The position numbers and the translations under genes were made by a program. A stretch of DNA of 64,000 nucleotides, taken from assembly GCA_017467905.1 (NCBI GenBank), contig JAFUKD010000024.1, positions 25,958-89,957 of the forward strand, read 5' to 3'. Positions 1 through 64,000 of the stretch are shown piece after piece. Below the pieces are notes generated by a model. The model had not been told where the DNA came from and ran no database searches. It saw nothing but the letters and a program-made list of their open reading frames with translations. Numbering within the stretch: the first letter of the stretch is position 1; each line of letters begins with the position of its first letter. This DNA comes from Phascolarctobacterium sp. Its GTDB lineage: Bacteria > Bacillota > Negativicutes > Acidaminococcales > Acidaminococcaceae.

Positions 1-396
1 AGGTATATTATTTATCATTTTGTCACCGAACACCGGTATAACTACTGTCTTTCTGCTCTCCACAGAATTGGCTGCCATGCCCTCCATCTGTGAAGAAGAA
101 GTTATATTAACAGGCTCTTGGCTTTTGCCTGCTACCGCAATACTGCCGTGGGCATAATACCAGCCGCCAAAACCGGCCAACGCCAACAACGCAGCCACAC
201 ACATAGCCAACGCGTGTCTGTTCCAACTCCAAGGAATATCCTTTTTGCGTCGCAAATTCTTTAGTTCTGCTTCTGCCAGCATCAAATCCAATTCGCCACG
301 CATACCATTATTATCTAAAAAGCTTTGCTCGGCATTATCCAAACTGGTTTTAACGCTGCGAATACGTTGAAACACAGAACGCTTATTTTGTGCCAC
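1..396 (-). CDS. Membrane-anchored protein, possible anti-sigma factor (C-terminal part runs off the window)
   Basis: Own minus-strand translation. GTG at 396 is preceded by an AAAGGGG RBS, and the frame stays open to position 1. Sequence VAQNKRSVFQRIRSV...WNRHALAMCVAALLALAGFGGWYYAHG contains one TM segment. Lies directly downstream of the sigma factor gene. Absent from the supplied track because the ORF is incomplete. Confidence 0.4.
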   Translation of the reverse strand, partial: MAQNKRSVFQRIRSVKTSLDNAEQSFLDNNGMRGELDLMLAEAELKNLRRKKDIPWSWNRHALAMCVAALLALAGFGGWYYAHGSIAVAGKSQEPVNITSSSQMEGMAANSVESRKTVVIPVFGDKMINNIP

Positions 397-569
397 GCCA
401 ATAACCCCTTTCTACAAAGATACATACAATCACAATCCTTTTAAGAATCATGGTTTCACACCTTGTTTTAGGCGATTAAATTCGTTTTTGAGCAAAATAG
501 TACATCATACTAAGTATATCTACTCAATGATACTATCTTAATATAGTTTTTGTAAAGCAAAATTTATTT

Positions 570-1201
570 TCAACTTTTATTGAAGTCATGAATGAAACGA
601 GACAGCATCCCCCTAATACGTCTAACGCCTTTTTTCTGCAGGTGGTACACATGCCCCAAGCTCACATCAATAGCTCTTGCTATGGATTGGGCAGTTCTAT
701 CTTCAAGGTACATCCCCGTAATAACCTGCTGTTCTTTTTCCGGCAAGCGCCCCAACGCCTGTGTAACCTTTTCCTGAAGAAGCTGGCGCTCTGCCAGTTC
801 TGTAGGCGAAGCCTGCACCGAAGCCAAAGTTTCCCCTAAGGTTAAACCACTGCCAAGGTCACCTTCAAATAAAGGGTACTGCTGTTAGATTTTTTCAGGT
901 AATCAACCATACTGCCTTTAATACGAAAAGAGGCGAACACGCTAAAGGCTACACCACGAGTGTAATCATAATTCTCTGCTGCTTCCAAAAGTCCTACCAT
1001 TCCCTCTTGGATAAGTTCCATGGTATCAGCTTCGGGAAGCTGGAAGCTTATTGCTAATTTGAAAACCAACGGTTGGTAAGCAGTCATCAATTGCTTATGC
1101 GCCTGTAAATCTCCCTGTGCGACACGTTCCCACAACGCAAGCTCTTCCGCCGGTTCCAAAAGCTTAGTCTTACGCAATTCTTCCAAATAACCTTGCAGCA
1201 T
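570..1201 (-). pseudogene. Sigma-70 family RNA polymerase sigma factor (group 3/FliA-like), interrupted by a frameshift
   Basis: ORF 842..1201 carries region 2 (DTMELIQEGMVGLLEAAENYDYTRGVAFSVFASFRIKGSMVDYLKK). ORF 570..827 carries region 4 (LPEKEQQVITGMYLEDRTAQSIARAIDVSLGHVYHLQKKGVRRIR) in another frame. The second frame is open from about 880, so the shift lies between about 845 and 880. Confidence 0.7.
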
Positions 1202-1226
1202 CGTTCAACCTCCTTTCCTAAAAATT

Positions 1227-4200
1227 TTAATTAAATGTTACCTTATATTCCAAACCGAACCAATCCTCTGCTTCATCGGATAAATCATAGCTTCTGGAAT
1301 AGGTAAGGTTCAAACGCCTGTTAATATCGTACTGCCCAAAAATGCTTCTGTCAATACCATCAAAGCTAGTGGTATAGCCAGCCATGAAACGGCTTCCCAA
1401 ATACTTGCTCACAAGCAGATTATACTGGTTGCGTTCGTCTTGGGTAAGCTCTTGATTGCGATCCCTCATGTTTTCAAAACCAATACCGGAACGTACCTTA
1501 CCAGTGTAAATACGGAACTGGTCAAGCCCCAAGGTTTGTTTAAGCAGCATTTCCACGTCACCTAAAACAGTCATCTGCAAGCCTGCCGTCATAAGGTTTG
1601 CCATATCCTCGCTGCTTACATCGTCACTGCCCGCGCTATCACGCTGCAGGGTAAGCATACGTACAATGGTATTCTTTTCCAAAGGAGGATTACTACTAAG
1701 CTGCAAATCCATTTCCTCCAACGGACCAGTGATACGCATATAAATATCGTAACGACTAAAACGAGCTTCCGATTCCAAATTAACATTAGGCAAGAAAGAA
1801 CCAGGTGTTAGCCAATTGATAGAAGTGTTTTTAAGCTTGAACGGAGTACGCAAATAAGTAATACTGCCCCTATCTGCATTTATCTTGCCTTCAATCATCG
1901 GGAACACTGTACTACCTTTAATATACATGCTTCCGCTTAGCCAAATATCATACAAATATTTATTGAAGAAATGTATCTTATCGCCTAACTCAATTTGTAA
2001 ATCCATGCCATAGTTGCTGCTGCCCTCGCCCATTTCAGGAATAGTTGGCATGTTAACCAATACATCCTCAAGCTTCACCATACCTTTAATCATAGGACGA
2101 TAAGCCAAGGGTGCAGGCAGGTTCCCCTGCTTACGAGCCATATCCCTGTATTCCTGAGGAACGATTTGTACATTACTATTAATTCTACCTGTGAAGATTT
2201 CTGAAGCTATCTCAGCATCATCTGCTATGATGTTCAAGCTATAAGGCTCGTCTGCATCGGCACGCAAGGCGTAACTACCATTAGCATTTACCCTGCCCTT
2301 ACCAAGCACTGCAGATAAATCATGGAGCACTACCTTCCTGCCTTGGAACTCTACATCAGCATGAATTTTATCAATAACGCTACTAAAATCTGCAAGCTTA
2401 ACGCTGCCTTCAGGAATATTGATGGAACCAAAAACCAACGGATCTTCCAAGGTTCCTGCCAGAGTAAGCTTACCATGGGTATCCCCTGTACCCCATTCAA
2501 TCATTTTGCTAAACGCAGGCAGCATCGCCAAACGCGCATTAGCCAAATCAATTTCAATATTCATCTGCGCACGGGGGTTACGACGTTTTGCCTTTTCACG
2601 CAGCAAATCTAAGGGAATATCACCAAAGGCCTTAATGCCGTAAATATCCTTGGTAGCGTAGAACTCTTCCAAATTTATCTTGTCATCATCCATCACTAAA
2701 GCAGCAACCAGTTTATCCAAGGTTACTCCGGAAACGCTGCCATTAGTAATGATGAGATTTGCCTTGCCCGTCGGGTCAGAGAAGGTGCCATCCAAATATA
2801 ACTGCAGGTCCATCTCACCTGTAATCTCCGGCGGAGCAGTCATAAAGGCCGCTGCAATTGCAGGGTTAGCCTTGCTGGCAGTCAGGGAAAGGTCGTAGCG
2901 TTTTTCTCGCAAATCAACCAAGCCACCAGCAGTAATGATACCTTTATCCGTGATTTTCTCCTGCTCCTGCAATTTAACATCGTCAATATACAGCACCCCC
3001 TGCAAAAGCTGTCCGTTAAAATGCATATTATGGTAGCTAAGGTTATTAAGCTTCACGTCATCAGCATCAAGAACAATATTAACACCGCTACCCTTACCAT
3101 TAGGAGAAAATACCAGCTCACCCTGGGCAGTACCGTCAATATTATAATCCTGCTTTGCCATGCGCAAAATGCCGCCCAAATTACCCCACAGGGTCAACAC
3201 CTTACCATGCATATATTTTTCTACAATATTCAAATTCAGGTCAGCAGTAAATAAGCCGTAGTTACTTTCGTCATCAACGTAGGGTTGTTTAAAGCGGATA
3301 TCCAGCTTATTGGTTTCCTGCCCATTACTTTCAAGGTTGCCGCTCAATTCAGTTAGCTTTTCACCATTGACAAAAATTTCGTCTCCGTAAACCTCTCCTT
3401 GAAAATAGGGCTGTTGCAAATTGCCACCCAAATGTCCGTCCAAATTGATAAACCCACGCAAATCTAAATCGCTTGCCATTATGGGCAAACGCTCTAAGCT
3501 GACATTGTTAGCTTCCATAGTAAAGTCAAGCGCCTGTTCCTTAGACAAGGTGCCATTTAAAAACACCTCTGCTGAAAGTGCTTTAAGAGCAAAATCACGC
3601 AGGTCAAATTGTCCATTGCGGTAATCGTATTTCCCCTGCACTCTATCAAGCAACACCCCTTGCACACTACCATCAGTCAAGCACACCTGACCAATCACAG
3701 AAGGATTAGCCACGCTGCCCTGCACTCGCACTAAATTGTCAACATTGCCGGTCAGCTTAACTTCAGGAGCAACTAATTCCACCAGAGGTTCAACGCGCAC
3801 ATCAACAGTTTTCAAAGAAATATCTACAATAGGCTCTGCCCCTTGTAAATTGATAGTACCGTTCAAAATATGCTGTCCCTGCTTCATATTGGCAATGAAG
3901 TTAGTAACGGTAAGTACATTTTCCTTCATTGCTACATGACCATGAGCTTCCACAACGTTCTGCTTCATGAAATCAATTTTGCGTACTTGAACAATGCCGC
4001 CAAATTCAGGAGCTGTAAGAGTACCGGTAACATCAAAGCCAGTGGAGCATAATCCACTGCCAACTTGTCCGGCAACACTCAAAAACGGGTCAATGGGAAA
4101 CTCAGCCATACGTCCACTCAAGCTCAGGCTATTGTCAGAAGCAATAGTTCCGTTTACCACTAAACTGCCTGCTTCACCAGCCAGAGCGCTTAAATGGTCA

Positions 4201-5438
4201 ATGTTAAGATTTCCATTTTCAAAACTACCATCAAATCCTAACTTATGTACCTTTAAAGTACGCCAGCTTAAATCAAAAGCATCTGCAGCCGCCTGCACAT
4301 TTACTTTCTCTTCCTGCACATCTGCTACCAGCGCAACCTCGCCATTCAAAGTTATGGTATCTTCCGGACTATCGGGTACACAAATTGCTATTTTATTAAA
4401 ATTAGCTTCTGCCAAGAAGGCTTCTGCTGTTTCGTCATAACCGCCATTAAAAGCAACGCTACCATCGCCGTAGCTAAGCTTACCCTTAGCCTTAATCGCC
4501 TTTAAATCATTTAAATCTGCTAAATCAGCTTCACCGGCAACGCTAAGTTTATGCTCATCTACAACTACATCCAAGGGCTTTAAGGTAATCACATTATCAA
4601 TGACACTAACTGCGCCGTCCAAACTAAAGCTATGCCAAGCCTCTCCTAAAAAGGCTACGCCACTAACTGCCTGCAATTTTCCTTCGCCGTCAATCTGCAC
4701 ACGCTCACCATCATTTTTCCAATGCAAGTGCAAATCTTTAACAAAGCCTGTATTATCCTTAATGTTTTCCAAAAACTGTGCTGCCGCTGCATAATTAGCA
4801 AGATTCAAGGTCTTTGTCTTCAAGCTTAGATTGCCAATACCTTCCATGGTCAGCAGCCCTTGTAAATTTAAAGCTTCCTCTCCCACGTTGATATCAGCGT
4901 TCACTGCAAAATTAGGATTAGCGCCACCATTAATCTCGCCATTAACTCCTACATCCCATTTAGCACCGGGCATAGTAACGCGCAGCAAACCTTCCTTAAC
5001 TTCTAACAAGCCATAAAAAGGTGTTTCCGTGGAATCAGAAGGCTTCAAAAAATCTTGTAGATTCCAGCGTTCTTCCTTGTTCATAGCCAAGAACACTTCC
5101 GGTTTAACAAGCGCAACTTTAGTCAATGCCTTTTCGGCGCCGCCCAGAGCAAGCCAAGGACGAAAATGTACAATAGTTTTAGGAAGTATTGCAACATCTT
5201 TTTTATTGTTATCCTTAACCACAACATCAGTTACTTCTGCAGAAAGGCCTCCGCCCCAATGCATACCACCTATTTTCACCGTGCCGTTAATGTAATCCTG
5301 CGCCAAGGTTTCGGCAACAGGAAGCAACTGCTTAATATACTGGGGGACAACTTGCGTAACCAAGCCATAATAAACTGCAGATAACGCTACCAATATTGTG
5401 ATTAATAAATTTCTTCCTTTAAGCATAAGCTGCTCCAT
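1227..5438 (-). CDS. tamB: TamB-like translocation and assembly module protein (AsmA/DUF490 superfamily)
   Basis: 1403 aa with an N-terminal TM anchor (LLITILVALSAVYYGLV), a long beta-rich repetitive body and a DUF490-like C-terminus ending EYKVTFN. This is the typical size for diderm Firmicutes. Confidence 0.75.
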   Translation of the reverse strand: MEQLMLKGRNLLITILVALSAVYYGLVTQVVPQYIKQLLPVAETLAQDYINGTVKIGGMHWGGGLSAEVTDVVVKDNNKKDVAILPKTIVHFRPWLALGGAEKALTKVALVKPEVFLAMNKEERWNLQDFLKPSDSTETPFYGLLEVKEGLLRVTMPGAKWDVGVNGEINGGANPNFAVNADINVGEEALNLQGLLTMEGIGNLSLKTKTLNLANYAAAAQFLENIKDNTGFVKDLHLHWKNDGERVQIDGEGKLQAVSGVAFLGEAWHSFSLDGAVSVIDNVITLKPLDVVVDEHKLSVAGEADLADLNDLKAIKAKGKLSYGDGSVAFNGGYDETAEAFLAEANFNKIAICVPDSPEDTITLNGEVALVADVQEEKVNVQAAADAFDLSWRTLKVHKLGFDGSFENGNLNIDHLSALAGEAGSLVVNGTIASDNSLSLSGRMAEFPIDPFLSVAGQVGSGLCSTGFDVTGTLTAPEFGGIVQVRKIDFMKQNVVEAHGHVAMKENVLTVTNFIANMKQGQHILNGTINLQGAEPIVDISLKTVDVRVEPLVELVAPEVKLTGNVDNLVRVQGSVANPSVIGQVCLTDGSVQGVLLDRVQGKYDYRNGQFDLRDFALKALSAEVFLNGTLSKEQALDFTMEANNVSLERLPIMASDLDLRGFINLDGHLGGNLQQPYFQGEVYGDEIFVNGEKLTELSGNLESNGQETNKLDIRFKQPYVDDESNYGLFTADLNLNIVEKYMHGKVLTLWGNLGGILRMAKQDYNIDGTAQGELVFSPNGKGSGVNIVLDADDVKLNNLSYHNMHFNGQLLQGVLYIDDVKLQEQEKITDKGIITAGGLVDLREKRYDLSLTASKANPAIAAAFMTAPPEITGEMDLQLYLDGTFSDPTGKANLIITNGSVSGVTLDKLVAALVMDDDKINLEEFYATKDIYGIKAFGDIPLDLLREKAKRRNPRAQMNIEIDLANARLAMLPAFSKMIEWGTGDTHGKLTLAGTLEDPLVFGSINIPEGSVKLADFSSVIDKIHADVEFQGRKVVLHDLSAVLGKGRVNANGSYALRADADEPYSLNIIADDAEIASEIFTGRINSNVQIVPQEYRDMARKQGNLPAPLAYRPMIKGMVKLEDVLVNMPTIPEMGEGSSNYGMDLQIELGDKIHFFNKYLYDIWLSGSMYIKGSTVFPMIEGKINADRGSITYLRTPFKLKNTSINWLTPGSFLPNVNLESEARFSRYDIYMRITGPLEEMDLQLSSNPPLEKNTIVRMLTLQRDSAGSDDVSSEDMANLMTAGLQMTVLGDVEMLLKQTLGLDQFRIYTGKVRSGIGFENMRDRNQELTQDERNQYNLLVSKYLGSRFMAGYTTSFDGIDRSIFGQYDINRRLNLTYSRSYDLSDEAEDWFGLEYKVTFN

Positions 5439-5532
5439 TCAAAAAAATATGTTTCATAAAAAGATTTCGACTTTTATTCTTTCGACACTATATGGATACA
5501 TCCTTTTTTAATCTATGAACTATAAGTGAAAT

Positions 5533-6273
5533 CTACGGCACGTATCCAAAAATAAGATAGCATATCCCCATAAGGAGGGGTTGATGTAAAATATAAATTT
5601 CTAAAGAATGGGTACCGGGATAGACAAAGATTTTATAGTTACCACAAGTGAGCTTGTCCAGTAAGGAATGTTCTCCGAGCCAAGCAAAAAGGTACATCCC
5701 AAACCAAAAAAGGAAAATATGGGGTAACAGGGGAACGTAGTCTGACGAATGAAAGTTATTGCTATGAAACCCCAAGATAGCAAAAGCATCCTGGTAAAGC
5801 CACTGCGGAAAAGCAAAAAGCTCTTTACCAAAAAGATTTGCTCCACCCGAAGCAATGTCCTTAGTTAAAAAGTAACCTGCTACGCTCGCCGCCATACCGA
5901 TTACCACAGGAACCTGTTGCAATTCTTTTTTCAGAAGCAGCGTCAACCACATAGCGCTACCGAAAAAGGTTAATATTCCGTAGTAGATGGCTTCACTAGG
6001 CGCCACCAAAACTGTCACAACAGTTATGAGCAAGCCTAAAATTTGCAACTGCAAGCCACGTTTAAAAGTGTTACGCCCCAAAGCGAAGACCATTCCGGAA
6101 ACCAGCACGAACAAACCACAGCCGTTTCTTTGCCACAGCTGCACCCAAGTCTGGTAGGGCCAATCAGGGTTCAAACCATACACTACATACACATCATATA
6201 AAAAGTGAAAAATAATAACGTGGTAGATGGCGAAGCCTCTCAATGCATCTAGTAAATGATACCTTTGCCCCAT
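5533..6273 (-). CDS. DUF1624/heparan-alpha-glucosaminide N-acetyltransferase-like polytopic membrane protein
   Basis: 246 aa. The N-terminus RYHLLDALRGFAIYHVIIFHFLYD is typical of the acyltransferase-3/DUF1624 type, and there are multiple TM helices. Confidence 0.5.
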   Translation of the reverse strand: MGQRYHLLDALRGFAIYHVIIFHFLYDVYVVYGLNPDWPYQTWVQLWQRNGCGLFVLVSGMVFALGRNTFKRGLQLQILGLLITVVTVLVAPSEAIYYGILTFFGSAMWLTLLLKKELQQVPVVIGMAASVAGYFLTKDIASGGANLFGKELFAFPQWLYQDAFAILGFHSNNFHSSDYVPLLPHIFLFWFGMYLFAWLGEHSLLDKLTCGNYKIFVYPGTHSLEIYILHQPLLMGICYLIFGYVP

Positions 6274-6302
6274 ACTCCACCTCTTTCCACGTTACATTAA
6301 AG

Positions 6303-7670
6303 TTAATCCATCAAAAACTTTCCTTGTTTAATTCTGCGTTGTACCCATAGCAAACGCAGGCTCAAAGCTACTGCGCAGGAAGTTACGCCCAAAATTAAAC
6401 TAATCCAATAAGAATCGGGACCGTACCCACAAATATAATCAAGGTATAATCCCAAAGGCAGTGCCACGCCCCAATAAGCAAAGATGCCTGCCCAAAAGGT
6501 TGCGTTCACGTCCTTATAGCCACGCAAAATTCCTTGGATGGGTGCCGCCACCGCATCAGAAAACTCCCACAAAATAGCATACATAATAAAATGTACAGTA
6601 ATATCCACAACCTGAGGGTTACTGCTGTAAATCAAAGCAACCTGTTCTCGCAAAAGATATTCCAAGCTTACATAACAGCAGGTACACAACAAGCTCATCT
6701 GCAAACCAATGATGATATAGTCCTTCGCCATGGCAAAACGCTTCGCTCCGGCTTCCACACCAATAACAATTGTCAAAGCCATGGAAAAGCTTAGGGGTAT
6801 CATATATACCACAGAAGAAAAGTTCAGCGCTGCCTGATGAGCTGCAATAACTTCCGTACCAAACTTAGCTACAAAAAGAGCAACCACTCCAAAGATACTT
6901 GTTTCCATAAAAATAGATACACCCATGGGTACGCCTATCTTCAAATATTCCTTGAACACTTCTTTGGCAGTCCTAACCTTGGCAAAAATATGATACTGTT
7001 CAAAGTCAGGCAATCTGGTAATCACCAGCACGAACATCAAAAGCAAAATCCAGAAGGTTATCCCTGTGGCAACTCCTGCCCCAATGCCACCCAAGCGTGG
7101 CAAACCAAGCTTACCAAAAATCAGTACATAATTTAGCAAAGCATTGATTGGCAAGGCGAGCATATAAATTTTCATGCTCAACAGGGTATACCCCAAGGTA
7201 TCCACTAAACATCTTAGAGGCGTTATCAAGAAGAAGGGTAAAATCCCCAAGGCAACACCCCATAGATATCTAATGGCCACATATTCAACTTCCGGCTCTA
7301 ACCCCATACGTTCCAGCACAAGAGGTACAGTAAGCATGCCGCCCAAAATTACCAGCAGGGAGAAGATAGCTCCCAAAAATAAACCATGGCGCACTACCAC
7401 CTTAATCCTATCCTTTTCGCCCGCACCTAAAAGATGAGCCACCAAAGGCATTCCGGCAAAAAGCACGCCATTGAAGCCAGTCTGGATTGGCATCCACAGG
7501 TTACCGCCAATGGCAGCTCCTGCCAAATCCACATCCCCTGCCTGCCCCGACATACTGGCATCAAAAAAGTACATACCAATAATCGCCACTTGAGTACCAA
7601 TAATCGGCAACATCACGCTTAACAATCTTTTAATCTTATCACGTTGTTGGCTTTGAAAAAGTTTCAACAT
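6303..7670 (-). CDS. MATE family multidrug/toxin efflux transporter
   Basis: 455 aa with about 12 TM segments and internally duplicated MatE-like halves (IGTQVAIIGMYFFDASMSGQAG; GVPMGVSIFMETSIFGVVALFVAKFG). Confidence 0.8.
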   Translation of the reverse strand: MLKLFQSQQRDKIKRLLSVMLPIIGTQVAIIGMYFFDASMSGQAGDVDLAGAAIGGNLWMPIQTGFNGVLFAGMPLVAHLLGAGEKDRIKVVVRHGLFLGAIFSLLVILGGMLTVPLVLERMGLEPEVEYVAIRYLWGVALGILPFFLITPLRCLVDTLGYTLLSMKIYMLALPINALLNYVLIFGKLGLPRLGGIGAGVATGITFWILLLMFVLVITRLPDFEQYHIFAKVRTAKEVFKEYLKIGVPMGVSIFMETSIFGVVALFVAKFGTEVIAAHQAALNFSSVVYMIPLSFSMALTIVIGVEAGAKRFAMAKDYIIIGLQMSLLCTCCYVSLEYLLREQVALIYSSNPQVVDITVHFIMYAILWEFSDAVAAPIQGILRGYKDVNATFWAGIFAYWGVALPLGLYLDYICGYGPDSYWISLILGVTSCAVALSLRLLWVQRRIKQGKFLMD

Positions 7671-7685
7671 ACTTTCCTTCCAAAA

Positions 7686-9569
7686 CTATTCTTCCTGCTC
7701 AGCCAGCTCGGACAAATAGGCCCACCTATCTACTAACTCGTCCAAACGCTGCTGAGCTTCCTCTTGCTTCTTAGTCAAATCATTTAATTTTACAAAATCA
7801 CTACCACAACTGTTAATCTCCAGTCCCAGCATTTTAATTTCAGCTTCCGTGCGGGCAATTTCTTGGTCAATATTCTGTAGCTCTAAACGCTCGCTGTAGG
7901 TCATCTTCTTTTTGTTGACAACCTTATGCTCTTCCTTCACCACAGGCTTATTGCTTTTTACGATTGCCGCCTGCTCCTCCAGCATCACAGCTTCGTAATC
8001 GCTGTAGCCACCATTATATTGACGCAAGGTTCCACCTGCCTGCAAGGCAAAAATTTTATTGGCAAATCTGTCCAAGAAATAACGGTCATGGGACACTGCA
8101 ACAACTGCTCCGGCAAAATTATCAATATAATCTTCCAAAACAGAAAGCGTAGGGATGTCCAAATCATTGGTAGGTTCGTCTAAAATAAGAACGTTGGGCG
8201 CAGACATCAACACTCGTAACAAATACAAGCGACGCTTCTCGCCACCACTTAATTTATTGACGGGAACCCATTGCAAATCCGGTGGGAAGAGGAAACGTTC
8301 CAACATCTGCGCCGCACTGATACGCATCCCATCCGCAGTATCAATATAATTATTAACTTCCTTAATATATTCCAATACCTTTTGGCTGGTATCAGGGAAC
8401 TCACTATGTTGGGAGAAGTACCCAATCTTAACAGTTTGCCCCACGGTCATAGTACCACTGGTAGGCTGCAGCTTACCCGCGATTATATCCATTAAAGTAG
8501 ATTTGCCGGCGCCATTAGGACCAACAATACCTACCCTATCGTTACGCAGTAGTATGTAACTAAAATCCTTAATATAGTCCACGCCGTCGTAGACCATACC
8601 AATATTGTTCAGCTCAATAGTAGTTTTACCTAAGCGGCTGCTAACGGAAGACATCTCCAAATTTGCTTCCACCTGTACGTTTTCAACGGCTTCTTTAATT
8701 TGCGCGAAACGTTCCACCCTGTCCTTCTTCTTGGTGCGACGAGCTTCTGCCCCGCGACTAATCCATGCCAGCTCGCGACGATAGATATTACGTAACTTCT
8801 GGGCAGCAGAAGCTTCTGCAATGCGACGTTCCTCCCGCTTCTCCAAGAACAGGCTGTAGTTACCTACATATAAAAATCCTTGTCCATTATCAATTTCCAA
8901 GGTACGGTTCACAACCCTATCAAAGAAATAGCGGTCATGGGTAACCATCAACAGCGCACCCTTACGTTTTAAAAGCTGTTGCTCTAGCCAAGCAACAGTA
9001 CTGTTATCCATATGGTTGGTAGGTTCGTCCAAGATGAGCAAGTCAGACGGGCGCACCAAGACTCCGGCAAGAGCAACCCTTTTGCGCTGACCACCACTTA
9101 ATTCTTCCATCTTCTGCTGTAAATTGGTAATTCCCAACTGGTTCAAGACAGCTTTCGCTTCGCTCTCCAGTTGCCAAGCATATTTGTTATCCATCTCCTG
9201 CTGTAAATCCAAAAGATTTTTTTGCAGCCTTGTATCATCAGGATGAGCGATTGCTTCTTCCACCGCCGTTTCGTAGCGGCGCAGTAAAACCATCAAGGGA
9301 GAATCGCCTTTAAAGATTTGCTCAAGTACAGTTGCCTGGGGTTCGAAGGGAGGGTCTTGAGGAAGATACTCCATAACTACGTTACCGGGAATAGTAAGCT
9401 TGCCACCACCATTTTCGCGATTGGCAATCATTTTCAGCAAAGTACTCTTGCCCGTACCATTAACACCGATAACGCCAACCTTGTCTCCTTCTTCAACGTT
9501 AAAGCTTATATTTTTAAACAGAACTCTATCCCCATAGCTAAAGGATAAGTTTTCAGCACTTAGAATCAT
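7686..9569 (-). CDS. ABC-F family ATPase (Uup/EttA-like, two ABC domains plus a C-terminal coiled coil)
   Basis: Two Walker A motifs (GVNGTGKST, GPNGAGKST), two signature motifs (LSGGQRKR, LSGGEKRR), no TM domain and a charged helical tail. Confidence 0.85.
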   Translation of the reverse strand: MILSAENLSFSYGDRVLFKNISFNVEEGDKVGVIGVNGTGKSTLLKMIANRENGGGKLTIPGNVVMEYLPQDPPFEPQATVLEQIFKGDSPLMVLLRRYETAVEEAIAHPDDTRLQKNLLDLQQEMDNKYAWQLESEAKAVLNQLGITNLQQKMEELSGGQRKRVALAGVLVRPSDLLILDEPTNHMDNSTVAWLEQQLLKRKGALLMVTHDRYFFDRVVNRTLEIDNGQGFLYVGNYSLFLEKREERRIAEASAAQKLRNIYRRELAWISRGAEARRTKKKDRVERFAQIKEAVENVQVEANLEMSSVSSRLGKTTIELNNIGMVYDGVDYIKDFSYILLRNDRVGIVGPNGAGKSTLMDIIAGKLQPTSGTMTVGQTVKIGYFSQHSEFPDTSQKVLEYIKEVNNYIDTADGMRISAAQMLERFLFPPDLQWVPVNKLSGGEKRRLYLLRVLMSAPNVLILDEPTNDLDIPTLSVLEDYIDNFAGAVVAVSHDRYFLDRFANKIFALQAGGTLRQYNGGYSDYEAVMLEEQAAIVKSNKPVVKEEHKVVNKKKMTYSERLELQNIDQEIARTEAEIKMLGLEINSCGSDFVKLNDLTKKQEEAQQRLDELVDRWAYLSELAEQEE

Positions 9570-9635
9570 AATAAAAAGCCTGCTTTCTTCTCGTAGTATT
9601 TTAATTATACCACAAGAAAAAAGCAGGCTAAAGTT

Positions 9636-9905
9636 TTAGTAAAGCTTCACTTGCAAGGCTTCGTTTTCTTCCGCAGCATCCTCCAAGACTTGTAAGAGCT
9701 GCGCACCATACCAGCCTAAATATTTTTCGTCCTTCACCTGTACGGGCACGATAATCTCTGTAGGAATGGCAAGCTCCGTTAAACAGTCATGCAAAGCGTC
9801 CAGATTCATACCATAATATTCCGGCAGCTCCAAGGCTTGGTGCAAATAGTTGTGCAACGCGGGCAAGCTAGTCATTCTATTTAAATCCAATGTAATCTTA
9901 CGCAT
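9636..9905 (-). CDS. Barstar-family ribonuclease inhibitor
   Basis: 89 aa containing LHNYLHQALELPEYYGMNLDALHDCLTE, as in the barstar family. Sits immediately downstream of the barnase-like gene. Confidence 0.75.
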   Translation of the reverse strand: MRKITLDLNRMTSLPALHNYLHQALELPEYYGMNLDALHDCLTELAIPTEIIVPVQVKDEKYLGWYGAQLLQVLEDAAEENEALQVKLY

Positions 9906-9914
9906 AATATCCTC

Positions 9915-10454
9915 CTAATAAAGCTTGGTAAAAGTTTTGTAATGATCGCCCGTATAATAAATCAAGCCATCATTGGAATATACTATACGTTTGGCATTAC
10001 GGTTGCCTTTGACATAATCAATGTCACACTCACGATACACGCGACCATTCTTCTTGGGCAGGATGCCTTCGTAATTTCCGAACTTGTCGCCTCCAATGGA
10101 TTTACCTGGCGCAACCTTGTCCAAGGTTCCCTTTGTTTGCCAGCCAAGCTTTTTAGCTTCACCTTTAGTAATATAATTGTGGGGAAGTTTGCTAAATTGG
10201 TTGATGTATGCCGCCACACGCACCTTGTCAGTATAGGTGCCACTTTCCTTAATGCTAATCTTCTGGCTGTTGGCCTTGTGATTATCCTGTGCAACAACCT
10301 TCTTTGTAGTTTGGGTAGTCTTCCCCTTAGTCTCAACCTGAGCTGTAACCTTAGCAGGAACAGTAGCTTTGGCGTCCTTCTTCTCTCCACCGCAACCAAC
10401 GATAACACTCATAACGAGCATTAAACTAAGTAAAAATGCTAATATCTTTTTCAT
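9915..10454 (-). CDS. Barnase-like (N1/T1 family) secreted ribonuclease with a lipoprotein-type signal peptide
   Basis: The C-terminal domain GWQTKGTLDKVAPGKSIGGDKFGNYEGILPKKNGRVYRECDIDY...RIVYSNDGLIYYTGDHYKTF matches barnase motifs. Start moved to the internal MKKILAFLLSLMLVMSVIVGCGG (lipobox-like VGC), which follows a GAGGATGG RBS. Confidence 0.75.
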   Translation of the reverse strand: MKKILAFLLSLMLVMSVIVGCGGEKKDAKATVPAKVTAQVETKGKTTQTTKKVVAQDNHKANSQKISIKESGTYTDKVRVAAYINQFSKLPHNYITKGEAKKLGWQTKGTLDKVAPGKSIGGDKFGNYEGILPKKNGRVYRECDIDYVKGNRNAKRIVYSNDGLIYYTGDHYKTFTKLY

Positions 10455-10507
10455 TTCACACCATCCTCTACTATTTACTTCAATAATATTAGAAGTTTCG
10501 TACATTT

Positions 10508-10556
10508 ACCAGTGATACTTCTGAGTGTATCGCCCCTATCGGAGCATTTACTTAAA
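10508..10556 (-). repeat. Degenerate att-like unit L1. Minus strand reads ...GCTCCGATAGGGGCGATACACTC AGAAGTATCAC TGGTAA
   Basis: Similar to unit L2 along its whole length. Contains an inverted repeat GATAC(N8)GTATC and, in the rlmH frame, CAG AAG TAT CAC TGG TAA. Confidence 0.5.
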
Positions 10557-10565
10557 TGGTTCTCT

Positions 10566-10626
10566 AAAAAACGCTCCGTTAGTTATGATACTTTTCTGTG
10601 TATCACCCTCATCTGAGCGTTTTTTC
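10566..10626 (-). repeat. Island-distal att-like unit L2 (candidate attL). Carries the 24-nt direct repeat of the rlmH 3' end inside an imperfect palindrome
   Basis: AACGCTCCGTTAGTTATGATACTT at 10570-10593 is identical to 45854-45877. Arms AACGCTC..ATGATAC / GTATCAC..GAGCGTT form a roughly 22-bp-arm inverted repeat flanked by A and T runs. Confidence 0.6.
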
Positions 10627-11007
10627 AACGCATCCATTTATGATAACTTCACTTAGTCATATTATACCACAAATTTTACTGTGATATTTACACACATATA
10701 TTATGGAAGAAAATTTACGATAGTGTCAATAGGGTCACTAGTGTCACTATTTTCTTACAAAAAGTTTCTCTTCTCCCGATTGGTCATTTTGTATCAACAA
10801 AATTTTGCAGATGGTTATGGTTTTACCAAGAGTATGTGCAGTGGCTGAGCGTTTTAAGCTAGAAATATAGCTGCTTTTTTCTATGATCCATAGCTATGTG
10901 AAATTACTGTACTTTTTATTTATCGTAGCCACTGTTGCCACTATAGACACTATTTGAAGATCCATCATATATCAATGAACACCTTTTATTTATAATCACT
11001 TTGTTAG

Positions 11008-11370
11008 CTAGTCCAGTAATATTCCTCTATTAAGGACTCTACCTTGCGACATTTCATCCCTAAGTTTCTGCATAATTTTTTCAGCGTAGTAGTACCAATC
11101 ATATCCTTCTGTATCAAAATTCCAATCATCATCACTATCTGGAATCATACCTAGTTCTTCAAATATTTCATCTATTGAGTCTTTTAACTTGTTAACCTCA
11201 TCAGATATTGAAAAAGTAACAAAGTCATCTTCTGCAGCAATATCAAGAACAACATCTCTTTTCTTAATCCAAACACTTATAACTCCTGGCAACTTTTCTT
11301 CGTCACCTTTAGGATAGTATTCGTATACCAACCTATTATCCGTTACATCTTTCAAAGCAAATTCGACCAT
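11008..11370 (-). CDS. Hypothetical acidic cytoplasmic protein
   Basis: 120-aa ORF with a GGAGGTGAG RBS upstream. No recognisable motif. Confidence 0.45.
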   Translation of the reverse strand: MVEFALKDVTDNRLVYEYYPKGDEEKLPGVISVWIKKRDVVLDIAAEDDFVTFSISDEVNKLKDSIDEIFEELGMIPDSDDDWNFDTEGYDWYYYAEKIMQKLRDEMSQGRVLNRGILLD

Positions 11371-11643
11371 ATTCTCACCTCCTAATAGTAATTTCTATAT
11401 ATAAATGAACCTTAATATTTATTATTTTGTTCTATCGGCAATGTTTGTCACTTCTGACTAAATAAAATAAAGCCTATTGCGTACCGTATAGGCGACAACA
11501 CTTCTCTCGCTCTGAAAGAAAGGTTATGGCTATACTCACAACAAATGTTATAGGTATGACCACAGTAATTGTTAGATACCCAAATGGTCGCTCCAATATT
11601 CGAAACGGCTAAGACATTTAGATCTTTAATCTTAGAACACATA

Positions 11644-11686
11644 AACAAAAGAAGCTACCCTTACGGATAGCTTCTTTTGCTTTTTA
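11644..11686. terminator. Bidirectional rho-independent terminator
   Basis: Stem AAGAAGCTA...TAGCTTCTT is flanked by an A-run on the left and a T-run on the right. Lies downstream of the 11759..12139 gene. Confidence 0.6.
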
Positions 11687-11758
11687 GAGATAGGAGAAAT
11701 GAATGTATGAAAAAGCCTGAGTAAAGGCTTTCCTGCAATTGGAGAAATTAAAACCAAT

Positions 11759-12139
11759 TTATTTTTTTACTTGGTGCTTTTCAAAGAAAGCGTTGTATTC
11801 TGCTACAACCTTATTAGCATTTTCAATCGCCATATTTCTTTGCTCAACGATGTGGTTCAAATCGTCTGTCGCACCATCAATATACTTTTGGGCTGCGTCC
11901 ATATAAGCATTAACTGCATTAACCCATTTAGTAATTGCTTCTGTATCTTTAATGGAAGCAGGTGTGGGCGGAATTTGCGGAAGCACATCCGCTTGCAAAG
12001 GGTACGCAGTAACCATATTAGTTGCTTTAGGAGCGGAAGCTTGCGCTTCCTTGCTTTCCTTAACTTCTGCGTGCGCTCCGTACGCCAAGCCCAACACCAA
12101 GAATGTAGTCAACATCACTTGACTGATTTTCTTACACAT
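11759..12139 (-). CDS. Secreted hypothetical protein
   Basis: 126 aa with a signal peptide (MLTTFLVLGLAYGAHA/EV) and a helical C-terminal half. Confidence 0.5.
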   Translation of the reverse strand: MCKKISQVMLTTFLVLGLAYGAHAEVKESKEAQASAPKATNMVTAYPLQADVLPQIPPTPASIKDTEAITKWVNAVNAYMDAAQKYIDGATDDLNHIVEQRNMAIENANKVVAEYNAFFEKHQVKK

Positions 12140-12378
12140 ATCTTAACCGCCTTAACATCAGTAGTCTTAAACAGTTCCACAATGGAGATATTCATCTGTT
12201 CCGCAATACGCAGGTAAACTGACAAAGGTTGTTCTAAAACATCAATACCCCTTTCAATTTTAGAAAGCTTCGCCACGCCAATGTTCAACCGTTGTGCCAA
12301 AGCCATTTGCGTAAGCCCACGCATCCTGCGGTGGAAGATGATGTTCGTTCCAATGTACTTATAAACATTTTCGTTCAT
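12115..12378 (-). CDS. XRE-family helix-turn-helix transcriptional regulator
   Basis: 87 aa. IFHRRMRGLTQMALAQRLNIGVAKLSKIERG is a Cro/C1-type HTH. Confidence 0.7.
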   Translation of the reverse strand: MNENVYKYIGTNIIFHRRMRGLTQMALAQRLNIGVAKLSKIERGIDVLEQPLSVYLRIAEQMNISIVELFKTTDVKAVKICVRKSVK

Positions 12379-12400
12379 GCTATCCCCTCATAAACATAAA

Positions 12401-12820
12401 CTATTGCACTTTGAGTGCAGTGATAACCTTTTTGGTCAAATCTTTGCCACCAACAATCATTACATTAGCATTCACAACGCTATCCACCTTGTTAGCTTGT
12501 GCTACGCTCAAAATGGTTTCGCGAATCTTTTTGTTGATGGGGTCATACTTGCGTTGTTCAAACTTCGCCATTTGAGCATTCAGCTTGTTGGCAAGTTCAA
12601 TCTTTTCCTTATCGGTTGCAAGTACTTTTGCTTGTTCGTTGAACTGTGCTTGCAAACGAGTTTTTTCTGCAACAACTTCTTGAGCAACTTCCTTAATACC
12701 AGGATAGTTTGCCACAACAGCGTTCCAATCTACAAAACCAAGTTCAGCAGCGAAGGCACTGGTGCTAAAGCCCAAAGCCATCAACGCAGAACAAAGTAAG
12801 GTCATAAGTTTTTTCTTCAT
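12401..12820 (-). CDS. OmpH/Skp-family periplasmic chaperone
   Basis: 139 aa with a signal peptide ending FSTSAFA/AE. The coiled body (EKTRLQAQFNEQAKVLATDKEKIELANKLNAQMAKFEQRK) and C-terminal VMIVGGKDLTKKVI are typical of OmpH. Confidence 0.7.
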   Translation of the reverse strand: MKKKLMTLLCSALMALGFSTSAFAAELGFVDWNAVVANYPGIKEVAQEVVAEKTRLQAQFNEQAKVLATDKEKIELANKLNAQMAKFEQRKYDPINKKIRETILSVAQANKVDSVVNANVMIVGGKDLTKKVITALKVQ

Positions 12821-12837
12821 TTAATATATATCTCCTG

Positions 12838-13284
12838 TTATTCAATTTCTTTCCAAATTTTCGCCATAATGGAAGCGTATTCGCCTTCGAGGAACTTAAC
12901 GGTTTCTGCAATGATGGCATTTACCAAAGCAGGGTCAAAAGCATCATCTTTAGAAACGATGCATGCGTTAAGAAGCAAATCGCCTTCATTAGTGATAATA
13001 AACTTAAACACGCGGTAATTATTATTCATTTCGTTAAGGAAAGCTGCAATTTTAGCGAAAGCTTCGCCTTTTACGAGAGCAGGAGCAAGTTGTACTTGTA
13101 AGAGTGCGTAAACGCTTTTGTCAAGAAGCACTGCGAACGGCAGAGTTTGACCTTTAACTTGCATCAAGCTACGGAACACAGCGGTTTCGTTTTCGTCATT
13201 GCGTTCTTCCACTTGGAAGCATTCAATTTTATTTTCAGCAAAGAAGTCTTTAAGTTTAGTAGTTTTTACATTAATATTTTCCAT
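12838..13284 (-). CDS. YbjN-like / secretion-chaperone-like small cytoplasmic protein
   Basis: 148 aa, acidic, no signal peptide. The fold assignment rests only on general resemblance to the YbjN family. Confidence 0.35.
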   Translation of the reverse strand: MENINVKTTKLKDFFAENKIECFQVEERNDENETAVFRSLMQVKGQTLPFAVLLDKSVYALLQVQLAPALVKGEAFAKIAAFLNEMNNNYRVFKFIITNEGDLLLNACIVSKDDAFDPALVNAIIAETVKFLEGEYASIMAKIWKEIE

Positions 13285-13306
13285 TTTGTGGTTCTCCTTG
13301 TATCTA

Positions 13307-13333
13307 GGGTGGACGGTGGCAAAGCCACCGCCC
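13307..13333 (-). promoter_or_regulatory. GC-rich hairpin just after the autotransporter stop codon (attenuator or RNA-stability element)
   Basis: Minus strand reads GGGCGGTGGC TTT GCCACCGTCCACCC. No T-run follows before the next RBS. Confidence 0.4.
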
Positions 13334-13346
13334 GATTATTATTTTT

Positions 13347-16300
13347 TTAGAAAGTTACTCTCAAGCCTGCATCTACACGCCATTTTTCGGTTACATCGCC
13401 ACCGAAGCTGCGTTCATAGGTTGCATAAAGCAGGCTGTTATCGCTCAGCTTAGCAGTGCCGCCAAGTTGCATTTCGTACCAAGTATCGCCAAAGTCGATG
13501 TTAGTACCCTTAGTTTCTTCTGCAGTGTAGTTGGTATCGAAATCGCCACCAAATTCATGAGCCAAAGCAAGTTTAGCATAGTAGCTTGCTCTTTCAGTTC
13601 TTTGACCAATGCCAAAACCAACGCGACCGATGATGCTGTTGAAGTCGTCTTGTTCAACTTGCATGGTTGCAGTTTTGCCGTAAGCAGCGAGCATATCACT
13701 GGTTGCAGTATAGTCTTTGCCTTGAACGTGACCAATGGTCAATTCAACGCTGGGGTCAAAGTAGAAGCCATTGCCTTTTTCGATGCGTTTGCCGTATTCT
13801 GCACTGATGGAAGTACCCCAAGTTTTGAAGTCGCCTTCAAGTTTGTAGCCATCGTTGTTAAATACTTCGTATTCGTTTTTCAATTGGCTACCTTTGAGGA
13901 TCAAGCCAAGGTAACGACCGTCGCCATAATCTTTGTTACCGTAAACAGAGAGGCTGGTTACAGTCATTTCGCCTTCACCACCACGGTCATAGCGGCTATC
14001 GCCTTCATTATGGCTTACTGCTACGCCCACGTTCCAACCATTGCCAACTGCTTTGTCATAGCCAACTTGGTATGCTTTGTAGTTGGTGGAGAAGTTGGTG
14101 TTTTGAGCATCCATTTCGTATTTACCGCCATAGTATTTAGCCCAAACGCCACTTTCTTCTGTAGCAAGGCGTACATCGCCCATGCGTTGGAGCAGGTCGT
14201 TGCTTTCGCTTCGCCACATCATAACGGTGGAAGCCATTGCAGATTTAGCGCCTTTCATCATAGCAGTTTCGCTATCACCATAGATGTAACCACTGTCAGG
14301 ATATCTTGCAGTAATGGATTCTTCGTCCAAATCACCAGTACCATTAGCAAAGTTAATGCTACCAACTTTCAATGCGCTTGCAGATGTTACGATACCTTCT
14401 GCAATTTGAGCTTCACCGAGAATATTTTTAGCATTGCTAAGCGCATTACCGTTTTCATCTTTAGCAATCATCTTCGCTGCCAAAGCTTTAAGTACTTTAG
14501 CAACTTCTTCTTTATCGCTAGTACCAATGCTATTAGTTCTTACATTCACGACGGAACCGTCAGCAGCTTTTTGGATATTAACATTACCACCAAGAATATC
14601 GTTGTCTGCATTATGACGATAGATAAAGGTAGTTTCGCCACTGTAATCTTCAACGGTCAAACCAGCGTTACTATCTTCACTCATACGGATGAAGCCTTCT
14701 TTTTCACCAGAAGCAGCACCCGCAAGTTTATCAATGGTAGTCGCATCTTCTGCGGTGTTTTCCCAAATAGCACCGTTGGAGATTTGCAAGTTAAGAGCAG
14801 AACCGGAAGCAATATCATCATGGTAACCAGTCCATACACCGCCATCATCAAGCAGTACGGTCAAATCTACGCCACCAACACTGTTACCAGTCCATTTTGC
14901 ACCGTTGGCAATGGTTGCACCAAATTTATTGTCACCATTACCTGCATATTCAACATTATCGTTCAAAGCAGAATCAGCAGTAGTCAGGCTTACAGAAGAA
15001 GCATCTGTAGGCACAACCATTCTACGAGTAAGCTTCAACACTACGGGTACTGCTTGTTCTTCTTCAACAGGTTTAGCTACGCCAAGAACAATTTTGCCGT
15101 TGATAACTACGTCGTGGTCTTTCGCTTCTTCGTTAATCTTAATCTTACCGCCATCGGTAACTTTAATTGCTGCTTCATCACCTTTAGCACCAATTTCGCC
15201 ACCTGCAAGAGTTACAGTAGAGCCTTCGCCTACATTAACAGCAATCTTGCCATTGGTTTCAGTAATATCTACCAAACCGTTGATAGTTACGTTAGCTTTA
15301 TCTTCTGCGTGCAATACGCCATGGGTTTTATCGTTATCTTTGGCACTAAGTTTAACAATATTATCATCCTTATCAGTATGGATAGTAACATCTTTGCCCT
15401 CACCGCTTGCATAGATGGCAGAAGCCTTACCATTGTTGCCTACTGCTTCTGTTGTAATGATAATGTTGCCAGCATCCTTAATTGTTACACTGCCATCTAC
15501 CGCTTCAATGCCTTTAGCTTCCTTAGCTTCGCCATTAGTTTTACCAGTAACATCAAGGTCTTTACCTTTCATTTCAAGTACAAGATTACCACTCGCGGGA
15601 CCACCAATTAAGGTAGTATTTTCTGTGGATTCTTGCGGAGCGATAATTACTTTATCAACTTCTTCATGTTCAGGTTTAGCATTGCCTTGTTGGTCAATAT
15701 CAAGCTTGCCAAAATCAACTACATTATTACCACTTTCATCCTTGCTAACGATACTTTCGCCTTTATCATTTTTAAGGCTATCGTCGTTTGTCAAATCGCC
15801 ACCGATACCGCCAAATTCTTTTTCAACAGGTTTTTCTTCAGGTTCAACAGGTTTTTCCGGTTCAACAGGTTTATCCGGAGTGGTAGGTGTATCTTCGCCA
15901 CCTTGGTTACCACCTTGGTTATCGTCACCACTAGGAGGTACTTCCGGTGCTACATCCATTTGCAAGCTATCTTTATTCAGGCTACCTTGACCAGTAGAGC
16001 TACTAAAATCAATGTTGCCGGTATGTTTACCTACGCTAGAAGCAGTCAAGCCTTCGGCAATTTGAACGTACCCTTTCAAGTTGCGTTCGCCATCAACATA
16101 GTTAGTGTAGTACAGTTTTTCTGCAAGGTTATCTAAAGTTTCAGCAACTTGTACTTTATTCAAGATGTTATACCCATCAGTACTCAAGGTAATTTTAGAA
16201 CCTTTTTCAGCATGTTCAATGGTAGTAGTACCGCCGAGAACTTTGGTTACATTGTTATCGTCACGTCTGTAGATGATTGTTGTATTACCGCTGTAATTGG

Positions 16301-19300
16301 TAATTTTCAAGTTACCAGTTTCTTGTTTGCCCTTATCTTCGATACTTGTGTTCTTAAAGCTTACGCCATTACTATTTTCTGCATGGCTAGCATCATTATG
16401 ACCAATAAATGTTTTGTTACCAGTCATATCAATAAAGCCGTTGTCCCCGATAAAGGTGTAAACTTTACTATCAGCACCTTGGTCTTTGGTAATTGCGTTT
16501 TGCCAAAGTGCCTTGTCAGTCAGTGTCAAAGTTAAACCACCATTAATTTCACCAACATCGTCAGGTTCACGTTCTGCAATGTTAAATCCGTACCAAGTAG
16601 TACCTTCACCTTCCATGGTTACGTTCATTTCGCCGTCACTAAAGCCAGTCCAGTCTGCCCCATTTTTCATATACAGGGTAACATTGCCTTCTTGACCTTT
16701 AGTTACGCCATAACCGCGGTTATCGCCATAGTTACCAGTCCAGTAGCTTTCGTCACCGTTCAAGCCTACAGTAATGTAACCTAAAGTACCCATACCGCCG
16801 TTGGTTACAAAGTCACCAATAATGGTAGTCTTGCGTTCGCCAGCACCAGTAATATTTCCGTCCTCATCTTTAACTACGTTCACGTTTACAGTTGCAGCGT
16901 TATCGGAAACAAATTCACCATAAGCACGAATAGCGCACCATGCACCATTTTTAGCTTCAAGATGTCCGCCACCGATTTCAATGTCAGAAGCAACTGCACT
17001 AAGAGCTTCGTTGTTGCACTTATCCAAATCAGCAACGATATGTACCATACCATCAATTATTACTTTAGAACGTACACCATCAAGACCGTTCATGGTCTTA
17101 ATACCAGCACCTTCTTGACCATAAGTATCAGGGTCAACACCTGCTTGAGTGTCAATCCTCACAACTCCGCCTTCGCCATTTTTAATATGTACCACGCCAC
17201 CGCCGTTAGCAAATATGCCCGCAGAAGGACCAATACAATTTTCAGTAATGGTAATATTACCAGGATTATTAATTTCAACAGTACCGCCATCAATAGCACT
17301 GATTGCCGCACCGCTACCAATACTTGTACTATTGTTATTCAACACAAGTTCATTGCCATTTAAGTTGACAATAGTTTTATAGCTTTTATCTGGATTATCC
17401 AAATCACCACTTGCATAGATAATTGCACCTATATCTTTATGCCATGGGCCACCTTCAATACGGGTTGTATCATTTCGGGTGGTGTTTTCAGTATAAGTAA
17501 TGACTTGTTCATAAACTACAGGTTCAGTTACCACATCATCTTCGTCATCATCAGGTGTGCTACCACCATCAACAACCAAATCGCCAAGGCTACCCTTACC
17601 ACTACTTGCATCAAATTTAATATTACCATTCAAAGTACCGCTTTCTTTATCAAAGGCAACTTTTTCAAGTTCGCTATTAACGCTACCTTTATTATCAATA
17701 AAGCCACCATTTAAAAGTTCTGCTGTAATTGAAGAAGCAGTCAAACCTTCGCCAATTTTCAAATAACCTTTTAAATTATTTTCGCCATTTGTATAACCAG
17801 TATAGTAAAGTTTACCTGCTAAACTATTGAGTACTTCTTCTACATTATCAACTGTAATAGCACTGGAATAGTTAGTTTGTAAGGTAAGGTTACTACCTGC
17901 TGTAGCACTTATTATAGTGATATCCCCACTACCTTGGAAATTAGTAGGTTCACCTTCTTCATAAGAATATATTACGGTTGCATTATTGTGGAACTTATCA
18001 ATAAGAATATCACCACTATTTGCGGTTTGAATTATCCTAGCATCGGCATAATTCGCCGTCGTCCCCCTGCCAACACTCAAATCCGTGCCACGGAAGTTGG
18101 TTAAATGACTTGTTACACCAGGTTCGCCATTGGTAGAAACGTTAGTCCAAGTAGCACCATCAACCAAGTACAAATTAGCAGCACCACCTTCGTTAATGAC
18201 AGCACCATTAAAATAAGCGTAACTACCTTTCATACGTGCATCAATAGCAGCATTTTCACCACCAACATACCAGTCGCCATCAATCATACCACCAACTGGA
18301 ACGGTGTTGTGTGTATATGTAGGGTCATAGCCATAGGAAGGATAACCATTGCCGTCAAATTGGATATTGCCATTATAGGCTGCTAAAGAATAATACTTAT
18401 GCTCTGCATTACCTGTAGGTACAAGGATTTGACTTCCTTTATACGGATTGTAGTTAATGTTATTGTTGCCTACATTGTACCCTACCTTGACAGCCGCAAA
18501 GCTTCCCATTAAATCGCTACCAGATGCATCAACAGTAATACCATTACCGCAAACATCCATATAGACACTACCATTTATCTCAATAGAACTTCCATTTACA
18601 TCTAACAAAATACCCGAATTATTATAACGTGCATCAGTATTGTCAGGATTATCGCAGATACCCCATTGATTAGGTTCAGTACCTTTTATCTTCACATCAC
18701 CATTAATACTTAGATAGCCACCCAAATCTGATTCTTTATTACCATCACTTCTAGTAATTGCGATACCATTACCACCATGACCACCCACCATAGTAATATT
18801 TATCCCATGGCTAGATTGAATAGCTGCACTTAAACAATCAGTAGTATTACCAAGACCAGGTTCTATCCAAATTGCGTTTGTGCGTAAGTAACTGTCTTCC
18901 GGTAATACGGTTACGATATCAATAGTTTTATCACTACCAGCTGTACCAAGTATTGCCCAGTTATCAATCGCATCATTATAAATAGCAACCGGTTTATAAT
19001 CATAATCACCATTTATTTGTATGCGTACTAAATCAGGGTTATCAGTACCAAGCCAATCCTGATAACCATTTTCTAAATATAATCCAGTTACAATCTTCTT
19101 GTCTTCAAGTTTTATAGCTTCGCTTGTATCTATAACTCCGTTCGGTGTTGCATCAACAAAAACATCATTATCATACAAAGGTGCTTCGTGATTTTTAACA
19201 TTGGGGTACGCAGGACCAGTAGTTACTTGTTCATTGTCGTTATCATCGCCACCAACATCACCACCACCAATATTAAGGTTTTCGTCAGTAATATTGCCGG

Positions 19301-22079
19301 TAATGTTACCGCTACCTGCATTAGCACTAAAATCAATATTTACCTGTTTGGTAACACTTGAAGAAGTCAAGCCTTCGCTTAAACCAAGTGCAACAGCAGT
19401 AAGGTTACTACCGTTAGTAGCATAATCGTTATAGTAAAGCTTGCTTGCCAAAGCTCCTAAAATTTCATCAACAGTTGCAATATCTCTTGTAGCAATACCT
19501 TTATTGTTGGAGGTAATCATAGCAATTTGGCTACCAGTAGCAGCTTTATCAATCGTTACTGTACCACCAAGAATATCAGCATAACTATTTTCGCCATGAG
19601 CAGTATAGTTAACCTTAATGGCACCTTCCAAATTATCAATCAAAAGGTTGTCACTATTGGCAGTTTGCACAATGATACCTGCGGAATTAAGGTTACTGCC
19701 ACCTTTCAGTTTGGTTACGCGGCTTGTTTCGCCGTTGCCAATATCTTCATTATCTTGGCAGTAACGGCTGTTGTTGGCTTCGTTAGTCCAAGTTGCACCA
19801 TTTTGCAAGGTAAGGTTTACAGTACCACCATTATCGATAATACCTTTAATATGGCTATCGGCAGTAGCCAAGCCTAAGTTAATGGTTGCACCTTCAAGGG
19901 CGAAGATGTCACCATCAAGCTTAACATCATTTTCACCAACAGTTTTACCGTTAGCACCCATGTTCATATTAATAGTGCCTTCATAAGCAGCAAGGGTATA
20001 GTAACCGTAATCAGTGCCCGTAGGTACGGTAATGCTACCGCCTTTTTCAATGGTAACAGTAGACTTTTTACCATTAACGGTTACACCGTTGCCGTACACG
20101 TCCATATCTACGTTACCCTTTACTACAACGCTACTGTTATTTACATCCACAAGGATACCTGCATTGTTAAAACGGCTAATTACGTTTTCCGGATTAGCAC
20201 CAATACCCCAATCTTCTTTGGTAGCACCTTTGATGTTCAAATCACCTTTAATAACGATATCGCCACCCAAGGCAGAAGTTTTACTGTTTTCGCCCCAACG
20301 GTCAGTCTTTTGAATTGCTACACCGTTACCGCCATAGCCACCTTCCATTGTGATATTGGTAGCTTTAGCATCGATGGTAATACTTTCACCACCAACTATT
20401 GTGGGGTCAAGCCAAATTGCATTAGTTAAGCTATTACCACCATCCATAGTCTTAGTAAGGATTTCCAACTTACCGTTTTTAGCATTGATTTTAAGACCTG
20501 CATCCGTAGCATAAACACCTACGGGAGAAGCCACATTATTTCCCACCTGAATTTGCAAACCATTATTAGCATTAACGGTTGAAGATATGCCTTCTGCATA
20601 AATACCTGCAAGCACGTTGTTACCAAGATTGCCTTCATCATCTTTGGTAAGATTAATTACCGCATCAGTACCATTTACATTGGCAACGATTTGATTATTA
20701 ATTGCCGTGATATTCGTACCATTTTCTTTTTTAACAACAACATTTTCATTCGGTGTATCAGCCCATTCGCCAGTAGCAAGTTGTACTTTCACAAGCTTAC
20801 CTTCGGGAATAACATCAGTACGGATAATATCCCAAGTGTAGAGTTCCTCATACATAGCATTGGTAGCAAAGCTGTCAGTACCAAATACTTTGGGGTCAGT
20901 TGCGCCGTCAGTGTAGATGTGCAGCTTGTTGCCCACTTGTACCCACAGGCGTTTAGTGTTGTATTCCGCATCCAAGCGACCAAACCAGCCGGGAGCTGCT
21001 GCTTCGTGGTAAACTTCTTTCCAATTTTGGGGATTCGCACTAAGCAGATTGCTTACGGTAGTTTGGTAAACAGTTACGTCTACATTCTTGCCTGCCCTGC
21101 CAATGTTGTATGTCATTACATAGGCAGTACCGTTGGGCAGTACCTTCAAGCTACGGAACTCGCTTTTGGGAATGGTTTGCCCATCACGCACTTGCAATAA
21201 ATTTTCCGGCAAGGTAATTTGGCGAGTATCCATAAATCTTTTAGTTTCAGGATTTAAAGTTACTACGTCAATGGATGTTTCTGCATTGGAGTTTTCTGCA
21301 CCGTAGTATTGATAACCGCCAATGGCAGTTGCCAGCATATAGTTGTTATATACATTTAGTGCTACGGAGTCGGTGTTCTTACCCATTGTGGTATAGCCGT
21401 CATAGCTAAGTCTACCATCCGGCATAATAGCATATTTAATCAGGTAGGAAGGGTTATAAGGAGTGTAGCCACCTTGAGGGTTGCAGTTTGCAATAACGTA
21501 AAGGTTGCCATCAATGATTACGACACCTTCACCATGGAGCTGTGCCTTGTTACCAAAGGTAACACCACCATAAGTCTCTAAATCATTTTTCAAATCTCTG
21601 TAAAAAATAGTTTTGTCGCTAATAACACTATCTGTCACTTGCGCTACACCTACAGTACCCTCGTCATAGGACTCTACATAAACAAAATCTTTGTAACGTG
21701 CCACATCATGGGCATTAGTAGCCTTGCTAACGGTACCAGCTACTCTATTATTCCAATCACCTTGTGCATCAAAGGCATAACTGTTTTGCAAGTTAACGTT
21801 ACTGTATGTATATTGACGGATGTATAAAGTGCTTTTACCAGTAACAGGGTCAACGGTGTTATAAACCGCAGGGTCACCATTAAGACCGCTGATTACGGAT
21901 TTTATAGCAGTAATATCGCTAGAATTTATAAAAGAGCCTTCAATGGCACCCATATGGGATGTAACATAGTCAGAAGCGGTTACAATACCAAGCTTGGCAG
22001 CTTCCGCAGTGCTTCCCAATACGAAACCACCCAAGACAGTAGCCAGTATGGCGGCTTTTTTAGTAGAGCTTATCTTCAT
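13347..22079 (-). CDS. Giant type V autotransporter (2910 aa) with a modular repetitive passenger and a C-terminal beta-barrel translocator
   Basis: Signal peptide MKISSTKKAAILATVLGGFVLGSTAEA. Four passenger modules each end in LA.KLYY..Y..G..NLKGY..I.EGLT.SS. The C-terminal ~280 aa (MMWRSESNDLLQRMGDVR...YATYERSFGGDVTEKWRVDAGLRVTF) is an autotransporter beta-domain with a terminal Phe. Confidence 0.85.
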   Translation of the reverse strand: MKISSTKKAAILATVLGGFVLGSTAEAAKLGIVTASDYVTSHMGAIEGSFINSSDITAIKSVISGLNGDPAVYNTVDPVTGKSTLYIRQYTYSNVNLQNSYAFDAQGDWNNRVAGTVSKATNAHDVARYKDFVYVESYDEGTVGVAQVTDSVISDKTIFYRDLKNDLETYGGVTFGNKAQLHGEGVVIIDGNLYVIANCNPQGGYTPYNPSYLIKYAIMPDGRLSYDGYTTMGKNTDSVALNVYNNYMLATAIGGYQYYGAENSNAETSIDVVTLNPETKRFMDTRQITLPENLLQVRDGQTIPKSEFRSLKVLPNGTAYVMTYNIGRAGKNVDVTVYQTTVSNLLSANPQNWKEVYHEAAAPGWFGRLDAEYNTKRLWVQVGNKLHIYTDGATDPKVFGTDSFATNAMYEELYTWDIIRTDVIPEGKLVKVQLATGEWADTPNENVVVKKENGTNITAINNQIVANVNGTDAVINLTKDDEGNLGNNVLAGIYAEGISSTVNANNGLQIQVGNNVASPVGVYATDAGLKINAKNGKLEILTKTMDGGNSLTNAIWLDPTIVGGESITIDAKATNITMEGGYGGNGVAIQKTDRWGENSKTSALGGDIVIKGDLNIKGATKEDWGIGANPENVISRFNNAGILVDVNNSSVVVKGNVDMDVYGNGVTVNGKKSTVTIEKGGSITVPTGTDYGYYTLAAYEGTINMNMGANGKTVGENDVKLDGDIFALEGATINLGLATADSHIKGIIDNGGTVNLTLQNGATWTNEANNSRYCQDNEDIGNGETSRVTKLKGGSNLNSAGIIVQTANSDNLLIDNLEGAIKVNYTAHGENSYADILGGTVTIDKAATGSQIAMITSNNKGIATRDIATVDEILGALASKLYYNDYATNGSNLTAVALGLSEGLTSSSVTKQVNIDFSANAGSGNITGNITDENLNIGGGDVGGDDNDNEQVTTGPAYPNVKNHEAPLYDNDVFVDATPNGVIDTSEAIKLEDKKIVTGLYLENGYQDWLGTDNPDLVRIQINGDYDYKPVAIYNDAIDNWAILGTAGSDKTIDIVTVLPEDSYLRTNAIWIEPGLGNTTDCLSAAIQSSHGINITMVGGHGGNGIAITRSDGNKESDLGGYLSINGDVKIKGTEPNQWGICDNPDNTDARYNNSGILLDVNGSSIEINGSVYMDVCGNGITVDASGSDLMGSFAAVKVGYNVGNNNINYNPYKGSQILVPTGNAEHKYYSLAAYNGNIQFDGNGYPSYGYDPTYTHNTVPVGGMIDGDWYVGGENAAIDARMKGSYAYFNGAVINEGGAANLYLVDGATWTNVSTNGEPGVTSHLTNFRGTDLSVGRGTTANYADARIIQTANSGDILIDKFHNNATVIYSYEEGEPTNFQGSGDITIISATAGSNLTLQTNYSSAITVDNVEEVLNSLAGKLYYTGYTNGENNLKGYLKIGEGLTASSITAELLNGGFIDNKGSVNSELEKVAFDKESGTLNGNIKFDASSGKGSLGDLVVDGGSTPDDDEDDVVTEPVVYEQVITYTENTTRNDTTRIEGGPWHKDIGAIIYASGDLDNPDKSYKTIVNLNGNELVLNNNSTSIGSGAAISAIDGGTVEINNPGNITITENCIGPSAGIFANGGGVVHIKNGEGGVVRIDTQAGVDPDTYGQEGAGIKTMNGLDGVRSKVIIDGMVHIVADLDKCNNEALSAVASDIEIGGGHLEAKNGAWCAIRAYGEFVSDNAATVNVNVVKDEDGNITGAGERKTTIIGDFVTNGGMGTLGYITVGLNGDESYWTGNYGDNRGYGVTKGQEGNVTLYMKNGADWTGFSDGEMNVTMEGEGTTWYGFNIAEREPDDVGEINGGLTLTLTDKALWQNAITKDQGADSKVYTFIGDNGFIDMTGNKTFIGHNDASHAENSNGVSFKNTSIEDKGKQETGNLKITNYSGNTTIIYRRDDNNVTKVLGGTTTIEHAEKGSKITLSTDGYNILNKVQVAETLDNLAEKLYYTNYVDGERNLKGYVQIAEGLTASSVGKHTGNIDFSSSTGQGSLNKDSLQMDVAPEVPPSGDDNQGGNQGGEDTPTTPDKPVEPEKPVEPEEKPVEKEFGGIGGDLTNDDSLKNDKGESIVSKDESGNNVVDFGKLDIDQQGNAKPEHEEVDKVIIAPQESTENTTLIGGPASGNLVLEMKGKDLDVTGKTNGEAKEAKGIEAVDGSVTIKDAGNIIITTEAVGNNGKASAIYASGEGKDVTIHTDKDDNIVKLSAKDNDKTHGVLHAEDKANVTINGLVDITETNGKIAVNVGEGSTVTLAGGEIGAKGDEAAIKVTDGGKIKINEEAKDHDVVINGKIVLGVAKPVEEEQAVPVVLKLTRRMVVPTDASSVSLTTADSALNDNVEYAGNGDNKFGATIANGAKWTGNSVGGVDLTVLLDDGGVWTGYHDDIASGSALNLQISNGAIWENTAEDATTIDKLAGAASGEKEGFIRMSEDSNAGLTVEDYSGETTFIYRHNADNDILGGNVNIQKAADGSVVNVRTNSIGTSDKEEVAKVLKALAAKMIAKDENGNALSNAKNILGEAQIAEGIVTSASALKVGSINFANGTGDLDEESITARYPDSGYIYGDSETAMMKGAKSAMASTVMMWRSESNDLLQRMGDVRLATEESGVWAKYYGGKYEMDAQNTNFSTNYKAYQVGYDKAVGNGWNVGVAVSHNEGDSRYDRGGEGEMTVTSLSVYGNKDYGDGRYLGLILKGSQLKNEYEVFNNDGYKLEGDFKTWGTSISAEYGKRIEKGNGFYFDPSVELTIGHVQGKDYTATSDMLAAYGKTATMQVEQDDFNSIIGRVGFGIGQRTERASYYAKLALAHEFGGDFDTNYTAEETKGTNIDFGDTWYEMQLGGTAKLSDNSLLYATYERSFGGDVTEKWRVDAGLRVTF

Positions 22080-22094
22080 AACGTCTTTCCTTTC

Positions 22095-24731
22095 TTAGAA
22101 TTCACATTTCAAAGTTGCATAATAGGTTCGTCCTTGTACGGGATATTCAGGATTGATATAACTACCGTTAGCAAGTGCTATCTTTTGTTCCGGACCTTTG
22201 TTGAACACGTCGTTGCAGCCTACTGCCAGTTGCCAACCGTCTTTCATTTTCCACTTGATACCGGTGTTGAATACCAAGAGGTCATCAGTAGGCAAGCCAT
22301 CAGGGAACTCACCAACACCACCTTTTACACGATAGGTATAGTACGCATCGGTGTAGTGAGCTTCTGCAAAAATGTCAAGGTTGTTTTCAGGACGGTAAGT
22401 TAAACGCACGTTGCCTTCCCATTCAGGTTGGAAGGTAGGCCATGTATCTACATAATCATAAGAGCCATCTTTCTTACTCTTAGTTTTGATGTCGGTGTAG
22501 GTTGCTTGCAAATCAAGGTCAAACTTGCTCCAGTTAAAGTTAGTTTGTACTTCCACACCATGGGCCTTACCCTTGTTATCATTCATGTAAGACCAGTAAT
22601 CCTTACCAACACGTTGCAGTTGAAGCATATTTTCAGAATCACGCCAGAAGTAGGTTAAAGAGGTCTTGTTGTAACCGCCAAGGGTTTCGCCATGCCACAG
22701 TGCGCTGATGTCAAACTGCTTGCCTTCTTCGGGAACAGGGAAGGTGGATTCGCGACCATCATCAGTAGGAGCGGGCAGGATGCCTGCGCCGTCACCTGCG
22801 ATTTCGTACATGTTCAGCAAGCGGTAGTAAGTACCACCAGTCATACGCATGGTAAAGTTGTTGTCAAATTCTTTTTTAAGTGCTAATTGCCAAGTGAACT
22901 TGTCGTCAGTTTGTTCATCTTCCGGTGTAATCCAACCAAAAAGCTTATCGTTACCCGCTGTAAAGGTTGCTTTGTTACTGTAGCCGGTTATGGTAGAACG
23001 GTTATATTTAACGCTGGGTGTCAAGAACCAAGAGGACTTATCATCCAAGGTAATGGTGTCTTGCAGTTGGATGTTAAGCATTTCCTGTTCGTACTTATCA
23101 CGAATTTGTCCAAAGATAGTGTCGATGTTGTTATCGGTAATTTCCCTATCAGACATGCCGGAACCATCAACATCCATGTTTTCGCGAGAGAAGTTGATTT
23201 GGAAATCAAGCATATTATTGTCGCTAATCTTGTAAGTACCGTCAATTTGAGCATTGTACTTATCAGATTTATATTCGCTGAATTCACGTAAGGGTACAAG
23301 TTTATCTTGTTCGGTAGGATTGTTTATATTTTCAGCACGATAGCTTTTATCGGACTTGGTGTAGTCAAGCATCCAGCCCCATTCAAGCTTGCCCACGTTG
23401 TTGCGGTTTTGGAGCAAAAGTTCCTTGGTATCAATCTTTTGACGACGGCTATCGTAGGGATAGTTATCGTACAAATCTACACCCCAACCCACATTAGCAT
23501 TTGCAAAGGAATCACCATACAAGCTATCCGGCAAATGGCGGTCTACCTTGTTCCAAGCAGCCTTAACCATCCAGTTTTCATTTTGCCATTTCAAAATGCT
23601 GTTGATGTTTTCGTAATCGTTGTACTGACGCCAACGTTTGGGATTTTGTGCTTGGGCAAGTTTCTTACGGTTGTCCTCTATAGACTGATTTTCTGCACTC
23701 AGTACGTCGTTAGTACTAGGATTCAAGTTTGTTGCAATTTTGTTTGCTTCACCTTGGAGGGCAGTTGCTTTATCATTATCATTCATAGCCTCCCATTGTG
23801 TTTGGTTATACCCCATATGATACAACTGCTCATAAGTTAAAAGACTTTGGGATAATTTTTGGTAATAAGCCTTTTTAAAACCATCATCAGATTGGATATA
23901 AGCATCCCAAGCTGCTTCGCCTATTTTGCCATCAAAAGAAAATTCTTCAAATGTGTCCCCCAAATTTAAAGTATCCTTATAGTTATTAAAGCTATCTGTT
24001 TTAAAAGTATTTATGGTTTTAAGGCTTTCATTAATCTGGTTATTTATGGCAGTAATCGCGCCCGCTGTAGTATAGTTTTCATAACTAAAGTCGCCATCAC
24101 TGCTTTCATAGTTCCAGCCAAACATCAAGCTGCCATCACCTAAAGGTGCAGTAATTTCTGTGGCACCCTTCTTGCCACCATAGCTGCTCTTACCCAGCTC
24201 TACGCTTACATTGGTTTTATCAGGCTTCTTGGTAACGATGTTGATAACGCCACCAATAAAGGTGCCTGCAAAACGAGCAGGAATGTAGCCACGGTAAACT
24301 TCAATGCGTTCCACGTTGGCTACGGGGATGGTAGAAAGGTCTACCGCGCTGTCGCCGCCAAGGTTACTAAGCACGCCGTCAATGAACACGCCAACCTGTG
24401 CCGCAGTGGAGCCACGCACGGTTACTGTGGTGTATTGTCCTTTACCGTTTACTTCGCGTACATGTACGCCTGGTACCTTGCGCATTAAATCAGGCAAAGT
24501 TTTTTGTTCGCCCTTGTAATCATCAGGGCGAATAACGGTTACGCTACCGGGGGAAAGTTTTGTTTCCCAGTCGGGACGTGCCGCTTCTACGGTAATGCCT
24601 TCCAAATCAAAGGCAAGTTCTGCCCTTGTGGCAGCTTCTTCCGCAAAGGCATCACTTGCGCCAAAAATGCAGCAGCCCAGTACGAAAGCCATAGCCAATG
24701 TTAAGTTTTTGTTGTTCTTATGTTTTTTCAT
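22095..24731 (-). CDS. TonB-dependent outer-membrane receptor (BtuB-like context, unusually long)
   Basis: Signal peptide, then a plug domain (ITVEAARP...VHVREVNGKGQYTTVTVRGSTAAQVGVFIDGV...ERIEVYRG) and a barrel ending YYATLKCEF. Start set at MKKHKNNK, 9 nt after GGAG. Lies downstream of the putative cobalamin riboswitch. Confidence 0.8.
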   Translation of the reverse strand: MKKHKNNKNLTLAMAFVLGCCIFGASDAFAEEAATRAELAFDLEGITVEAARPDWETKLSPGSVTVIRPDDYKGEQKTLPDLMRKVPGVHVREVNGKGQYTTVTVRGSTAAQVGVFIDGVLSNLGGDSAVDLSTIPVANVERIEVYRGYIPARFAGTFIGGVINIVTKKPDKTNVSVELGKSSYGGKKGATEITAPLGDGSLMFGWNYESSDGDFSYENYTTAGAITAINNQINESLKTINTFKTDSFNNYKDTLNLGDTFEEFSFDGKIGEAAWDAYIQSDDGFKKAYYQKLSQSLLTYEQLYHMGYNQTQWEAMNDNDKATALQGEANKIATNLNPSTNDVLSAENQSIEDNRKKLAQAQNPKRWRQYNDYENINSILKWQNENWMVKAAWNKVDRHLPDSLYGDSFANANVGWGVDLYDNYPYDSRRQKIDTKELLLQNRNNVGKLEWGWMLDYTKSDKSYRAENINNPTEQDKLVPLREFSEYKSDKYNAQIDGTYKISDNNMLDFQINFSRENMDVDGSGMSDREITDNNIDTIFGQIRDKYEQEMLNIQLQDTITLDDKSSWFLTPSVKYNRSTITGYSNKATFTAGNDKLFGWITPEDEQTDDKFTWQLALKKEFDNNFTMRMTGGTYYRLLNMYEIAGDGAGILPAPTDDGRESTFPVPEEGKQFDISALWHGETLGGYNKTSLTYFWRDSENMLQLQRVGKDYWSYMNDNKGKAHGVEVQTNFNWSKFDLDLQATYTDIKTKSKKDGSYDYVDTWPTFQPEWEGNVRLTYRPENNLDIFAEAHYTDAYYTYRVKGGVGEFPDGLPTDDLLVFNTGIKWKMKDGWQLAVGCNDVFNKGPEQKIALANGSYINPEYPVQGRTYYATLKCEF

Positions 24732-24798
24732 AGACAACATCTCCAATCAATCATTCATACATAATTTGGGATTACTAAATAAAAAAAGAACCTTCCAA

Positions 24799-24978
24799 TT
24801 ATCTGCTTATACCTTGGCTTGACTTTTTCAAATCGGCTTGCTCTTCAGCCATACCATGGTAAAAGAAGACTTCCCTTGTAAGTTCAAGCAGGAAGCTTCT
24901 GTTAACAGTAACAGTCTCCTGCTCGGACTCATTCAAGAAGTCCAGATAATTTTCAAGTTCTTCGTTGGTAATAATCAT
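24799..24978 (-). CDS. Small hypothetical protein (59 aa), first ORF after the riboswitch
   Basis: An internal ATG is preceded by a strong RBS (GGAGGAGGTGTGTGT ATG). The longer track ORF would overlap the riboswitch expression platform. Confidence 0.3.
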   Translation of the reverse strand: MIITNEELENYLDFLNESEQETVTVNRSFLLELTREVFFYHGMAEEQADLKKSSQGISR

Positions 24979-25029
24979 ACACACACCTCCTCCAAGACAG
25001 GGATATCCCTTAACTTGTACCTCTCCCAT

Positions 25030-25190
25030 AATACGCAGGAGGACGGTATGTGAAACGGCAGCGCTCTGGCTTAGGTCATCGCCACTTTATCCCTTGCGAG
25101 GGTTAACGATAAAGCAGCTCTCATCACAGTTGCGGTACAGTGTTGGAATTTCAGCAAACTTTCCTGCCAATTACACCTTAATATAGGTGT
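25030..25190 (-). promoter_or_regulatory. Cobalamin (B12) riboswitch candidate
   Basis: Minus strand reads GGCAGGAAAGTTTGCTGAAATTCCAACACTGTACCGCAACTGTGATGA...CCTAAGCCAGAGCGCTGCC. It matches the conserved GGGAA / GGTGAAAATCC / CCCGCAACTGT elements, a B12-box-like AGCCAG..GCTGCC, and P1 pairing GGCAG/CTGCC. The downstream CCTCCTGC can pair with the GGAGGAGG RBS. Confidence 0.65.
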
Positions 25191-25258
25191 TTGACTATTA
25201 TGAAATTATTATTAGTATATAATATTATTTTATATATAATGTCTTTTAGTGATAATAA

Positions 25259-25282
25259 ACTATATAGTAACTATATAGTCAA
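25259..25282 (-). promoter_or_regulatory. Tandem palindromic 10-mers (ACTATATAGT x2) overlapping a TTGACT -35-like hexamer upstream of the riboswitch
   Basis: ACTATATAGT at 25259-25268 and 25270-25279 is its own reverse complement. Minus-strand TTGACT lies at 25282-25277. Confidence 0.3.
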
Positions 25283-25420
25283 GTGATTTTCAGTAAAAAT
25301 TTTACAATTTAACAGTTTTTAAATAAAAAAAAAAAAAATGTTACTGTAAGATTATAAACAAAGCACTTTCGCCCCCGTGTAGCACTACTTTATTTTATTG
25401 TATTCTTTACCTTTATAAAC

Positions 25421-25470
25421 AAAAGCAGCAGTTATTCGTAGCGTTCCGAGTAGCTGCTGCTTTTTGTTTT
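25421..25470. terminator. Rho-independent terminator
   Basis: AAAAGCAGCAG...CTGCTGCTTTTT long hairpin flanked by A and T runs, just downstream of the 25472..25732 gene. Confidence 0.65.
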
Positions 25471-25471
25471 T

Positions 25472-25732
25472 CTAATATTCATCAGGAAACATAATCATAA
25501 TTTCCGTATAGTCATTGCCATCTTCACTTTCTGCATTGATCCATATCTTGCCTTCAGAAGTTAGGTATGAAGCAAGGATACGGTCTTTGTAATGTAATGA
25601 TTTATCATTCAAATCTTTATCATCATCAGGGGTAATGCCCCAATCCTTATGCAGAAACCTTGCTAAAGCCTGTATTACTTCCATTTGAAATCCATAATCC
25701 ATTTCTGCCGCATTGTGTACGCCATTGGTCAT
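25472..25732 (-). CDS. Hypothetical small acidic protein
   Basis: 86-aa ORF followed by a clean terminator. No motif recognised. Confidence 0.45.
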   Translation of the reverse strand: MTNGVHNAAEMDYGFQMEVIQALARFLHKDWGITPDDDKDLNDKSLHYKDRILASYLTSEGKIWINAESEDGNDYTEIMIMFPDEY

Positions 25733-25904
25733 ATAAACATTGCATTAGGAAATGTGTTCATCCTCATGCCCCTTTCATTGGTGAATATTAACTTACAAAA
25801 ATTTTATCGTGTATGGTTCCAGAAGTCAGCGCATGGACATAAAAAACCACTATAGACTAAAAACTACGTAATATTTTTATACAGTTTTATATTTACCACA
25901 CAAT

Positions 25905-26513
25905 CTATATATTATTTTCATATTCTGCTACCTTCCTGTAGAATGTAGTACTAGTCCATTCATACTTTTTCATTAGACTCTTTGCTGTACACTTCTTAGC
26001 CTTCCATTCTTTGTAATCATCTTCCCAAGTTTCTGGGAAAGGATATTTCTTTCTACCAAAATGTACTCCTCTTGCCTTAGCAGCTACTATACCTTCTTCT
26101 TGCCGTTTCCGAATATTCTCACGTTCCACCTGTGCTTGATAAGCCATCACTTCTATAAGGATATTGTTTATAAGTTCCATTATTCCCTGTCCTGCTTCAC
26201 CATAGTCTACCATGCTCGTTGGTAAGTCCAAAATCCTGACAATTACCTTCTTCTCTTTCAAGTCAGTAAGTAACCTCTTAATATCATTCTTGTTTCTGCC
26301 CAACCTATCAAGGCTATGGATATAGAGAGTATCCCCTTGCCTAATGTTATATAACAGGCTTTCCAACCCAGGACGATTAGTATCCTTGCCAGACATCTTA
26401 TCAACGATTATATCCCTTTCGTTAGGAATGTATTTTTTCAAGCTGTCAATCTGACGATCCAAGTTTTGCTCCTTTGTAGACACTCTTGCGTAACCGAAGA
26501 TTTTGTTATTCAT
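25905..26513 (-). CDS. Small serine recombinase (resolvase/invertase family)
   Basis: MNNKIFGYARVSTKEQNLDRQ catalytic N-terminus, with DTLYIHSLDRLGRN and a C-terminal HTH. Start set at the internal ATG after an AGGAGG RBS. Confidence 0.85.
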   Translation of the reverse strand: MNNKIFGYARVSTKEQNLDRQIDSLKKYIPNERDIIVDKMSGKDTNRPGLESLLYNIRQGDTLYIHSLDRLGRNKNDIKRLLTDLKEKKVIVRILDLPTSMVDYGEAGQGIMELINNILIEVMAYQAQVERENIRKRQEEGIVAAKARGVHFGRKKYPFPETWEDDYKEWKAKKCTAKSLMKKYEWTSTTFYRKVAEYENNI

Positions 26514-26679
26514 TTTATTGCACCTCCTAAAAAAATATTCACAATAAGTGCAACAAAACCTACTTCCACCTAAAGTTGTATGCAACATTTGTAAAAAAAA
26601 AGAAAAAGGGACATAGATATCATTCAAAATACCTATGTCCCAAAAGGTGTACTTTTTGTTGTACCTATTTAGTTATTAA

Positions 26680-27660
26680 TCATCCAAAAATGGACTTGAA
26701 AATGCTAGTAATTGTCCCGATGACAGCCCCAGCAACACCACCAAGAATTTTCCCAGGCACGCCCAGAATCTTGCCACCGACTTCACTAGCTACCTCAATG
26801 TAATCGAATACCACATCGACAAAATCCTTGGTAGTTTCCTCACCATAATCATCTTCCTCATCATCGTGTTCCCAATTTTCTTTTTTTGTATTGATTTTAT
26901 CAGCCAATGCCAATCGCTTTTCACGAGGAATGATTTGAACAATGCTATGAAGTAGCTTAGTAAGATTGTAAGGCTTGCATTGATTTTTTCCTTCCTCACA
27001 ATAGCCTGCACAATAACAAATAGGAGTAATATCTAATCCGGTTCCGTCTTTAACTCGTGCTTGAACTGAAGCAGCTTTCCTTTTCAAGTATTGTGTCAGT
27101 ACTTCGTCAGGCTTGTTTGCTTCTTTATGCCAATGATTACCCTTCATGGCTACGTCTGCTTGGTTCAAGCCAATGATGATTCGCTTGCTCGCTTCACTAC
27201 CTAGGCAAGGCACGAGTACTTTGTTGATGAGGTTATAGGTTGTTCCCAAGTCTTTACTGGATGAATCCATGATTACTACCACCAGGTCGATAATAGGTTT
27301 ACCATCTTCCCCAATCTCATTGAGCTTAGCAATAATGTCTCTTGTAATACGCTTGTCCCTTTCAACGCCATCACCCAATCCTGGACTATCCCAGATGGTA
27401 AGGTTATCTAATACGAAATTAGAGATGGTAGTTGTTTCAGGATCTACGCCTGTCCCAACCTTTGCGACGTTCATATCAAACAAAGCATTGATAGTAGAAC
27501 TCTTACCGCTTCCAGTTGCACCAACAAGCATAATGTTAACCTGTTTACTTCGTACTTGAAGCAGTCTTGATAGCTTAGCAGCTTTATCTGCTTCGCTCAA
27601 ATCTGAGTTCATAATGTCTTCTTCCAAAAGTTCGTAGATATTTTTCATTTCTTGTTCCAT
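26680..27660 (-). CDS. P-loop GTPase (YfjP/YeeP-like small GTPase domain) with an acidic linker and a C-terminal glycine-zipper membrane segment
   Basis: G1 is GATGSGKSS, G3 is WDSPGLGDG and G4 is GLNQAD. The C-terminus reads EVGGKILGVPGKILGGVAGAVIGTITSIFKSIFG. Confidence 0.6.
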   Translation of the reverse strand: MEQEMKNIYELLEEDIMNSDLSEADKAAKLSRLLQVRSKQVNIMLVGATGSGKSSTINALFDMNVAKVGTGVDPETTTISNFVLDNLTIWDSPGLGDGVERDKRITRDIIAKLNEIGEDGKPIIDLVVVIMDSSSKDLGTTYNLINKVLVPCLGSEASKRIIIGLNQADVAMKGNHWHKEANKPDEVLTQYLKRKAASVQARVKDGTGLDITPICYCAGYCEEGKNQCKPYNLTKLLHSIVQIIPREKRLALADKINTKKENWEHDDEEDDYGEETTKDFVDVVFDYIEVASEVGGKILGVPGKILGGVAGAVIGTITSIFKSIFG

Positions 27661-27764
27661 AGCATTACCTCTTTTCTAAAAATAAATTGACCTCTTACTT
27701 TGATAAGTAAGAGGTCTCTATTTTTAGAATATATAATTATTTTTGTTTTTGTTGCGTTAAATTC

Positions 27765-28370
27765 TTATACGCTATAAATCAGAGTTCTTTTTACCTTAGT
27801 CGCTTTCAACACACCTTGTCGTCTCAATCTTCTAAGAACATTAACAGCTGTAGTTTCCCAATAATCCTCATCTATGAGTTTATAGATAAGCTCCCAACGT
27901 TCCATTTCCCCATTTGGAGCTTCATTAAGTAATTCTAAAACTCTTCGACAGCAATACGTTCTACCTGCATGAATTGGTCCAATGGGACGTTTACCCTTTG
28001 CGTTTGCTTGTGCTAATAACAGATCTAAACCTTTACGATACCTCTTACAATGATTTTTAGTCATCGGTACCAATAACTTCATACCATTATTGTATTTCGA
28101 ATGGGATCCTGAACAGCTGAGTTTACCTTCTTCAACGATATAATCATATGGTGCATACGCAAACAGGCAATAGCTTGGAAGTTGATTACCATAACCTCCA
28201 GTTACCGAAGACCACGTAGCATCTTTGAGCAACGAAACGTCAATTTCCATTTGACCACTAAATGCGGTACCACGAGTAACTAAAACTTTCAAGCCTTTAC
28301 TTGAAGCACCTGCTTCATTCAACACTAAGTTATTATAATCAATGCCTGCTTCTTTTTCTTCTTTAATCAT
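27765..28370 (-). CDS. Hypothetical protein with a possible C-terminal winged-helix domain
   Basis: 201-aa ORF. The C-terminal RRVLELLNEAPNGEMERWELIYKLID...VLRRLRRQGVL looks wHTH-like. The N-terminal domain is unassigned. Confidence 0.4.
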   Translation of the reverse strand: MIKEEKEAGIDYNNLVLNEAGASSKGLKVLVTRGTAFSGQMEIDVSLLKDATWSSVTGGYGNQLPSYCLFAYAPYDYIVEEGKLSCSGSHSKYNNGMKLLVPMTKNHCKRYRKGLDLLLAQANAKGKRPIGPIHAGRTYCCRRVLELLNEAPNGEMERWELIYKLIDEDYWETTAVNVLRRLRRQGVLKATKVKRTLIYSV

Positions 28371-28785
28371 TTTTCATTCTCCTTTGAATATCTTTTATTC
28401 GCAGGGCATTTAAATACTTCTGATTTCCCAAAGAAAAACAAAAAATCATGCCCTTAAAACATCTTCCCAAAATGGGTACAGCTATACACAAAAAACGTCA
28501 TTTTGAGAATGACCATCTTTTGTAAGCTCATTTTAATGCATGATACTATCGTTTTTTATTTGATTAGCTTACGTTCATATTTTATACTATCAGACCTTGT
28601 TTGTCAATTTGACTTTTGAATTTATCACCACTTAAAACCTGATTTCTTGAATCTTTAATGAACTTTATTTTCTTCTTTACCGGGTACGAACAGTCACAAT
28701 ATTTCTTAAACGGTTCAAAAAAGCTAACAAATAATTAAAAGGTAAATAATTTACCAACAATATAATTAGAAAGGAATCAGTAACT

Positions 28786-29055
28786 ATGCCAAGACGTGTA
28801 TGTAAGCTAACTGATAAAAGCCAAAGAAATAATGTAGATCTCCGGAACTATAGCCAAACAATCATAGATACCATCAATAAAATTGCACCCAATAAAAACC
28901 CTATAGTAAGCCAGTATTCGTTCAGCACTGATGTGCTCACGCACTCAGAAGCAGTGAAGATTGGATTTGCATTAGCAATGATACCAGAGATTGCTAAGTT
29001 AGGTATATGGGTAAAAACCTTTCGTTTATTCGATGGAAAAATAGTAGAGGAGTAA
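28786..29055 (+). CDS. Hypothetical protein
   Basis: 89-aa ORF with an AGAAAGGAA RBS. First gene of a short plus-strand pair. Confidence 0.4.
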   Translation: MPRRVCKLTDKSQRNNVDLRNYSQTIIDTINKIAPNKNPIVSQYSFSTDVLTHSEAVKIGFALAMIPEIAKLGIWVKTFRLFDGKIVEE

Positions 29056-29068
29056 AAGGAGAAACATA

Positions 29069-29272
29069 ATGACAGCAGTAATGAACAGAAAGTTTCTAAC
29101 AATCGACGAAATTCAAAAGCAGTACCTACCAGTGAGCAAAAAAAGAATTAGAGCATTGGTAAAGCAATATCTTAACGTGAAAATAATTGGGGGAAGAATC
29201 TTCGTAGAACGAAGCCAATTAGAAAACCTTCTAAGCTCTACGGAACAACATAACTTTCCGATAGCAATATAA
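29069..29272 (+). CDS. Excisionase/MerR-like helix-turn-helix DNA-binding protein
   Basis: 67 aa. FLTIDEIQKQYLPVSKKRIRALVKQ...IGGRIFVERSQLENLL resembles the HTH_17/Xis type. RBS is AAAGGAGAAA. Confidence 0.5.
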   Translation: MTAVMNRKFLTIDEIQKQYLPVSKKRIRALVKQYLNVKIIGGRIFVERSQLENLLSSTEQHNFPIAI

Positions 29273-29364
29273 AACACTTGTAACAACAAAAGACATATGA
29301 CAAACAACAGGACTTGGTGGCGACCTACCAAGTCCAAACTTTTTAACTGATGTAAAGGTACATA

Positions 29365-29410
29365 CAAAAAAAGTAGTGAGAAAGGTTTCTCTCACTACTT
29401 TTCTTTTTTT
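29365..29410. terminator. Bidirectional rho-independent terminator
   Basis: AAAAAAAGTAGTGAGA...TCTCACTACTTTTCTTTTTTT lies between convergent genes. Confidence 0.65.
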
Positions 29411-29419
29411 ATATGTTAT

Positions 29420-29776
29420 TTAGAAAGCAATAATCTCTCCGTTTAATCTTGCAAATTTTTGAGGATGCTCAAATTTCTTTAAATACTTATCCAAAAGTTC
29501 AGGACTAAGACTTTGCAGTTCATCAGTTGAACAATCGCAAAGGAAAGCTTTACCAGCTATGATGTCTATGATTTCTCCATCATTATCATAAACAGCTCTA
29601 TTTAAAGGTAATCCATTAATTTTACCTTCTTCGTTGCAAGCAAGACCAACAAACACATCAGAGAATGGATAGATTATTTCTACAGTGCCTTCCACAGCTT
29701 CTTGTATGGAAGCCAGGTCACTACCAATCTCTTTTACATAAGCTGGTTTACCAGGCTCTAACATTATTACTTGCAT
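29420..29776 (-). CDS. DUF3846-like protein, a type seen on Firmicute mobile elements
   Basis: 118 aa with the pattern MQVIMLEPGKPAYVKEI...LQEAVEG..E..YPF...V.L.CNEEGK..GLPLNR. Confidence 0.5.
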   Translation of the reverse strand: MQVIMLEPGKPAYVKEIGSDLASIQEAVEGTVEIIYPFSDVFVGLACNEEGKINGLPLNRAVYDNDGEIIDIIAGKAFLCDCSTDELQSLSPELLDKYLKKFEHPQKFARLNGEIIAF

Positions 29777-29796
29777 ATTTTATTCCTCCTTAGCCG

Positions 29797-30216
29797 TTAA
29801 AATGGTTCTTTCATATCCATATCGTTATCTTCTTCAGTAGTTACGTAACTATCAAACTGATTACTGTTGCGTAGATAGAAAACCATAGAATAAGAATCGT
29901 TATAAACAACTATGATTTTTGTCCATTTTTCATTATCAAAATAGTAGTTGTAGGCTACCTCTGGTATAATACCTTCCCAACCTTCAGATAACCCAATGCT
30001 TTTTAATTGGTCGATAGTTTCGCTACCATCCAGCAATGCAACATAGCCATAATCATAATCATCCGTATGAAATTCTGTAAAACTGACTTCATTGTATTCG
30101 TCTGACCAGCTTTTAATTCTGGATAATTCTTCCTTCAGCATTTTTATGATACGATTAGGAACAATACCCATCATTGTAAGCTTGATAATATCCTTGTAGC
30201 ATTTTACTTCTATCAT
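29797..30216 (-). CDS. Hypothetical protein
   Basis: 139-aa ORF. Its start overlaps the upstream stop codon (ATGA) and an AAGGAGG RBS lies inside the upstream gene. Confidence 0.45.
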   Translation of the reverse strand: MIEVKCYKDIIKLTMMGIVPNRIIKMLKEELSRIKSWSDEYNEVSFTEFHTDDYDYGYVALLDGSETIDQLKSIGLSEGWEGIIPEVAYNYYFDNEKWTKIIVVYNDSYSMVFYLRNSNQFDSYVTTEEDNDMDMKEPF

Positions 30217-30935
30217 GCTGCCTCCTTGTTAGCCATTCGTTTTTGACAATCATAGCAAATGGGTTTACCGAATTTGTTTAAAGCATAGTCCAGTACTTTT
30301 TGAGACTTAATTGGTGTATTGCATTGGCAGCATATAGTACCAAATGGTGGCTCGTGGATTTCGGGTGCCTTAGGAGTGTCTACATTAGGTTCATAGTTTC
30401 TGGTCTTGGAAGCTATACTGAATCTTTCCTTACCATCTTTGTCTAGGACTACAAACTTGGTGAATTTATTTTGTGTCTTGTCATAGGTCATATCAGCACC
30501 GACATAGAATTTAGCATAGCTTTTAGGTTTGCCATTATTGCCTATGAAAAATTCGTCATCGTTAAGCTTGAATCTAATATCAGGAGCAGAATAAAGCTCT
30601 CTGCCGATCTTCCAATTAAAGCAAGCACGCTTGAAAGCATCGGAAGCTTCCCCTTTAGTAGGTTCAGTATTACTTGGTACTCCTACATCTTGTTTGGAGA
30701 TCCATTCCTGTTTTTTCTCATCATAGACACTTACTGTACAGAACAGTCTGCCATCTATCACGGTATGTTCTCGTTTCCAGTTCATAGAGCCAAAGCATTC
30801 GTCAAGGATACGCATATCCACTCTGGAATTCTTATATGCAAGCAGTACTGCAAAAGTTCCTTGGTTTGTTTGTTGGAGCTGTGCAATCCGCAATTCCACA
30901 TCAGAAGCAGTTAATAAAGGTATATCTTTTTCCAT
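30213..30935 (-). CDS. Rad52/Sak-like single-strand annealing protein with a C-terminal zinc ribbon
   Basis: ILDECFGSMNWKREH...KQDVGVPSNTEPTKGEASDAFKRACFNWKIGRELYSAP matches the Rad52_Rad22/DUF1071 core. The C-terminus has CCQCN...CYDC. Confidence 0.7.
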   Translation of the reverse strand: MEKDIPLLTASDVELRIAQLQQTNQGTFAVLLAYKNSRVDMRILDECFGSMNWKREHTVIDGRLFCTVSVYDEKKQEWISKQDVGVPSNTEPTKGEASDAFKRACFNWKIGRELYSAPDIRFKLNDDEFFIGNNGKPKSYAKFYVGADMTYDKTQNKFTKFVVLDKDGKERFSIASKTRNYEPNVDTPKAPEIHEPPFGTICCQCNTPIKSQKVLDYALNKFGKPICYDCQKRMANKEAA

Positions 30936-31017
30936 ATTTAGTTCCTTTCTAAACTTAGGTAAAAAATAATAGGCTACCGATTATAGCAGCCTATGAGTAG
31001 TGAGTTGTTGTTCATTT

Positions 31018-31218
31018 TTAAGCAGCTTTTGAAAGCTCTTCTTCAGTAAGTTCCTTGGTTACTATTGATAACTTGGTGGAGTTGTTGCTGAAGGTAATGG
31101 ATACTCCATTGGTAGAAGCAATGTGCTTACTATCATATTTGTCTTGGAATACTACGGCAACTTCATCATTATCATTAAGGATTGAGAGAGCCTGCAGGAT
31201 TTGTTTCTTGGTCATCAT
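31018..31218 (-). CDS. Hypothetical small protein
   Basis: 66-aa ORF lying in the operon. Confidence 0.35.
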   Translation of the reverse strand: MMTKKQILQALSILNDNDEVAVVFQDKYDSKHIASTNGVSITFSNNSTKLSIVTKELTEEELSKAA

Positions 31219-31249
31219 ATCTATTTACCACCTATGGTTCATTTTGTTA

Positions 31250-31537
31250 TTAGTTCTTGCGTACAATCATATGACGAAGGATATCCTCATTGATTTTCAT
31301 ATATCGGTCAATTTCCCTGGTTACATCACAAGTGCCAATGTAAGTGAAAAGTAAATAGATGCCAGTGTTCAGACCACAGATTTCATAAGCAAGTCGTTTT
31401 TCGCCCCAGTTGTCTACTTTATCGACCTTACCATCAGCAGTGATGATGGACTTGGTTTTATCAATGATTGCATTGAGGTTTTCTTCAGGCATAGGTTTTA
31501 TAATAATCATAATTTCATAGTTATTCATTATCTTCAC
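31250..31537 (-). CDS. Ribosomal protein bS6 (RpsF) paralogue encoded on the island
   Basis: 95 aa. YEIMIIIKP...NWGEKRLAYEI...GIYLLF...REIDRYMKINEDILRHMIVRK matches the bS6 hallmark blocks YE.M.I.RP / WGKRRLAYEI / G.Y / FDR..KI.DDI.RH.VV. Confidence 0.7.
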   Translation of the reverse strand: MKIMNNYEIMIIIKPMPEENLNAIIDKTKSIITADGKVDKVDNWGEKRLAYEICGLNTGIYLLFTYIGTCDVTREIDRYMKINEDILRHMIVRKN

Positions 31538-31545
31538 CTTTCTTT

Positions 31546-32454
31546 TTAAGCAGCGTTGGTTAAGCTATCTTGATTTGATAGTTGTTCTGTGTAGTCTTGT
31601 CTGCAAGCTTCATATACATTGCAGTAGTCCTGACATTTTCTTCCACTCCAGGATTCTCGCTTACTACAGAAGTCAGGTAATACACCACTAGCCATAGCTT
31701 CTTCAAGTCTACGCTTCTTGATGGCAAAATAGCGTTTGATCCAAATGTCGCTTATTTTATTGACCTTGATAAGATAGATTGGTTTCTCGACATTTCGTTC
31801 TGCAGCGATCCTCAAAGAATAGTCACGCACATACATCTGGATATGCATATCGTCTACCTTGAAGTTATGCTCCTCAAGCAGCATTCTGTAAGCATTGATT
31901 TGAATAGCCCATTCGAGGATATGCTTAACTCCTCCAGTCTTGAAAACTTTACGAGTCTTTGGTTGACCTTTCTTAGCACCAGTCTTATAGACTTCGCCAG
32001 TAGGTTCGTCTACCTTATAGTAGCCAAGAGCCATAGCTGCTTTGAATGAAGAAGTAACCTTATAGTCGAGCAGTATCTTCTTACCATTACCTAATAAGTC
32101 ACCATAGGCATCTATCTGTCCAGTATAGGTATCGTTAGATAGCCTTACTTCGGTCAAGGTAAATGATGAAGAATGCTTCTCGCATATGGAATGAACAGCA
32201 GTACCATGCATAGCAAATATTTGGTCTTGCGGGTCAATGGCATAATCAGTAGTTTTCTTGAGGTAAACCTCTCTAGTGCCTGATATGAGTTCAGTAACGG
32301 AATACTTACTACCCAAGCCTCTGTCCTTAACGCTGTTAGCAACTGCTTCAAGGGTAGGCTTACCCATACAACGCATTGCATTAGGACAAGCACTTAGGCA
32401 TTCAGATATTCCTATGCGTTCTTTGCTAGGACAAATGAATTGAGTAGCTCCCAT
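31546..32454 (-). CDS. PD-(D/E)XK RecB/Cas4-family exonuclease with a Fe-S cluster cysteine signature
   Basis: Motifs IDAYGD...ILLDYKVTSS (D...D.K) and QINAYRMLL (QxxxY). There are N-terminal Cys residues plus the C-terminal CSKRESWSGRKCQDYCNVYEAC. Confidence 0.65.
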   Translation of the reverse strand: MGATQFICPSKERIGISECLSACPNAMRCMGKPTLEAVANSVKDRGLGSKYSVTELISGTREVYLKKTTDYAIDPQDQIFAMHGTAVHSICEKHSSSFTLTEVRLSNDTYTGQIDAYGDLLGNGKKILLDYKVTSSFKAAMALGYYKVDEPTGEVYKTGAKKGQPKTRKVFKTGGVKHILEWAIQINAYRMLLEEHNFKVDDMHIQMYVRDYSLRIAAERNVEKPIYLIKVNKISDIWIKRYFAIKKRRLEEAMASGVLPDFCSKRESWSGRKCQDYCNVYEACRQDYTEQLSNQDSLTNAA

Positions 32455-32456
32455 TT

Positions 32457-33098
32457 TTAAGCGACCTCCTTCTTAGCCATAAATTCAGCCATTTCGTTGT
32501 GGTACTCCTTAAATCTATGAATGTAGAAATAATATTCTTTGTCCAAAGAACCATAGATTTGGTCAATGCTACGCTCGATATCGTCTAAGGTATCGAAATA
32601 ACCAAAGTAAGCTTTAGGAAAGCTAGTTCTAAGATAGGTAAATAAAGCCTTATATGTCTTGAAGTATTCAGATTCGGAAACACCATTAATTCGCCATTCA
32701 ACTTTATAGCGGTCAGGATAGAATACTCCAGTATCGTCTTTAACAATGAAGATATCGCCACCATCTTCGGAACAGAAGCTAAGATGGATTTCGTTATGGT
32801 ACTTTTCTTTCAAAAGGTTAATGATGGGAAGCATATTTTCGCTCCAAGCGGTGGTTGTTTCGCAACTGAAATAATGCACACCTCTCTTGCTGGTGATGAA
32901 CTCCTCACAATGGCTAAAATGATCGGTATTGTTCACACCCAACGGAAGCAAATAGCCATGGGATTTGAGAAGATCCCTAACGAGATTTTTACCCTTTACT
33001 GCATCGTCATAGCAGCTAAGGACTTTCTTATGCAGTTCTCTAAGCAGCTTACTGTTACGAGAACTAAAGGTAATGGAATTGACAGCGTAATTACACAT
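32457..33098 (-). CDS. Hypothetical protein
   Basis: Start set at MCNYAVNSITF after an AAGGAGG RBS. 213 aa with no firm family call. Confidence 0.45.
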   Translation of the reverse strand: MCNYAVNSITFSSRNSKLLRELHKKVLSCYDDAVKGKNLVRDLLKSHGYLLPLGVNNTDHFSHCEEFITSKRGVHYFSCETTTAWSENMLPIINLLKEKYHNEIHLSFCSEDGGDIFIVKDDTGVFYPDRYKVEWRINGVSESEYFKTYKALFTYLRTSFPKAYFGYFDTLDDIERSIDQIYGSLDKEYYFYIHRFKEYHNEMAEFMAKKEVA

Positions 33099-33202
33099 AG
33101 TAACTACCTCCTTGAAAAATAGAAAATAAAAAGAACCTTCCATCCAAATCTAGACAGAAGGTTCCATAACCACTGTTTTTGCAAAAAAACACTTGGTTCG
33201 TG

Positions 33203-33227
33203 GTAATAAATTGTAATAATTTATTAC
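33203..33227. promoter_or_regulatory. Perfect 10-bp inverted repeat GTAATAAATT-N5-AATTTATTAC (operator candidate) upstream of the recombination operon
   Basis: Read directly from the 33144-33358 intergenic region. Confidence 0.35.
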
Positions 33228-33294
33228 ACAGTAATAATATGTCTTTAAAATTGTTGAAAATACGGTTTTGTCCACAATTATCCACACGCAAATA

Positions 33295-33345
33295 AAAAAG
33301 CAGTGAGAAAGAATCATATTTCTTTCCCACTACTTTTGGATAATC
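33295..33345 (-). terminator. Rho-independent terminator after doc
   Basis: Minus strand reads AGTGGGAAAGAA ATATG ATTCTTTCTCACT GCTTTTTT. Confidence 0.6.
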
Positions 33346-33358
33346 AATTTAAATACAA

Positions 33359-33736
33359 CTATACACGATGGTTCTTAATCCACTCTAAAAGCTCATCATA
33401 TTTCAAACTACCTTCTGCTAATCCCAACCCTATCTGTACTACTTCATCATTAGTACAATCAAGATATATTCCATTAACCTCCAAGAATGTAATCATTATG
33501 TACATTCCTATTCTTTTATTACCATCGACAAATGCATGATTAGATACTAAGCTATATCCTATTTTTGCAGCCTTTTCTTCTTTGGTAGGATAAAACTCCT
33601 TATCACCAAAACCTGCAAAAGCACTCTCTATAGCAGACTCCAATAGTCCTTCATCACGAACACCAACGCTACCTCCAGTTTCGGCAGCAATAAGTTGATG
33701 TAACAGTAATATCTTTTCTTTAGAAAACTTAATCAT
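33359..33736 (-). CDS. doc: Doc (death-on-curing, Fic family) toxin
   Basis: 125 aa with the HAFVDGNKRIG Fic/Doc motif. Overlaps the phd stop by 4 nt. Confidence 0.85.
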   Translation of the reverse strand: MIKFSKEKILLLHQLIAAETGGSVGVRDEGLLESAIESAFAGFGDKEFYPTKEEKAAKIGYSLVSNHAFVDGNKRIGMYIMITFLEVNGIYLDCTNDEVVQIGLGLAEGSLKYDELLEWIKNHRV

Positions 33737-33999
33737 TTCGCAAGCTCCAGAAATGCAGGTTTAAATCTTTTTAAAACCCTGGCTGCAACAATATCAATTT
33801 TTTCATCATCAGTTAAATCAATTATAGGGGAATTATCCATATCAATAACGAGATATTTAGGTCGATTGTTTTTGAAAATAACTGCTTGTCCATTTTTTTC
33901 TGCAATTCTAGTAACACGAGAAAAATTTTGGTTGGCTTCAGTAACAGAAACGATAGTATTGGTATCAATATTCATATCAACTACCTCCTTTATCTCCAT
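33733..33999 (-). CDS. phd: Phd/YefM-family antitoxin
   Basis: 88 aa containing VSVTEANQNFSRVTRIAEKNGQAVIFKNNRPKYLVID. Immediately upstream of doc. Confidence 0.75.
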   Translation of the reverse strand: MEIKEVVDMNIDTNTIVSVTEANQNFSRVTRIAEKNGQAVIFKNNRPKYLVIDMDNSPIIDLTDDEKIDIVAARVLKRFKPAFLELAK

Positions 34000-34139
34000 T
34001 ATATCTCAAAATAGGTAAAATTCAACCTATTTTTCTCCATGCCATACAGATTACAAAATCCAATTAACTCGTGAAATCATCAGGAACACACAAACCCTCC
34101 GCTCGCTTTTTCTATGCTCCTGCTCCATAGGAGCAGGGA

Positions 34140-34295
34140 TTATGACCAGAATAACCTCCAATAAACCAAGAGTATTAAGCTTTTGAATGTTATCCATAAT
34201 ACTAATAATAAACTAAGTAATAGCAATTCTAGCCTTTTATCCGTTTCACTAAGCATATGCTCCCACCTTTCGTTGTTATATTTGATTTCTGTCAT
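34140..34295 (-). CDS. Possible 51-aa hydrophobic micro-protein translationally coupled to the recombinase stop
   Basis: Own translation gives MTEIKYNNERWEHMLSETDKRLELLLLSLLLVLWITFKSLILLVYWRLFWS. Its ATG overlaps the recombinase TGA (ATGA). Below the track size cut-off. Confidence 0.25.
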   Translation of the reverse strand: MTEIKYNNERWEHMLSETDKRLELLLLSLLLVLWITFKSLILLVYWRLFWS

Positions 34296-35932
34296 ATTTC
34301 GATAACCAATAGCCATTGCTCATCCTCCAGTGTTCCGTTGCATAAAAAAATCCCCCCATCATTTTGGGAGGATTTAGATGTCAGGTATTCTTGAAGCTCT
34401 ATGCCAAACTTCATATAGAGCTTATCTACCTTGTTATTTTTCACGGTTATTCTATCAATCAACAATCTCAATAACAATTTCGTTTGTTCTGGTGGAGCGG
34501 AATCCATCACTGCCTTAAAGTTTGCCAATGATTCCTTTATAAATTCAATATTCAACTCATTGTTGGTAAGGCTATTATTTCCTGCTAATATTTTCTTCTG
34601 TTCTATTAGCTTAGTAGCACTATCATTCAACTCGCTTATCCTTTTATCAAGGGTAGCTTTGTCATATCTGCCATCAATGTATAAGTCTAATAGCCTTTGT
34701 TTACGTTCTTCAATTTCAACTATCTTTGCATCCACGCTATCATACTCACGCTTCCTGCTTTCGATAGATTTGTCTGCTTTTTTCTTAATTCCACATAGTA
34801 TTTCTTGGATAAGCTCAGGACTACTTAAAAACTCTGCTACCTTATCCAATACATATTTCTCTGCTTCGTCAGCACCTACAGAGTTACTTTTACATACGCT
34901 AGCACCTTTGTTTTTGAAGTTGGAACAACAATAGTACCTATATACTCGTTTATTGCCATTCTTCAAATTACTAGTAGACCTACCTATCACCATAGGAGCA
35001 TTGCACACAGGGCAACGCAACAGGCTACTAAGATAGTTCTCGTCATTATGTACTTTCTGCGTAGTAGAACACCTTTCAGAACGAATATTTTGTGCCCTGT
35101 TCCAAACTGCTTCGCTAACAATAGCTTCGTGAACGCCTTTAACGATAATAGGGTTTGGATTCTTCCCTTTTCTACGTTTTTCGCTCCACTTGCGGTACTT
35201 CCCATATCTTACATAACCCTTGTATAGTGGGTTATCGATAATTTCTCTTATGCTATACAAGCTAAACTCTTTACCATGAATAGTTCTATAACCTTCTTTG
35301 TTAAGTTTATTAGCTATAGCCTTAAAGCCTTTACCATTGCAGAACCATTCGTATATTTTCCTGATGATTATCGCTTCTGGCTCATAAATGACTAGGTCAT
35401 TCTTTTTGGGTCTGGTAGCACTCGGAACAACTCGGTAACCCAATGCCTTACTACCGCTATGCAAGCCAAGTCTAGCTCTTTGGTTTAAGCCTAAGCTAAC
35501 ATTTTCAACAATGGTATTGCGTTCTAATTCACCAACCGCAGCGAGCATTTGAACTGCAAACTTACCCATGGGATTAGAGGTATCGAAGTTTTCTGTGAGT
35601 GAGGTGATGGAAACGTTATATTTCTCTAGTCTCTCGAAAATCTCAAGGAAATCCTTGGTATTACGAGAAATGCGATTAATCTTCCACACCACCACTTCGT
35701 CAAACTTACCACTCTCAGCATCTTTAAGAAGCCTCTGTACCTCTGGTCGTTTAGTAATGTTCTTACCACTTATGCCAGCATCTACATATTCACCGACTAC
35801 AGTATAGCCATGCAGTTCACAATATTGGTGGATTTTTTCTTTTTGACCTTCAATGGAATAACCCTTCTCAGCTTGTTCTTCAGTTGATACCCTTGCATAT
35901 AGGGCTACTCGTTTTGGTTTTGATGGATCCAT
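34292..35932 (-). CDS. Large serine recombinase (CcrB-like position)
   Basis: MDPSKPKRVALYARVSTEEQ catalytic N-terminus, a recombinase domain, a zinc-ribbon (CPVCNAPM...YRYYCCSNFKNKGASVC) and a coiled-coil C-terminus. Start set at the internal ATG 4 nt after the upstream stop. Confidence 0.9.
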   Translation of the reverse strand: MDPSKPKRVALYARVSTEEQAEKGYSIEGQKEKIHQYCELHGYTVVGEYVDAGISGKNITKRPEVQRLLKDAESGKFDEVVVWKINRISRNTKDFLEIFERLEKYNVSITSLTENFDTSNPMGKFAVQMLAAVGELERNTIVENVSLGLNQRARLGLHSGSKALGYRVVPSATRPKKNDLVIYEPEAIIIRKIYEWFCNGKGFKAIANKLNKEGYRTIHGKEFSLYSIREIIDNPLYKGYVRYGKYRKWSEKRRKGKNPNPIIVKGVHEAIVSEAVWNRAQNIRSERCSTTQKVHNDENYLSSLLRCPVCNAPMVIGRSTSNLKNGNKRVYRYYCCSNFKNKGASVCKSNSVGADEAEKYVLDKVAEFLSSPELIQEILCGIKKKADKSIESRKREYDSVDAKIVEIEERKQRLLDLYIDGRYDKATLDKRISELNDSATKLIEQKKILAGNNSLTNNELNIEFIKESLANFKAVMDSAPPEQTKLLLRLLIDRITVKNNKVDKLYMKFGIELQEYLTSKSSQNDGGIFLCNGTLEDEQWLLVIEI

Positions 35933-35936
35933 AAAT

Positions 35937-37463
35937 TCACCTACTTTCTTTAATATCAATTTTCATTGTTTGTAACCTTCCATTCTGCTTCACGTTAGGT
36001 ATGTAAACTTCAATAGTCTTAACGAACCTATCCTCGTCTACATATACCGCCTTAATAACACCACGTAGCAGCTTTATCTTTTCTTCGTCAGTTGCTTTTT
36101 CTAACAGCTTTGGTAATAGTTTAAACGCTGCTCTAATTTCTTCTTCGCTATACGCTTGCCTTACTTCACTAAACTGCTTACGATTTAGATCCAGTTCTAC
36201 TTCTTCTATGGCTTCCTGAATAGCATTGTCCTCTTCCAGCAACTGTTCAGTGCTTAGCCTGCCTTCTTCAAAAGCCAATAGCAGTTTATCACGCTTGGCA
36301 TTCAGCTTAGTTATATTACTTTTAAGGCTCTCTATTTTATCTTCCATAGACTTATCAACGGATAATCTTACTTGGACTTCTTCAATTACCTTATTCAGCC
36401 AGATATCCTTACACAGATACTTGTAAAGGAAAGCCAAAACAACTTCATCAGCTTCTTTAGCCTTGACTAAGTTTGGCTTGCAATTGCCAGTTCCCCTATT
36501 ATTGTACTCGTTACAGCTATAGTAATAGTACCGCCTTTCAGTACCATTCTTATTCTTATGGAATACGTGTGCAGGTATCATACCTGTACCACAAGCAGGA
36601 CACTTAACTAGTCCTGAGAGCAAGTAACGGTAATCAACAATTCGTTTACAGTGTGTTTTGGTAGCCAACATTGCTTGAGCCTTTTCCCAAGTTTCAATGC
36701 TTACTATAGGCTCATGAATACCTTGGTAATACTCTCCACAATACTTGACCATTCCTGCATACACCTTACTATCCAATATTCTCTTAATAGACATAATGGA
36801 AAACGGACTACCCTTACTACCTCTATACCCATCAGCATTCAACATTTGAGCAATTGACTTAAAGCCATATCCTTGCAAGTATAAATCAAATACTTTCCTT
36901 ACAGCTTTTGCTTCTCTCGGAACTATTACTAGCTTTTTAGTGCCTTTAGGGTCATCAGTGTCAGGTATGCTATCATACCCAAACAGCTTCCCACCAACTA
37001 CCTTGCCGGCTTTAGCCTTTTTCTTGCTCCCATTAAGTACGTTTTCTATCAAAGCTTCCCTCTGCATTTGGGCAATGCTGCCAAACATCTGGGCAGTAAA
37101 CTTTCCTACAGGGGTATTAAGGTCAAACTTTTCAGTAAAGCTGAATAGCTGTATGTTTTCCCTTTGAAATTCGTCGAAGATAACCAATAAATTAGCAAGC
37201 TTCCTGCTCAACCTGCTTATCATCCAAACGCCTACACTACCAAATAGACCTTCTTTAGCATCATTAAGCATAGCCTGTAAGCCAGGTCTTTCCATAGTAT
37301 ATCCAGAAATACCTGCGTCCTTATAGACCTTGAACACCTTCTTGCCTTGTCGAGCGATTTCGTCTCGAAGCACCTTTTCCTGAGCTTCGAGACTATAACC
37401 GCCTTCTGCTTGCCTAGTGCTACTAACACGCACATAGATAGCTACAAACTTAGATTTATCCAT
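35937..37463 (-). CDS. Large serine recombinase (CcrA-like position)
   Basis: FVAIYVRVSSTRQAEGGYSLEAQ catalytic N-terminus, a zinc-ribbon (CPACGTGM...YYYYSCNEYNNRGTGNC) and a coiled-coil. Confidence 0.9.
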   Translation of the reverse strand: MDKSKFVAIYVRVSSTRQAEGGYSLEAQEKVLRDEIARQGKKVFKVYKDAGISGYTMERPGLQAMLNDAKEGLFGSVGVWMISRLSRKLANLLVIFDEFQRENIQLFSFTEKFDLNTPVGKFTAQMFGSIAQMQREALIENVLNGSKKKAKAGKVVGGKLFGYDSIPDTDDPKGTKKLVIVPREAKAVRKVFDLYLQGYGFKSIAQMLNADGYRGSKGSPFSIMSIKRILDSKVYAGMVKYCGEYYQGIHEPIVSIETWEKAQAMLATKTHCKRIVDYRYLLSGLVKCPACGTGMIPAHVFHKNKNGTERRYYYYSCNEYNNRGTGNCKPNLVKAKEADEVVLAFLYKYLCKDIWLNKVIEEVQVRLSVDKSMEDKIESLKSNITKLNAKRDKLLLAFEEGRLSTEQLLEEDNAIQEAIEEVELDLNRKQFSEVRQAYSEEEIRAAFKLLPKLLEKATDEEKIKLLRGVIKAVYVDEDRFVKTIEVYIPNVKQNGRLQTMKIDIKESR

Positions 37464-37468
37464 GCTAG

Positions 37469-37588
37469 TTAAGCTGCTTCGTCAGAATCCATAACGACTT
37501 CTTCAGCTTCTTGTTGTTCGTATAGGTAGTTAATAATAATTTCTGCCAACAAGTCTACCACTTGTTGATGGTTTTCACTTTTGTCCAT
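37469..37588 (-). CDS. Possible 39-aa acidic micro-protein immediately upstream of the recombinases
   Basis: Own translation gives MDKSENHQQVVDLLAEIIINYLYEQQEAEEVVMDSDEAA. RBS is GAGAGG. Its stop lies 5 nt before the recombinase ATG. Confidence 0.3.
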   Translation of the reverse strand: MDKSENHQQVVDLLAEIIINYLYEQQEAEEVVMDSDEAA

Positions 37589-37678
37589 CTTATTCACCTC
37601 TCGTCTAAAATATCCTTGCCTATTTACAAGGTACATTTTTATGATATGTATTTAAAATTTATTTATTTTCAATTTTGG

Positions 37679-37701
37679 GCAGGAGGCTGTTAGCCCCCTG
37701 C
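37679..37701 (-). promoter_or_regulatory. Intercistronic GC-rich hairpin H1
   Basis: Minus strand reads GCAGGGGGCT AAC AGCCTCCTGC. The single non-Watson-Crick pair is G-U only on the minus strand. Confidence 0.5.
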
Positions 37702-37708
37702 TGGAAGA

Positions 37709-39220
37709 TTAAGCTACTGCTTCAGCATTAGCTTCGTCTGTTTTTCCAAATTTAATATAACGAACCCCATTGCTCTTGTTACTAGAATCAACATTTATGG
37801 AGTAACCCATCCCACGAAAAGCTGGCATCAGCGTTTTAAGCTTATTACTCAGTTCTTGTGAACTACTCACCCATTTTTCGCTGTTCATATTGATATGATT
37901 GGTTCGAGCGATTTCCATCAGCTTTTTGTAAAGTTCTGTAGAATTCACCTTGCAGGGGAATTTGTTTAGAGACTCTAAATAAAGCATTAATGCATATGCT
38001 AACGGGTCTTGTTGTACCAGGTCTTCGAATACGAAGCCCTTGTTTCTCAAAAAAATTTCGATAAATTCTTTGTCACTACCAAATACAATAGTGGCTATGG
38101 CTCTACCCCAGGTAAAGAAGTCAATCAAGCGAGGAGATTCTACGTACTCCAAGTCGTCGTATATTTGCATCGCTTGACTAAGCACAGAAAAAATTTGTCC
38201 TAATATATAGGGTAGCTTTTCGTCAAACTCTTTTTCAATAGCCTTGGCTGAAACATACTTTTTGTTCAGCGTGGGCAATTCAAATCCTACAATGCGGTCA
38301 CGAAGATCCAGGCGTGCATTTTCAATGGCGATGCCATTAAGTAACACGCAGTTCTTGAAGCTAACTACGCTTGCATCAAAATTAGAATACTTGGTGCGTT
38401 TTAGCATACTACCACCAGTTGAAGCTTGGCAGAGCAAATCACTTACGCCTTTAGGTAAGTCAGTAATATTGTCTACCGCCATAACGTAGTGAGTTGAAAG
38501 AGCTACGCCAAGGTCTTCTTTGGTATCTGGAGAATTTAGAGTTTCATGGGTAACAGGATCTACAATTTTCTGTATGAGAGAGGTAAGGAAGGTCTTACCA
38601 GAACCCTGCTCACCTTGCAACAAAATTACTGCTTTAGGAATGTCTTGAATAAACCAAGCAACCAAGCATACCGTTAGCAGCTTCTTAGAATCATCATCCA
38701 TGTTAAGGAACGGAGAAAGCAGGTCATACAGGTTATGTCCCTTCTTTATTTTGGGCATTACCTGTTCTCCCATCAAGCTATTGCTCATAAATGCACAAGC
38801 TTTTTGGGATACCTCGATTTCATCTTCGAAATAAGTATCTTCAGCAGTTACTACTACATACTGACGAGCTTCATTGTTTAAATTGTAGACAATCTCGTCT
38901 CCAACCTTAGCAATTCTGCTGTAGATGGTTTTCTTGTTCTTGCTAGTAAGTGCATGGGCAAGAACATAATCAACGATTCTCTTGATAAATTTGTTTTCGT
39001 ATAGTTTATCTTCTACTGCTATGCACTCCATCAAGATTCTGTACTTGAAGATTTCGCTCTTAATGGCATCAGTGCGCACTTCATTGTTTCTGTCCATCCA
39101 GGTTATGTATTCTAAACCGGTGTTAGTTCCAACGAATAGTTCACTGCCGTCAATAATAGCTTTCACAGTATTGAAAATCTCTTCTAGTACTTCTTCGGCT
39201 TTACCAGTTTTTTTAGCCAT
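37709..39220 (-). CDS. P-loop NTPase, SF3/VirE-like helicase candidate (the intact member of the paralogue family)
   Basis: 503 aa. Walker A is LLQGEQGSGKTF, Walker-B-like is YVMAVDNITDL and a motif-C-like segment is FKNCVLLNGIA. It shares N- and C-terminal blocks with the three following ORFs. Confidence 0.55.
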   Translation of the reverse strand: MAKKTGKAEEVLEEIFNTVKAIIDGSELFVGTNTGLEYITWMDRNNEVRTDAIKSEIFKYRILMECIAVEDKLYENKFIKRIVDYVLAHALTSKNKKTIYSRIAKVGDEIVYNLNNEARQYVVVTAEDTYFEDEIEVSQKACAFMSNSLMGEQVMPKIKKGHNLYDLLSPFLNMDDDSKKLLTVCLVAWFIQDIPKAVILLQGEQGSGKTFLTSLIQKIVDPVTHETLNSPDTKEDLGVALSTHYVMAVDNITDLPKGVSDLLCQASTGGSMLKRTKYSNFDASVVSFKNCVLLNGIAIENARLDLRDRIVGFELPTLNKKYVSAKAIEKEFDEKLPYILGQIFSVLSQAMQIYDDLEYVESPRLIDFFTWGRAIATIVFGSDKEFIEIFLRNKGFVFEDLVQQDPLAYALMLYLESLNKFPCKVNSTELYKKLMEIARTNHINMNSEKWVSSSQELSNKLKTLMPAFRGMGYSINVDSSNKSNGVRYIKFGKTDEANAEAVA

Positions 39221-39244
39221 GTTTTTCCTCCTTTCTTTATTCTG

Positions 39245-39269
39245 GCAGGCGGAGCAGAGCCCCGCCCGC
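39245..39269 (-). promoter_or_regulatory. Intercistronic GC-rich hairpin H2
   Basis: Minus strand reads GCGGGCGGGGC TCT GCTCCGCCTGC, with two G-U pairs only in minus-strand RNA. Confidence 0.5.
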
Positions 39270-39293
39270 TATTTAAATTATTAAGCAACCACT

Positions 39294-40526
39294 TCAAGCA
39301 ACATTGGTTCTAGAGCTTTGTCCAGAAACAATTACCCTACTAGGAATCGTGGTCATAACATTATTACCTTTAACACCTTTTTTCAGAGCATATGCTTTTA
39401 AAAAGGTGTGGTCGTCACCAAAAAGTACTTTGGAGATGGCTCTACCCAAATGAATGTACTCGGCAAGCTCACCGTAGTCCTCACTAAAACCAACAGTTTC
39501 TTTAATATATAAAGCCTTGCGTAAAACCTCAAAAATTTTATACAACAGGTATGGCTTAATAGCATTAAGTTCAGCCTTTACATCTTCCAGAACATTAGTG
39601 GTATAGTCGAAGCCCAGATTAGGGTTAACAGAAATCAACATATCAGCAAAGCCAACGCCGAGATCATCATGTTCTATACAACTAATGCTATAAGCGTTAG
39701 ACAGGTCATTGTTCAAGTAATAGTAATCTTCTAAAACTGCCAGTTCTGTACATGCTTCGATGTTTTTGAGATCTTTTACTGTGTGACCACATTGGAAGTA
39801 TCTTTCACTACAAGCTTGGTCATCATCCATATCAGCAAAGGACGGCAAATACAAGCAGTCTTCCTTCAACGGGTCAATCAGAGATTGTAATGCAAAGTTA
39901 AATGCTTGCTTTACATCGTCTCTATCGCTATCGATATATAGAATAGGTTTTCGGATGCAAGGTGCAAACATAGTAATTATGGTAACTGCCAAAGCGACTG
40001 CGTCAACGTAGTTAAGATGTAGCAATCTTTGCAATGCATCAACCAAATCTATTTCGTCATCAGGTACCGGCAATACTTGTGGTGCAGCATAAGGACTATT
40101 GCAAAAAGCAATATCTTTATCTGCCAACGCTTCCATAGGAATGATTTTTGCTTCGCAATCATCGGAGCCATCAATAAGAGCCATAACGTTTTTACCATCG
40201 AAGTTGTAATAAATAACGCCTTCAGAAACGGCAATACGAGAAACTACAGTCTTTTCTTCATGATGAGCTTCAATATATTTAGCAAAAGCATTTACAGCAG
40301 TAGCCAAATACTTAGGATTTTCTTTCATCAGTCTTTCGTTGGTAGTAACAATCCAATTCTTGACTGCAACACTGTCGTAGGCTACGGTTACCAGATTATC
40401 GCTACCATCTTTAAATGTCATGTAATAGTTACCACTATTTTTAGCAACAATTCCTTTAAAGTCAGAAACTTTAAGAGTAATGGTCTTAACTTCTCGTTGT
40501 TCAATTTTCAAAGTTTGTTCATTCAT
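39294..40526 (-). CDS. Paralogue of the P-loop protein with a degenerate Walker A (pseudo-NTPase)
   Basis: 410 aa. Shared blocks are SRIAVSEGVIYYNF, QVLPVPDDEIDLVDAL, FAPCIRKPILYI, LIDPLK and KPYLLYKIFEVLRKAL. The Walker A position reads DSDRDDVK. Confidence 0.55.
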   Translation of the reverse strand: MNEQTLKIEQREVKTITLKVSDFKGIVAKNSGNYYMTFKDGSDNLVTVAYDSVAVKNWIVTTNERLMKENPKYLATAVNAFAKYIEAHHEEKTVVSRIAVSEGVIYYNFDGKNVMALIDGSDDCEAKIIPMEALADKDIAFCNSPYAAPQVLPVPDDEIDLVDALQRLLHLNYVDAVALAVTIITMFAPCIRKPILYIDSDRDDVKQAFNFALQSLIDPLKEDCLYLPSFADMDDDQACSERYFQCGHTVKDLKNIEACTELAVLEDYYYLNNDLSNAYSISCIEHDDLGVGFADMLISVNPNLGFDYTTNVLEDVKAELNAIKPYLLYKIFEVLRKALYIKETVGFSEDYGELAEYIHLGRAISKVLFGDDHTFLKAYALKKGVKGNNVMTTIPSRVIVSGQSSRTNVA

Positions 40527-40551
40527 ATTGTTTTCTTCCTTTCCTTATTAA

Positions 40552-40578
40552 GCAGAGTGGAGGCGAACCCCACCCTGC
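40552..40578 (-). promoter_or_regulatory. Intercistronic GC-rich hairpin H3
   Basis: Minus strand reads GCAGGGTGGGG TTCG CCTCCACTCTGC. Confidence 0.45.
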
Positions 40579-40586
40579 ATTTTTTA

Positions 40587-41816
40587 TTACGCAACACTAT
40601 ATAGGGCTTTTAATTCAAGACTATCAGCCATATCAAAGATTTCGTCTAATTCCGCGCTCTCCACCTTATGGTCATAGAAATCCATGAAAAGCATAACCGG
40701 AATCAATTCATCCGCCAAAGGCTTGCGCAATGCAAATACTTTGTCGAAAGCTTCAGCTTTACCAAAGATGACAGCCGCAATCGCTCTAGCCCATTGGACG
40801 AATTCAGTAAGGTCACCAAAGTCCTCTACCGCTATTGTTTCTTTTACCACCATCGCCTTGCTTAGAACCTCAAAGATTGCATTCAAGATATCTGGTCGTT
40901 CTTTTTCTACAACTTTTTTAGCTTCAGCCAATGGTTCGTAGTTGCCAATCAGTTTAGATTTGATGGTAACAACAATTGAAGCTAGCTTAGCAGTTACTGA
41001 ATCCAAGCCTATATCATTCACCACGAAGCAGTTGCGCAAGTTGCCCATATCAGAACCACAAGGTGTCAAGTTTTCTACATTCATGTCGAATACATCTTTA
41101 ACATCTTTGAATGTATTAGCAACGTGCAAGTAACGTTTGGCAAAAGCCCATTCTTCGCTTCTATCATGAGAATAACAGAACTCTTCTTCTTTGATTGGAT
41201 CAACGAGAGCTTGAAGCACGTAATTACATACTGCCTTGGCACCATCGTCCTTGCAAGTTATGTTTAAAACAGGCTTGAAGATTTGGGGAACGAACATCGC
41301 TACCAAAACAATCGCCATCAAAATGCTATCAAGTCGGTCTAAGCCTAACAAATAGCCAATTTTCTCAGGCAAATCTACTTTATTACCTTGCTTGGGTAAA
41401 TCCTGGACATCCATTAATCGGTCATTAACAAAAGCAAAAAGCTCATTTCTTAAGCTACCTGCTTCAACCAGACTAGTACGACCAGGTTCGACAACCAAAA
41501 CGTTGCCATCCATAAAGTTGTAGAAAATCTTGTCACCTTCTTGAGCAATACGAGACATAACGTCTTTTCCCATACCCTCATAACCAGCAACATCTGCCAA
41601 CTTATGCAATGCGCATCTTACAAGTTCAGGATTTTGTGCAACAAGTTGCGGGTTCTTTTCTTCCATCCAAGCTACAAAACGGTCGTCATAAAGAGGGATA
41701 TTAATGAAGCCCTCTTTTTCATTCTCGTAACTAATGCAATATTCGCCGATGTTGCAGCCGATGAACAATTTAGCATCGGCAGGAACATTTGCAATAACAG
41801 AATCTACTTTTTTCAT
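40587..41816 (-). CDS. Paralogue of the P-loop protein with a degenerate Walker A (pseudo-NTPase)
   Basis: 409 aa. Shared blocks are SRIAQEGDKIFYNF, FVPQIFKPVLNI, LVDPIK and RPDILNAIFEVLSKAM. The Walker A position reads TCKDDGAK. Confidence 0.55.
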   Translation of the reverse strand: MKKVDSVIANVPADAKLFIGCNIGEYCISYENEKEGFINIPLYDDRFVAWMEEKNPQLVAQNPELVRCALHKLADVAGYEGMGKDVMSRIAQEGDKIFYNFMDGNVLVVEPGRTSLVEAGSLRNELFAFVNDRLMDVQDLPKQGNKVDLPEKIGYLLGLDRLDSILMAIVLVAMFVPQIFKPVLNITCKDDGAKAVCNYVLQALVDPIKEEEFCYSHDRSEEWAFAKRYLHVANTFKDVKDVFDMNVENLTPCGSDMGNLRNCFVVNDIGLDSVTAKLASIVVTIKSKLIGNYEPLAEAKKVVEKERPDILNAIFEVLSKAMVVKETIAVEDFGDLTEFVQWARAIAAVIFGKAEAFDKVFALRKPLADELIPVMLFMDFYDHKVESAELDEIFDMADSLELKALYSVA

Positions 41817-41847
41817 ATTTCTCCTCCTACTAATTTAGAAATTTAGT

Positions 41848-41890
41848 GGCTTTATGGGAGGTAGAGACCATGCTCTACCTCATAAAAGCC
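41848..41890 (-). promoter_or_regulatory. Intercistronic long hairpin H4
   Basis: GGCTTTATGGGAGGTAGAG ACCATG CTCTACCTCATAAAAGCC, a stem of about 18 bp with bulges. Confidence 0.45.
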
Positions 41891-41904
41891 GTTATACATT
41901 ATTA

Positions 41905-42549
41905 TTAAGCTGCTGCTTTCTTGATTCTATCAGCAAGGTACATACCAAACTCCCAAGCTTCGCTTATAGGAGTCTGTTCAGGATCAAAACTGTTCCAGTC
42001 AAGGCAAAGTTTGCCGTCTTTTTCTTTCAAGCGAATAGTACCGAATGCATCAGCAATTTCGTCGGTGTAAGCAGCGACGAGTGTTTCCCATCCGCCTGCA
42101 TAAACGCTTCGAATCATTTCAAGATATTCTTCAGAGCCAATTTTGTAATCTTCTACGAGTAAGCCAGTTGGACGATCATCGTACCAGTAAGAACCATCTT
42201 CAGTAGCTTCAAACAACAATACTACCAATTGAACTCTGTCGGCAATTAACGCCACCGGACCAATAGTGAAGCCATACCAAACATCAGCTTTCAAGTTTGA
42301 CGGCATATAGTAATCAACGAAACCCACAAACTGAGAGGGGTTCTTTTTATGCCAATCCCAGAAATAGGAGTCCTTGGCTCTAAAAACGGAGCCACAGGAT
42401 TCGGTTTCAACAGCTTCAGCGTTACCTTCAGCAATAGCCTCAACGCTTGCGATTTTAGTTGTTTCTTCAAATGGTTTGGTTTCGATGCCACTGATTGCAT
42501 TGTTACCTTCAGTGACGATTTTAATCAAAATTTCTTTGTTTTCTTTCAT
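41905..42549 (-). CDS. Hypothetical protein embedded in the paralogue array
   Basis: 214-aa ORF with an AGGAGG RBS. No motif recognised. Confidence 0.45.
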   Translation of the reverse strand: MKENKEILIKIVTEGNNAISGIETKPFEETTKIASVEAIAEGNAEAVETESCGSVFRAKDSYFWDWHKKNPSQFVGFVDYYMPSNLKADVWYGFTIGPVALIADRVQLVVLLFEATEDGSYWYDDRPTGLLVEDYKIGSEEYLEMIRSVYAGGWETLVAAYTDEIADAFGTIRLKEKDGKLCLDWNSFDPEQTPISEAWEFGMYLADRIKKAAA

Positions 42550-42586
42550 TATTTGTTACCTCCTGATTGTTTCGAATTTTAATTGA

Positions 42587-42622
42587 AGTTGGTGCTGGAA
42601 CTGAGTAAGCACCAGCACCACT
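42587..42622 (-). promoter_or_regulatory. Intercistronic hairpin H5
   Basis: AGTTGGTGCTGG ...loop... CCAGCACCACT. Confidence 0.45.
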
Positions 42623-42634
42623 TAGTACATTTAG

Positions 42635-43819
42635 TTAAGCAATCTTAGTATTAAGAAGCTTTTCACGTTTAGTAGCGATTAGCTCAAGGTAATTTGCCTT
42701 CCAAGCATTAACATCGCGACCAAACGGTTTGCGTTCTACATATGCATTTGTAAAAACGTCCTTACTACCAAACAGAACAAAGGATATTGCTGTTGCCCAT
42801 TGCATGAAGTCAGTAAGCACACCTGCATATTCTACCTCTATGCTGTCTTTAATCGCCATCGCTTCGCTCAAAACAGTAAAGATCGCTTGCAGAATGTATG
42901 GGCGGTCTTCTTCAAATGAAGCAATCGCTTCAGCCAATTCTTCACGATTACTAAGTTCAACTTTCGGGCTAACTGTGAGCACCTTCGCTAACAAGTCAAT
43001 ATCGAAGTTCTTCATGGCTAAGTCAAAGGTAACCATAGCATTGCGCATATTACCCATGTCGCCACCATTCAGACCTTCATTTCCCAAGTTGTGCCAGAGT
43101 AACCAATTTAGGTCTTTAATATTGTAGCCAAAGTGCAAATAACGTTTCGCCAACACAGCATGGTCGCTTTCAGCGTTAAAGTACAGTTCTTCACCTTTTA
43201 CAGGATCAACTACGTATTCAAGTACGTATTTTGCCCAAGCAAGGGTATCTACGCTTTCACTATTGACGTAAAGCACCGGCTTAACGATATGGGGTACGAA
43301 TGCTGCAACCAACCAAGTGGACAAAAGCACTGTATCTTCAATGCTCAAGCCAAAAAGCTCACCAACTTTGTCAACAAGGTCGATTTGCTTTTCGCTTCTT
43401 GGTAAAACTTGATTGCCCATATGTTTTGATTTTACAAATGCAAAGCCTTCATCGAATAAGTCTTGCATGTCAATCACGCTGAGCTTATTAGGTTCAACAA
43501 CTGCTACGTTGGTATTATCCAAGTTGTAAAAGATTTTGCTGTCTTCATACATTCGGGATACAACGTATTTTGCATCGGCATTATCCATCCAGCCTTGAAT
43601 GAATGCTTCAACAACTTCGTCAGCCTCTTCGTCTTCGTAAAGAGAAGGATTGCTTCTTTTAATGGCATTAGCCAAATCAACCTCATCAATTGAGCCAACT
43701 TCGTAAATGCCGTCAGCATTAACGCAACTAGCATAATAAAATCCAGTATTGTAACCAGCGAATACATCGCAATAATCAGGAACGGTAATGGATTCGATTT
43801 TTTCGTTTAAATTAGTCAT
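42635..43819 (-). CDS. Paralogue of the P-loop protein with a degenerate Walker A (pseudo-NTPase), first gene of the array
   Basis: 394 aa. Shared blocks are SRMYEDSKIFYNL, QVLPRSEKQIDLVDKV, FVPHIVKPVLYV, VVDPVK and RPYILQAIFTVLSEAM. The Walker A position reads NSESVDTL. Confidence 0.55.
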   Translation of the reverse strand: MTNLNEKIESITVPDYCDVFAGYNTGFYYASCVNADGIYEVGSIDEVDLANAIKRSNPSLYEDEEADEVVEAFIQGWMDNADAKYVVSRMYEDSKIFYNLDNTNVAVVEPNKLSVIDMQDLFDEGFAFVKSKHMGNQVLPRSEKQIDLVDKVGELFGLSIEDTVLLSTWLVAAFVPHIVKPVLYVNSESVDTLAWAKYVLEYVVDPVKGEELYFNAESDHAVLAKRYLHFGYNIKDLNWLLWHNLGNEGLNGGDMGNMRNAMVTFDLAMKNFDIDLLAKVLTVSPKVELSNREELAEAIASFEEDRPYILQAIFTVLSEAMAIKDSIEVEYAGVLTDFMQWATAISFVLFGSKDVFTNAYVERKPFGRDVNAWKANYLELIATKREKLLNTKIA

Positions 43820-43859
43820 TTAAAATTCCTCCTACTATGTAATGTGTCTTGCAACACCT

Positions 43860-44265
43860 GACAATAAAAAGGAACCTTCACCTTTGCTCAAAAGCTATTG
43901 AAGATGGCATTACAGCCCACATAGCTTCCAAGCATCGGCTTGGTCTACTGTATTCCAATTGTCAAGGTTCAAGTGGTTTTTAACTGCTTCACAGGGATTA
44001 CCCTTGCGTTCTTAGGAGGCATTCCTCGCAGCCAACTCACAATTCGTGCTCGTTCACTTGAAGATTGCCACCCTCGAAGCGTGGGGTAAGGTTTTGCGGT
44101 ACGCACTTTAAGGCACAACTTTTTTCCCTGTGGGGTTCAACGTTGTGCCCTCCCCATTGGCGCTGCAGCCGCTACAAAAGGCTGCTCAACGAGGAGGTGT
44201 CTACCGCTGGCGCTAGCAAAGTAAGAAGCGGCTAGCGCCACATCTTTTGCAAGCTTAGGAACTTT
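43860..44265. ncRNA. Candidate large structured RNA or structured DNA site (class unknown)
   Basis: No ORF of 60 aa or more in any frame between 43820 and 44556. G+C is locally elevated: 36/60 counted in line 44161, against 23/60 in coding line 43741. Many perfect nested stems are present: GAACCTT/AAGGTTC, AGCTAT/ATAGCT, CCAAGC/GCTTGG, GGCACAAC/GTTGTGCC, GCAGCC/GGCTGC and GGCGCTAGC/GCTAGCGCC. Confidence 0.35.
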
Positions 44266-44270
44266 CGTTC

Positions 44271-44460
44271 ATTGTAACAAATTGTAAAACAAGTCCGCGG
44301 TACCTGTTCTTCAATCGTCTCTTGTATGATATCACCGTAACTGTATTGTGTCAATGGATTTTCGTCCACTATTAGAGTACAAGTTTTTGCAAAAAAAAGG
44401 GCTCTTTTTCTGTACCTTAATTTCGAGAATTGTGTAACATTTCTTCGAAAAATTGTAAAC
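44271..44460. repeat. Iteron-like ATTGTAA(A/C) repeats in the AT-rich segment next to the structured region
   Basis: ATTGTAACAA at 44271 and ATTGTAAAAC at 44281 are 10 bp apart. AATTGTGTAAC is at 44428 and AATTGTAAAC at 44451. Confidence 0.3.
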
Positions 44461-44556
44461 TACAGAAATTGAGCCTTGCTTAATCCCATATATTAAGTTT
44501 TCTTACCCTTCAAGCAACGATTATTGTTTACTTTCCTCGCTAGATGAAGTACTTTG

Positions 44557-45600
44557 TTAATCCTGTCCTGCCAGCTTTTTTAAAAGGTTTGCAACCCTAA
44601 CCATTCCCGACTTAATATCTTCAAAATCTTTCTGTTTTTGGTGTTCCAGTTCATCAAGTATATCATCAAGTGAATCCCCTACTTGAAAAGCTTCATCTGC
44701 TTCGATGATAGACTCTATCCTTTTAATGTAGAAATTGATAAGCCTTAAATTCTCCATTGACTTTCTATTATATCTTTTGCAAACCGGATCATTATCCGAA
44801 GCTAAAATAGAATGGTAAGTTATGTATGTGCTTAACCTATTTCCAATACCATTGTACCTTGCAACAATTTCCTCTTGTAAAGTTTTTACATCTATGGCAT
44901 TACCGACTATTTGGTCTAAATCCTCCTTCAAATTCTCCCTTGCAATTTGCTCAATAGCAGCCCTATTATTCACTATATAATTATGGCAACATTCAATACG
45001 CTTCCAATACGGCACTTCCTTATTACCAGCCAGAATCACTTCAGATTCTTCAGACAAATATATTAACACCTTTCTAAGAAACAAGGCATGGAGTTCTTGA
45101 TCCTCAGATAATACCTTCTTCTTATATTCTTTTATATTTTTACTTTTTCTTTCATCTGCTACCTGTGCATAATGCTTAAGATATTTATATTCCTCATCAT
45201 CACAAAAAACCTTGTCCAAAAGATATACAAAGCCTGGTAAAAACTTATTGGATATAGCCATTCTCATATTGTCGTCTAATTCAAGATTTTTAACAACATC
45301 CGCATATTCTTCAAATATCTGTTTAGCATCATCGCTTGAACAGAAGTCTTTTATAAGTTCCAAAGCTGTCATTGTTCTAGGACCAGACCAATATAGCATA
45401 TCTAAAACCCTAGCCAATCTTTCTTTTATAAACCGATAATTCGGATGCCACTCTAAATTACCATGAGCATTTACATATTTTTTAAAGTAAAAATAATAAA
45501 TATCTTTTATGGACATACCATCATGTTTACGCTTATCACTTAAATATTTTATTGCCTCTTCTATTTCATCAGGAGAAAACCAAATTCTAATATTTGACAT
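44557..45600 (-). CDS. Hypothetical all-helical protein, first gene inside the island next to rlmH
   Basis: 347-aa ORF, AT-rich, with no recognisable motif. Confidence 0.5.
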   Translation of the reverse strand: MSNIRIWFSPDEIEEAIKYLSDKRKHDGMSIKDIYYFYFKKYVNAHGNLEWHPNYRFIKERLARVLDMLYWSGPRTMTALELIKDFCSSDDAKQIFEEYADVVKNLELDDNMRMAISNKFLPGFVYLLDKVFCDDEEYKYLKHYAQVADERKSKNIKEYKKKVLSEDQELHALFLRKVLIYLSEESEVILAGNKEVPYWKRIECCHNYIVNNRAAIEQIARENLKEDLDQIVGNAIDVKTLQEEIVARYNGIGNRLSTYITYHSILASDNDPVCKRYNRKSMENLRLINFYIKRIESIIEADEAFQVGDSLDDILDELEHQKQKDFEDIKSGMVRVANLLKKLAGQD

Positions 45601-45800
45601 ATACCTGCTCCTTTCAGCTTCCCTTTAAATGTAGTAACTACTTACATAATACTCTCAATACACATACTATTCCTGCTATCAAATATATTAAATTTGTCTT
45701 ATCACTAATGCCTGCTAACCCAAAGCACTTCGCTCTTATACAACGCAGTATTAGCTCTCAGAGGACTTTATTTAAAACATGATTGCCCAAACCTTAACAA

Positions 45801-45841
45801 GAAAACTCCAACCCTCACAATCGAGAGTTGGAGTTTTTATT
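45801..45841 (-). terminator. Rho-independent terminator following rlmH, lying inside the island end
   Basis: Stem AACTCCAAC...GTTGGAGTT is followed by a T-run on the minus strand. Confidence 0.6.
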
Positions 45842-45853
45842 TTTACGCTATTT

Positions 45854-45880
45854 AACGCTCCGTTAGTTATGATACTTCTG
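45854..45880 (-). repeat. rlmH-proximal direct repeat (candidate attR)
   Basis: AACGCTCCGTTAGTTATGATACTT is identical to 10570-10593. It covers the rlmH stop codon (45863-45865) and its last four codons. Confidence 0.65.
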
Positions 45881-46342
45881 ACCGCTACTAATCTTAAATG
45901 CTCTGTAAATCTGCTCAATCAAAAGCAGTCTAATCATTTGATGAGTAAAGGTCATTTTAGAAAAGCTCAAGGCAAAATCTGCACGCTTGCGCAAAGCATC
46001 CGTATAACCAAAGGCACCGCCAATGACAAAAGTTATATGACTATGTCCGCTGAGAGCAAGATTATCAATCTTACTTGCCAGCTCCGGTGAAGATAACTGC
46101 TTGCCAATTACGTCCAGTAAAATCACATAGGAATTTTCCGGAATAATCGCTAGAAGCCTATTAGTTTCCTTCGCCAGTACTTGCTCCTTTTCTGCAGGCG
46201 CAGGGTTATCAGGCATTTTTTCTTCATTGATGGCTACGGTCTCCAATTTACAGAAAGGAGTAAGCCTTTTGGTAAATTCGTCAATACCAGCAGTCAGGTA
46301 TTTTTCTTTAATCTTTCCTACACACGCAATGGTTATCTTCAC
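45863..46342 (-). CDS. rlmH: 23S rRNA (pseudouridine1915-N3)-methyltransferase RlmH
   Basis: 159 aa, SPOUT family. Contains MKITIACVGKIKEKYL...LSSPELA...HITFVIGGAFG...LSFSKMTFTHQM.R..L.EQIYRAF. Confidence 0.9.
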   Translation of the reverse strand: MKITIACVGKIKEKYLTAGIDEFTKRLTPFCKLETVAINEEKMPDNPAPAEKEQVLAKETNRLLAIIPENSYVILLDVIGKQLSSPELASKIDNLALSGHSHITFVIGGAFGYTDALRKRADFALSFSKMTFTHQMIRLLLIEQIYRAFKISSGQKYHN

Positions 46343-46343
46343 A

Positions 46344-47441
46344 TCAATATCCTTTCGGTACTTCCTGCAAAGTTACAGTTTTGGTAACTTCACTGCCACT
46401 ACGCATAATTACTACTTTCACCTTATCACCTACTGCACATTTAGCAATAAGGTCACGCAAACCTTTGGTAGTAGTTACCTTTTCGCCATTAAACTCAAGA
46501 ATAACGTCACCGGCGCTGATACCTGCCTTAGCCGCAGGGCTGTCCTTAACAACCTTGGCAATAAATACACCGCCGTGTAAATCAATTTCGAAACCGAAGC
46601 GGTCAGCAACTTCTTTATCAATCAAAGAAGCACCCAAATAGGGTCTTGCCACACGCCCTTTATCAGCAAGCTGGTCTAAAATGGGTTTCGCAGTATTTAC
46701 CGGGATGGCAAAGCCAATACCTTCTACACCACTCACCGCAATCTTAGCACTGTTAATACCAATAACCTCGCCGTCCGCATTCACCAAGGCGCCACCACTG
46801 TTACCCGGGTTAATAGCTGCGTCCGTTTGGATAAGGTTAAACTTACGCTCACCCAGCTCAATGCTACGATTCAAAGCACTGATTACGCCAGCGGTCACGC
46901 TACCGCGGAACTCCAAGCCCAGGGGATTACCAATAGCAATGGCAGGCTCGCCCACTTGCAAAGTATCGCTGTCGCCAAAAGTAGCAACGGGCAAATCCTT
47001 CTCTTCAACCTTTACTACGGCAAGGTCAGTAGCAGCATCTTCGCCAAGCACTTTACCTTTCACAGTGCGTCCGTCAGTAAGGCTAACGATAATTTCAGAA
47101 GCACCCTCCACCACATGATGGTTTGTCGCAATCAAACCGTTCTTCGCATCATAAATAACACCGCTACCGGTGCCACGTTCTACAAATTTTACTCTATTGA
47201 AAAAGTCACGCACATAAGCCTTATTGGTAATGCCTACAACAGCAGGACCAACCTTCTTCGCAGCACTAACAATAGGAGTATTGCGAGCAGGACTAATCTG
47301 CTGCTCCACAACTACAGGCTTATCATTAACAGGTGCCGCAGTAGTTTTATTATCTCCGCAGCCAGCAGCAATCAAAATTGCTGCGCCCAGCAACCCACAT
47401 AAAAAGATATTTATGCTTTTTTTGAGAAAATCTTTCTTCAT
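46344..47441 (-). CDS. htrA: HtrA/DegP-family (S1C) serine protease with a PDZ domain
   Basis: TM or signal anchor, trypsin-like motifs (TNHHV, DLAVVKV, GNSGGALVN) and a C-terminal PDZ domain. Confidence 0.85.
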   Translation of the reverse strand: MKKDFLKKSINIFLCGLLGAAILIAAGCGDNKTTAAPVNDKPVVVEQQISPARNTPIVSAAKKVGPAVVGITNKAYVRDFFNRVKFVERGTGSGVIYDAKNGLIATNHHVVEGASEIIVSLTDGRTVKGKVLGEDAATDLAVVKVEEKDLPVATFGDSDTLQVGEPAIAIGNPLGLEFRGSVTAGVISALNRSIELGERKFNLIQTDAAINPGNSGGALVNADGEVIGINSAKIAVSGVEGIGFAIPVNTAKPILDQLADKGRVARPYLGASLIDKEVADRFGFEIDLHGGVFIAKVVKDSPAAKAGISAGDVILEFNGEKVTTTKGLRDLIAKCAVGDKVKVVIMRSGSEVTKTVTLQEVPKGY

Positions 47442-47453
47442 TTATTTCACTCC

Positions 47454-48236
47454 TTACTCTTCGTAATTCTTAACAATTCTATCCTGCGCCGCCACTACAA
47501 CACGAGTATCACTCAAAAGCTTTGCCCCATCCAAAATATTGCACACCGTATCAAATGCCAAACTAGGTAAATTATTTTCTTGACTCAAATGCGCTAAGAC
47601 AACGCTTTTAGGAACATGGGTCAAATTTGCCAATAACCAGCCTGCACTTTCGTTAGACAAGTGACCGCGAGTACTTAGGATGCGTTGCTTCAACACAGGA
47701 GGATAGCTGCCATTTTTGAGCATCTCCACATCATGATTAGCTTCCAAAACTAAAACATCCGCCTCTTCCGCAGCTTGCCTCACTGTTGGAGTAACAAATC
47801 CCGTATCTGTAATATAAGCACATTTACTGCCACTACATTTAAACACATAGCCATGGGGGTCCATAGCATCGTGAGGGATCTCAAAGCTATTGACTTCCAC
47901 CTCGCCACACTGCAGACATCCATTAATAATGCGGCAGTTGCTTCGTACAATATTGCCATCCTTATTCAAAATAGCGCGCCAAGTCCGCTCACTGCTGTAA
48001 ATTGGCACAGAATATTTTTTCGTAAAAGTAGCCAAACCCTTTACGTGGTCAGTATGCTCATGGGTAATAAAGATTCCGTCTAAATCTCCCACGCTCAAGC
48101 CAACTTCACCTAACCGAGCTGTAAGCATCTTACAGCTGATTCCCATATCCACCAAAAAATTTTGCTTACCTGTGCTGATAAGGGCACTATTCCCTTTACT
48201 GCCACTGGCGAGCATCACAACTTTAAAACAACTCAC
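47454..48236 (-). CDS. MBL-fold metallo-hydrolase (YycJ/WalJ-like)
   Basis: Contains the HEHTDH motif. 260 aa, in the conserved position upstream of htrA-rlmH. Confidence 0.8.
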   Translation of the reverse strand: MSCFKVVMLASGSKGNSALISTGKQNFLVDMGISCKMLTARLGEVGLSVGDLDGIFITHEHTDHVKGLATFTKKYSVPIYSSERTWRAILNKDGNIVRSNCRIINGCLQCGEVEVNSFEIPHDAMDPHGYVFKCSGSKCAYITDTGFVTPTVRQAAEEADVLVLEANHDVEMLKNGSYPPVLKQRILSTRGHLSNESAGWLLANLTHVPKSVVLAHLSQENNLPSLAFDTVCNILDGAKLLSDTRVVVAAQDRIVKNYEE

Positions 48237-48913
48237 CTGGGCAGACCTCCGCCCTCAATTTTTTCTTCATCCAAACAAATGGCAACGCCTGCGCTGGTAC
48301 CAATCCTATCTGCGCCAGCGCCAACCATAGCTTTAGCAGTTTCATAATTACGAATACCGCCAGCAGCCTTTACGCCAATACCAAGACGCTTCGCCTCGCG
48401 GGAAAGCAGCTGCACGTCAGCAAGAGTGGCACCACCCTTGTTAAAACCAGTGCTTGTTTTTATGAAAGCAGCGCCGCCCTTGGAAACCAAGCCACAAGCT
48501 ACAACCTTCTCATCTTCAGTCAACAGGCAGGTTTCAATAATAACCTTCACAGGATAGGGCTTAGCCGCTTCCACAACGGCAGCAATGTCTTCAACCACGC
48601 CGTCAAAATTGCCGCTCTTGAAGGCAGCTATGTTCATCACCATATCCACTTCATCAACTTGGTCTTCTTCCACCGCCAGCTTGGCAGCTAAAGCCTTAAC
48701 CTCAGTTCTATCAGCACCCAAGGGGAAGCCTACCACAGTTACAACCTTCACGTCAGTGCCACGCAAAAGGTGACGGGCCAAGCCTGCATAACATGGGTTA
48801 ACGCACACGCATCCCAAATTATACGCCTTTGCCTCTGCGCACAACTGCATAATGTCCGTAACCTTAGCCTCCGGCTTTAACAAAGTATGTTCTAAATATT
48901 TAGCAATACTCAT
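48233..48913 (-). CDS. deoC: Deoxyribose-phosphate aldolase
   Basis: 226 aa containing YLEHTLLKPEA, VCVNP, VVGFPLG, IKTSTGF and GIGVKAAGGIR. Confidence 0.85.
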   Translation of the reverse strand: MSIAKYLEHTLLKPEAKVTDIMQLCAEAKAYNLGCVCVNPCYAGLARHLLRGTDVKVVTVVGFPLGADRTEVKALAAKLAVEEDQVDEVDMVMNIAAFKSGNFDGVVEDIAAVVEAAKPYPVKVIIETCLLTEDEKVVACGLVSKGGAAFIKTSTGFNKGGATLADVQLLSREAKRLGIGVKAAGGIRNYETAKAMVGAGADRIGTSAGVAICLDEEKIEGGGLPR

Positions 48914-49029
48914 AAGAAAACCTCCAATCTATGTAAAAATATTCAATACTTACCCATTGTGTTTATTATAACAAATTTACTGCCAAGGAGTGTGGCAAAA
49001 TAGAAAAAACGGCAAAAGAAACAAGAAGA

Positions 49030-49082
49030 ACGAAGAAAATAAGAAATCCCGAAACCGGATCTTACTCCGGCTTCGGGATTAG
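49030..49082 (-). terminator. Rho-independent terminator after clpB
   Basis: ATCCCGAAGCCGGAG..CTCCGG..TTCGGGAT nested hairpin followed by a T-rich run on the minus strand. Confidence 0.6.
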
Positions 49083-49116
49083 TTTTTATTTTAGGGTTCT
49101 AATTTGCTACCAGTTT

Positions 49117-51660
49117 TTATTTTACGACAACATCCACGCTTTCACCATTCATAATTACTTCTGCGGTGTCGCCATTTTTAATTTCGCCAGCTACAATTTT
49201 ACGGGCTAACAAATTTTCTACAGTGTGCACAATCAAGCGTTTCAAGGGACGTGCGCCAAAGGCGGGGTCAAAGCCTGCACTCGCAAGGTGGGCAATGGCT
49301 TCGTCAGTTGCAGTAAGCTTGATTTCTAATTGTTTAGCAAGACGTTCTGCCAATTCTTTCAACACCAGTTTAACAATGTCTTTGATTTGTTCCGCTTGCA
49401 AGGGTTTGAATACAACAATATCATCCACGCGGTTCAGAAACTCCGGTCTAAAGAAGTTCATCAGCATTTGCTGTACGTCGTCGCGGTCAATCTTGCCTTG
49501 CTTACGCATAATCTCTGCACTGCCCAGGTTACTGGTCATGATAATCAAGGTGTTTTTGAAATCCACGCTTCTACCCTGGCCGTCAGTCAAGCGACCATCA
49601 TCCAGCACTTGCAAAAGCACGTTGAACACATCTGCATGTGCCTTTTCGATTTCGTCCAAAAGGATTACGCTGTAGGGGTGACGGCGCACTGCTTCCGTCA
49701 GCTGACCACCTTCGTCATAACCAACGTAGCCCGGAGGCGCACCAATAAAACGGGACACAGTATGCTTCTCCATGTATTCACTCATGTCAATGCGCACCAT
49801 ATTGCGTTCATCATCAAAGAGCACCTCTGCCAAGGTCTTCGCCAGTTCAGTTTTACCTACGCCGGTAGGACCAAGGAAGATGAAACTGCCAATAGGACGA
49901 TTGGGGTCTTTAATGCCTGCGCGGGCACGCACTACCGCTTCGCTTACTGCCTTCACTGCTTCGTCCTGACCTACTACGCGTTGGTGGAGGATTTCTTCCA
50001 AGTGCACCAATTTTTCACGTTCGCCACTGCCAAGACGGGAAACAGGAATACCAGTCCAGGTGCTGACAACTTTGGCAATATCTTCTTCGTCAACTTCTTC
50101 TTTCAAAAGCACTTGGTCATTGCCAGCTTCGTCTTTGACGGAAAGGTCTGCCAATTCCTTTTGCAGCTCAGGCAGACGACCGTATTTCAGTTCTGCCAGC
50201 TTGTTCAAATCATAATCGCGTTCCGCTTGTTCCATTTGCTGTTTAACAGCGTCGATTTCTTTTTTAACCTCACGCACGCGGGCGATGGAAGCTTTCTCTC
50301 CGTCCCAACGGGCTACCAATTCGTCATTAGCCTTACGCAATTTCGCAAGCTCTTCTTCAATCTTCGCCAATCTTGCCTTGGATTGCTCGTCTTCTTCCTT
50401 GGTCAAAGCCTGTGCTTCAATTTCTAGCTGCATAATGCGACGTTTGCTCTCGTCAAGCTCCGCAGGCAAGCTGTCAATTTCGGTACGCAGGCGTGCAGCT
50501 GCTTCGTCCACAAGGTCGATAGCTTTATCCGGCAGGAAACGGTCGTTGATGTAGCGGTTGGAAAGCACCGCCGCCGCAACCAGAGCCGCGTCTTTAATGC
50601 GCACGCCATGATGAACTTCATAACGTTCACGCAAGCCACGCAAAATGGAAATGGTATCTTCCACGCCAGGTTGTTTTACCAAAACAGGTTGGAAGCGGCG
50701 CTCCAAAGCACTGTCCTTTTCAATGTACTTGCGGTATTCGTTCAAGGTAGTTGCGCCAATGCAACGCAGTTCGCCACGAGCAAGCATAGGTTTCAAAATA
50801 TTGCCTGCGTCCATACTGCCTTCCGCAGCACCAGCACCTACAACGGTGTGCAGCTCGTCAATGAACATAATAATCTGACCTGCGCTATCGGTAATTGCTT
50901 TCAGAACTTTTTTCAAGCGTTCTTCAAATTCGCCGCGGAACTTTGCCCCTGCCACCAAGGAAGCCAAGTCCAAAGCATACAGGGTTTTATTCTTCAAGTT
51001 TTCGGGAACATCGCCTGCGATAATACGTCTTGCCAAGCCCTCCGCAATGGCAGTCTTGCCAACGCCGGGCTCGCCAATCAGTACGGGGTTATTCTTTTTA
51101 CGACGGCTCAAGATTTCGATAACACGACGAATCTCCTCGTCACGACCGATAACAGGGTCCAGCTTGCCTTCGCGAGCTTTCGCAGTTAAGTCTTGACCGA
51201 ATTTTTCCAAGGTCTTTTTGTTTTCTTCATCGCCTGCACTGTTTTGGTATTGCATGTAGGCAGCCTCTACTTTCTTCTTATCAATACCATATTTTTTGAA
51301 CAGGGCAACCACATCACTGTCACCATCACTAACAATGGTAGCTACCAAATCACCAATGGTAATCGCCGTCTTGCCACCTTGGTTAAGCAGTGCCATTACA
51401 CGGGCAAAAGCGGTACCCATCATCAGTTGACGGTCCTGACCTTTCACCCCTGGAATCTTTTGCACCAAGGCTTTAGCTTCTGCAGTGAAAGCATCTGCGT
51501 TAACGTGCAGAGTTTGCAATAAATATTTAAAAAAGCCATCACTGCCGCACAGGGCTGCTACAACATGGGCAGTGGTTAATTCTTGATGATAGTTCATTAC
51601 AGCTTGTTGCTGTGCTGCTTCTAATATGGATTTTACTTCTTCGGAAAAGTTTTCATTCAT
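49117..51660 (-). CDS. clpB: ATP-dependent chaperone ClpB
   Basis: 847 aa with two AAA+ modules ([18 protein letters not shown]), a long middle coiled coil and the Clp N-domain. Confidence 0.9.
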
Positions 51661-51782
51661 CTGTTGTTCCTCCTAAGAAAATTTTTCTTCAATTATATTC
51701 TCTCATCGCAGGTAAATTTAGATACGCGACGAATAATAACAGGTACAGTATTCTTATCGTATTTTTCACGGAGGTATTTGTT

Positions 51783-52844
51783 ATGAACACATCCATGATA
51801 GTTTATCGCCTTTTTGACGTTGCTGACGAAATAAATCTTGATTTAGTACAAGCACTGTGGACTAGCCGCAATAAAATTGCTTCCCGCTTACGCTTAGATA
51901 GAATTTCCACCAAGTCCATCACCTTCAAGAACCCTCCGGTTTTGGTAGAGCTTGGTAATCACGAAATGGAAATCAACGGCAAAACCTACTTCACAGAAAT
52001 CAAGGCGCGTATCTTTGACATTGGCGTAATCAGCCTCATCATCCGCATTGAATTTGAAGAAGACGTTACTGAAGCAGAGTACCTTGACATGGCAATCGCC
52101 AGCGAAAATATGCCGGAAGAAAAAATCCGCGAATATCTTGACGCCGTACTGGAAACCATTGAACAAGCCTGCACCAAGAAACGTGTCTCTGACTTTGAAG
52201 AAGACTTTGTTGTTTACTACTTCAAGGACACAATGCCCAAGTGGGATATCGTTCCCCTACTTTTAAAGGATAAAACTCCCGTAAGCGAGCAAACCCGTCA
52301 AAGCACTCTTGCCAACTACTTCTCCTATAGTGATGACATTACCTATCTTGCCTGGGACAGTGCTCTTGTTTATGACAAAACAGGCAGCCTTGATATTCCT
52401 GACCTTTTGGAATTTGCCAACGCTCAATTTTTAGAGCTGCGTTATTACGATAACGCCCTTGCCGAAGCTATCGACAGAAGCTACGACGAACTGGAAGAAG
52501 CCAACGTTGCCAACAAAGCAAACCGTGTGGAAGCCTATCGCCGCATCCGCAGTCGCCTCATGGAAATCATGGCAGATATCAGCAATATCATGGGCAATAT
52601 CAACAACGCCCTGCAGGTTACCGAAGATATTTTCTACGCACGCATTTACACTCGTTACTTAGAGCTTTTGAAGGCTACGGTTTGGAAGGATAACATTGAT
52701 TACAAGCTGAACACCATCCAGCGTACCTACACTTTGATGAACGAGGAAGTTTCCAGCTACCGCTTGGAGCGTATGAGCATTACCTCCACCGCCATCTTAG
52801 CCGGTATCCTTCTTATTTCCATTGTAGGATTGTTCTTCAAATAA
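51783..52844 (+). CDS. Hypothetical protein with a C-terminal TM anchor
   Basis: Start set at MNTSMIVYRLFDV after a GGAGG RBS. 353 aa, ending in the hydrophobic TAILAGILLISIVGLFF. Confidence 0.5.
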   Translation: MNTSMIVYRLFDVADEINLDLVQALWTSRNKIASRLRLDRISTKSITFKNPPVLVELGNHEMEINGKTYFTEIKARIFDIGVISLIIRIEFEEDVTEAEYLDMAIASENMPEEKIREYLDAVLETIEQACTKKRVSDFEEDFVVYYFKDTMPKWDIVPLLLKDKTPVSEQTRQSTLANYFSYSDDITYLAWDSALVYDKTGSLDIPDLLEFANAQFLELRYYDNALAEAIDRSYDELEEANVANKANRVEAYRRIRSRLMEIMADISNIMGNINNALQVTEDIFYARIYTRYLELLKATVWKDNIDYKLNTIQRTYTLMNEEVSSYRLERMSITSTAILAGILLISIVGLFFK

Positions 52845-52880
52845 TTGGTGACGATAAAGCGAAAACTATTTGTAATTTTA

Positions 52881-52915
52881 TTGCAGGAGGGCAAAACCTT
52901 CCTGCAATTTTATTA
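52881..52915 (+). terminator. Rho-independent terminator
   Basis: TTGCAGGAGG GCAAAA CCTTCCTGCAA TTTTATT. Confidence 0.55.
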
Positions 52916-53046
52916 TAACAGTGAAAGTCAAAAAGTCAAATAGTTTTATTTGACTTTTTGCTTTTTCTTTACTTATGAAAATTACTGGTGTATCATTGAA
53001 GCAGTAGAAAAACGAAGTACTTCTAAAAATTTCAAGAGGTTTATAT

Positions 53047-53418
53047 ATGACAGCAACAAAACTTCTCCAAGGCTTTGCTATCCTTTTGCTATTGCAATGG
53101 CTTAGCACGGTAATCATCTCCCTTTTGGAAATCCCCTTTCCCCCGCCGCTATTGGGTATGTTAATTTTAACAGCGCTCCTTTGCACGGGAATAATCAAAG
53201 AAAATTATATTGAAGACATTTGCGGAGCGTTGATTGACAAAATGGCTCTGCTCTTTTTGCCAGCGGGCGTAAGCATGATTTTATACCTTGACGTCATCAA
53301 GGCAGAGCTGCTTCCTATTTCCCTGACACTGGTGCTAAGCAGCTTAGTTATTTTAAGCAGCACTGCTCTCGTTTTGGAAATCCTTCTGCGTAAAAAAGAA
53401 AAAGGAGGTCAGCAATGA
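53047..53418 (+). CDS. lrgA: CidA/LrgA-family holin-like membrane protein
   Basis: 123 aa with 4 TM segments. Precedes and overlaps the LrgB-like gene. Confidence 0.7.
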   Translation: MTATKLLQGFAILLLLQWLSTVIISLLEIPFPPPLLGMLILTALLCTGIIKENYIEDICGALIDKMALLFLPAGVSMILYLDVIKAELLPISLTLVLSSLVILSSTALVLEILLRKKEKGGQQ

Positions 53419-54125
53419 TGTTACCGGAACTTTTGCTTAACTCTCCTTTATTTGGCATGGGACTAACCATAATCATTTACTGCGCGTGCGAATTACTGGT
53501 GCGCTATTTAAAGCTGAACATCATTCCGCCCATTGTCTTTGCCTGCCCAGCCATTATTCTCTTTTTGCTTTACGTCCCCAACGTAAGCTACCAGCAGTAC
53601 AAAATTGGCGCAGACTTCATCAATTTCTTGCTTGGTCCCGCCACTATCGCCTTAGCTTTACCCTTGTACCGCAACCGCCACGTCATCAAAGCTAATGCCT
53701 TTAGTATTACCATTGGTATCTTGGTAGCAACTCTTTCCGCAATTTTTAGCGTGTACCTTCTGGGAAAAAGCTTGGGCGCCAGTGAAGCAGTCTTACTTTC
53801 CCTGTTACCTAAATCCGTCACCAACCCTATCGCCTTGGAAATTACCAAGACCATCGGCGGCATCCAACCCTTGACGGCAGCAGTAGTTATCTCTACAGGA
53901 ATGCTTGGTGCCACCATTAACCACAAGCTTCTTAAAATTTTAGGCGTTAAGAATGATTTAGCGGCGGGAATAGCCATTGGTGCTTCCAGTCATGGCATAG
54001 GTACCAGTGTTTGCGCTCACGTTAGCGCTGTCCAGCTGGCAACAGGCGGCGTGTCCATTGCTTTGACTGGTATAGCTACTTCTATTCTAATTCCGTTGCT
54101 GTTACCCATTTTGAAAAACATATAG
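53415..54125 (+). CDS. lrgB: LrgB/CidB-family membrane protein
   Basis: 236 aa, polytopic. Contains LLPKSVTNPIALEI...GG, as in the LrgB family. Confidence 0.75.
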   Translation: MMLPELLLNSPLFGMGLTIIIYCACELLVRYLKLNIIPPIVFACPAIILFLLYVPNVSYQQYKIGADFINFLLGPATIALALPLYRNRHVIKANAFSITIGILVATLSAIFSVYLLGKSLGASEAVLLSLLPKSVTNPIALEITKTIGGIQPLTAAVVISTGMLGATINHKLLKILGVKNDLAAGIAIGASSHGIGTSVCAHVSAVQLATGGVSIALTGIATSILIPLLLPILKNI

Positions 54126-54196
54126 ATTATTTCCTTAGTCTACTACACAATAGCTCCCTCAACGAGGAACCTTATTTGACAACCACATATAAGGCC

Positions 54197-54237
54197 AAAA
54201 AGCACAAGCCTCTAATTTTAGAAGCTTGTGCTTTTTC
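54197..54237 (+). terminator. Rho-independent terminator after lrgB
   Basis: AGCACAAGC...GCTTGTGCT followed by TTTTT. Confidence 0.65.
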
Positions 54238-54263
54238 ATTACGATGTATTATATAAAATTGCT

Positions 54264-54366
54264 ATAAGTGCCGGAAGGCACGAAGCAATGAGGCTTGCGT
54301 AGCGACAGCATAATAATAGTATGTCGAGCAAGCAAACGAATTGCGACAAAGTATAACGGTACTTAT
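54264..54366 (+). repeat. ~103-bp palindromic intergenic repeat, copy A
   Basis: ATAAGTGCCGGAAGGCACGAAGCAATGAGGCTTGCG...GTCGAGCAAGCAAACGAATTGCGACAAAGTATAACGGTACTTAT. Termini ATAAGTGCCG/CGGTACTTAT are inverted repeats. Confidence 0.6.
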
Positions 54367-54373
54367 CGTAATT

Positions 54374-54634
54374 TTATAGATGATGAATTGCGCCACGCAG
54401 TTCCGTAAAAATCACCTGCGCCTTATCAACAGGAATAACCGTACAGGGAAGTGCCCTTAAATCTTCTACACGCCAACCTTGCTTTTGTTCTGCTAATTTT
54501 TCCAAGGCTTCGTCTAAATCAGCAGCAACAACAATGGCGATGGCATCCAAATAGAACTCGCTGTTTACGCAGGGCTCTTCAATCATACTGTGAGAATGGT
54601 AAGTTTTGTTGTGTCTCCAGAGATAGATATTCAT
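54374..54634 (-). CDS. Hypothetical small protein
   Basis: 86-aa ORF flanked by repeat copies A and B. Confidence 0.4.
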   Translation of the reverse strand: MNIYLWRHNKTYHSHSMIEEPCVNSEFYLDAIAIVVAADLDEALEKLAEQKQGWRVEDLRALPCTVIPVDKAQVIFTELRGAIHHL

Positions 54635-54680
54635 TTAAGAGTCACCTCCATTTTTTACTGACAACTTCCTCAAAATCGTT

Positions 54681-54782
54681 AGAAGTGCTGGAAGCCGCGA
54701 AGCAAAAAGGCTTGCGCCGCGACGGGCACTTTACATACGTCAGGCAAGCAAAAGAATTGCGACAAAGCATAATAGCGCTTGT
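54681..54782 (+). repeat. ~102-bp palindromic intergenic repeat, copy B
   Basis: AGAAGTGCTGGAAGCCGCGAAGCAAAAAGGCTTGCG...GTCAGGCAAGCAAAAGAATTGCGACAAAGCATAATAGCGCTTGT, collinear with copy A. Confidence 0.6.
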
Positions 54783-54784
54783 AA

Positions 54785-57145
54785 CTATTTGCTAAAGATT
54801 TCGTTCACATAATTCACTGCGCTCACCGCACTCGGAGCATAACAGTCCGCGCCAATGGATTGAGCATACTCTTCTGTCAGTACTGCGCCGCCAACCACAA
54901 CCTTGCAATCTACTTCCTTACGCAGGGCACGAATGGTCTCTTCCATAGCCGCAACTGTAGTAGTCATTAACGCAGAAAGCCCAACAATTTTAGCACCATG
55001 TTCCTTAGCAGCAGTAACAACAGTTTCTACAGGCACATCCTTACCTAAATCAATAACCCTGTAACCGTAGTTTTCCATTAAAACTTTGACAATGTTCTTG
55101 CCAATATCGTGAATATCGCCGCGAACAGTCGCGATGATTACCTTTTCGCCATTGGCATCGCCACTTCCTCCTACAAAATCACGAATAACATCAAAAGCAG
55201 CCTTCGCCGCATCCGCACTCATCAGGAGCTGGGGCAGGAACAAGGTTTTCTTTTCAAAGCCTGCGCCTACAAAGTCAAGGGCAGGTATCATATATTTATT
55301 GATAACATCCAGCGGTGCCTCGCTTTGCAGGGCTACTGCTGCTGCCTTTTTACTTTCGCCAATCAAGCCTTTAACAATAGCGTCGAAGAGACCCATCTCA
55401 TTTACAATGGTAGCGCTAATTTTAGGAGCATCTGCGTAACGGGAAACATATTCCTTACAGCCATCATCCACACCAGTTAAAGCAAGAAAGCTGTAATACG
55501 CATCCATCATTGCCTTGCTTTGGGGATTGATGATGGCACCGCTTAACCCTGCCTGCATTGCCAAGGTAAAGAACACGCTATTGATAAGCTCTCTGCCAGG
55601 CAAGCCAAAGGAAATATTGGAAACACCCATCACCGTATTGATACCACGTTTGCCCATAGCAGCAATAACTTCACAGGCAACCTTAGCATTTTCGCCGCCA
55701 GTACTAATGGTCAGTGCCAAGGGGTCAACTACAATATTACGGCTTGCAATACCGTACTCCGCAGCTTTAGCAATAATGCTTTCTGCCACAGCGACACGTC
55801 CTGCAATATCTAAGGGGATACCACCTTCATCCAAGCACAGTGCTACTACAACGGCACCGTACTTCTTTACCAAGGGCAGCACCTTTTCCAAGCTCTCTGC
55901 CTTGCCGTTTACAGAATTCAGCATGGGCTTGCCATTGTATAAACGCAGAGCACGCTCCATTGCCTCGTAATTAGAGGTATCTATCTGTAAAGGAGTATCC
56001 GTGATAGCCTGCAGGGCAGGTACTGCCTTGCTAATCACTGCAGCCTCGTCAATACCTGGCATGCCTACGTTAACATCCAAAACATGGCTGCCCGCATTTA
56101 TCTGCTCCAGACCTAAGCGGCAAATATAATCGTAGTCTTCATTTTGCAGTGCTTCCTTCAAACGAGGCTTGCCCGTCGGGTTAATGCGCTCGCCAATAAT
56201 TACAGGCGCTTTGTCAAAAACTACTGCCTTGCCATAGCTGGAAACAGCAGTAATATTACAGGGGCGACTGCCACCTGCGGGCAAGCCCTTACATTTTGTA
56301 ATCATCGCGCCGATATGCTCCGGAGTTGTACCACAGCAGCCACCGGCAACGCTCACGCCTTCTCCAATCAAATCGTACATTAAGTTAGCAAATTCTTCGG
56401 GGCCAACGTCAAAGCAGGTCTTGCCTTCACGTTCTACAGGCAAGCCTGCGTTGGGGTTAAGCACAACTGGCAAGCTGGTAAAGCTTAAAAGCTGGGGCAA
56501 AAGCTTTTGCATTTGGGCGGGGCCAAGTCCACAGTTAAAGCCAATGGCATCTGCTCCCAAGCCTTCCACCATCAGGGCAGCAGCGGCAACGTCGCCACCG
56601 GTCAGGAGCTTGCCGTCAATGTCGAAAGTCATGGTAACCACTACCGGCAAATCACAATTTTCTTTCACCGCCAAAATGGCTGCCTTTGTTTCGTAGGTAT
56701 CGCTCATAGTTTCGATCAGCACTAAATCTGCACCGGCAGCACTGCCTGCCCGCACAATTTCTGCGTAAATATCTACAGCTTCTTCAAAGGGCAGGTCGCC
56801 ATAAGGAGCAAGCAGCTTGCCTGTAGGGCCTAAGTCCAAGGCAACAAAGGTTTTCTCAAAACCGGAGCAAGCTTCCTTGGCATTACGCACACCTGCGGCA
56901 ACCACATCCGCAGTCTTGATATCAGTTCCTACAAATTTCAAACGGTTTGCACCGAAGGTATTAGTCTTTACGATATTAACACCTGCTTTGAGGTAAGCAG
57001 TGTGCACTTCTTTAATTACATCAGCGTGGGTAAAGTTCCAAAGCTCCGGCAGCTCTCCCGGTTTTAAACCACGAGCCTGTAGCATAGTGCCCATGGCACC
57101 ATCAAAGAACAGAAGCTCTTTACCAAGTAGGTCTCTAAAATTCAT
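54785..57145 (-). CDS. metH: Cobalamin-dependent methionine synthase (Hcy-binding, pterin-binding and B12-binding modules, no activation domain)
   Basis: Contains FFDGAMGTMLQ and the GGCCGTTPEHI zinc site, a pterin-binding region and the B12 motif RGDIHDIGKNIV. Start set at the second ATG, 6 nt after the RBS. Confidence 0.85.
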   Translation of the reverse strand: MNFRDLLGKELLFFDGAMGTMLQARGLKPGELPELWNFTHADVIKEVHTAYLKAGVNIVKTNTFGANRLKFVGTDIKTADVVAAGVRNAKEACSGFEKTFVALDLGPTGKLLAPYGDLPFEEAVDIYAEIVRAGSAAGADLVLIETMSDTYETKAAILAVKENCDLPVVVTMTFDIDGKLLTGGDVAAAALMVEGLGADAIGFNCGLGPAQMQKLLPQLLSFTSLPVVLNPNAGLPVEREGKTCFDVGPEEFANLMYDLIGEGVSVAGGCCGTTPEHIGAMITKCKGLPAGGSRPCNITAVSSYGKAVVFDKAPVIIGERINPTGKPRLKEALQNEDYDYICRLGLEQINAGSHVLDVNVGMPGIDEAAVISKAVPALQAITDTPLQIDTSNYEAMERALRLYNGKPMLNSVNGKAESLEKVLPLVKKYGAVVVALCLDEGGIPLDIAGRVAVAESIIAKAAEYGIASRNIVVDPLALTISTGGENAKVACEVIAAMGKRGINTVMGVSNISFGLPGRELINSVFFTLAMQAGLSGAIINPQSKAMMDAYYSFLALTGVDDGCKEYVSRYADAPKISATIVNEMGLFDAIVKGLIGESKKAAAVALQSEAPLDVINKYMIPALDFVGAGFEKKTLFLPQLLMSADAAKAAFDVIRDFVGGSGDANGEKVIIATVRGDIHDIGKNIVKVLMENYGYRVIDLGKDVPVETVVTAAKEHGAKIVGLSALMTTTVAAMEETIRALRKEVDCKVVVGGAVLTEEYAQSIGADCYAPSAVSAVNYVNEIFSK

Positions 57146-57184
57146 ACACATTCTCCTATCTCCAATAAGGCTGTCGAGAAAATA

Positions 57185-57258
57185 CTAGATGCTAGGAAGG
57201 GCGACGAAGGCGTACTGCGAGTACGTCTAGGAGTCCTGACAACGCAGATAGTGTTTTA
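57185..57258 (+). repeat. Shorter degenerate member of the intergenic repeat family, copy C
   Basis: TAGATGCTAGGAAGGGCGACGAAGGCGTACTGCGAGTACGTCTAGGAG...CAGATAGTGTT shares the 5' block and palindromic character with copies A and B. Confidence 0.4.
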
Positions 57259-57882
57259 TCAGCTGCCTTCTCTATATGGACAGCTTGTGTTACCGCATTG
57301 CATACACTTATTCCAAACGCAAGCTACCGATTCCGAAAGTCCAATGACCGCCGTAACCGACTTGCTCGGCGCCATCATCAACCCATCCGTCAACGTCAAG
57401 CCCAGCTTCTTTTCACACTCTAAAATTGCAAACAGCTTGCGTTGCTCCGCCAAATCCCAGTCACCATAACCGGGAGAGAAACGGGGTCTTTGCTTCAAGG
57501 TAGTTTCCACACGCTCCTGCACTTCATCACAATAGCCTTCAATCAGGCAAGCCGCAACTGCTTGTGCCGCCGCGCCTTCGGCTACGCTACCAAGTGCCAA
57601 TCTACGAATGGCAACATCCACCTTACTTCCCAAGGTCGCCGCCAAAAGCAGTACCTCTGCGCAGCCTTCAAGATGCTTTGCCAAGGAGCGTGACGTAAAT
57701 TTTACGCCACAGTCCAAGAGCACACCATCTTCCAGAACAGTGCAAGAATGTTTTTGCAAAACATGGCGCACCTGCACCTCGTTACGCAATTTCAGAAAAA
57801 CTGTATCAACCAAAATGCCAGCCGCTTCATCATTAGCCTGCGCTCTTAAATAGCGCAGGGCTTCGGCTCTGCTGTATCTCAT
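57259..57882 (-). CDS. Stand-alone methionine synthase activation (AdoMet-binding) domain protein
   Basis: 207 aa. RPRFSPGYGDWDLAEQRKLFAILECEKKLGLTLTDGLMMAPSKSVTAVIGLS matches the Met_synt_B12 domain pattern. Has a C-terminal CMQCGNTSC. Confidence 0.65.
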   Translation of the reverse strand: MRYSRAEALRYLRAQANDEAAGILVDTVFLKLRNEVQVRHVLQKHSCTVLEDGVLLDCGVKFTSRSLAKHLEGCAEVLLLAATLGSKVDVAIRRLALGSVAEGAAAQAVAACLIEGYCDEVQERVETTLKQRPRFSPGYGDWDLAEQRKLFAILECEKKLGLTLTDGLMMAPSKSVTAVIGLSESVACVWNKCMQCGNTSCPYREGS

Positions 57883-58733
57883 TTTACAATCTCCGACAGG
57901 TTACGCATAATGCCGCCAATAATTTCAGGACGGTTCATAGTATAAACGTGAATATTTTTGAAACCGTTGGCAATAAGGTCAATAATTTGCCCCGTAGCGT
58001 AGGCAATGCCTGCCTGCTTCAAAGCTTCCGGTTTATCTGCAAATTTTTCTACGATAGCGCGGAACTGAGGCGGCAGTTTGGTACCGCTCAGCTGGCAAAT
58101 ACGATTGATTTGCCCTGCGTTGGTTACAGGCATAATACCGGGAACCACGGGTACATGAATACCTGCGGAAAGCAGACGGAACATATAATTATAGAGAATA
58201 GTATTATCAAAGAACATTTGGGTTACAAGGAAGTCAACCCCTGCGTCAATTTTATATTTAGTATTTTCAATATCTTTATCTAAAGTGCCAGCTTCCGGAT
58301 GTCCTTCGGGATAAGCAGCACCGCCTACGCAAAAGTCACCATTGGCTTTGACAAATTTCGCCAAATCACTGGCATGGGCAAAGCAGCCATCATGAGTGCC
58401 GTCAGGCAAATCGCCACGCAAAGCAAGCACGTTGCTGATGCCATTGTCCTTTAATTGCTGCAACACTTCCAAAATCTTTGCTTCGTCAGATTTAACACAG
58501 GTCAAATGTGCGAGAGAAGGAATACCATTATCCTGTACGCCTTTAGCAATGGCAACGGTATGACCAACGGAGGTTCCCCCTGCACCATAGGTAACGCTCA
58601 TATAGGAAGGCTTTACCAAGGCAATCTTATTAACAATATCCAATGCGTTCTGTAGCTCCGAACCTTGCTTGGGTGGGAACAGCTCGCAGGAAACATTTAT
58701 CTTACTCTGATTTAACACATCTATAATTTTCAT
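57879..58733 (-). CDS. metF: 5,10-methylenetetrahydrofolate reductase
   Basis: MKIIDVLNQSK...SCELFPPK...SVTYGAGG...HLTC...NVLALRGD...YPEGHPE...DFLVTQMFFD. Start set at the internal ATG after an AGAGGGGGA RBS. Confidence 0.85.
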   Translation of the reverse strand: MKIIDVLNQSKINVSCELFPPKQGSELQNALDIVNKIALVKPSYMSVTYGAGGTSVGHTVAIAKGVQDNGIPSLAHLTCVKSDEAKILEVLQQLKDNGISNVLALRGDLPDGTHDGCFAHASDLAKFVKANGDFCVGGAAYPEGHPEAGTLDKDIENTKYKIDAGVDFLVTQMFFDNTILYNYMFRLLSAGIHVPVVPGIMPVTNAGQINRICQLSGTKLPPQFRAIVEKFADKPEALKQAGIAYATGQIIDLIANGFKNIHVYTMNRPEIIGGIMRNLSEIVK

Positions 58734-58849
58734 AACAAGTCCCCCTCTAATAATCAAAATATAGATTATTTTACCAAACATTCTCCCCGCTGTGCAAATT
58801 TAATTATTAAATGAGCAAAGATCAATGTTAGTATGATAAGAATGTTACA

Positions 58850-58886
58850 GAAAACAAAAATCCCACCAACCTTTCAGTTAGCGGGA
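58850..58886 (-). terminator. Rho-independent terminator after tRNA-Ser
   Basis: Minus strand reads CCCGCTAAC TGAAAG GTTGGTGGG (with two G-U pairs) followed by ATTTTTGTTTT. Confidence 0.6.
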
Positions 58887-58897
58887 ATAATTTACTT

Positions 58898-58986
58898 TGG
58901 CGGAGATGGTGGGATTCGAACCCACGGTACCTTGCGGTACAACTGATTTCGAGTCAGGCGCGTTATGACCACTTCGCTACATCTCC
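58898..58986 (-). tRNA. tRNA-Ser (anticodon CGA), class II with a long variable arm and encoded CCA
   Basis: Minus strand reads GGAGATGTAGCGAAGTGGTCATAACGCGCCTGACTCGAAATCAGTTGTACCGCAAGGTACCGTGGGTTCGAATCCCACCATCTCCGCCA. It has a 7-bp acceptor stem, the anticodon loop CTCGAAA and a GGTTCGAATCC T-loop. Confidence 0.85.
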
Positions 58987-59002
58987 ACAGGGCGAATTGG
59001 CT

Positions 59003-59105
59003 ATAAGCACCGTCTTACTTCGTTGTCGTTTCGCTTGTTTGCTCGACGTACGCCAAGTACGCCTTCGCGGCACAAGCTTACTCCGCCTCGTCATACGATA
59101 CTTCT
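59003..59105 (-). repeat. ~103-bp palindromic intergenic repeat, copy D (inverted orientation)
   Basis: Reverse complement AGAAGTATCGTATGACGAGGCGG...GTCGAGCAAACAAGCGAAACGACAACGAAGTAAGACGGTGCTTAT aligns with copies A and B. Confidence 0.55.
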
Positions 59106-59166
59106 ACCCAATTCTTACTTATACAGTTCTAAAAACAATGCTCTTCCATTATAACGTAAAACAACA

Positions 59167-59667
59167 CTACTGACAACATCCACACTCGCGTTCCGCTTGT
59201 CGCTTCGCCTTATTCTCCTTGCGTCTGCGTTTAAAAAAGTCCTTCATAACACCAGCACACTCTTCCTCGCAAACGCCACTAACAACTTCTGCACAGTGGT
59301 TCAAGTTAGGATTGGTGATGATGTTAAAAATAGATTCTGCGCCACCAGCCTTCACATCAGGGCAACCATAAACCACTCTGTCAATTCTGCTGTTGATAAT
59401 GGCACCGCTACACATGGGACAAGGCTCTACGGTAACGTACAAGGTACAACCACTCAAGCGCCAACGTGCCAGCCTTTTACAGGCTTCTTCAATAACAATA
59501 ACCTCCGCGTGAGCAATAGCACTTTGCCAGGTTTCCCGCATATTGTGCGCTGCGCAAACTACCTCCCCCTCGTGGACAAGGACTGCGCCAATGGGAATCT
59601 CTCCTAATTCCGCCGCCTTGCGTGCTTCCTCCAAGGCAAGCTGCATATAATAACGGTCATCCATCAT
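59167..59667 (-). CDS. tadA: tRNA-specific adenosine deaminase TadA
   Basis: Contains the HAEVIVIEEA and PCPMCSGA zinc motifs. Its start overlaps the ABC-F stop (ATGATGA). Confidence 0.85.
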   Translation of the reverse strand: MMDDRYYMQLALEEARKAAELGEIPIGAVLVHEGEVVCAAHNMRETWQSAIAHAEVIVIEEACKRLARWRLSGCTLYVTVEPCPMCSGAIINSRIDRVVYGCPDVKAGGAESIFNIITNPNLNHCAEVVSGVCEEECAGVMKDFFKRRRKENKAKRQAERECGCCQ

Positions 59668-61601
59668 CCTTCGCTCGCCTCCATTAACTGCTCCCACTTT
59701 TCCATCAGTTCCATAATTTTATTTTCGTACTCGTCGTGCTCCGCAGCCATTGCCGCACTTTGAGCAGGATCCGCGTGGTTGGCAGGGTCAGCCATCTTCA
59801 TTTCTAAAAGCTTCATCATTGCTTCCTGCTCGCGAATACTCAGCTCCACTTTAGGTAACAGCTTCTTCGCTTCGTCAGGACTATAACGTCGTTGTTTATT
59901 TTTGGCTTCAACTTTTACAGAAGCAACTTGCGGTGCGTTCTTCTTCGCTTGCTGTTCCGCATACAGGCGTTGCTTTTCCAGTTCAGCTTCCCGCTCCGCC
60001 ACAAGAGCAGCTTCCTTCGCACGCTCTTCCTGATAAAATTCGTAATTGCCTTTATAGTCTTTTACTTGTCCGTCTTCAAATTCCCAAATACGGTTCGCCA
60101 CTTCATTAATGAAGTAACGGTCATGGCTGACAACTAAAACTGTACCGTCAAAGGCAGTCAGCGCTGCCTCCACAGTTTCGCGAGCCATGATGTCCAAATG
60201 GTTGGTAGGCTCGTCCAGCACTAAGCAGTTAGCTCCATCGAGCACCAGCTTCAACAAAACTAGCCTTGCCTTCTGACCACCGCTAAGAGTACCAATTTCT
60301 TTGAACACATCATCGCCGTGGAACAACATTCCTCCAAGCATGGAGCGGGTATGCTCTTCCGTAAAGCCATATTCAATGACGAAGTTTTCCAGTAAGGTCT
60401 GTTTGGGGTTAAGTCTTTCATAGGTTTGGGAGAAGTAACCTATCTGCACTCGGTTGCCAATCTTCGCCCTGCCTTTAAGGGGTTCCACTTCGCCCAAGAT
60501 GGTTTTCAAAAGAGTGGTCTTCCCCGTACCGTTGGCTCCCATCAGGGCAGCCTTCTCTCCACGTCGCAGAGTAAGGTTGATTCCCTTGGCAAGCACGTTA
60601 TCGCCATAACCAATGGTCAAATCTTCCATAATCAGTACTCTATCAGCACATTCAGCCGCAGGAGGCAGACGCAATTCAAATTCTTCATTATATACAGGTG
60701 CATCAATACGTTCCAGTCTATCCAGTTGGGACTGCCGACCGCGCGCCATTTTGCTTTTAATGCCTGCTTTAAAGCGACGAATATATGCCTCCGTCCGAGC
60801 GATATAATCCTGTTGTGCATTGTAGGCAGCTTCCAAGGTTTGAGTTTGGATTGCCTTCTGCTCTAAATATTTGCTGTAATTGCCCTTAAAGCTTTGCAGC
60901 TTACCGCCTTCCATTTCCAAAATGCGGGTCGCCACATTATCCAGAAAGGCTCGGTCATGGCTGACAACAATCAAGCCGCCACGAAATTCACGCAAATATC
61001 CTTCTAACCATTGGGTCATCAAAATATCCAGATGGTTGGTAGGTTCGTCAAGAATCATAAAGTCCGGATTACGCACCAGTGCAGCCGCCAACATCAGGCG
61101 AGTTTTTTGCCCACCGCTCAAGGTTGCGGCGTCCTTTTCCCACCAGTCCTCTTTGTACCCCAAACCTATGAGCACGCGTTTAATGCGAGCTTCCAAATTG
61201 TAACCGTCCATGTGCTCATAGCGTTTAGTAACGCGAGCATATTCCTCCAGTACTTCGTCAAGCTCTGCTCCGTCCAATTCAGCAGAAGCCTCTTCAAGCT
61301 GCTGCAGCTTCTCACGCAAGCCTAAAATTTCCGGACAGCTCTTGAGCATAAATTGCCAAATGGTTCCTTCGATATCCGTAAAGCCCTGCTGCACATAACC
61401 AACACTGGTTCCCGGTTCAAACTTAATAGCTCCCTTATCCACGTATTCAGGATTCAGCAGGCAGCGAAGCAAAGTAGTCTTACCACTACCGTTAACGCCT
61501 ACCAAGCCAAGATGCTCGCCCTGTTCCACCATAAAGCTGACATTTTTAAATATTTCATTGATACCAAAGGCCTTCGCCACATTATCTACAACTAATTGCA
61601 T
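59664..61601 (-). CDS. ABC-F family ATPase (second copy in the window)
   Basis: Walker A motifs GVNGSGKTT and GANGTGKTT, signature motifs LSGGQKTR and LSGGQKAR, and a charged C-terminal extension. Confidence 0.85.
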   Translation of the reverse strand: MQLVVDNVAKAFGINEIFKNVSFMVEQGEHLGLVGVNGSGKTTLLRCLLNPEYVDKGAIKFEPGTSVGYVQQGFTDIEGTIWQFMLKSCPEILGLREKLQQLEEASAELDGAELDEVLEEYARVTKRYEHMDGYNLEARIKRVLIGLGYKEDWWEKDAATLSGGQKTRLMLAAALVRNPDFMILDEPTNHLDILMTQWLEGYLREFRGGLIVVSHDRAFLDNVATRILEMEGGKLQSFKGNYSKYLEQKAIQTQTLEAAYNAQQDYIARTEAYIRRFKAGIKSKMARGRQSQLDRLERIDAPVYNEEFELRLPPAAECADRVLIMEDLTIGYGDNVLAKGINLTLRRGEKAALMGANGTGKTTLLKTILGEVEPLKGRAKIGNRVQIGYFSQTYERLNPKQTLLENFVIEYGFTEEHTRSMLGGMLFHGDDVFKEIGTLSGGQKARLVLLKLVLDGANCLVLDEPTNHLDIMARETVEAALTAFDGTVLVVSHDRYFINEVANRIWEFEDGQVKDYKGNYEFYQEERAKEAALVAEREAELEKQRLYAEQQAKKNAPQVASVKVEAKNKQRRYSPDEAKKLLPKVELSIREQEAMMKLLEMKMADPANHADPAQSAAMAAEHDEYENKIMELMEKWEQLMEASEG

Positions 61602-61745
61602 TTCTACCTCTCAAAACCAATATAAGCACTGCTATGCTTCGTAACAGTACTTCCATCAATTTTCCATTGTTTATATGTAACATTCTATCAAATTAATATA
61701 ACAAAAGCAAAAGACCACCTGCCTAAAGCAAGTGGTCTAAAATTT

Positions 61746-62735
61746 TTATTCATTATATCCGTAGGGATGCCCCTTGTGCCAATTCCAAGCAGTGCTGATA
61801 ACCTCTTCCACATTGCTGTGTTCAGGAACCCAGCCCAATTCTTCGCGAATCTTTTCACTGGAAGCAATAAGCACCGCAGGGTCACCTGCACGACGAGCTT
61901 CTTCCACTACAGTAAAGTCAACACCGGTAACACGTTTTGCGCTATCAATAATCTGGCGCACACTAAAACCATTTTCGCTGCCAAGATTATAGACACGGCT
62001 AGCGCCACCTTTTAACAAATACTGCAAGGCAAGCACGTGGGCCTTCGCCAAATCACAAACATGAATGTAGTCACGCACACAAGTACCATCTTCCGTAGGA
62101 TAATCAGTACCATAAATGGCAACCTGTTTACGTACGCCTTGAGCAGTTTTTAAAACGAGGGGAATCAAATGGCTTTCAGGATTATGGTCTTCGCCAATCA
62201 CACGAGTGGGGGAAGCGCCAGCAGCGTTAAAGTAGCGAAGCGCCACATAACGCATATCATAAGCCATATCGTAATCTGCCAGCATACCTTCAATAACTAA
62301 TTTGCTACGACCGTAAACATTGGTAGGTTGCAGCTTGCTATCTTCTTTAATAGGTACTTCTTCCGGCTCGCCGTAAACTGCCGCAGTAGAACTGAAAACA
62401 ATTCTATCAACCCCAGCCCCACGCATTGCTTCCAGCAAATGGAAGGAGCCTTCCACATTGTTGAAATAATACTTAGAGGGATTCTCCATGCTTTCGCCCA
62501 CCAGACTGCTTGCCGCAAAATGGATGACAGCGTCAATTTCGTATTGCTCCATAATGTGTTTAGCAAAGGTTACATTATGAATATCACCTTCAATCAGCTG
62601 CACATCTTCAGGAACAGCAGCTGCATGTCCGGTAGAAAGATTATCGTAAACAATGGGGGTGAAGCCTGCTTTTTGCAAAGCCTCCACAACGTGGGAGCCA
62701 ATATAGCCTGCACCACCGGTAACAAGAATATTCAT
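61746..62735 (-). CDS. galE: UDP-glucose 4-epimerase
   Basis: MNILVTGGAGYIGSH, with YGRSK as the YxxxK motif. 329 aa. Confidence 0.85.
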   Translation of the reverse strand: MNILVTGGAGYIGSHVVEALQKAGFTPIVYDNLSTGHAAAVPEDVQLIEGDIHNVTFAKHIMEQYEIDAVIHFAASSLVGESMENPSKYYFNNVEGSFHLLEAMRGAGVDRIVFSSTAAVYGEPEEVPIKEDSKLQPTNVYGRSKLVIEGMLADYDMAYDMRYVALRYFNAAGASPTRVIGEDHNPESHLIPLVLKTAQGVRKQVAIYGTDYPTEDGTCVRDYIHVCDLAKAHVLALQYLLKGGASRVYNLGSENGFSVRQIIDSAKRVTGVDFTVVEEARRAGDPAVLIASSEKIREELGWVPEHSNVEEVISTAWNWHKGHPYGYNE

Positions 62736-62747
62736 TAGCTTCTCCTT

Positions 62748-63632
62748 TTATTTGCCAGTTTCTTTGGCAACAATATCTTGCAAATAGGTCAAGAACTTGT
62801 CGCGCAAATCGTCACGTTTCAATGCCATTTCCACAGTAGCTTCAAGGAAGCCTTGCTTGTCGCCCACGTCGTAGCGGCGGCCTTCAAAGTTGTAAGCGTA
62901 CATTGCTTGTTCCTTCGCCAAAACTTGGAGAGCATCAGTCAATTGAATCTCATTACCACGACCAGGTTGGGTAACTTCCAAAATGGGGAAGATTTCCGGA
63001 TTAATAACATAGCGGCCAAGCACTGCCAAACGGGAGGGAGCTTCTTCCACAGGAGGCTTTTCCACCATATCAGTTACGGTGAAGGTGCGAGCGTCATCAG
63101 TAGGTTGGGAAGCAACAATGCCGTAGCTGGAAACTTTTTCCAACGGAACTTCCTGCACGCCAAGAACGCTGCTGCCAGTTTTGTCGTACACGTCAATAAG
63201 CTGTTTCAGAGCAGGAACTTCGCCGTCAACCACGTCATCACCTAACAAAACCGCAAAGGGTTCATCACCAACAAATTGTTTAGCGCACAATATTGCATGA
63301 CCCAGTCCACGGGGTTCTTTTTGACGCACGTAATGGACACGAATACCTGCAATCTCACGTACCATTTCCAAATCTTTCAGCTTGCCACCTTTTTCAAGGT
63401 TCAATTCCAATTCAATGCTTCTATCGAAATGGTCTTCAATAGCACGTTTGGTGCGACCGGTAATAATCAAAACATCTTCGATGCCAGAAGCAAGAGCTTC
63501 TTCAATAATATATTGCAAAGTGGGTTTGTCCACGATGGGAATCATCTCTTTAGGAACAGCTTTGGTCGCCGGCAAAAAGCGAGTGCCTAAACCAGCGGCA
63601 GGAATAACTGCCTTACGAACTTTTTTGAACAT
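62748..63632 (-). CDS. galU: UTP--glucose-1-phosphate uridylyltransferase
   Basis: [24 protein letters not shown]...VDKP. Start set at MFKKVRK just after the upstream stop, with a GGAGAGGAAG RBS. Confidence 0.85.
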
Positions 63633-63633
63633 T

Positions 63634-64000
63634 TTATGCTTCCTCTCCACCAATAATTTCTAAAATTTCTGCGGTCTTTTCTGCCAACAGCTCTTTATCG
63701 CCCTTGGTTTCTACGTTCAGACGCATTACAGGCTCAGTGTTGGAGGTACGCACGTTAAAGCGCCAAGTATCATAGGCAACACTCAAGCCGTCCATTTTGT
63801 CCTGCTGGCCATCAGCGTATCTAGCTTCCAATGCTTGCAAGATTGCGGCGCTGTCATCAACTTTACGATTGATTTCGCCACTGCAGGGGAACATGTCCAC
63901 ACGCGCACCAACCAATTCGGAAAGCTTCTTGCCGCTGCGGCACATCAGCTCTGCTACCAAAAGCCAAGGAATCATACCGCTATCGCAGTAGGAAAAATCG
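63634..64000 (-). CDS. Phosphomannomutase/phosphoglucomutase, C-terminal part (5' end outside the window)
   Basis: The frame is open to the window edge. Contains the [28 protein letters not shown] domain-4 motif. Confidence 0.75.

Follow-up and report, generated by a model that had tools for sequence, protein, structure and literature searches.

The array region described here is the replication-module operon of an SCC-like cassette that has inserted at the rlmH 3′ end in a gut Phascolarctobacterium-type bacterium (Negativicutes). Beside one active-type helicase, p503, the operon carries three catalytically dead paralogues, p394, p409 and p410, and these dead copies evolve under purifying selection. 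Replication modules of this kind are known; the dead copies are an unusual addition, confined to one lineage. Tentatively, we favor the possibility that they are accessory modulators of the cassette helicase, acting via protein contacts, and not obligatory subunits of the motor.

The cassette is 35.3 kb long and its borders are 24-nt direct repeats (Table 1). The left repeat has a core, TATCATAA, that we take to resemble the staphylococcal SCC integration site, and G+C content changes near the right repeat. No attachment-site copies beyond these two occur within the window, the whole 64,000-nucleotide stretch of DNA that was analyzed. The cargo includes an autotransporter, a TonB-dependent receptor and OmpH. 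The same arrangement is found in more than 40 related loci, and rlmH adjoins every related cassette. The Enterococcus cassette chromosome is reportedly also SCC-like, with rlmH integration by a ccrAB-type pair and variable cargo, but its host differs at the phylum level from the diderm Negativicute considered here. No Negativicutes cassette turned up in our literature search.

Table 1. Features of the cassette and its replication operon, by position in the window.
Feature	Coordinates	Strand	Basis or remark
Right attachment-site repeat, far end of cassette	10570..10593	-	Perfect 24-nt repeat of rlmH 3′ end
ccrB-like large serine recombinase	34292..35959	-	Pfam Resolvase, Recombinase, Zn_ribbon_recom domains
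ccrA-like large serine recombinase	35937..37463	-	Pfam Resolvase, Recombinase, Zn_ribbon_recom domains
39-aa acidic small ORF between helicase and ccrA	37469..37588	-	Translation; ends ...DEAA
p503, active-type Cch/D5-like SF3-type self-loading helicase with C-terminal winged helix	37709-39220	-	AF2/Foldseek; family motifs intact
p410, dead helicase paralogue	39294-40526	-	Paralogy; dN/dS
p409, dead helicase paralogue, most widespread type	40587-41816	-	Fold match; dN/dS
p214, acidic, unrelated to the paralogues, function unassigned	41905-42549	-	blastp; recurrent neighbor in related elements
p394, dead helicase paralogue	42635-43819	-	Paralogy; P-loop, Walker B and arginine finger absent
Conserved structured non-coding block, ~420 nt, candidate 5′ leader	43823..44239	-	Directly upstream of first operon gene
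Sigma-70-like promoter: TTGACA, 17-nt spacer, (TG)TATCAT	44326..44354	-	Consensus match only
p347, first cassette gene, function unassigned	44557..45600	-	No family match
Left attachment-site repeat	45854..45877	-	AAGTATCATAACTAACGGAGCGTT; overlaps last codons and stop of rlmH; perfect 24-nt direct repeat of 10570-10593
rlmH (SPOUT methyltransferase), integration target	45863..46342	-	Pfam PF02590, E 1e-56

Judged from its AF2 model (pLDDT 83.8, pTM 0.80), p503 is the cassette's counterpart of Cch, with an SF3/D5-like hexameric helicase fold. The model has an N-terminal domain, an ATPase core, a helical lid and a C-terminal winged helix. Its best PDB match in Foldseek is Cch (5DGK, E 4e-10), followed by SaPI5 PriRep, D5/E5, ASFV PrimPol and NrS-1. 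The original prediction had placed the array where SCC elements carry Cch, and this match, the ccrAB-like pair and the integration at rlmH all agree with that placement. Walker A (GEQGSGKT), Walker B (VMAVDN), the sensor-1 Asn and, some 14 residues after it, an arginine follow one another in SF3-like order, the arginine spacing being compared with that of SV40 LTag. The acidic pair of Walker B is D-N in p503, whereas it is D-E or D-D in SF3 helicases. A profile search gathered 21,973 cluster representatives of the p503 family, which is thus very large and has no Pfam model; some members carry N-terminal DnaG-type, PrimPol or RepB primase domains. Among the first 60 ids of the set inspected for motifs, several of them from earlier searches, G..G[SA].K[ST], FDN, SDxLCxAxTG, LNGI and DLLDR are retained throughout, the exceptions being the dead-copy cluster, two sequences that are truncated and isolated single substitutions.

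Both p503 and p409 find their best structural match in Cch, the MCM-like helicase of pattern-1 SCCmec. Cch and p503 each have a ccrAB pair directly downstream of them in an rlmH-integrated cassette, and both combine an N-terminal domain, an AAA+-type core and a C-terminal winged helix. In the SCCmec operon LP1413-Cch is located upstream of ccrAB, and a small accessory gene accompanies the helicase there (PMC7581432) as it does here. At the sequence level p503 has no detectable similarity to Cch, no DUF927 match and no PDB match even with a profile. The hosts also differ (Staphylococcus versus a Negativicute), and SCCmec operons as described have one helicase and no dead paralogues (PMC7581432), in contrast to three in the p503 operon. 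Cch2 and SaPI5 PriRep/Rep, which are self-loading initiator helicases (PDB 7OLA, 7PDS), give similar fold scores with p503 (TM 0.46-0.54). Like the p503 operon, CCPol-MP-Cch2 is a multi-gene replication operon upstream of recombinase genes, but its accessory genes are a polymerase and a small partner rather than helicase paralogues. Unlike the Cch2/SaPI5 Rep comparison group, p503 has no Primase_Cterm or D5_N Pfam match, and no iteron array was found near it. Poxvirus D5/E5, ASFV PrimPol (C962R) and phage NrS-1, all D5-like SF3 helicases of primase-helicase fusions, match p503 at the fold level, with no sequence-level relationship. Primase fusion is also seen in many members of the p503 family, whereas p503 itself stands alone.

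The four helicase-like ORFs are real paralogues, as the original prediction held. Pairwise blastp E-values, scaled to a database of 1e9 residues, range from 1e-14 to 1e-22 between p503 and the dead copies and from 1e-27 to 1e-63 among the dead copies themselves. A profile-profile comparison (hhalign) of dead copies with active helicases gives a probability of 100% (E 6.8e-45, 353 columns). The predicted coordinates hold, all on the minus strand, as does the claim that each paralogue has its own ribosome-binding site: an AGGAGG-type site lies 6-10 nt before the ATG of p394, p214, p409, p410 and p503. The embedded p214, thought from the start to be unrelated, indeed has no blastp match to any of the four paralogues.

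Only p503 keeps the catalytic motifs, and the motifs quoted in the prediction are present as written. Neither a P-loop nor a Walker B exists in p394, p409 and p410, and their Walker A positions read NSESVDTL, TCKDDGAK and DSDRDDVK. Three further elements are missing from the dead copies: the conserved SDLLCxAxTGG...KR segment (the DNA-binding channel hairpin), the invariant DLxDR arginine (the trans-acting arginine finger, R309 position), and the C-terminal winged-helix domain of ~85 residues. Work on related Rep helicases assigns origin reading to the winged helix and shows that unwinding, but not hexamer formation, depends on the hairpin lysine (PMC9371898). The dead copies, which lack the basic winged helix, have a net charge of -21 to -34, whereas that of close helicases is -6 to -11. 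All three keep the N-terminal beta domain, the lid and the overall fold of the core. Structure prediction, run on p503 and p409, returned a helicase fold, with Cch and D5 as best matches of p409; the p409 model (pLDDT 80) was built on an alignment that includes active helicases, which may bias it toward that fold. We infer that nucleotide binding, origin-DNA binding and translocation would be beyond the dead copies. The three are divergent types (28-38% identity), each conserved, and form a single clade with 100% bootstrap in a neighbor-joining tree. This grouping points to one inactivation event, with two duplications after it.

The original prediction also proposed that selection, not decay, maintains the inactive copies, and dN/dS values bear this out. 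Across 10 ortholog pairs the dead copies fall between 0.15 and 0.36, about 0.16, compared to about 0.06 for the helicase (0.055-0.09 in p503 ortholog pairs). By type, the values are 0.16 for p394 against L005, 0.15-0.20 for p409 in six pairs, and 0.15-0.36 for p410. The dead ATPase core itself gives about 0.13-0.16 in p409 and p394, the p410 core not being computable due to saturated dS, and per-domain values are 0.08-0.34 wherever computable. These data largely refute the idea that the dead copies are decaying, redundant helicase genes, functionless leftovers of tandem cassette integrations at rlmH. SCC-type elements do integrate in tandem, the p409-type gene of L018 has a nonsense codon, and L029 has a frameshifted helicase. 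However, constraint is seen in every pair, the reading frames of dead copies are intact in the window and in L005-7, L008-11, L019-20 and L044-46, attachment-site remnants between the copies are absent, and shared losses followed by two duplications imply that the dead form was retained. Decay is therefore very improbable.

A single promoter, followed by a long structured leader, probably drives transcription of the dead copies together with the helicase. The array region has one strong promoter-like site, short intergenic gaps and no internal terminator-like site with a good stem, all of which argue for a single operon. Within the 8.6 kb scanned, no site matches the consensus better than this promoter does (11 of 12 positions). 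The leader block is 82-93% identical in nucleotides to its counterparts in L005, L008 and L019 and is found only in cassettes with dead paralogues. Its RNA fold has a z-score of -4.9, compensatory changes occur in 8 of 115 consensus pairs, and the last hairpin of the predicted fold pairs with the ribosome-binding site. The block has no Rfam match.

The possible fixed organization of one active and three inactive copies did not survive a survey of homologous loci. The number of dead copies per related cassette is 0, 1, 2 or 3, most having none, and all carriers come from one host lineage. The identical 3+1 array is present in seven independent metagenome contigs, with an identical p394 protein, and p410 is found in L005-7, L019-20 and L046. 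The 1+3 pattern is thus lineage-restricted rather than general, and the dead copies are accessory. Their function is dispensable, since most related cassettes have none and one p409-type gene has a premature stop. The p409 gene is also exchanged independently of the helicase, being 96.6% identical in L008 while the helicases of the same cassette pair are only 73.6% identical, which disfavors tight co-evolution in an obligate complex. The literature searched contains no description of such a helicase and dead-copy arrangement, in keeping with the original prediction, which knew of no described 1+3 replication or defense module.

The original prediction suggested a ring or loader made up of a catalytic subunit and three pseudo-NTPase partners. 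Clamp loaders and ORC are examples of mixed rings that include non-catalytic AAA+ subunits, and the common fold, the co-transcription and the purifying selection on all copies would suit a defined mixed ring needed for helicase function. Such an obligate motor or loader is nonetheless quite unlikely. The helicases found beside 0-3 dead copies are 37-94% identical to p503, and this variable number implies that the helicase works alone. The dead copies have lost the cis residues as well as the trans arginine, so an interface with p503 could not form a complete ATP site; both DNA-contacting elements are gone, the proteins are strongly negative, and p409 moves between cassettes separately from the helicase.

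Accessory modulation of the helicase is the reading we tentatively favor. A helicase copy would have been inactivated once, and the dead form would have been useful enough to be duplicated twice and kept. Protein contacts would be its most likely mode of action, because nucleotide binding, origin binding and translocation are presumably lost. The dead copies could dock onto or co-assemble with the p503 ring via their retained helicase-fold surfaces and tune its assembly or activity, thereby braking or gating replication of the excised cassette. The shuffling of p409 alleles against helicase alleles speaks against modulation, as a tight partner might be expected to co-evolve. That objection would lose its force if contact were made via the ATPase body, which is highly conserved. 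Co-assembly into mixed rings is also uncertain, since the N-terminal beta domains of p503 and the dead copies share just 23-30% identity.

There are several examples of non-catalytic paralogues beside active enzymes (clamp-loader delta/delta′, ORC subunits, herpesvirus UL8), and mobile-element enzymes can have inhibitors that are truncated or inactive, Tn5 Inh being one. The common concept is a selected inactive paralogue that acts by contacts, structural or dominant-negative. Those systems have a defined stoichiometry or a demonstrated interaction, in contrast to the 0-3 copies and the merely proposed interaction here. To our knowledge, none of them is a tandem set of inactive helicase genes carried by a cassette chromosome.

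Two other roles are each unlikely in our view. First, the dead copies could have a new function unrelated to the helicase, using the fold as a scaffold for excision or integration control, transfer, or host-protein binding via the N-terminal beta domain. In active helicases the ATPase core is the most conserved domain and the N-terminal domains evolve fastest, whereas the N-terminal beta domain, not the core, is the most conserved part of p409 and p410 orthologues (85-100% identity). The independent history of dead-copy alleles points the same way, and even characterized Rep helicases have an N-terminal domain to which no function is assigned (PMC9371898). However, the dead copies always lie within the helicase operon, never without an adjacent active helicase in 46 loci, and the whole fold is constrained, dead core and lid included. 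Second, they could be decoys or poison subunits that disable helicases of rival cassettes or satellites competing for rlmH, or that absorb a host or phage factor targeting the helicase. The region by the attachment site is variable, with two gene families, dead helicases and p214-like domains, that multiply, fuse, recombine and are sometimes broken. The three divergent yet conserved types, their acidity, the fast-evolving N-terminal domains of active helicases and the cassette-like exchange of p409 would also fit a decoy. Against this, the dead copies match no known defense or anti-defense family, pairwise dN/dS gives no sign of positive selection on them, and no co-resident rival cassette is evident in the window with its two attachment-site copies.

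The neighboring genes recur as well. In related elements every p409-type gene has a p214-like gene immediately upstream, so p214 is not a random insert. Its homologues, sometimes two-domain fusions, lie upstream of p409 or the helicase in L004, L005, L008, L018, L019, L021, L022 and L023, and its dN/dS is 0.20-0.33. p347 is 78% identical in L005 and ~30% identical to a 296-aa homologue in L008 and L019. Finally, an ORF of 39-43 aa occupies the small-ORF position in all related cassettes, ending in AA or VA in nine of the nine loci tabulated.

The five co-directional ORFs and the motifs on which the original prediction was built are present in the ORF listing and translations. A Shine-Dalgarno sequence precedes each of the five genes, there is no good internal terminator, and the best promoter-like site lies upstream; p394, p214, p409, p410 and p503 form a single operon. 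Homology among p394, p409, p410 and p503 spans nearly their entire length, with blastp E-values (scaled to a 1e9-residue database) from 1e-14 for p503/p410 to 2e-63 for p394/p409. By contrast to these four paralogues, p214 has no blastp match to any of them. A profile of the three dead helicase copies (p394, p409 and p410) aligns with a profile of active helicases over 353 columns (hhalign, probability 100%, E 6.8e-45), so the similarity blocks are real.

Coordinates of the array, its cassette and the related genes discussed in the text, with dN/dS between orthologues from different cassettes (Nei-Gojobori)
Feature	Location	Strand	dN/dS	Description
p394	42635-43819	minus	0.16	dead helicase paralogue
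p214	41905-42549	minus	0.20-0.33	p214-like gene
p409	40587-41816	minus	0.15-0.20 (six pairs)	dead helicase paralogue
p410	39294-40526	minus	0.15-0.36	dead helicase paralogue
p503	37709-39220	minus	0.055-0.09	active-looking helicase
Small ORF	37469-37588			sixth operon product
Non-coding block	43823-44239	minus		about 420 nt, directly upstream of operon
Promoter-like site	44354-44326	minus		upstream of non-coding block
Cassette	10570-45877			35.3 kb
Direct repeats	45854-45877 and 10570-10593			24 nt, perfect
Autotransporter	13347-22079			2,910 aa, cargo
TonB-dependent receptor	22095-24746			cargo
Post-ccrB block	29797-33143			conserved in related cassettes
p214-like genes or fusions	L004 7948-9901; L021 3031-4197; L022 6742-7907			related cassettes
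p409-type gene	L018 1895-3118			in-frame stop at codon 46
Helicase	L029 9974-11523			broken into three frames

The loss of motifs claimed for three of the four paralogues was borne out. p503 carries the SF3-type set of Walker A, Walker B, sensor-1 Asn and arginine finger (GEQGSGKT, VMAVDN, LLNGI and DLRDR), all conserved across its family, and all four motifs are degenerate in p394, p409 and p410. Compared with the family consensus, the dead copies have lost the P-loop glycines and Ser/Thr, the Walker B D-N pair and the DLxDR arginine. Most of the hairpin segment is gone as well, partly by deletion, and the C-terminal winged helix is absent. In related Rep helicases, the winged helix recognizes the origin, and unwinding needs the hairpin lysine whereas hexamer formation does not (PMC9371898). 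Because the motifs, hairpin and winged helix are lost, the dead copies lack every element for ATP use, origin reading and translocation. Their net charge is -21 to -34, versus -6 to -11 for close helicases, which have a basic winged helix. The NTPase-type fold itself is predicted to persist: a model of p409 (pLDDT 80.2; a caveat is that active helicases were part of the alignment behind it) has Cch, the SCCmec helicase (PDB 5DGK, E 1.4e-6), and the poxvirus D5-type SF3 helicase as best matches.

Searches of all six operon proteins against Pfam, NCBIfam, PHROGs and PADLOC returned nothing significant, except that p503 had generic P-loop matches and weak PHROGs matches to the C-terminal halves of 'DNA primase' families (E about 1e-3). 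The AlphaFold2 model of p503 (pLDDT 83.8, pTM 0.80) has an N-terminal alpha/beta region and beta-rich domain, a P-loop core, a helical lid and a C-terminal winged helix. Foldseek against the PDB placed Cch first (E 4e-10, TM 0.47), followed by ASFV PrimPol, the SaPI5 primase-helicase, poxvirus D5/E5, the NrS-1 helicase and PriRep1. p503 is tied to Cch and D5 by fold only, as PDB sequence searches with p503 alone or with a family profile gave just P-loop noise at E-values up to 10. p503 thus has the Cch plan of an N-terminal domain, AAA+/SF3-like core and C-terminal winged helix, but not the sequence membership (no Pfam DUF927, no 5DGK sequence match), and it also lacks the Pfam D5_N and Primase_Cterm domains of Cch2/SaPI5 Rep. 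p409 matches the Cch fold without the winged helix.

With motifs that are kept across its family, p503 looks like an active enzyme. That family, a very large one of mobile-element helicases, has no Pfam model, and p503 is predicted to have the Cch/D5 fold. Word-indexed protein searches found only 18, 5 and 20 relatives, a false rarity, since an exhaustive HMMER search returned 21,973 cluster representatives (50% identity) at E<=1e-3 and 11,481 at E<=1e-30. Among the first 60 ids of the combined result set, the Walker A G..G[SA].K[ST], Walker B hhhFDN, sensor 1 LNGI and arginine DLLDR motifs were kept, as was the hairpin segment SDxLCxAxTG...R; the exceptions were the p409 cluster, two truncated sequences and scattered single substitutions. 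Many members are 750-950 aa long, and recognizable N-terminal extensions are DnaG-type, RepB-type or PrimPol/PriCT primase domains. The helicase domain has no sequence coverage in Pfam, NCBIfam or the PDB, even though many members are fused to primases. It is a third helicase sequence family with a Cch-like fold in cassettes.

The genomic context agrees with the fold. A perfect repeat made of the last rlmH codons plus 9 nt, AAGTATCATAACTAACGGAGCGTT, bounds a cassette of lower G+C content. The target rlmH, which matches PF02590 (E 1e-56), lies upstream of p347, the first cassette gene. Integration at the 3′ end of rlmH (orfX) with direct repeats, a pair of large serine recombinases and a helicase operon upstream of them are all features of SCC-type elements. 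The two recombinase ORFs are adjacent, encode 508 and 555 aa and are ccrA/ccrB-like in their domains (Resolvase, Recombinase and Zn_ribbon_recom). The ccrA-like gene starts 246 bp after the end of p503, and a conserved 39-aa ORF lies directly downstream of p503, ahead of both recombinases. From this gene context, the p503 array occupies the exact place of the Cch operon, as had been proposed, in an SCC-like cassette of a diderm gut Negativicute. The element is of SCC type with a helicase that is Cch-like at the fold level and outside the DUF927 and D5_N sequence families. No rlmH cassettes in Negativicutes were found in the literature searched. SCC-type cassettes with a Cch-like self-loading helicase reach far beyond staphylococci, into gut Negativicutes, supporting the view that post-excision replication is a general property of such cassettes. 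Other cargo includes OmpH, a small resolvase, a GTPase, a Fic toxin and a Rad52-like protein. The neighbouring chromosome, with genes for an HtrA-like protease, an MBL-fold protein and DeoC, shares synteny with contigs from an uncultured Phascolarctobacterium at 67-85% protein identity.

Downstream of ccrB is a block conserved in every related cassette, with equivalent genes in L001, L004, L005, L008 and L019. It encodes proteins of about 213 aa, 302 aa (with an N-terminal four-cysteine motif, 74-79% identical between cassettes), about 100 aa (matching the ribosomal S6 Pfam model) and about 140 aa, a 65-aa ORF and a Rad52-like protein of about 240 aa. This block may be a recombination or single-strand-DNA module. 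No convincing array of origin iterons was seen near the helicase, in the leader or across the element. A defence-system label was rejected for the operon, as none of its six proteins had a relevant match among the PADLOC models of known anti-phage systems.

The dead copies are under purifying selection, with dN/dS of 0.15-0.36 across 10 pairs. In the dead ATPase core, omega is about 0.13-0.16 for p409 and p394; dS is saturated there for p410. The ATPase core is the best-conserved domain among helicase orthologues (86-94% identity), and in p409 and p410 it is the N-terminal beta domain (85-100%). The exact p394 protein was seen in seven metagenome contigs, which come from different samples and carry an identical, intact 3+1 array, and dead-copy frames are intact in more than 10 loci. 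Purifying dN/dS and the intact, recurring array indicate that the dead copies are functional genes, constrained somewhat less strongly than the helicase. With their homology to an enzyme and loss of catalytic residues, they are pseudoenzymes. Remnants of tandem integration were rejected on the basis of this selection and of the lack of extra attachment-site copies. Decay of redundant genes is highly improbable as a general explanation; the stop codon in L018 and the broken helicase in L029 are possible examples of decay, although metagenome sequencing error could also produce them.

All dead copies form one clade (100% bootstrap) outside that of the cassette helicases in a neighbour-joining tree. 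This single clade and the shared losses suggest one inactivation, followed by two duplications of the already dead gene, with long-branch effects possible.

The predicted stoichiometry of one catalytic and three inactive subunits did not hold. Our survey took in 46 related loci, in which dead copies were sought by gene calling, tblastn and HMM searches over every ORF; a scan of genomes with a narrower alignment gave 3 loci, and a metagenome scan gave 21, none of those 21 with dead copies. Three dead copies occur in the window, in L044/45 (helicase not compared) and in L005-7 (helicase 81% identical to p503), and probably in L046, where the contig is cut and the helicase is not seen. L019/20 have two, of p409 and p410 types (94%). 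A single p409-type copy occurs in L008-11 (74%) and, with its stop codon, in L018 (84%). Where the helicase is more distant (at most 63%), no cassette has any. Related cassettes thus hold 0, 1, 2 or 3 dead copies, and a hetero-oligomeric ring of fixed 1+3 composition is not conserved. An obligate mixed motor, built from the helicase and the paralogues that share its fold, is quite unlikely: the trans arginine is lost, copy number varies and most cassettes evidently make do with the helicase alone.

For these same reasons, we prefer a modulatory role to the mixed motor. The dead copies would act via protein contacts, the most plausible partner being the helicase, whose fold they retain, and may modulate cassette replication in a dominant-negative or gating manner; we hold this reading tentatively, at somewhat less than an even chance. 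A new function unrelated to the helicase is unlikely. What is clear is that they are up to three acidic, DNA-blind paralogues, accessory and kept by selection. Non-catalytic paralogues kept beside active ATPases are a known theme elsewhere. Tandem retained dead helicase paralogues are undescribed for SCC, SaPI or primase-helicase modules in the literature searched.

Carriers that reach the chromosomal flank (L018, L020 and L046 do not) have RlmH and HtrA 92-96% identical to those of the window. Genes move between cassettes: the window and L008 share 96.6% identity in p409, versus 73.6% in the helicases and 64% in the ccrA genes. p409 is always preceded by a p214-like gene. Cassettes with a helicase at about 62% identity to p503 have one to three p214-like domains and no dead helicase; their two-domain fusions include one split by a frameshift. 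This variation makes the stretch from rlmH to the helicase a variable region in which two families expand and recombine. The p214-like domain spans about 150 aa and follows an acidic N-terminus that varies (with DEVDT repeats in L009). The domain is amplified as single genes, two-domain fusions and one frameshifted fusion, and belongs to no detectable family.

Such variability would fit decoys in inter-element conflict, which we consider unlikely. It is likewise unlikely that the dead copies and the p214-like family are diversifying decoy or poison subunits that insert into or cap helicase rings. Such subunits would slow the replication of their own cassette or disable the helicases of rivals that compete for the single rlmH site. 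If so, this would be helicase-mimicry copy-number control or inter-element exclusion, undescribed for cassette chromosomes.

The tandem dead paralogues are real and kept by selection. They are a natural experiment on how a hexameric replicative helicase can lose its activity and still be kept and duplicated. If, as in the modulatory or poison readings, they regulate or poison the helicase, they would give a means of controlling the copy number and transfer of cassettes and a model for designing helicase inhibitors. Only cassettes of one host lineage have the trait, and it is dispensable, so its general importance is limited unless dead copies recur within the family of about 22,000 clusters.

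The non-coding block upstream of the operon is found only in cassettes with dead helicase copies. It is 82-93% identical between cassettes, while the neighbouring p214 proteins are just 41-49% identical. Its predicted fold has a z of -4.9 versus shuffled sequence, 8 of 115 pairs are compensatory, and the last hairpin sequesters the ribosome-binding site. The block has no Rfam match, nor does anything else within 33-47 kb of the window. A new cis-regulatory leader RNA is one possible identity for the block, and a structured DNA origin is another.

All six operon products, including the small ORF, end in a hydrophobic residue then Ala (KIA, AAA, SVA, NVA, AVA and EAA), an ending not seen in p347, ccrA or ccrB. 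These C-termini resemble ssrA-like degrons, and the module proteins may be kept unstable. In each of the nine loci examined, the small ORF (39-43 aa) has AA or VA at its C-terminus.

Follow-up and report, generated by a model that had tools for sequence, protein, structure and literature searches.

A candidate ~500-nt structured leader at the head of the helicase/recombinase operon of an SCC-like island in Phascolarctobacterium

What kind of element is the hairpin-dense stretch without genes that heads an operon for helicase-like proteins and large serine recombinases? The question is raised by positions 43820-44556 of a 64-kb Phascolarctobacterium window, i.e., the whole stretch of DNA analyzed here, for which a preliminary description offered two readings: a large structured non-coding RNA or 5' leader of the minus-strand operon, or a replication origin or single-stranded DNA (ssDNA) structure with iteron-like repeats. 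Its basic observations were borne out. The region contains no ORF of at least 60 aa (the longest has 56 aa), the G+C counts given for two 60-nt lines are exact (36/60 in the line starting at 44161, 23/60 in that starting at 43741), and all stems named there lie at the expected positions: GAACCTT at 43872 with AAGGTTC at 43964, AGCTAT at 43893 with ATAGCT at 43921, CCAAGC at 43928 with GCTTGG at 43938, GGCACAAC at 44112 with GTTGTGCC at 44142, GCAGCC at 44165 with GGCTGC at 44180, and TGGCGCTAGC at 44208 with GCTAGCGCCA at 44231. G+C content is 49% in 43860-44265 and 34% in 44271-44460, compared with 41.6% for the whole window.

A G+C content above that of the neighbors, together with a gene call that extends 81 codons into the region in the related contig L009, would suit a decayed protein-coding gene from a G+C-richer donor, with stems arising by chance. 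This reading is effectively refuted, and we regard it as exceedingly improbable: every frame carries 9-20 stop codons, six-frame translation gave no Pfam match, substitutions between homologues are even over codon phases (24/18/20 and 23/24/22), indels measure 1, 2 and 10 nt, and compensatory changes preserve the helices of a fold with a z-score of -6.6. Decay of a coding sequence had been raised in the preliminary description itself; the homologues differ by substitutions and indels that are non-coding in pattern.

The structure of the region belongs to the minus strand, which is the operon strand. The stems had earlier been taken as uninformative in this respect, a view now superseded, since the minus-strand helices contain many G-U pairs and the strand can be assigned from them. 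The 451-nt core has a minimum free energy (MFE) of -169.4 kcal/mol on the minus strand (z = -6.6 against dinucleotide shuffles) and of -141.7 kcal/mol on the plus strand (z = -2.4). When 41-47 kb was scanned with a sliding window, strong structure confined to the minus strand appeared in a single run of consecutive windows, 43850-44225 (z of -2.4 to -4.4). The sense fold is better by 24-59 kcal/mol in 7/7 distinct large leader variants, including those of L013 and L063, and consensus folds of the homologues gave sense versus antisense energies of -131/-104, -29/-16 and -23/-8 kcal/mol.

The operon led by this region (34292..43819, minus strand) was delineated from ORFs, paralogy, helicase fold and NCBIfam matches. 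Its products are proteins of 394, 214, 409 and 410 aa, a Cch-like helicase of 503 aa and two large serine recombinases (genes at 35937-37463 and 34292-35959); it also contains a small ORF. The 394-, 409- and 410-aa proteins are Walker-A-less paralogues of the 503-aa protein, the gene of which (37709-39220) lies just upstream of the recombinase genes. The AlphaFold model of the helicase (pLDDT 82.5) found its best PDB match in the SCCmec type IV Cch, 5dgk (E 7.5e-10, TM 0.45; ~10% identical in sequence), with SF3 helicases and the SaPI5 primase-helicase ranking next; the Cch match came from this fold search, a PDB sequence search with the helicase profile having returned P-loop noise only. For the recombinases, the best NCBIfam matches were CcrB (402 and 259 bits) and CcrC, scores so far under the equivalog cut-off of 900 that the proteins are homologues, not equivalogs. 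The 394-, 214-, 409-, 410- and 347-aa proteins belong to no family in Pfam, PHROGs or NCBIfam; the last of these, encoded upstream of the region, has no recognizable domain, and its structure model, built from two sequences, was unusable (pLDDT 36). No relaxase was found in the operon, and searches of neighboring proteins against Pfam, PHROGs and NCBIfam revealed no recognizable primase in the island. Rad52-like and DUF932-type genes are also present in the island.

On balance, and with moderate confidence, we read the region as four parts, namely the upstream gene's terminator, a strong promoter, a ~500-nt leader folded in three domains and the ribosome-binding site of the gene that opens the operon. 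Along the minus strand, the 3' untranslated tail of the 347-aa gene (44476..44556; the stop codon ends at 44557), taken from the ORF map and conserved with L009, is followed by the intrinsic terminator of that gene (44389..44475), recognized by its fold, its inverted repeat and its conservation in L009. The terminator consists of an imperfect long hairpin (44475-44400; -28.7 kcal/mol, z = -4.6) and CUUUUUUUUGC at 44399-44389; the near-palindrome TTCGAGAA...TTCTTCGAA forms the tip of the hairpin, which also contains ATTGTAA-like words at 44428 and 44452. Next comes a sigma-70 promoter (44326..44354) composed of TTGACA, a 17-nt spacer and TG-n-TATCAT, with 11/12 matches and an extended -10 TG. 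It is the best sigma-70 site within 33.5-46 kb (12.5 kb), and equivalent promoters lie 500-600 nt 5' of the first ORF in all variants (L009, L015 with 11/12 matches, L001 and L022). Judged from the position of this promoter, transcription would start near 44319.

The leader predicted from this start opens with a variable 5' segment (44242..44319) conserved with L009 only, in which UUACAAU words stand in tandem (44271-44278 and 44281-44288 on the plus strand) and AAAGUUCCU is a possible anti-Shine-Dalgarno (anti-SD) sequence far upstream; in the MFE structure of the window, the Shine-Dalgarno (SD) pairs with this segment. Both L013 and L063 have unrelated sequence in its place and share a different subfamily of the upstream gene. 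The following helix, P1 (44208..44240), was read from the sequence and from four variants of the leader type found in the window (type A); it comprises ten perfectly matched, G+C-rich base pairs capped by a U-rich loop of 13 nt, and its stem is the same in these variants apart from a single C-G pair that has become U-G. On the sense strand, the 5' arm by itself forms a small hairpin that, with UUCUUACUUU behind it, resembles a terminator. Read in antisense, the complete stem precedes a U tract. Hairpins analogous to P1 are present in leader types B and C, with which it is unalignable. In the rest of the 5' domain (44096..44207), folded with RNAalifold on four variants, a closing helix GCGGUA/UACCGC encloses two arms: one is CCUCCUCGUUG...CAAUGGGGAGG, which has a GCAGCC/GGCUGC hairpin inside it, and the other is GGCACAAC/GUUGUGCC.

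The central domain (43998..44089) is a long irregular hairpin with a consensus fold of -22.9 kcal/mol in sense versus -7.8 kcal/mol in antisense orientation, and is partly rearranged in L063. The 3' domain (43850..43976), common to type A and the type B leader of L001 and marked by covariation, is built of a 12-bp closing helix, GNACCUUGACAAU/AUUGUCAGGUNU, in which 43966-43955 pair with 43863-43852 and which lengthens a 14-bp imperfect stem-loop, and of a 3-bp helix; on its 3' side lies an invariant pyrimidine block, UUCCUU, a candidate anti-SD. The outermost stem of the preliminary description, GAACCTT/AAGGTTC, is not kept in relatives and was rejected as the conserved helix, the conserved closing helix being CCUUGACAAU/AUUGUCAGG. 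The leader ends in the translation-initiation region of the first gene (43820..43849), read from the sequence, with a small GUGU/ACAC hairpin and the SD AGGAGG at 43828-43833 in front of the ATG (43819-43817), and it is conserved right up to this ATG whichever gene follows (394 aa or 226 aa). A helix between anti-SD and SD is possible in 4/4 variants (93.8% of cells paired); since the SD is fixed, it shows one-sided changes only, and in L001, the SD is predicted to be accessible.

Compensatory changes in homologues, a check proposed in the preliminary description, were indeed present. The relatives are Phascolarctobacterium-type metagenome contigs that provide four to five distinct sequences, so that covariation is statistically low-powered. 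The 3' domain consensus comprises 32 pairs with 93.8% of cells paired (37-49% in slid controls) and 9 compensatory pairs versus 1-2 in slid controls, a number as high in 0/500 shuffles, a control that is liberal for related sequences. The 5' domain including P1 (RNAalifold, four variants) comprises 45 pairs with 94.4% of cells paired, and 5 compensatory pairs versus 0-1 in slid controls. A pairwise consensus fold of L015 and L022 was set aside as over-fitted to two sequences, and a pseudoknot between the P1 and P4 loops was dropped, as no one register pairs across all variants.

Covariance models built from the two domains delimit the reach of the structure. The 5' domain model (R1) scored 120-176 bits in all type A loci and otherwise gave a weak P1-like match in L015; the 3' domain model (R2) recovered type A and L001 at 104-133 bits, with no match in type C, L063 or more distant islands. 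Since types B and C are unalignable with type A outside the 3' domain and each model reaches only some types, neither one family spanning all types nor a single common mechanism can be claimed. Between the window and L013, the leader core is 82% identical and the flanking proteins 30% and 41%; leader conservation exceeds that of the neighboring genes. No additional distinct large type A, B or C leader emerged when genomes, metagenomes and viral sequences were scanned with the helicase profile; four pattern scans of viral contigs yielded only L070, which is identical to L013, and an exact look-up of the 409-aa protein returned the identical island only. The distribution is very narrow, amounting to a handful of metagenome contigs.

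The two parts of the preliminary proposal fared differently. Its first alternative, a large structured non-coding RNA or leader of the minus-strand operon, is supported, the support coming from the strand-specific folding, the strong promoter, the continuity with the ribosome-binding site, the compensatory changes and the non-coding substitution and indel patterns. The second, in which the region is the replication origin of the island or an ssDNA structure (ssi-, sso- or oriT-like) bound by the neighboring helicase-family proteins, is not supported, and we consider it highly unlikely. Dense inverted repeats do adjoin helicase-family genes, Rad52-like and DUF932-type genes are typical of elements with an ssDNA stage, and G-T wobble is tolerated in DNA hairpins, so that minus-strand ssDNA could in principle share the fold. 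There is, however, no iteron array: words of 8-12 nt recur in 2-3 copies at irregular spacing (148, 23 and 171 nt). Four ATTGTAA(A/C)-type repeats had been reported, three of which are exact (44271, 44281 and 44452) and the fourth (44428) an interrupted copy; ATTGTAAM occurs at chance frequency in the whole window (10 observed versus 9.4 expected), and the words at 44428 and 44452, like the near-palindrome, lie within the terminator hairpin and are therefore not iterons. Moreover, the structured core is the most G+C-rich part rather than an A+T-rich unwinding element, the region is bracketed by a strong promoter and an SD, and no relaxase was found in the operon.

Position also speaks against an origin. 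For the Cch2 helicase of SCCmec and the Rep helicase of SaPIs, the origin lies immediately 3' of the helicase gene, and SaPI and SCCmec pattern-2 origins consist of a defined direct-repeat array bound by the helicase (PMC7581432). The region resembles the latter in having intergenic direct and inverted repeats in a replication module, but it lies upstream of the whole operon, at its head and 4.6 kb upstream of the helicase gene, is G+C-rich and promoter-bracketed, and has no array. The analogy with SCCmec and SaPIs would place the origin at 37464-37708, an A+T-rich segment directly downstream of the helicase gene and ~6 kb from the region. The search for an origin accordingly moves to this segment.

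To relate the leader to known RNAs, it was compared with Rfam 15 (4227 models). The covariance scan proposed in the preliminary description found no family for the region: at the gathering threshold, the whole window contained a tRNA-Ser only, which was also the only hit of a tRNA/tmRNA scan of the window (at 58.9 kb), and at E up to 10 the region gave three chance-level matches of 11-15 bits. Types B and C likewise gave only chance-level Rfam matches, and no match to the region turned up when phage and plasmid collections were searched with blastn. A T-box riboswitch was rejected, the model RF00230 giving no match to the region at E up to 10. As regards the T-box antiterminator, with its GAGGG helix and a UGGN bulge for the tRNA 3' end, the sequence GAGGGUGGCAAUCUUC is invariant in four variants, with UGGC paired to UGCC in three and bulged only in L063; the genes downstream of the leader are not aminoacyl-tRNA or amino-acid genes. 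The leader is a candidate new large structured RNA without an Rfam counterpart. Like ROOL, GOLLD, OLE, HEARO and raiA, it is several hundred nucleotides long, multi-domain, richer in G+C than its surroundings and located in a Firmicute mobile element; unlike these RNAs, it is continuous with an mRNA rather than free-standing and has a very narrow distribution, and their Rfam models gave no match even at E up to 10.

The likeness to large functional non-coding RNAs in size and three-domain complexity, with no known cis-regulatory family matched, is what an independent or processed structured RNA acting in trans would offer, for example as a partner of the Walker-A-less paralogues or of the 214-aa protein, or as a replication primer or mark like ColE1 RNA II. 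The RNA always lies directly 5' of the unusual paralogue or 214-aa genes, and the island encodes a helicase and no recognizable primase. Within the central domain, the 23-nt block CUUCGAGGGUGGCAAUCUUCAAG is unchanged in 4/4 type A variants, including where its pairing partner has disappeared, a pattern suggestive of a binding site. Against an RNA acting in trans, neither a terminator nor an obvious processing site precedes the first ORF, conservation runs through the SD to the ATG, and the 3' domain is replaced in L063 with the operon still there. The 394-aa protein is 91% identical between islands with unalignable leaders, which argues against specific recognition by this protein. We regard an RNA acting in trans as rather unlikely.

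The distribution of leader types points to an exchangeable module made up of the leader and the gene upstream, as expected of a regulator and its target. Type A leaders pair with a co-directional gene family (347/364/296 aa), types B and C with a divergent one (203/230/214 aa), and the genes downstream are 91-99% identical between islands in which leader and upstream gene have been swapped. Such modular exchange between otherwise near-identical islands would also be compatible with control by a countertranscript, in which an antisense RNA arising within or just beyond the leader ends at P1, RNA-RNA pairing decides termination or translation, and types A, B and C represent incompatibility or immunity groups. 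Although the types are unalignable, the antisense strand of each carries P1 as a G+C-rich hairpin with a U tract behind it; in types B and C, the promoters of the leader and of a divergent regulator-like gene stand back-to-back. The study of the pLS20 leader names countertranscripts as another mechanism by which long leaders in operons of mobile elements may act (PMC13401043). On the other hand, no antisense promoter-like site was detected inside the leaders of the window, L001, L015 and L022, the single antisense site, TTGTAA-16-AATAAT (9/12), being weak and located in the first ORF; the P1 loop of 12-16 nt is long for an intrinsic terminator, and structure is selected on the sense strand rather than on both.

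The leaders of pCF10 (prgQ/Anti-Q) and the rep leaders of pT181 and pIP501 are countertranscript-regulated. With these, the leader shares length and structure 5' of replication or transfer genes, an antisense terminator-like hairpin, a divergent regulator gene (types B and C) and modular, fast-diverging specificity; it differs in having no detected antisense promoter and no attenuator terminator before the first gene, and in being 2-3 times longer than the pT181 or pIP501 leaders. Taken as an account of this locus, we hold countertranscript control to be fairly improbable.

The reading we favor, if by a modest degree, is that ~44319-43820 (minus strand) forms a ~500-nt cis-regulatory 5' leader of the helicase/recombinase operon mRNA, and that this leader probably controls the operon. 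Judging from promoter, SD and sequence continuity, leader and operon would be co-transcribed. Transcription would proceed from the promoter at 44354-44326, 3' of the terminator of the 347-aa gene; the leader would fold into a 5' domain made of P1 and a junction with several arms, a long hairpin in the center and, 3' of it, a 'zipped' stem-loop. Meeting no canonical terminator, the transcript would then reach the ribosome-binding site of the first gene. In this way, the leader would gate operon expression and, with it, replication and excision of the island.

Two putative checkpoints can be proposed for such a leader from its sequence. The first would be a weak terminator or pause site formed by the 5' arm of P1 and the U-rich loop: sense-strand terminator-like sites in the leaders are confined to P1, in two unalignable types. 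The hairpin within P1 has 3-6 bp and is weak, and the segment that would compete with it is located 3' of the U tract, a geometry unusual for an attenuator. At the second, UUCCUU beside the 3' domain would pair with the SD, so that the folding state of this domain could set translation of the first gene. No canonical intrinsic terminator was found just 5' of the SD in seven leaders by a tool scan and a relaxed scan, and classical 3'-end attenuation is thus not evident.

The closest parallel to a cis-regulatory leader of this kind is the conjugation operon of pLS20, headed by a 456-nt leader with the zipper-type attenuator cATT (PMC13401043). At ~500 nt from the predicted start near 44319 to the ATG at 43819, the present leader is of the pLS20-type length; both measure 450-500 nt, head a long mobile-element operon in Firmicutes, and have a strong regulated promoter beside a regulator gene and a sequence that diverges fast with the architecture kept. 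The 3' domain may also correspond to the long imperfect stem-loop of pLS20, which is 'zipped' by pairing of its flanking segments and ends near the SD of the first gene, but its downstream flank does not serve as an arm of a terminator. In contrast to pLS20, no intrinsic terminator stands immediately 5' of the SD, the genes that follow do not include ConAn antitermination genes, and two extra large domains (5' and central) are present; the two leaders resemble each other neither in sequence nor by covariance model, and the present one resides in an integrative SCC-like island instead of a conjugative plasmid.

A bolder version of leader control, which we put forward as speculative and of low probability, is that the leader belongs to a new class of large sensor RNAs with three domains, akin to a riboswitch or T-box, whose binding of a ligand would decide on expression of the island helicase and recombinases, and hence on replication and excision of the island. 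Its ligand might be a cellular ligand, a tRNA or the upstream protein, possibly sensed via CUUCGAGGGUGGCAAUCUUCAAG and P1. The activator of the SCCmec replication and excision genes is stated to be unknown (PMC7581432), and a sensor RNA, if true, would be the first defined trigger for mobilizing SCC-type islands. The strong promoter and the folded ~500-nt leader constitute a candidate control element in an SCC-related island.

The element that hosts the operon is a 35-kb island in the 3' end of rlmH. Its layout resembles SCCmec, the carrier of methicillin resistance in staphylococci, in two adjoining large serine recombinases with a Cch-like helicase just upstream, and, together with other SCC elements and the Enterococcus cassette chromosome, in insertion at the rlmH 3' end with a duplicated core, which is GAAGTATCATAACTAA in the present island. 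It differs from SCCmec in its host, a diderm Firmicute (Phascolarctobacterium, Negativicutes). To our knowledge, and judging from PMC7581432, no counterpart of the three Walker-A-less paralogues or of the long leader is described for SCCmec. The searched literature contained no report of rlmH-targeting Ccr/Cch-type islands in gut Negativicutes, for which the present locus provides evidence. The att core GAAGTATCATAACTAA at 45863-45878 overlaps the rlmH stop codon, its far copy, AAAGTATCATAACTAA, lies at 10579-10594, and the flank of this far copy corresponds to the sequence that follows rlmH in L001.

No ORF of at least 60 aa occurs between positions 43820 and 44556, as had been claimed in the preliminary description. 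The G+C contrast reported for this region was also reproduced (36/60 in the line starting at 44161 against 23/60 in that starting at 43741), and all of the listed stems were found at their expected coordinates. The G+C content amounts to 49% in 43860-44265, 34% in 44271-44460 and 41.6% in the window overall. The 451-nt core has a folding energy of -169.4 kcal/mol on the minus strand (z = -6.6 against dinucleotide shuffles) and of -141.7 kcal/mol on the plus strand (z = -2.4). A sliding scan of 41-47 kb revealed 43850-44225 as the sole series of adjoining windows strongly structured on the minus strand alone, the remaining peaks coming from short hairpins between genes, with scores on both strands. 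The structure in 43820-44556 is beyond chance and strand-specific.

The anatomy of the region was traced along the minus strand. Upstream, the 347-aa gene stops at 44557 and is followed by its intrinsic terminator, a long imperfect hairpin at 44475-44400 (z -4.6) and then CUUUUUUUUGC at 44399-44389. A strong promoter match, TTGACA-17-TG-n-TATCAT (11/12 with an extended -10), is located at 44354-44326 and is the top sigma-70 match of 12.5 kb; transcription is predicted to start near 44319. Between this start and the G+C-rich hairpin P1 (44240-44208) lies a 5' segment of about 78 nt with tandem UUACAAU words. P1 opens a 5' domain reaching down to 44096, followed by a central hairpin domain (44089-43998), a 3' domain (43976-43850), a short hairpin, the Shine-Dalgarno (SD) sequence AGGAGG (43833-43828) and the ATG of a 394-aa gene at 43819. 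Down to the SD and ATG, conservation is unbroken irrespective of the gene that follows. We infer that the RNA is the cis-acting 5' leader of the operon mRNA.

The operon belongs to a 35-kb island (10595-45862) whose insertion site is the 3' end of rlmH (45863-46342). The att core GAAGTATCATAACTAA at 45863-45878 overlaps the rlmH stop and recurs as a direct repeat with one mismatch (15/16) at the far end, 10579-10594; sequence beyond this far copy corresponds to the sequence after rlmH in a related contig. A third, partial core copy, CAGAAGTATCAC, was noted at about 10513-10525. This arrangement is typical of SCC-type cassettes, the class of the staphylococcal methicillin-resistance cassette SCCmec. 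The 394-, 214-, 409- and 410-aa operon proteins matched no Pfam, PHROG or NCBIfam family; the other products are a 503-aa P-loop protein, a small ORF and two large serine recombinases whose top NCBIfam matches, under the equivalog cut-offs, are CcrB and CcrC. The top PDB match of the 503-aa protein model (pLDDT 82.5) is the SCCmec Cch helicase 5dgk (E 7.5e-10), followed by SF3 helicases (NrS-1, D5/E5) and the SaPI5 primase-helicase. The 394-, 409- and 410-aa proteins (42635-43819, 40587-41816 and 39294-40526, all minus strand) are paralogues of this helicase at 24-29% identity, lack its GEQGSGKT Walker A motif, and vary from zero to three copies across related islands; they may serve the helicase as inactive subunits or as loaders. 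Together, the rlmH insertion, the CcrB/CcrC-like recombinases and the Cch-like helicase indicate an SCC-like island in a Negativicute, here a Phascolarctobacterium-type genome, for which no report was found in the literature.

The preliminary description had left open whether the region is a structured RNA or a replication origin, citing four ATTGTAA(A/C)-type repeats and a near-palindrome. Three exact copies of the repeat are indeed present in the region, but they do not form an iteron-like array: the word has 10 copies across the window, with 9.4 expected, and no iteron or phased repeat array was found in the region. Two ATTGTAA-like words lie within the terminator hairpin 44475-44400, and the near-palindrome TTCGAGAA...TTCTTCGAA, although present, is the tip of that hairpin and no iteron. 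With a G+C-rich core, a promoter and an SD on either side, and a repeat part that is a terminator, the region was rejected as an origin. SCCmec pattern-2 elements and SaPIs have their origin immediately downstream of the helicase gene, where it is bound via direct repeats (PMC7581432); by analogy with SCCmec Cch2 and SaPIs, it would be expected here in 37464-37708, an A+T-rich spacer from the helicase gene to the first recombinase gene (PMC7581432). This spacer contains two hairpins, GCAGGGGGCU...GCCUCCUGC and CCUUG...CAAGG, together with a conserved small ORF that every related island has as a gene call of 39-43 aa.

Protein look-ups identified related rlmH islands in gut metagenome contigs. 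In every such island with paralogue or 214-aa genes, a gap of 630-830 bp heads the operon, and in these gaps the sense strand folds better by 24-59 kcal/mol. The leaders fall into three types: A (the window, L009 (= L011, L012), L013 (= L014, L070) and L063), B (L001-L008) and C (L015 (= L033) and L022 (= L023)). L063 keeps the 5' and central domains and carries a different 3' domain, while type B and C leaders gave no blastn alignment with type A. The window and L013 share 82% identity over the type-A core but just 30% and 41% in the flanking proteins; conversely, the downstream proteins of the window and L001 are 91-99% identical, yet their leaders are unalignable. Type A accompanies a co-directional upstream 347/364/296-aa family, and types B and C a divergent 203/230/214-aa family with back-to-back promoters. 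As leader type tracks the upstream gene and not the downstream one, the upstream gene and leader behave as a single exchangeable module. The divergent layout of types B and C is the classical repressor/operon switch arrangement. In L001 (5194-5291) and L022 (2290-2387), the leader promoter lies about 40 bp from that of the divergent 203-230-aa gene, back-to-back; the gene product faintly matches an ArgR-like winged helix (E 0.026).

The three domains were supported by consensus folding of the type-A leaders. Across four sequences, the 5' domain has 45 pairs with 94.4% of cells paired, compared with 27-51% for slid partners, and 5 compensatory pairs against 0-1. The 32 pairs of the 3' domain, evaluated in three type-A sequences plus the type-B L001, were 93.8% paired (37-49% in slid controls) with 9 compensatory pairs against 1-2, and none of 500 shuffles reached the observed score. 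Consensus energies favoured the sense strand in every block (sense/antisense -131/-104, -55/-48, -29/-16 and -23/-8 kcal/mol). Coming from so few sequences, these covariation and energy figures are supportive, short of conclusive. A coding function was ruled out by substitutions spread evenly over codon phases (24/18/20 and 23/24/22), indels of 1, 2 and 10 nt, 9-20 stops in each frame and the lack of any Pfam family match in all six frames. The strand-specific conserved fold, promoter match, compensatory pairs and conservation through SD and ATG favour a structured leader RNA. Even with permissive E-values, no Rfam family matched any of the three leader types, and the region is a candidate new structured leader RNA from an undescribed SCC-like island branch.

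Two candidate control points can be proposed. The first would be a weak terminator or pause site inside P1. The leaders of the window, L009 and L001 each show a single terminator-like site on the sense strand, a small hairpin formed by the 5' arm of P1 with the U-rich loop of P1 behind it. The unalignable types A, B and C all have a perfect stem of 9-10 bp that comes after an A tract and closes a U-rich loop of 12-16 nt. On the antisense strand, P1 reads as a hairpin and U tract and could therefore terminate a countertranscript, although no antisense promoter was found. The second candidate point is the anti-SD block UUCCUU, which types A and B share unchanged and which is situated on the 3' side of the 3' domain. 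An 8-bp UUCCUU:SD helix is possible in 4/4 variants, the only changes being C/U and A/G, opposite G and U. Since UUCCUU can pair with the SD, translation of the first gene could depend on how the 3' domain is folded. Strong minus-strand hairpins with no distinct U tract also occur between cistrons of the operon at 41830-41890 (after the 214-aa gene) and 42590-42625 (after the 394-aa gene); they might act as partial terminators or stabilise the mRNA, and would be relevant were the leader to confer antitermination.

Functionally, the closest precedent is the leader of the pLS20 conjugation operon, which is 456 nt long and contains a zipper-type attenuator, a long imperfect stem that pairing of its flanks extends further (PMC13401043). 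The 3' domain described here has a similar look, that of an extended long stem; however, no terminator, the defining trait of such attenuators, precedes the SD, and the leader was therefore not classed among them. GAGGGUGGC superficially resembles the T-box antiterminator motif; the T-box model gave no match, nor did the large free-standing RNAs ROOL, GOLLD, OLE, HEARO and raiA. The leader is a candidate for the long regulatory leaders of mobile-element operons, real, complex and unmatched in Rfam, but rare and backed by few sequences. It bears on how SCC-type islands get switched on.

Several further features were recorded. The L013-identical leader region also occurs in an rlmH island filed in IMG/VR as viral (L070 / L170, IMGVR_UViG_3300022661_003655), with no phage genes in the part examined. 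A tRNA-Ser (anticodon CGA; 58898-58986, minus strand) is the window's only Rfam or ARAGORN match, and just outside the island's far end lies a 196-aa ORF (9915-10505, minus strand) that contains a ribonuclease domain of the barnase type (PF00545, E 4e-20). Island genes at 25905-26627, 26680-27660 and 30213-30935 encode a small resolvase-type serine recombinase, an MMR_HSR1/AIG1-type GTPase and a weakly matched Rad52/22-like protein, the last recurring in related islands alongside DUF932 and S6-like small proteins. The island's minus-strand cargo includes two outer-membrane proteins, as would fit a diderm Firmicute host: one of 2910 aa whose C-terminus carries an autotransporter beta-domain (13347-22079) and a TonB-dependent receptor of 883 aa with a Plug domain (22095-24746).
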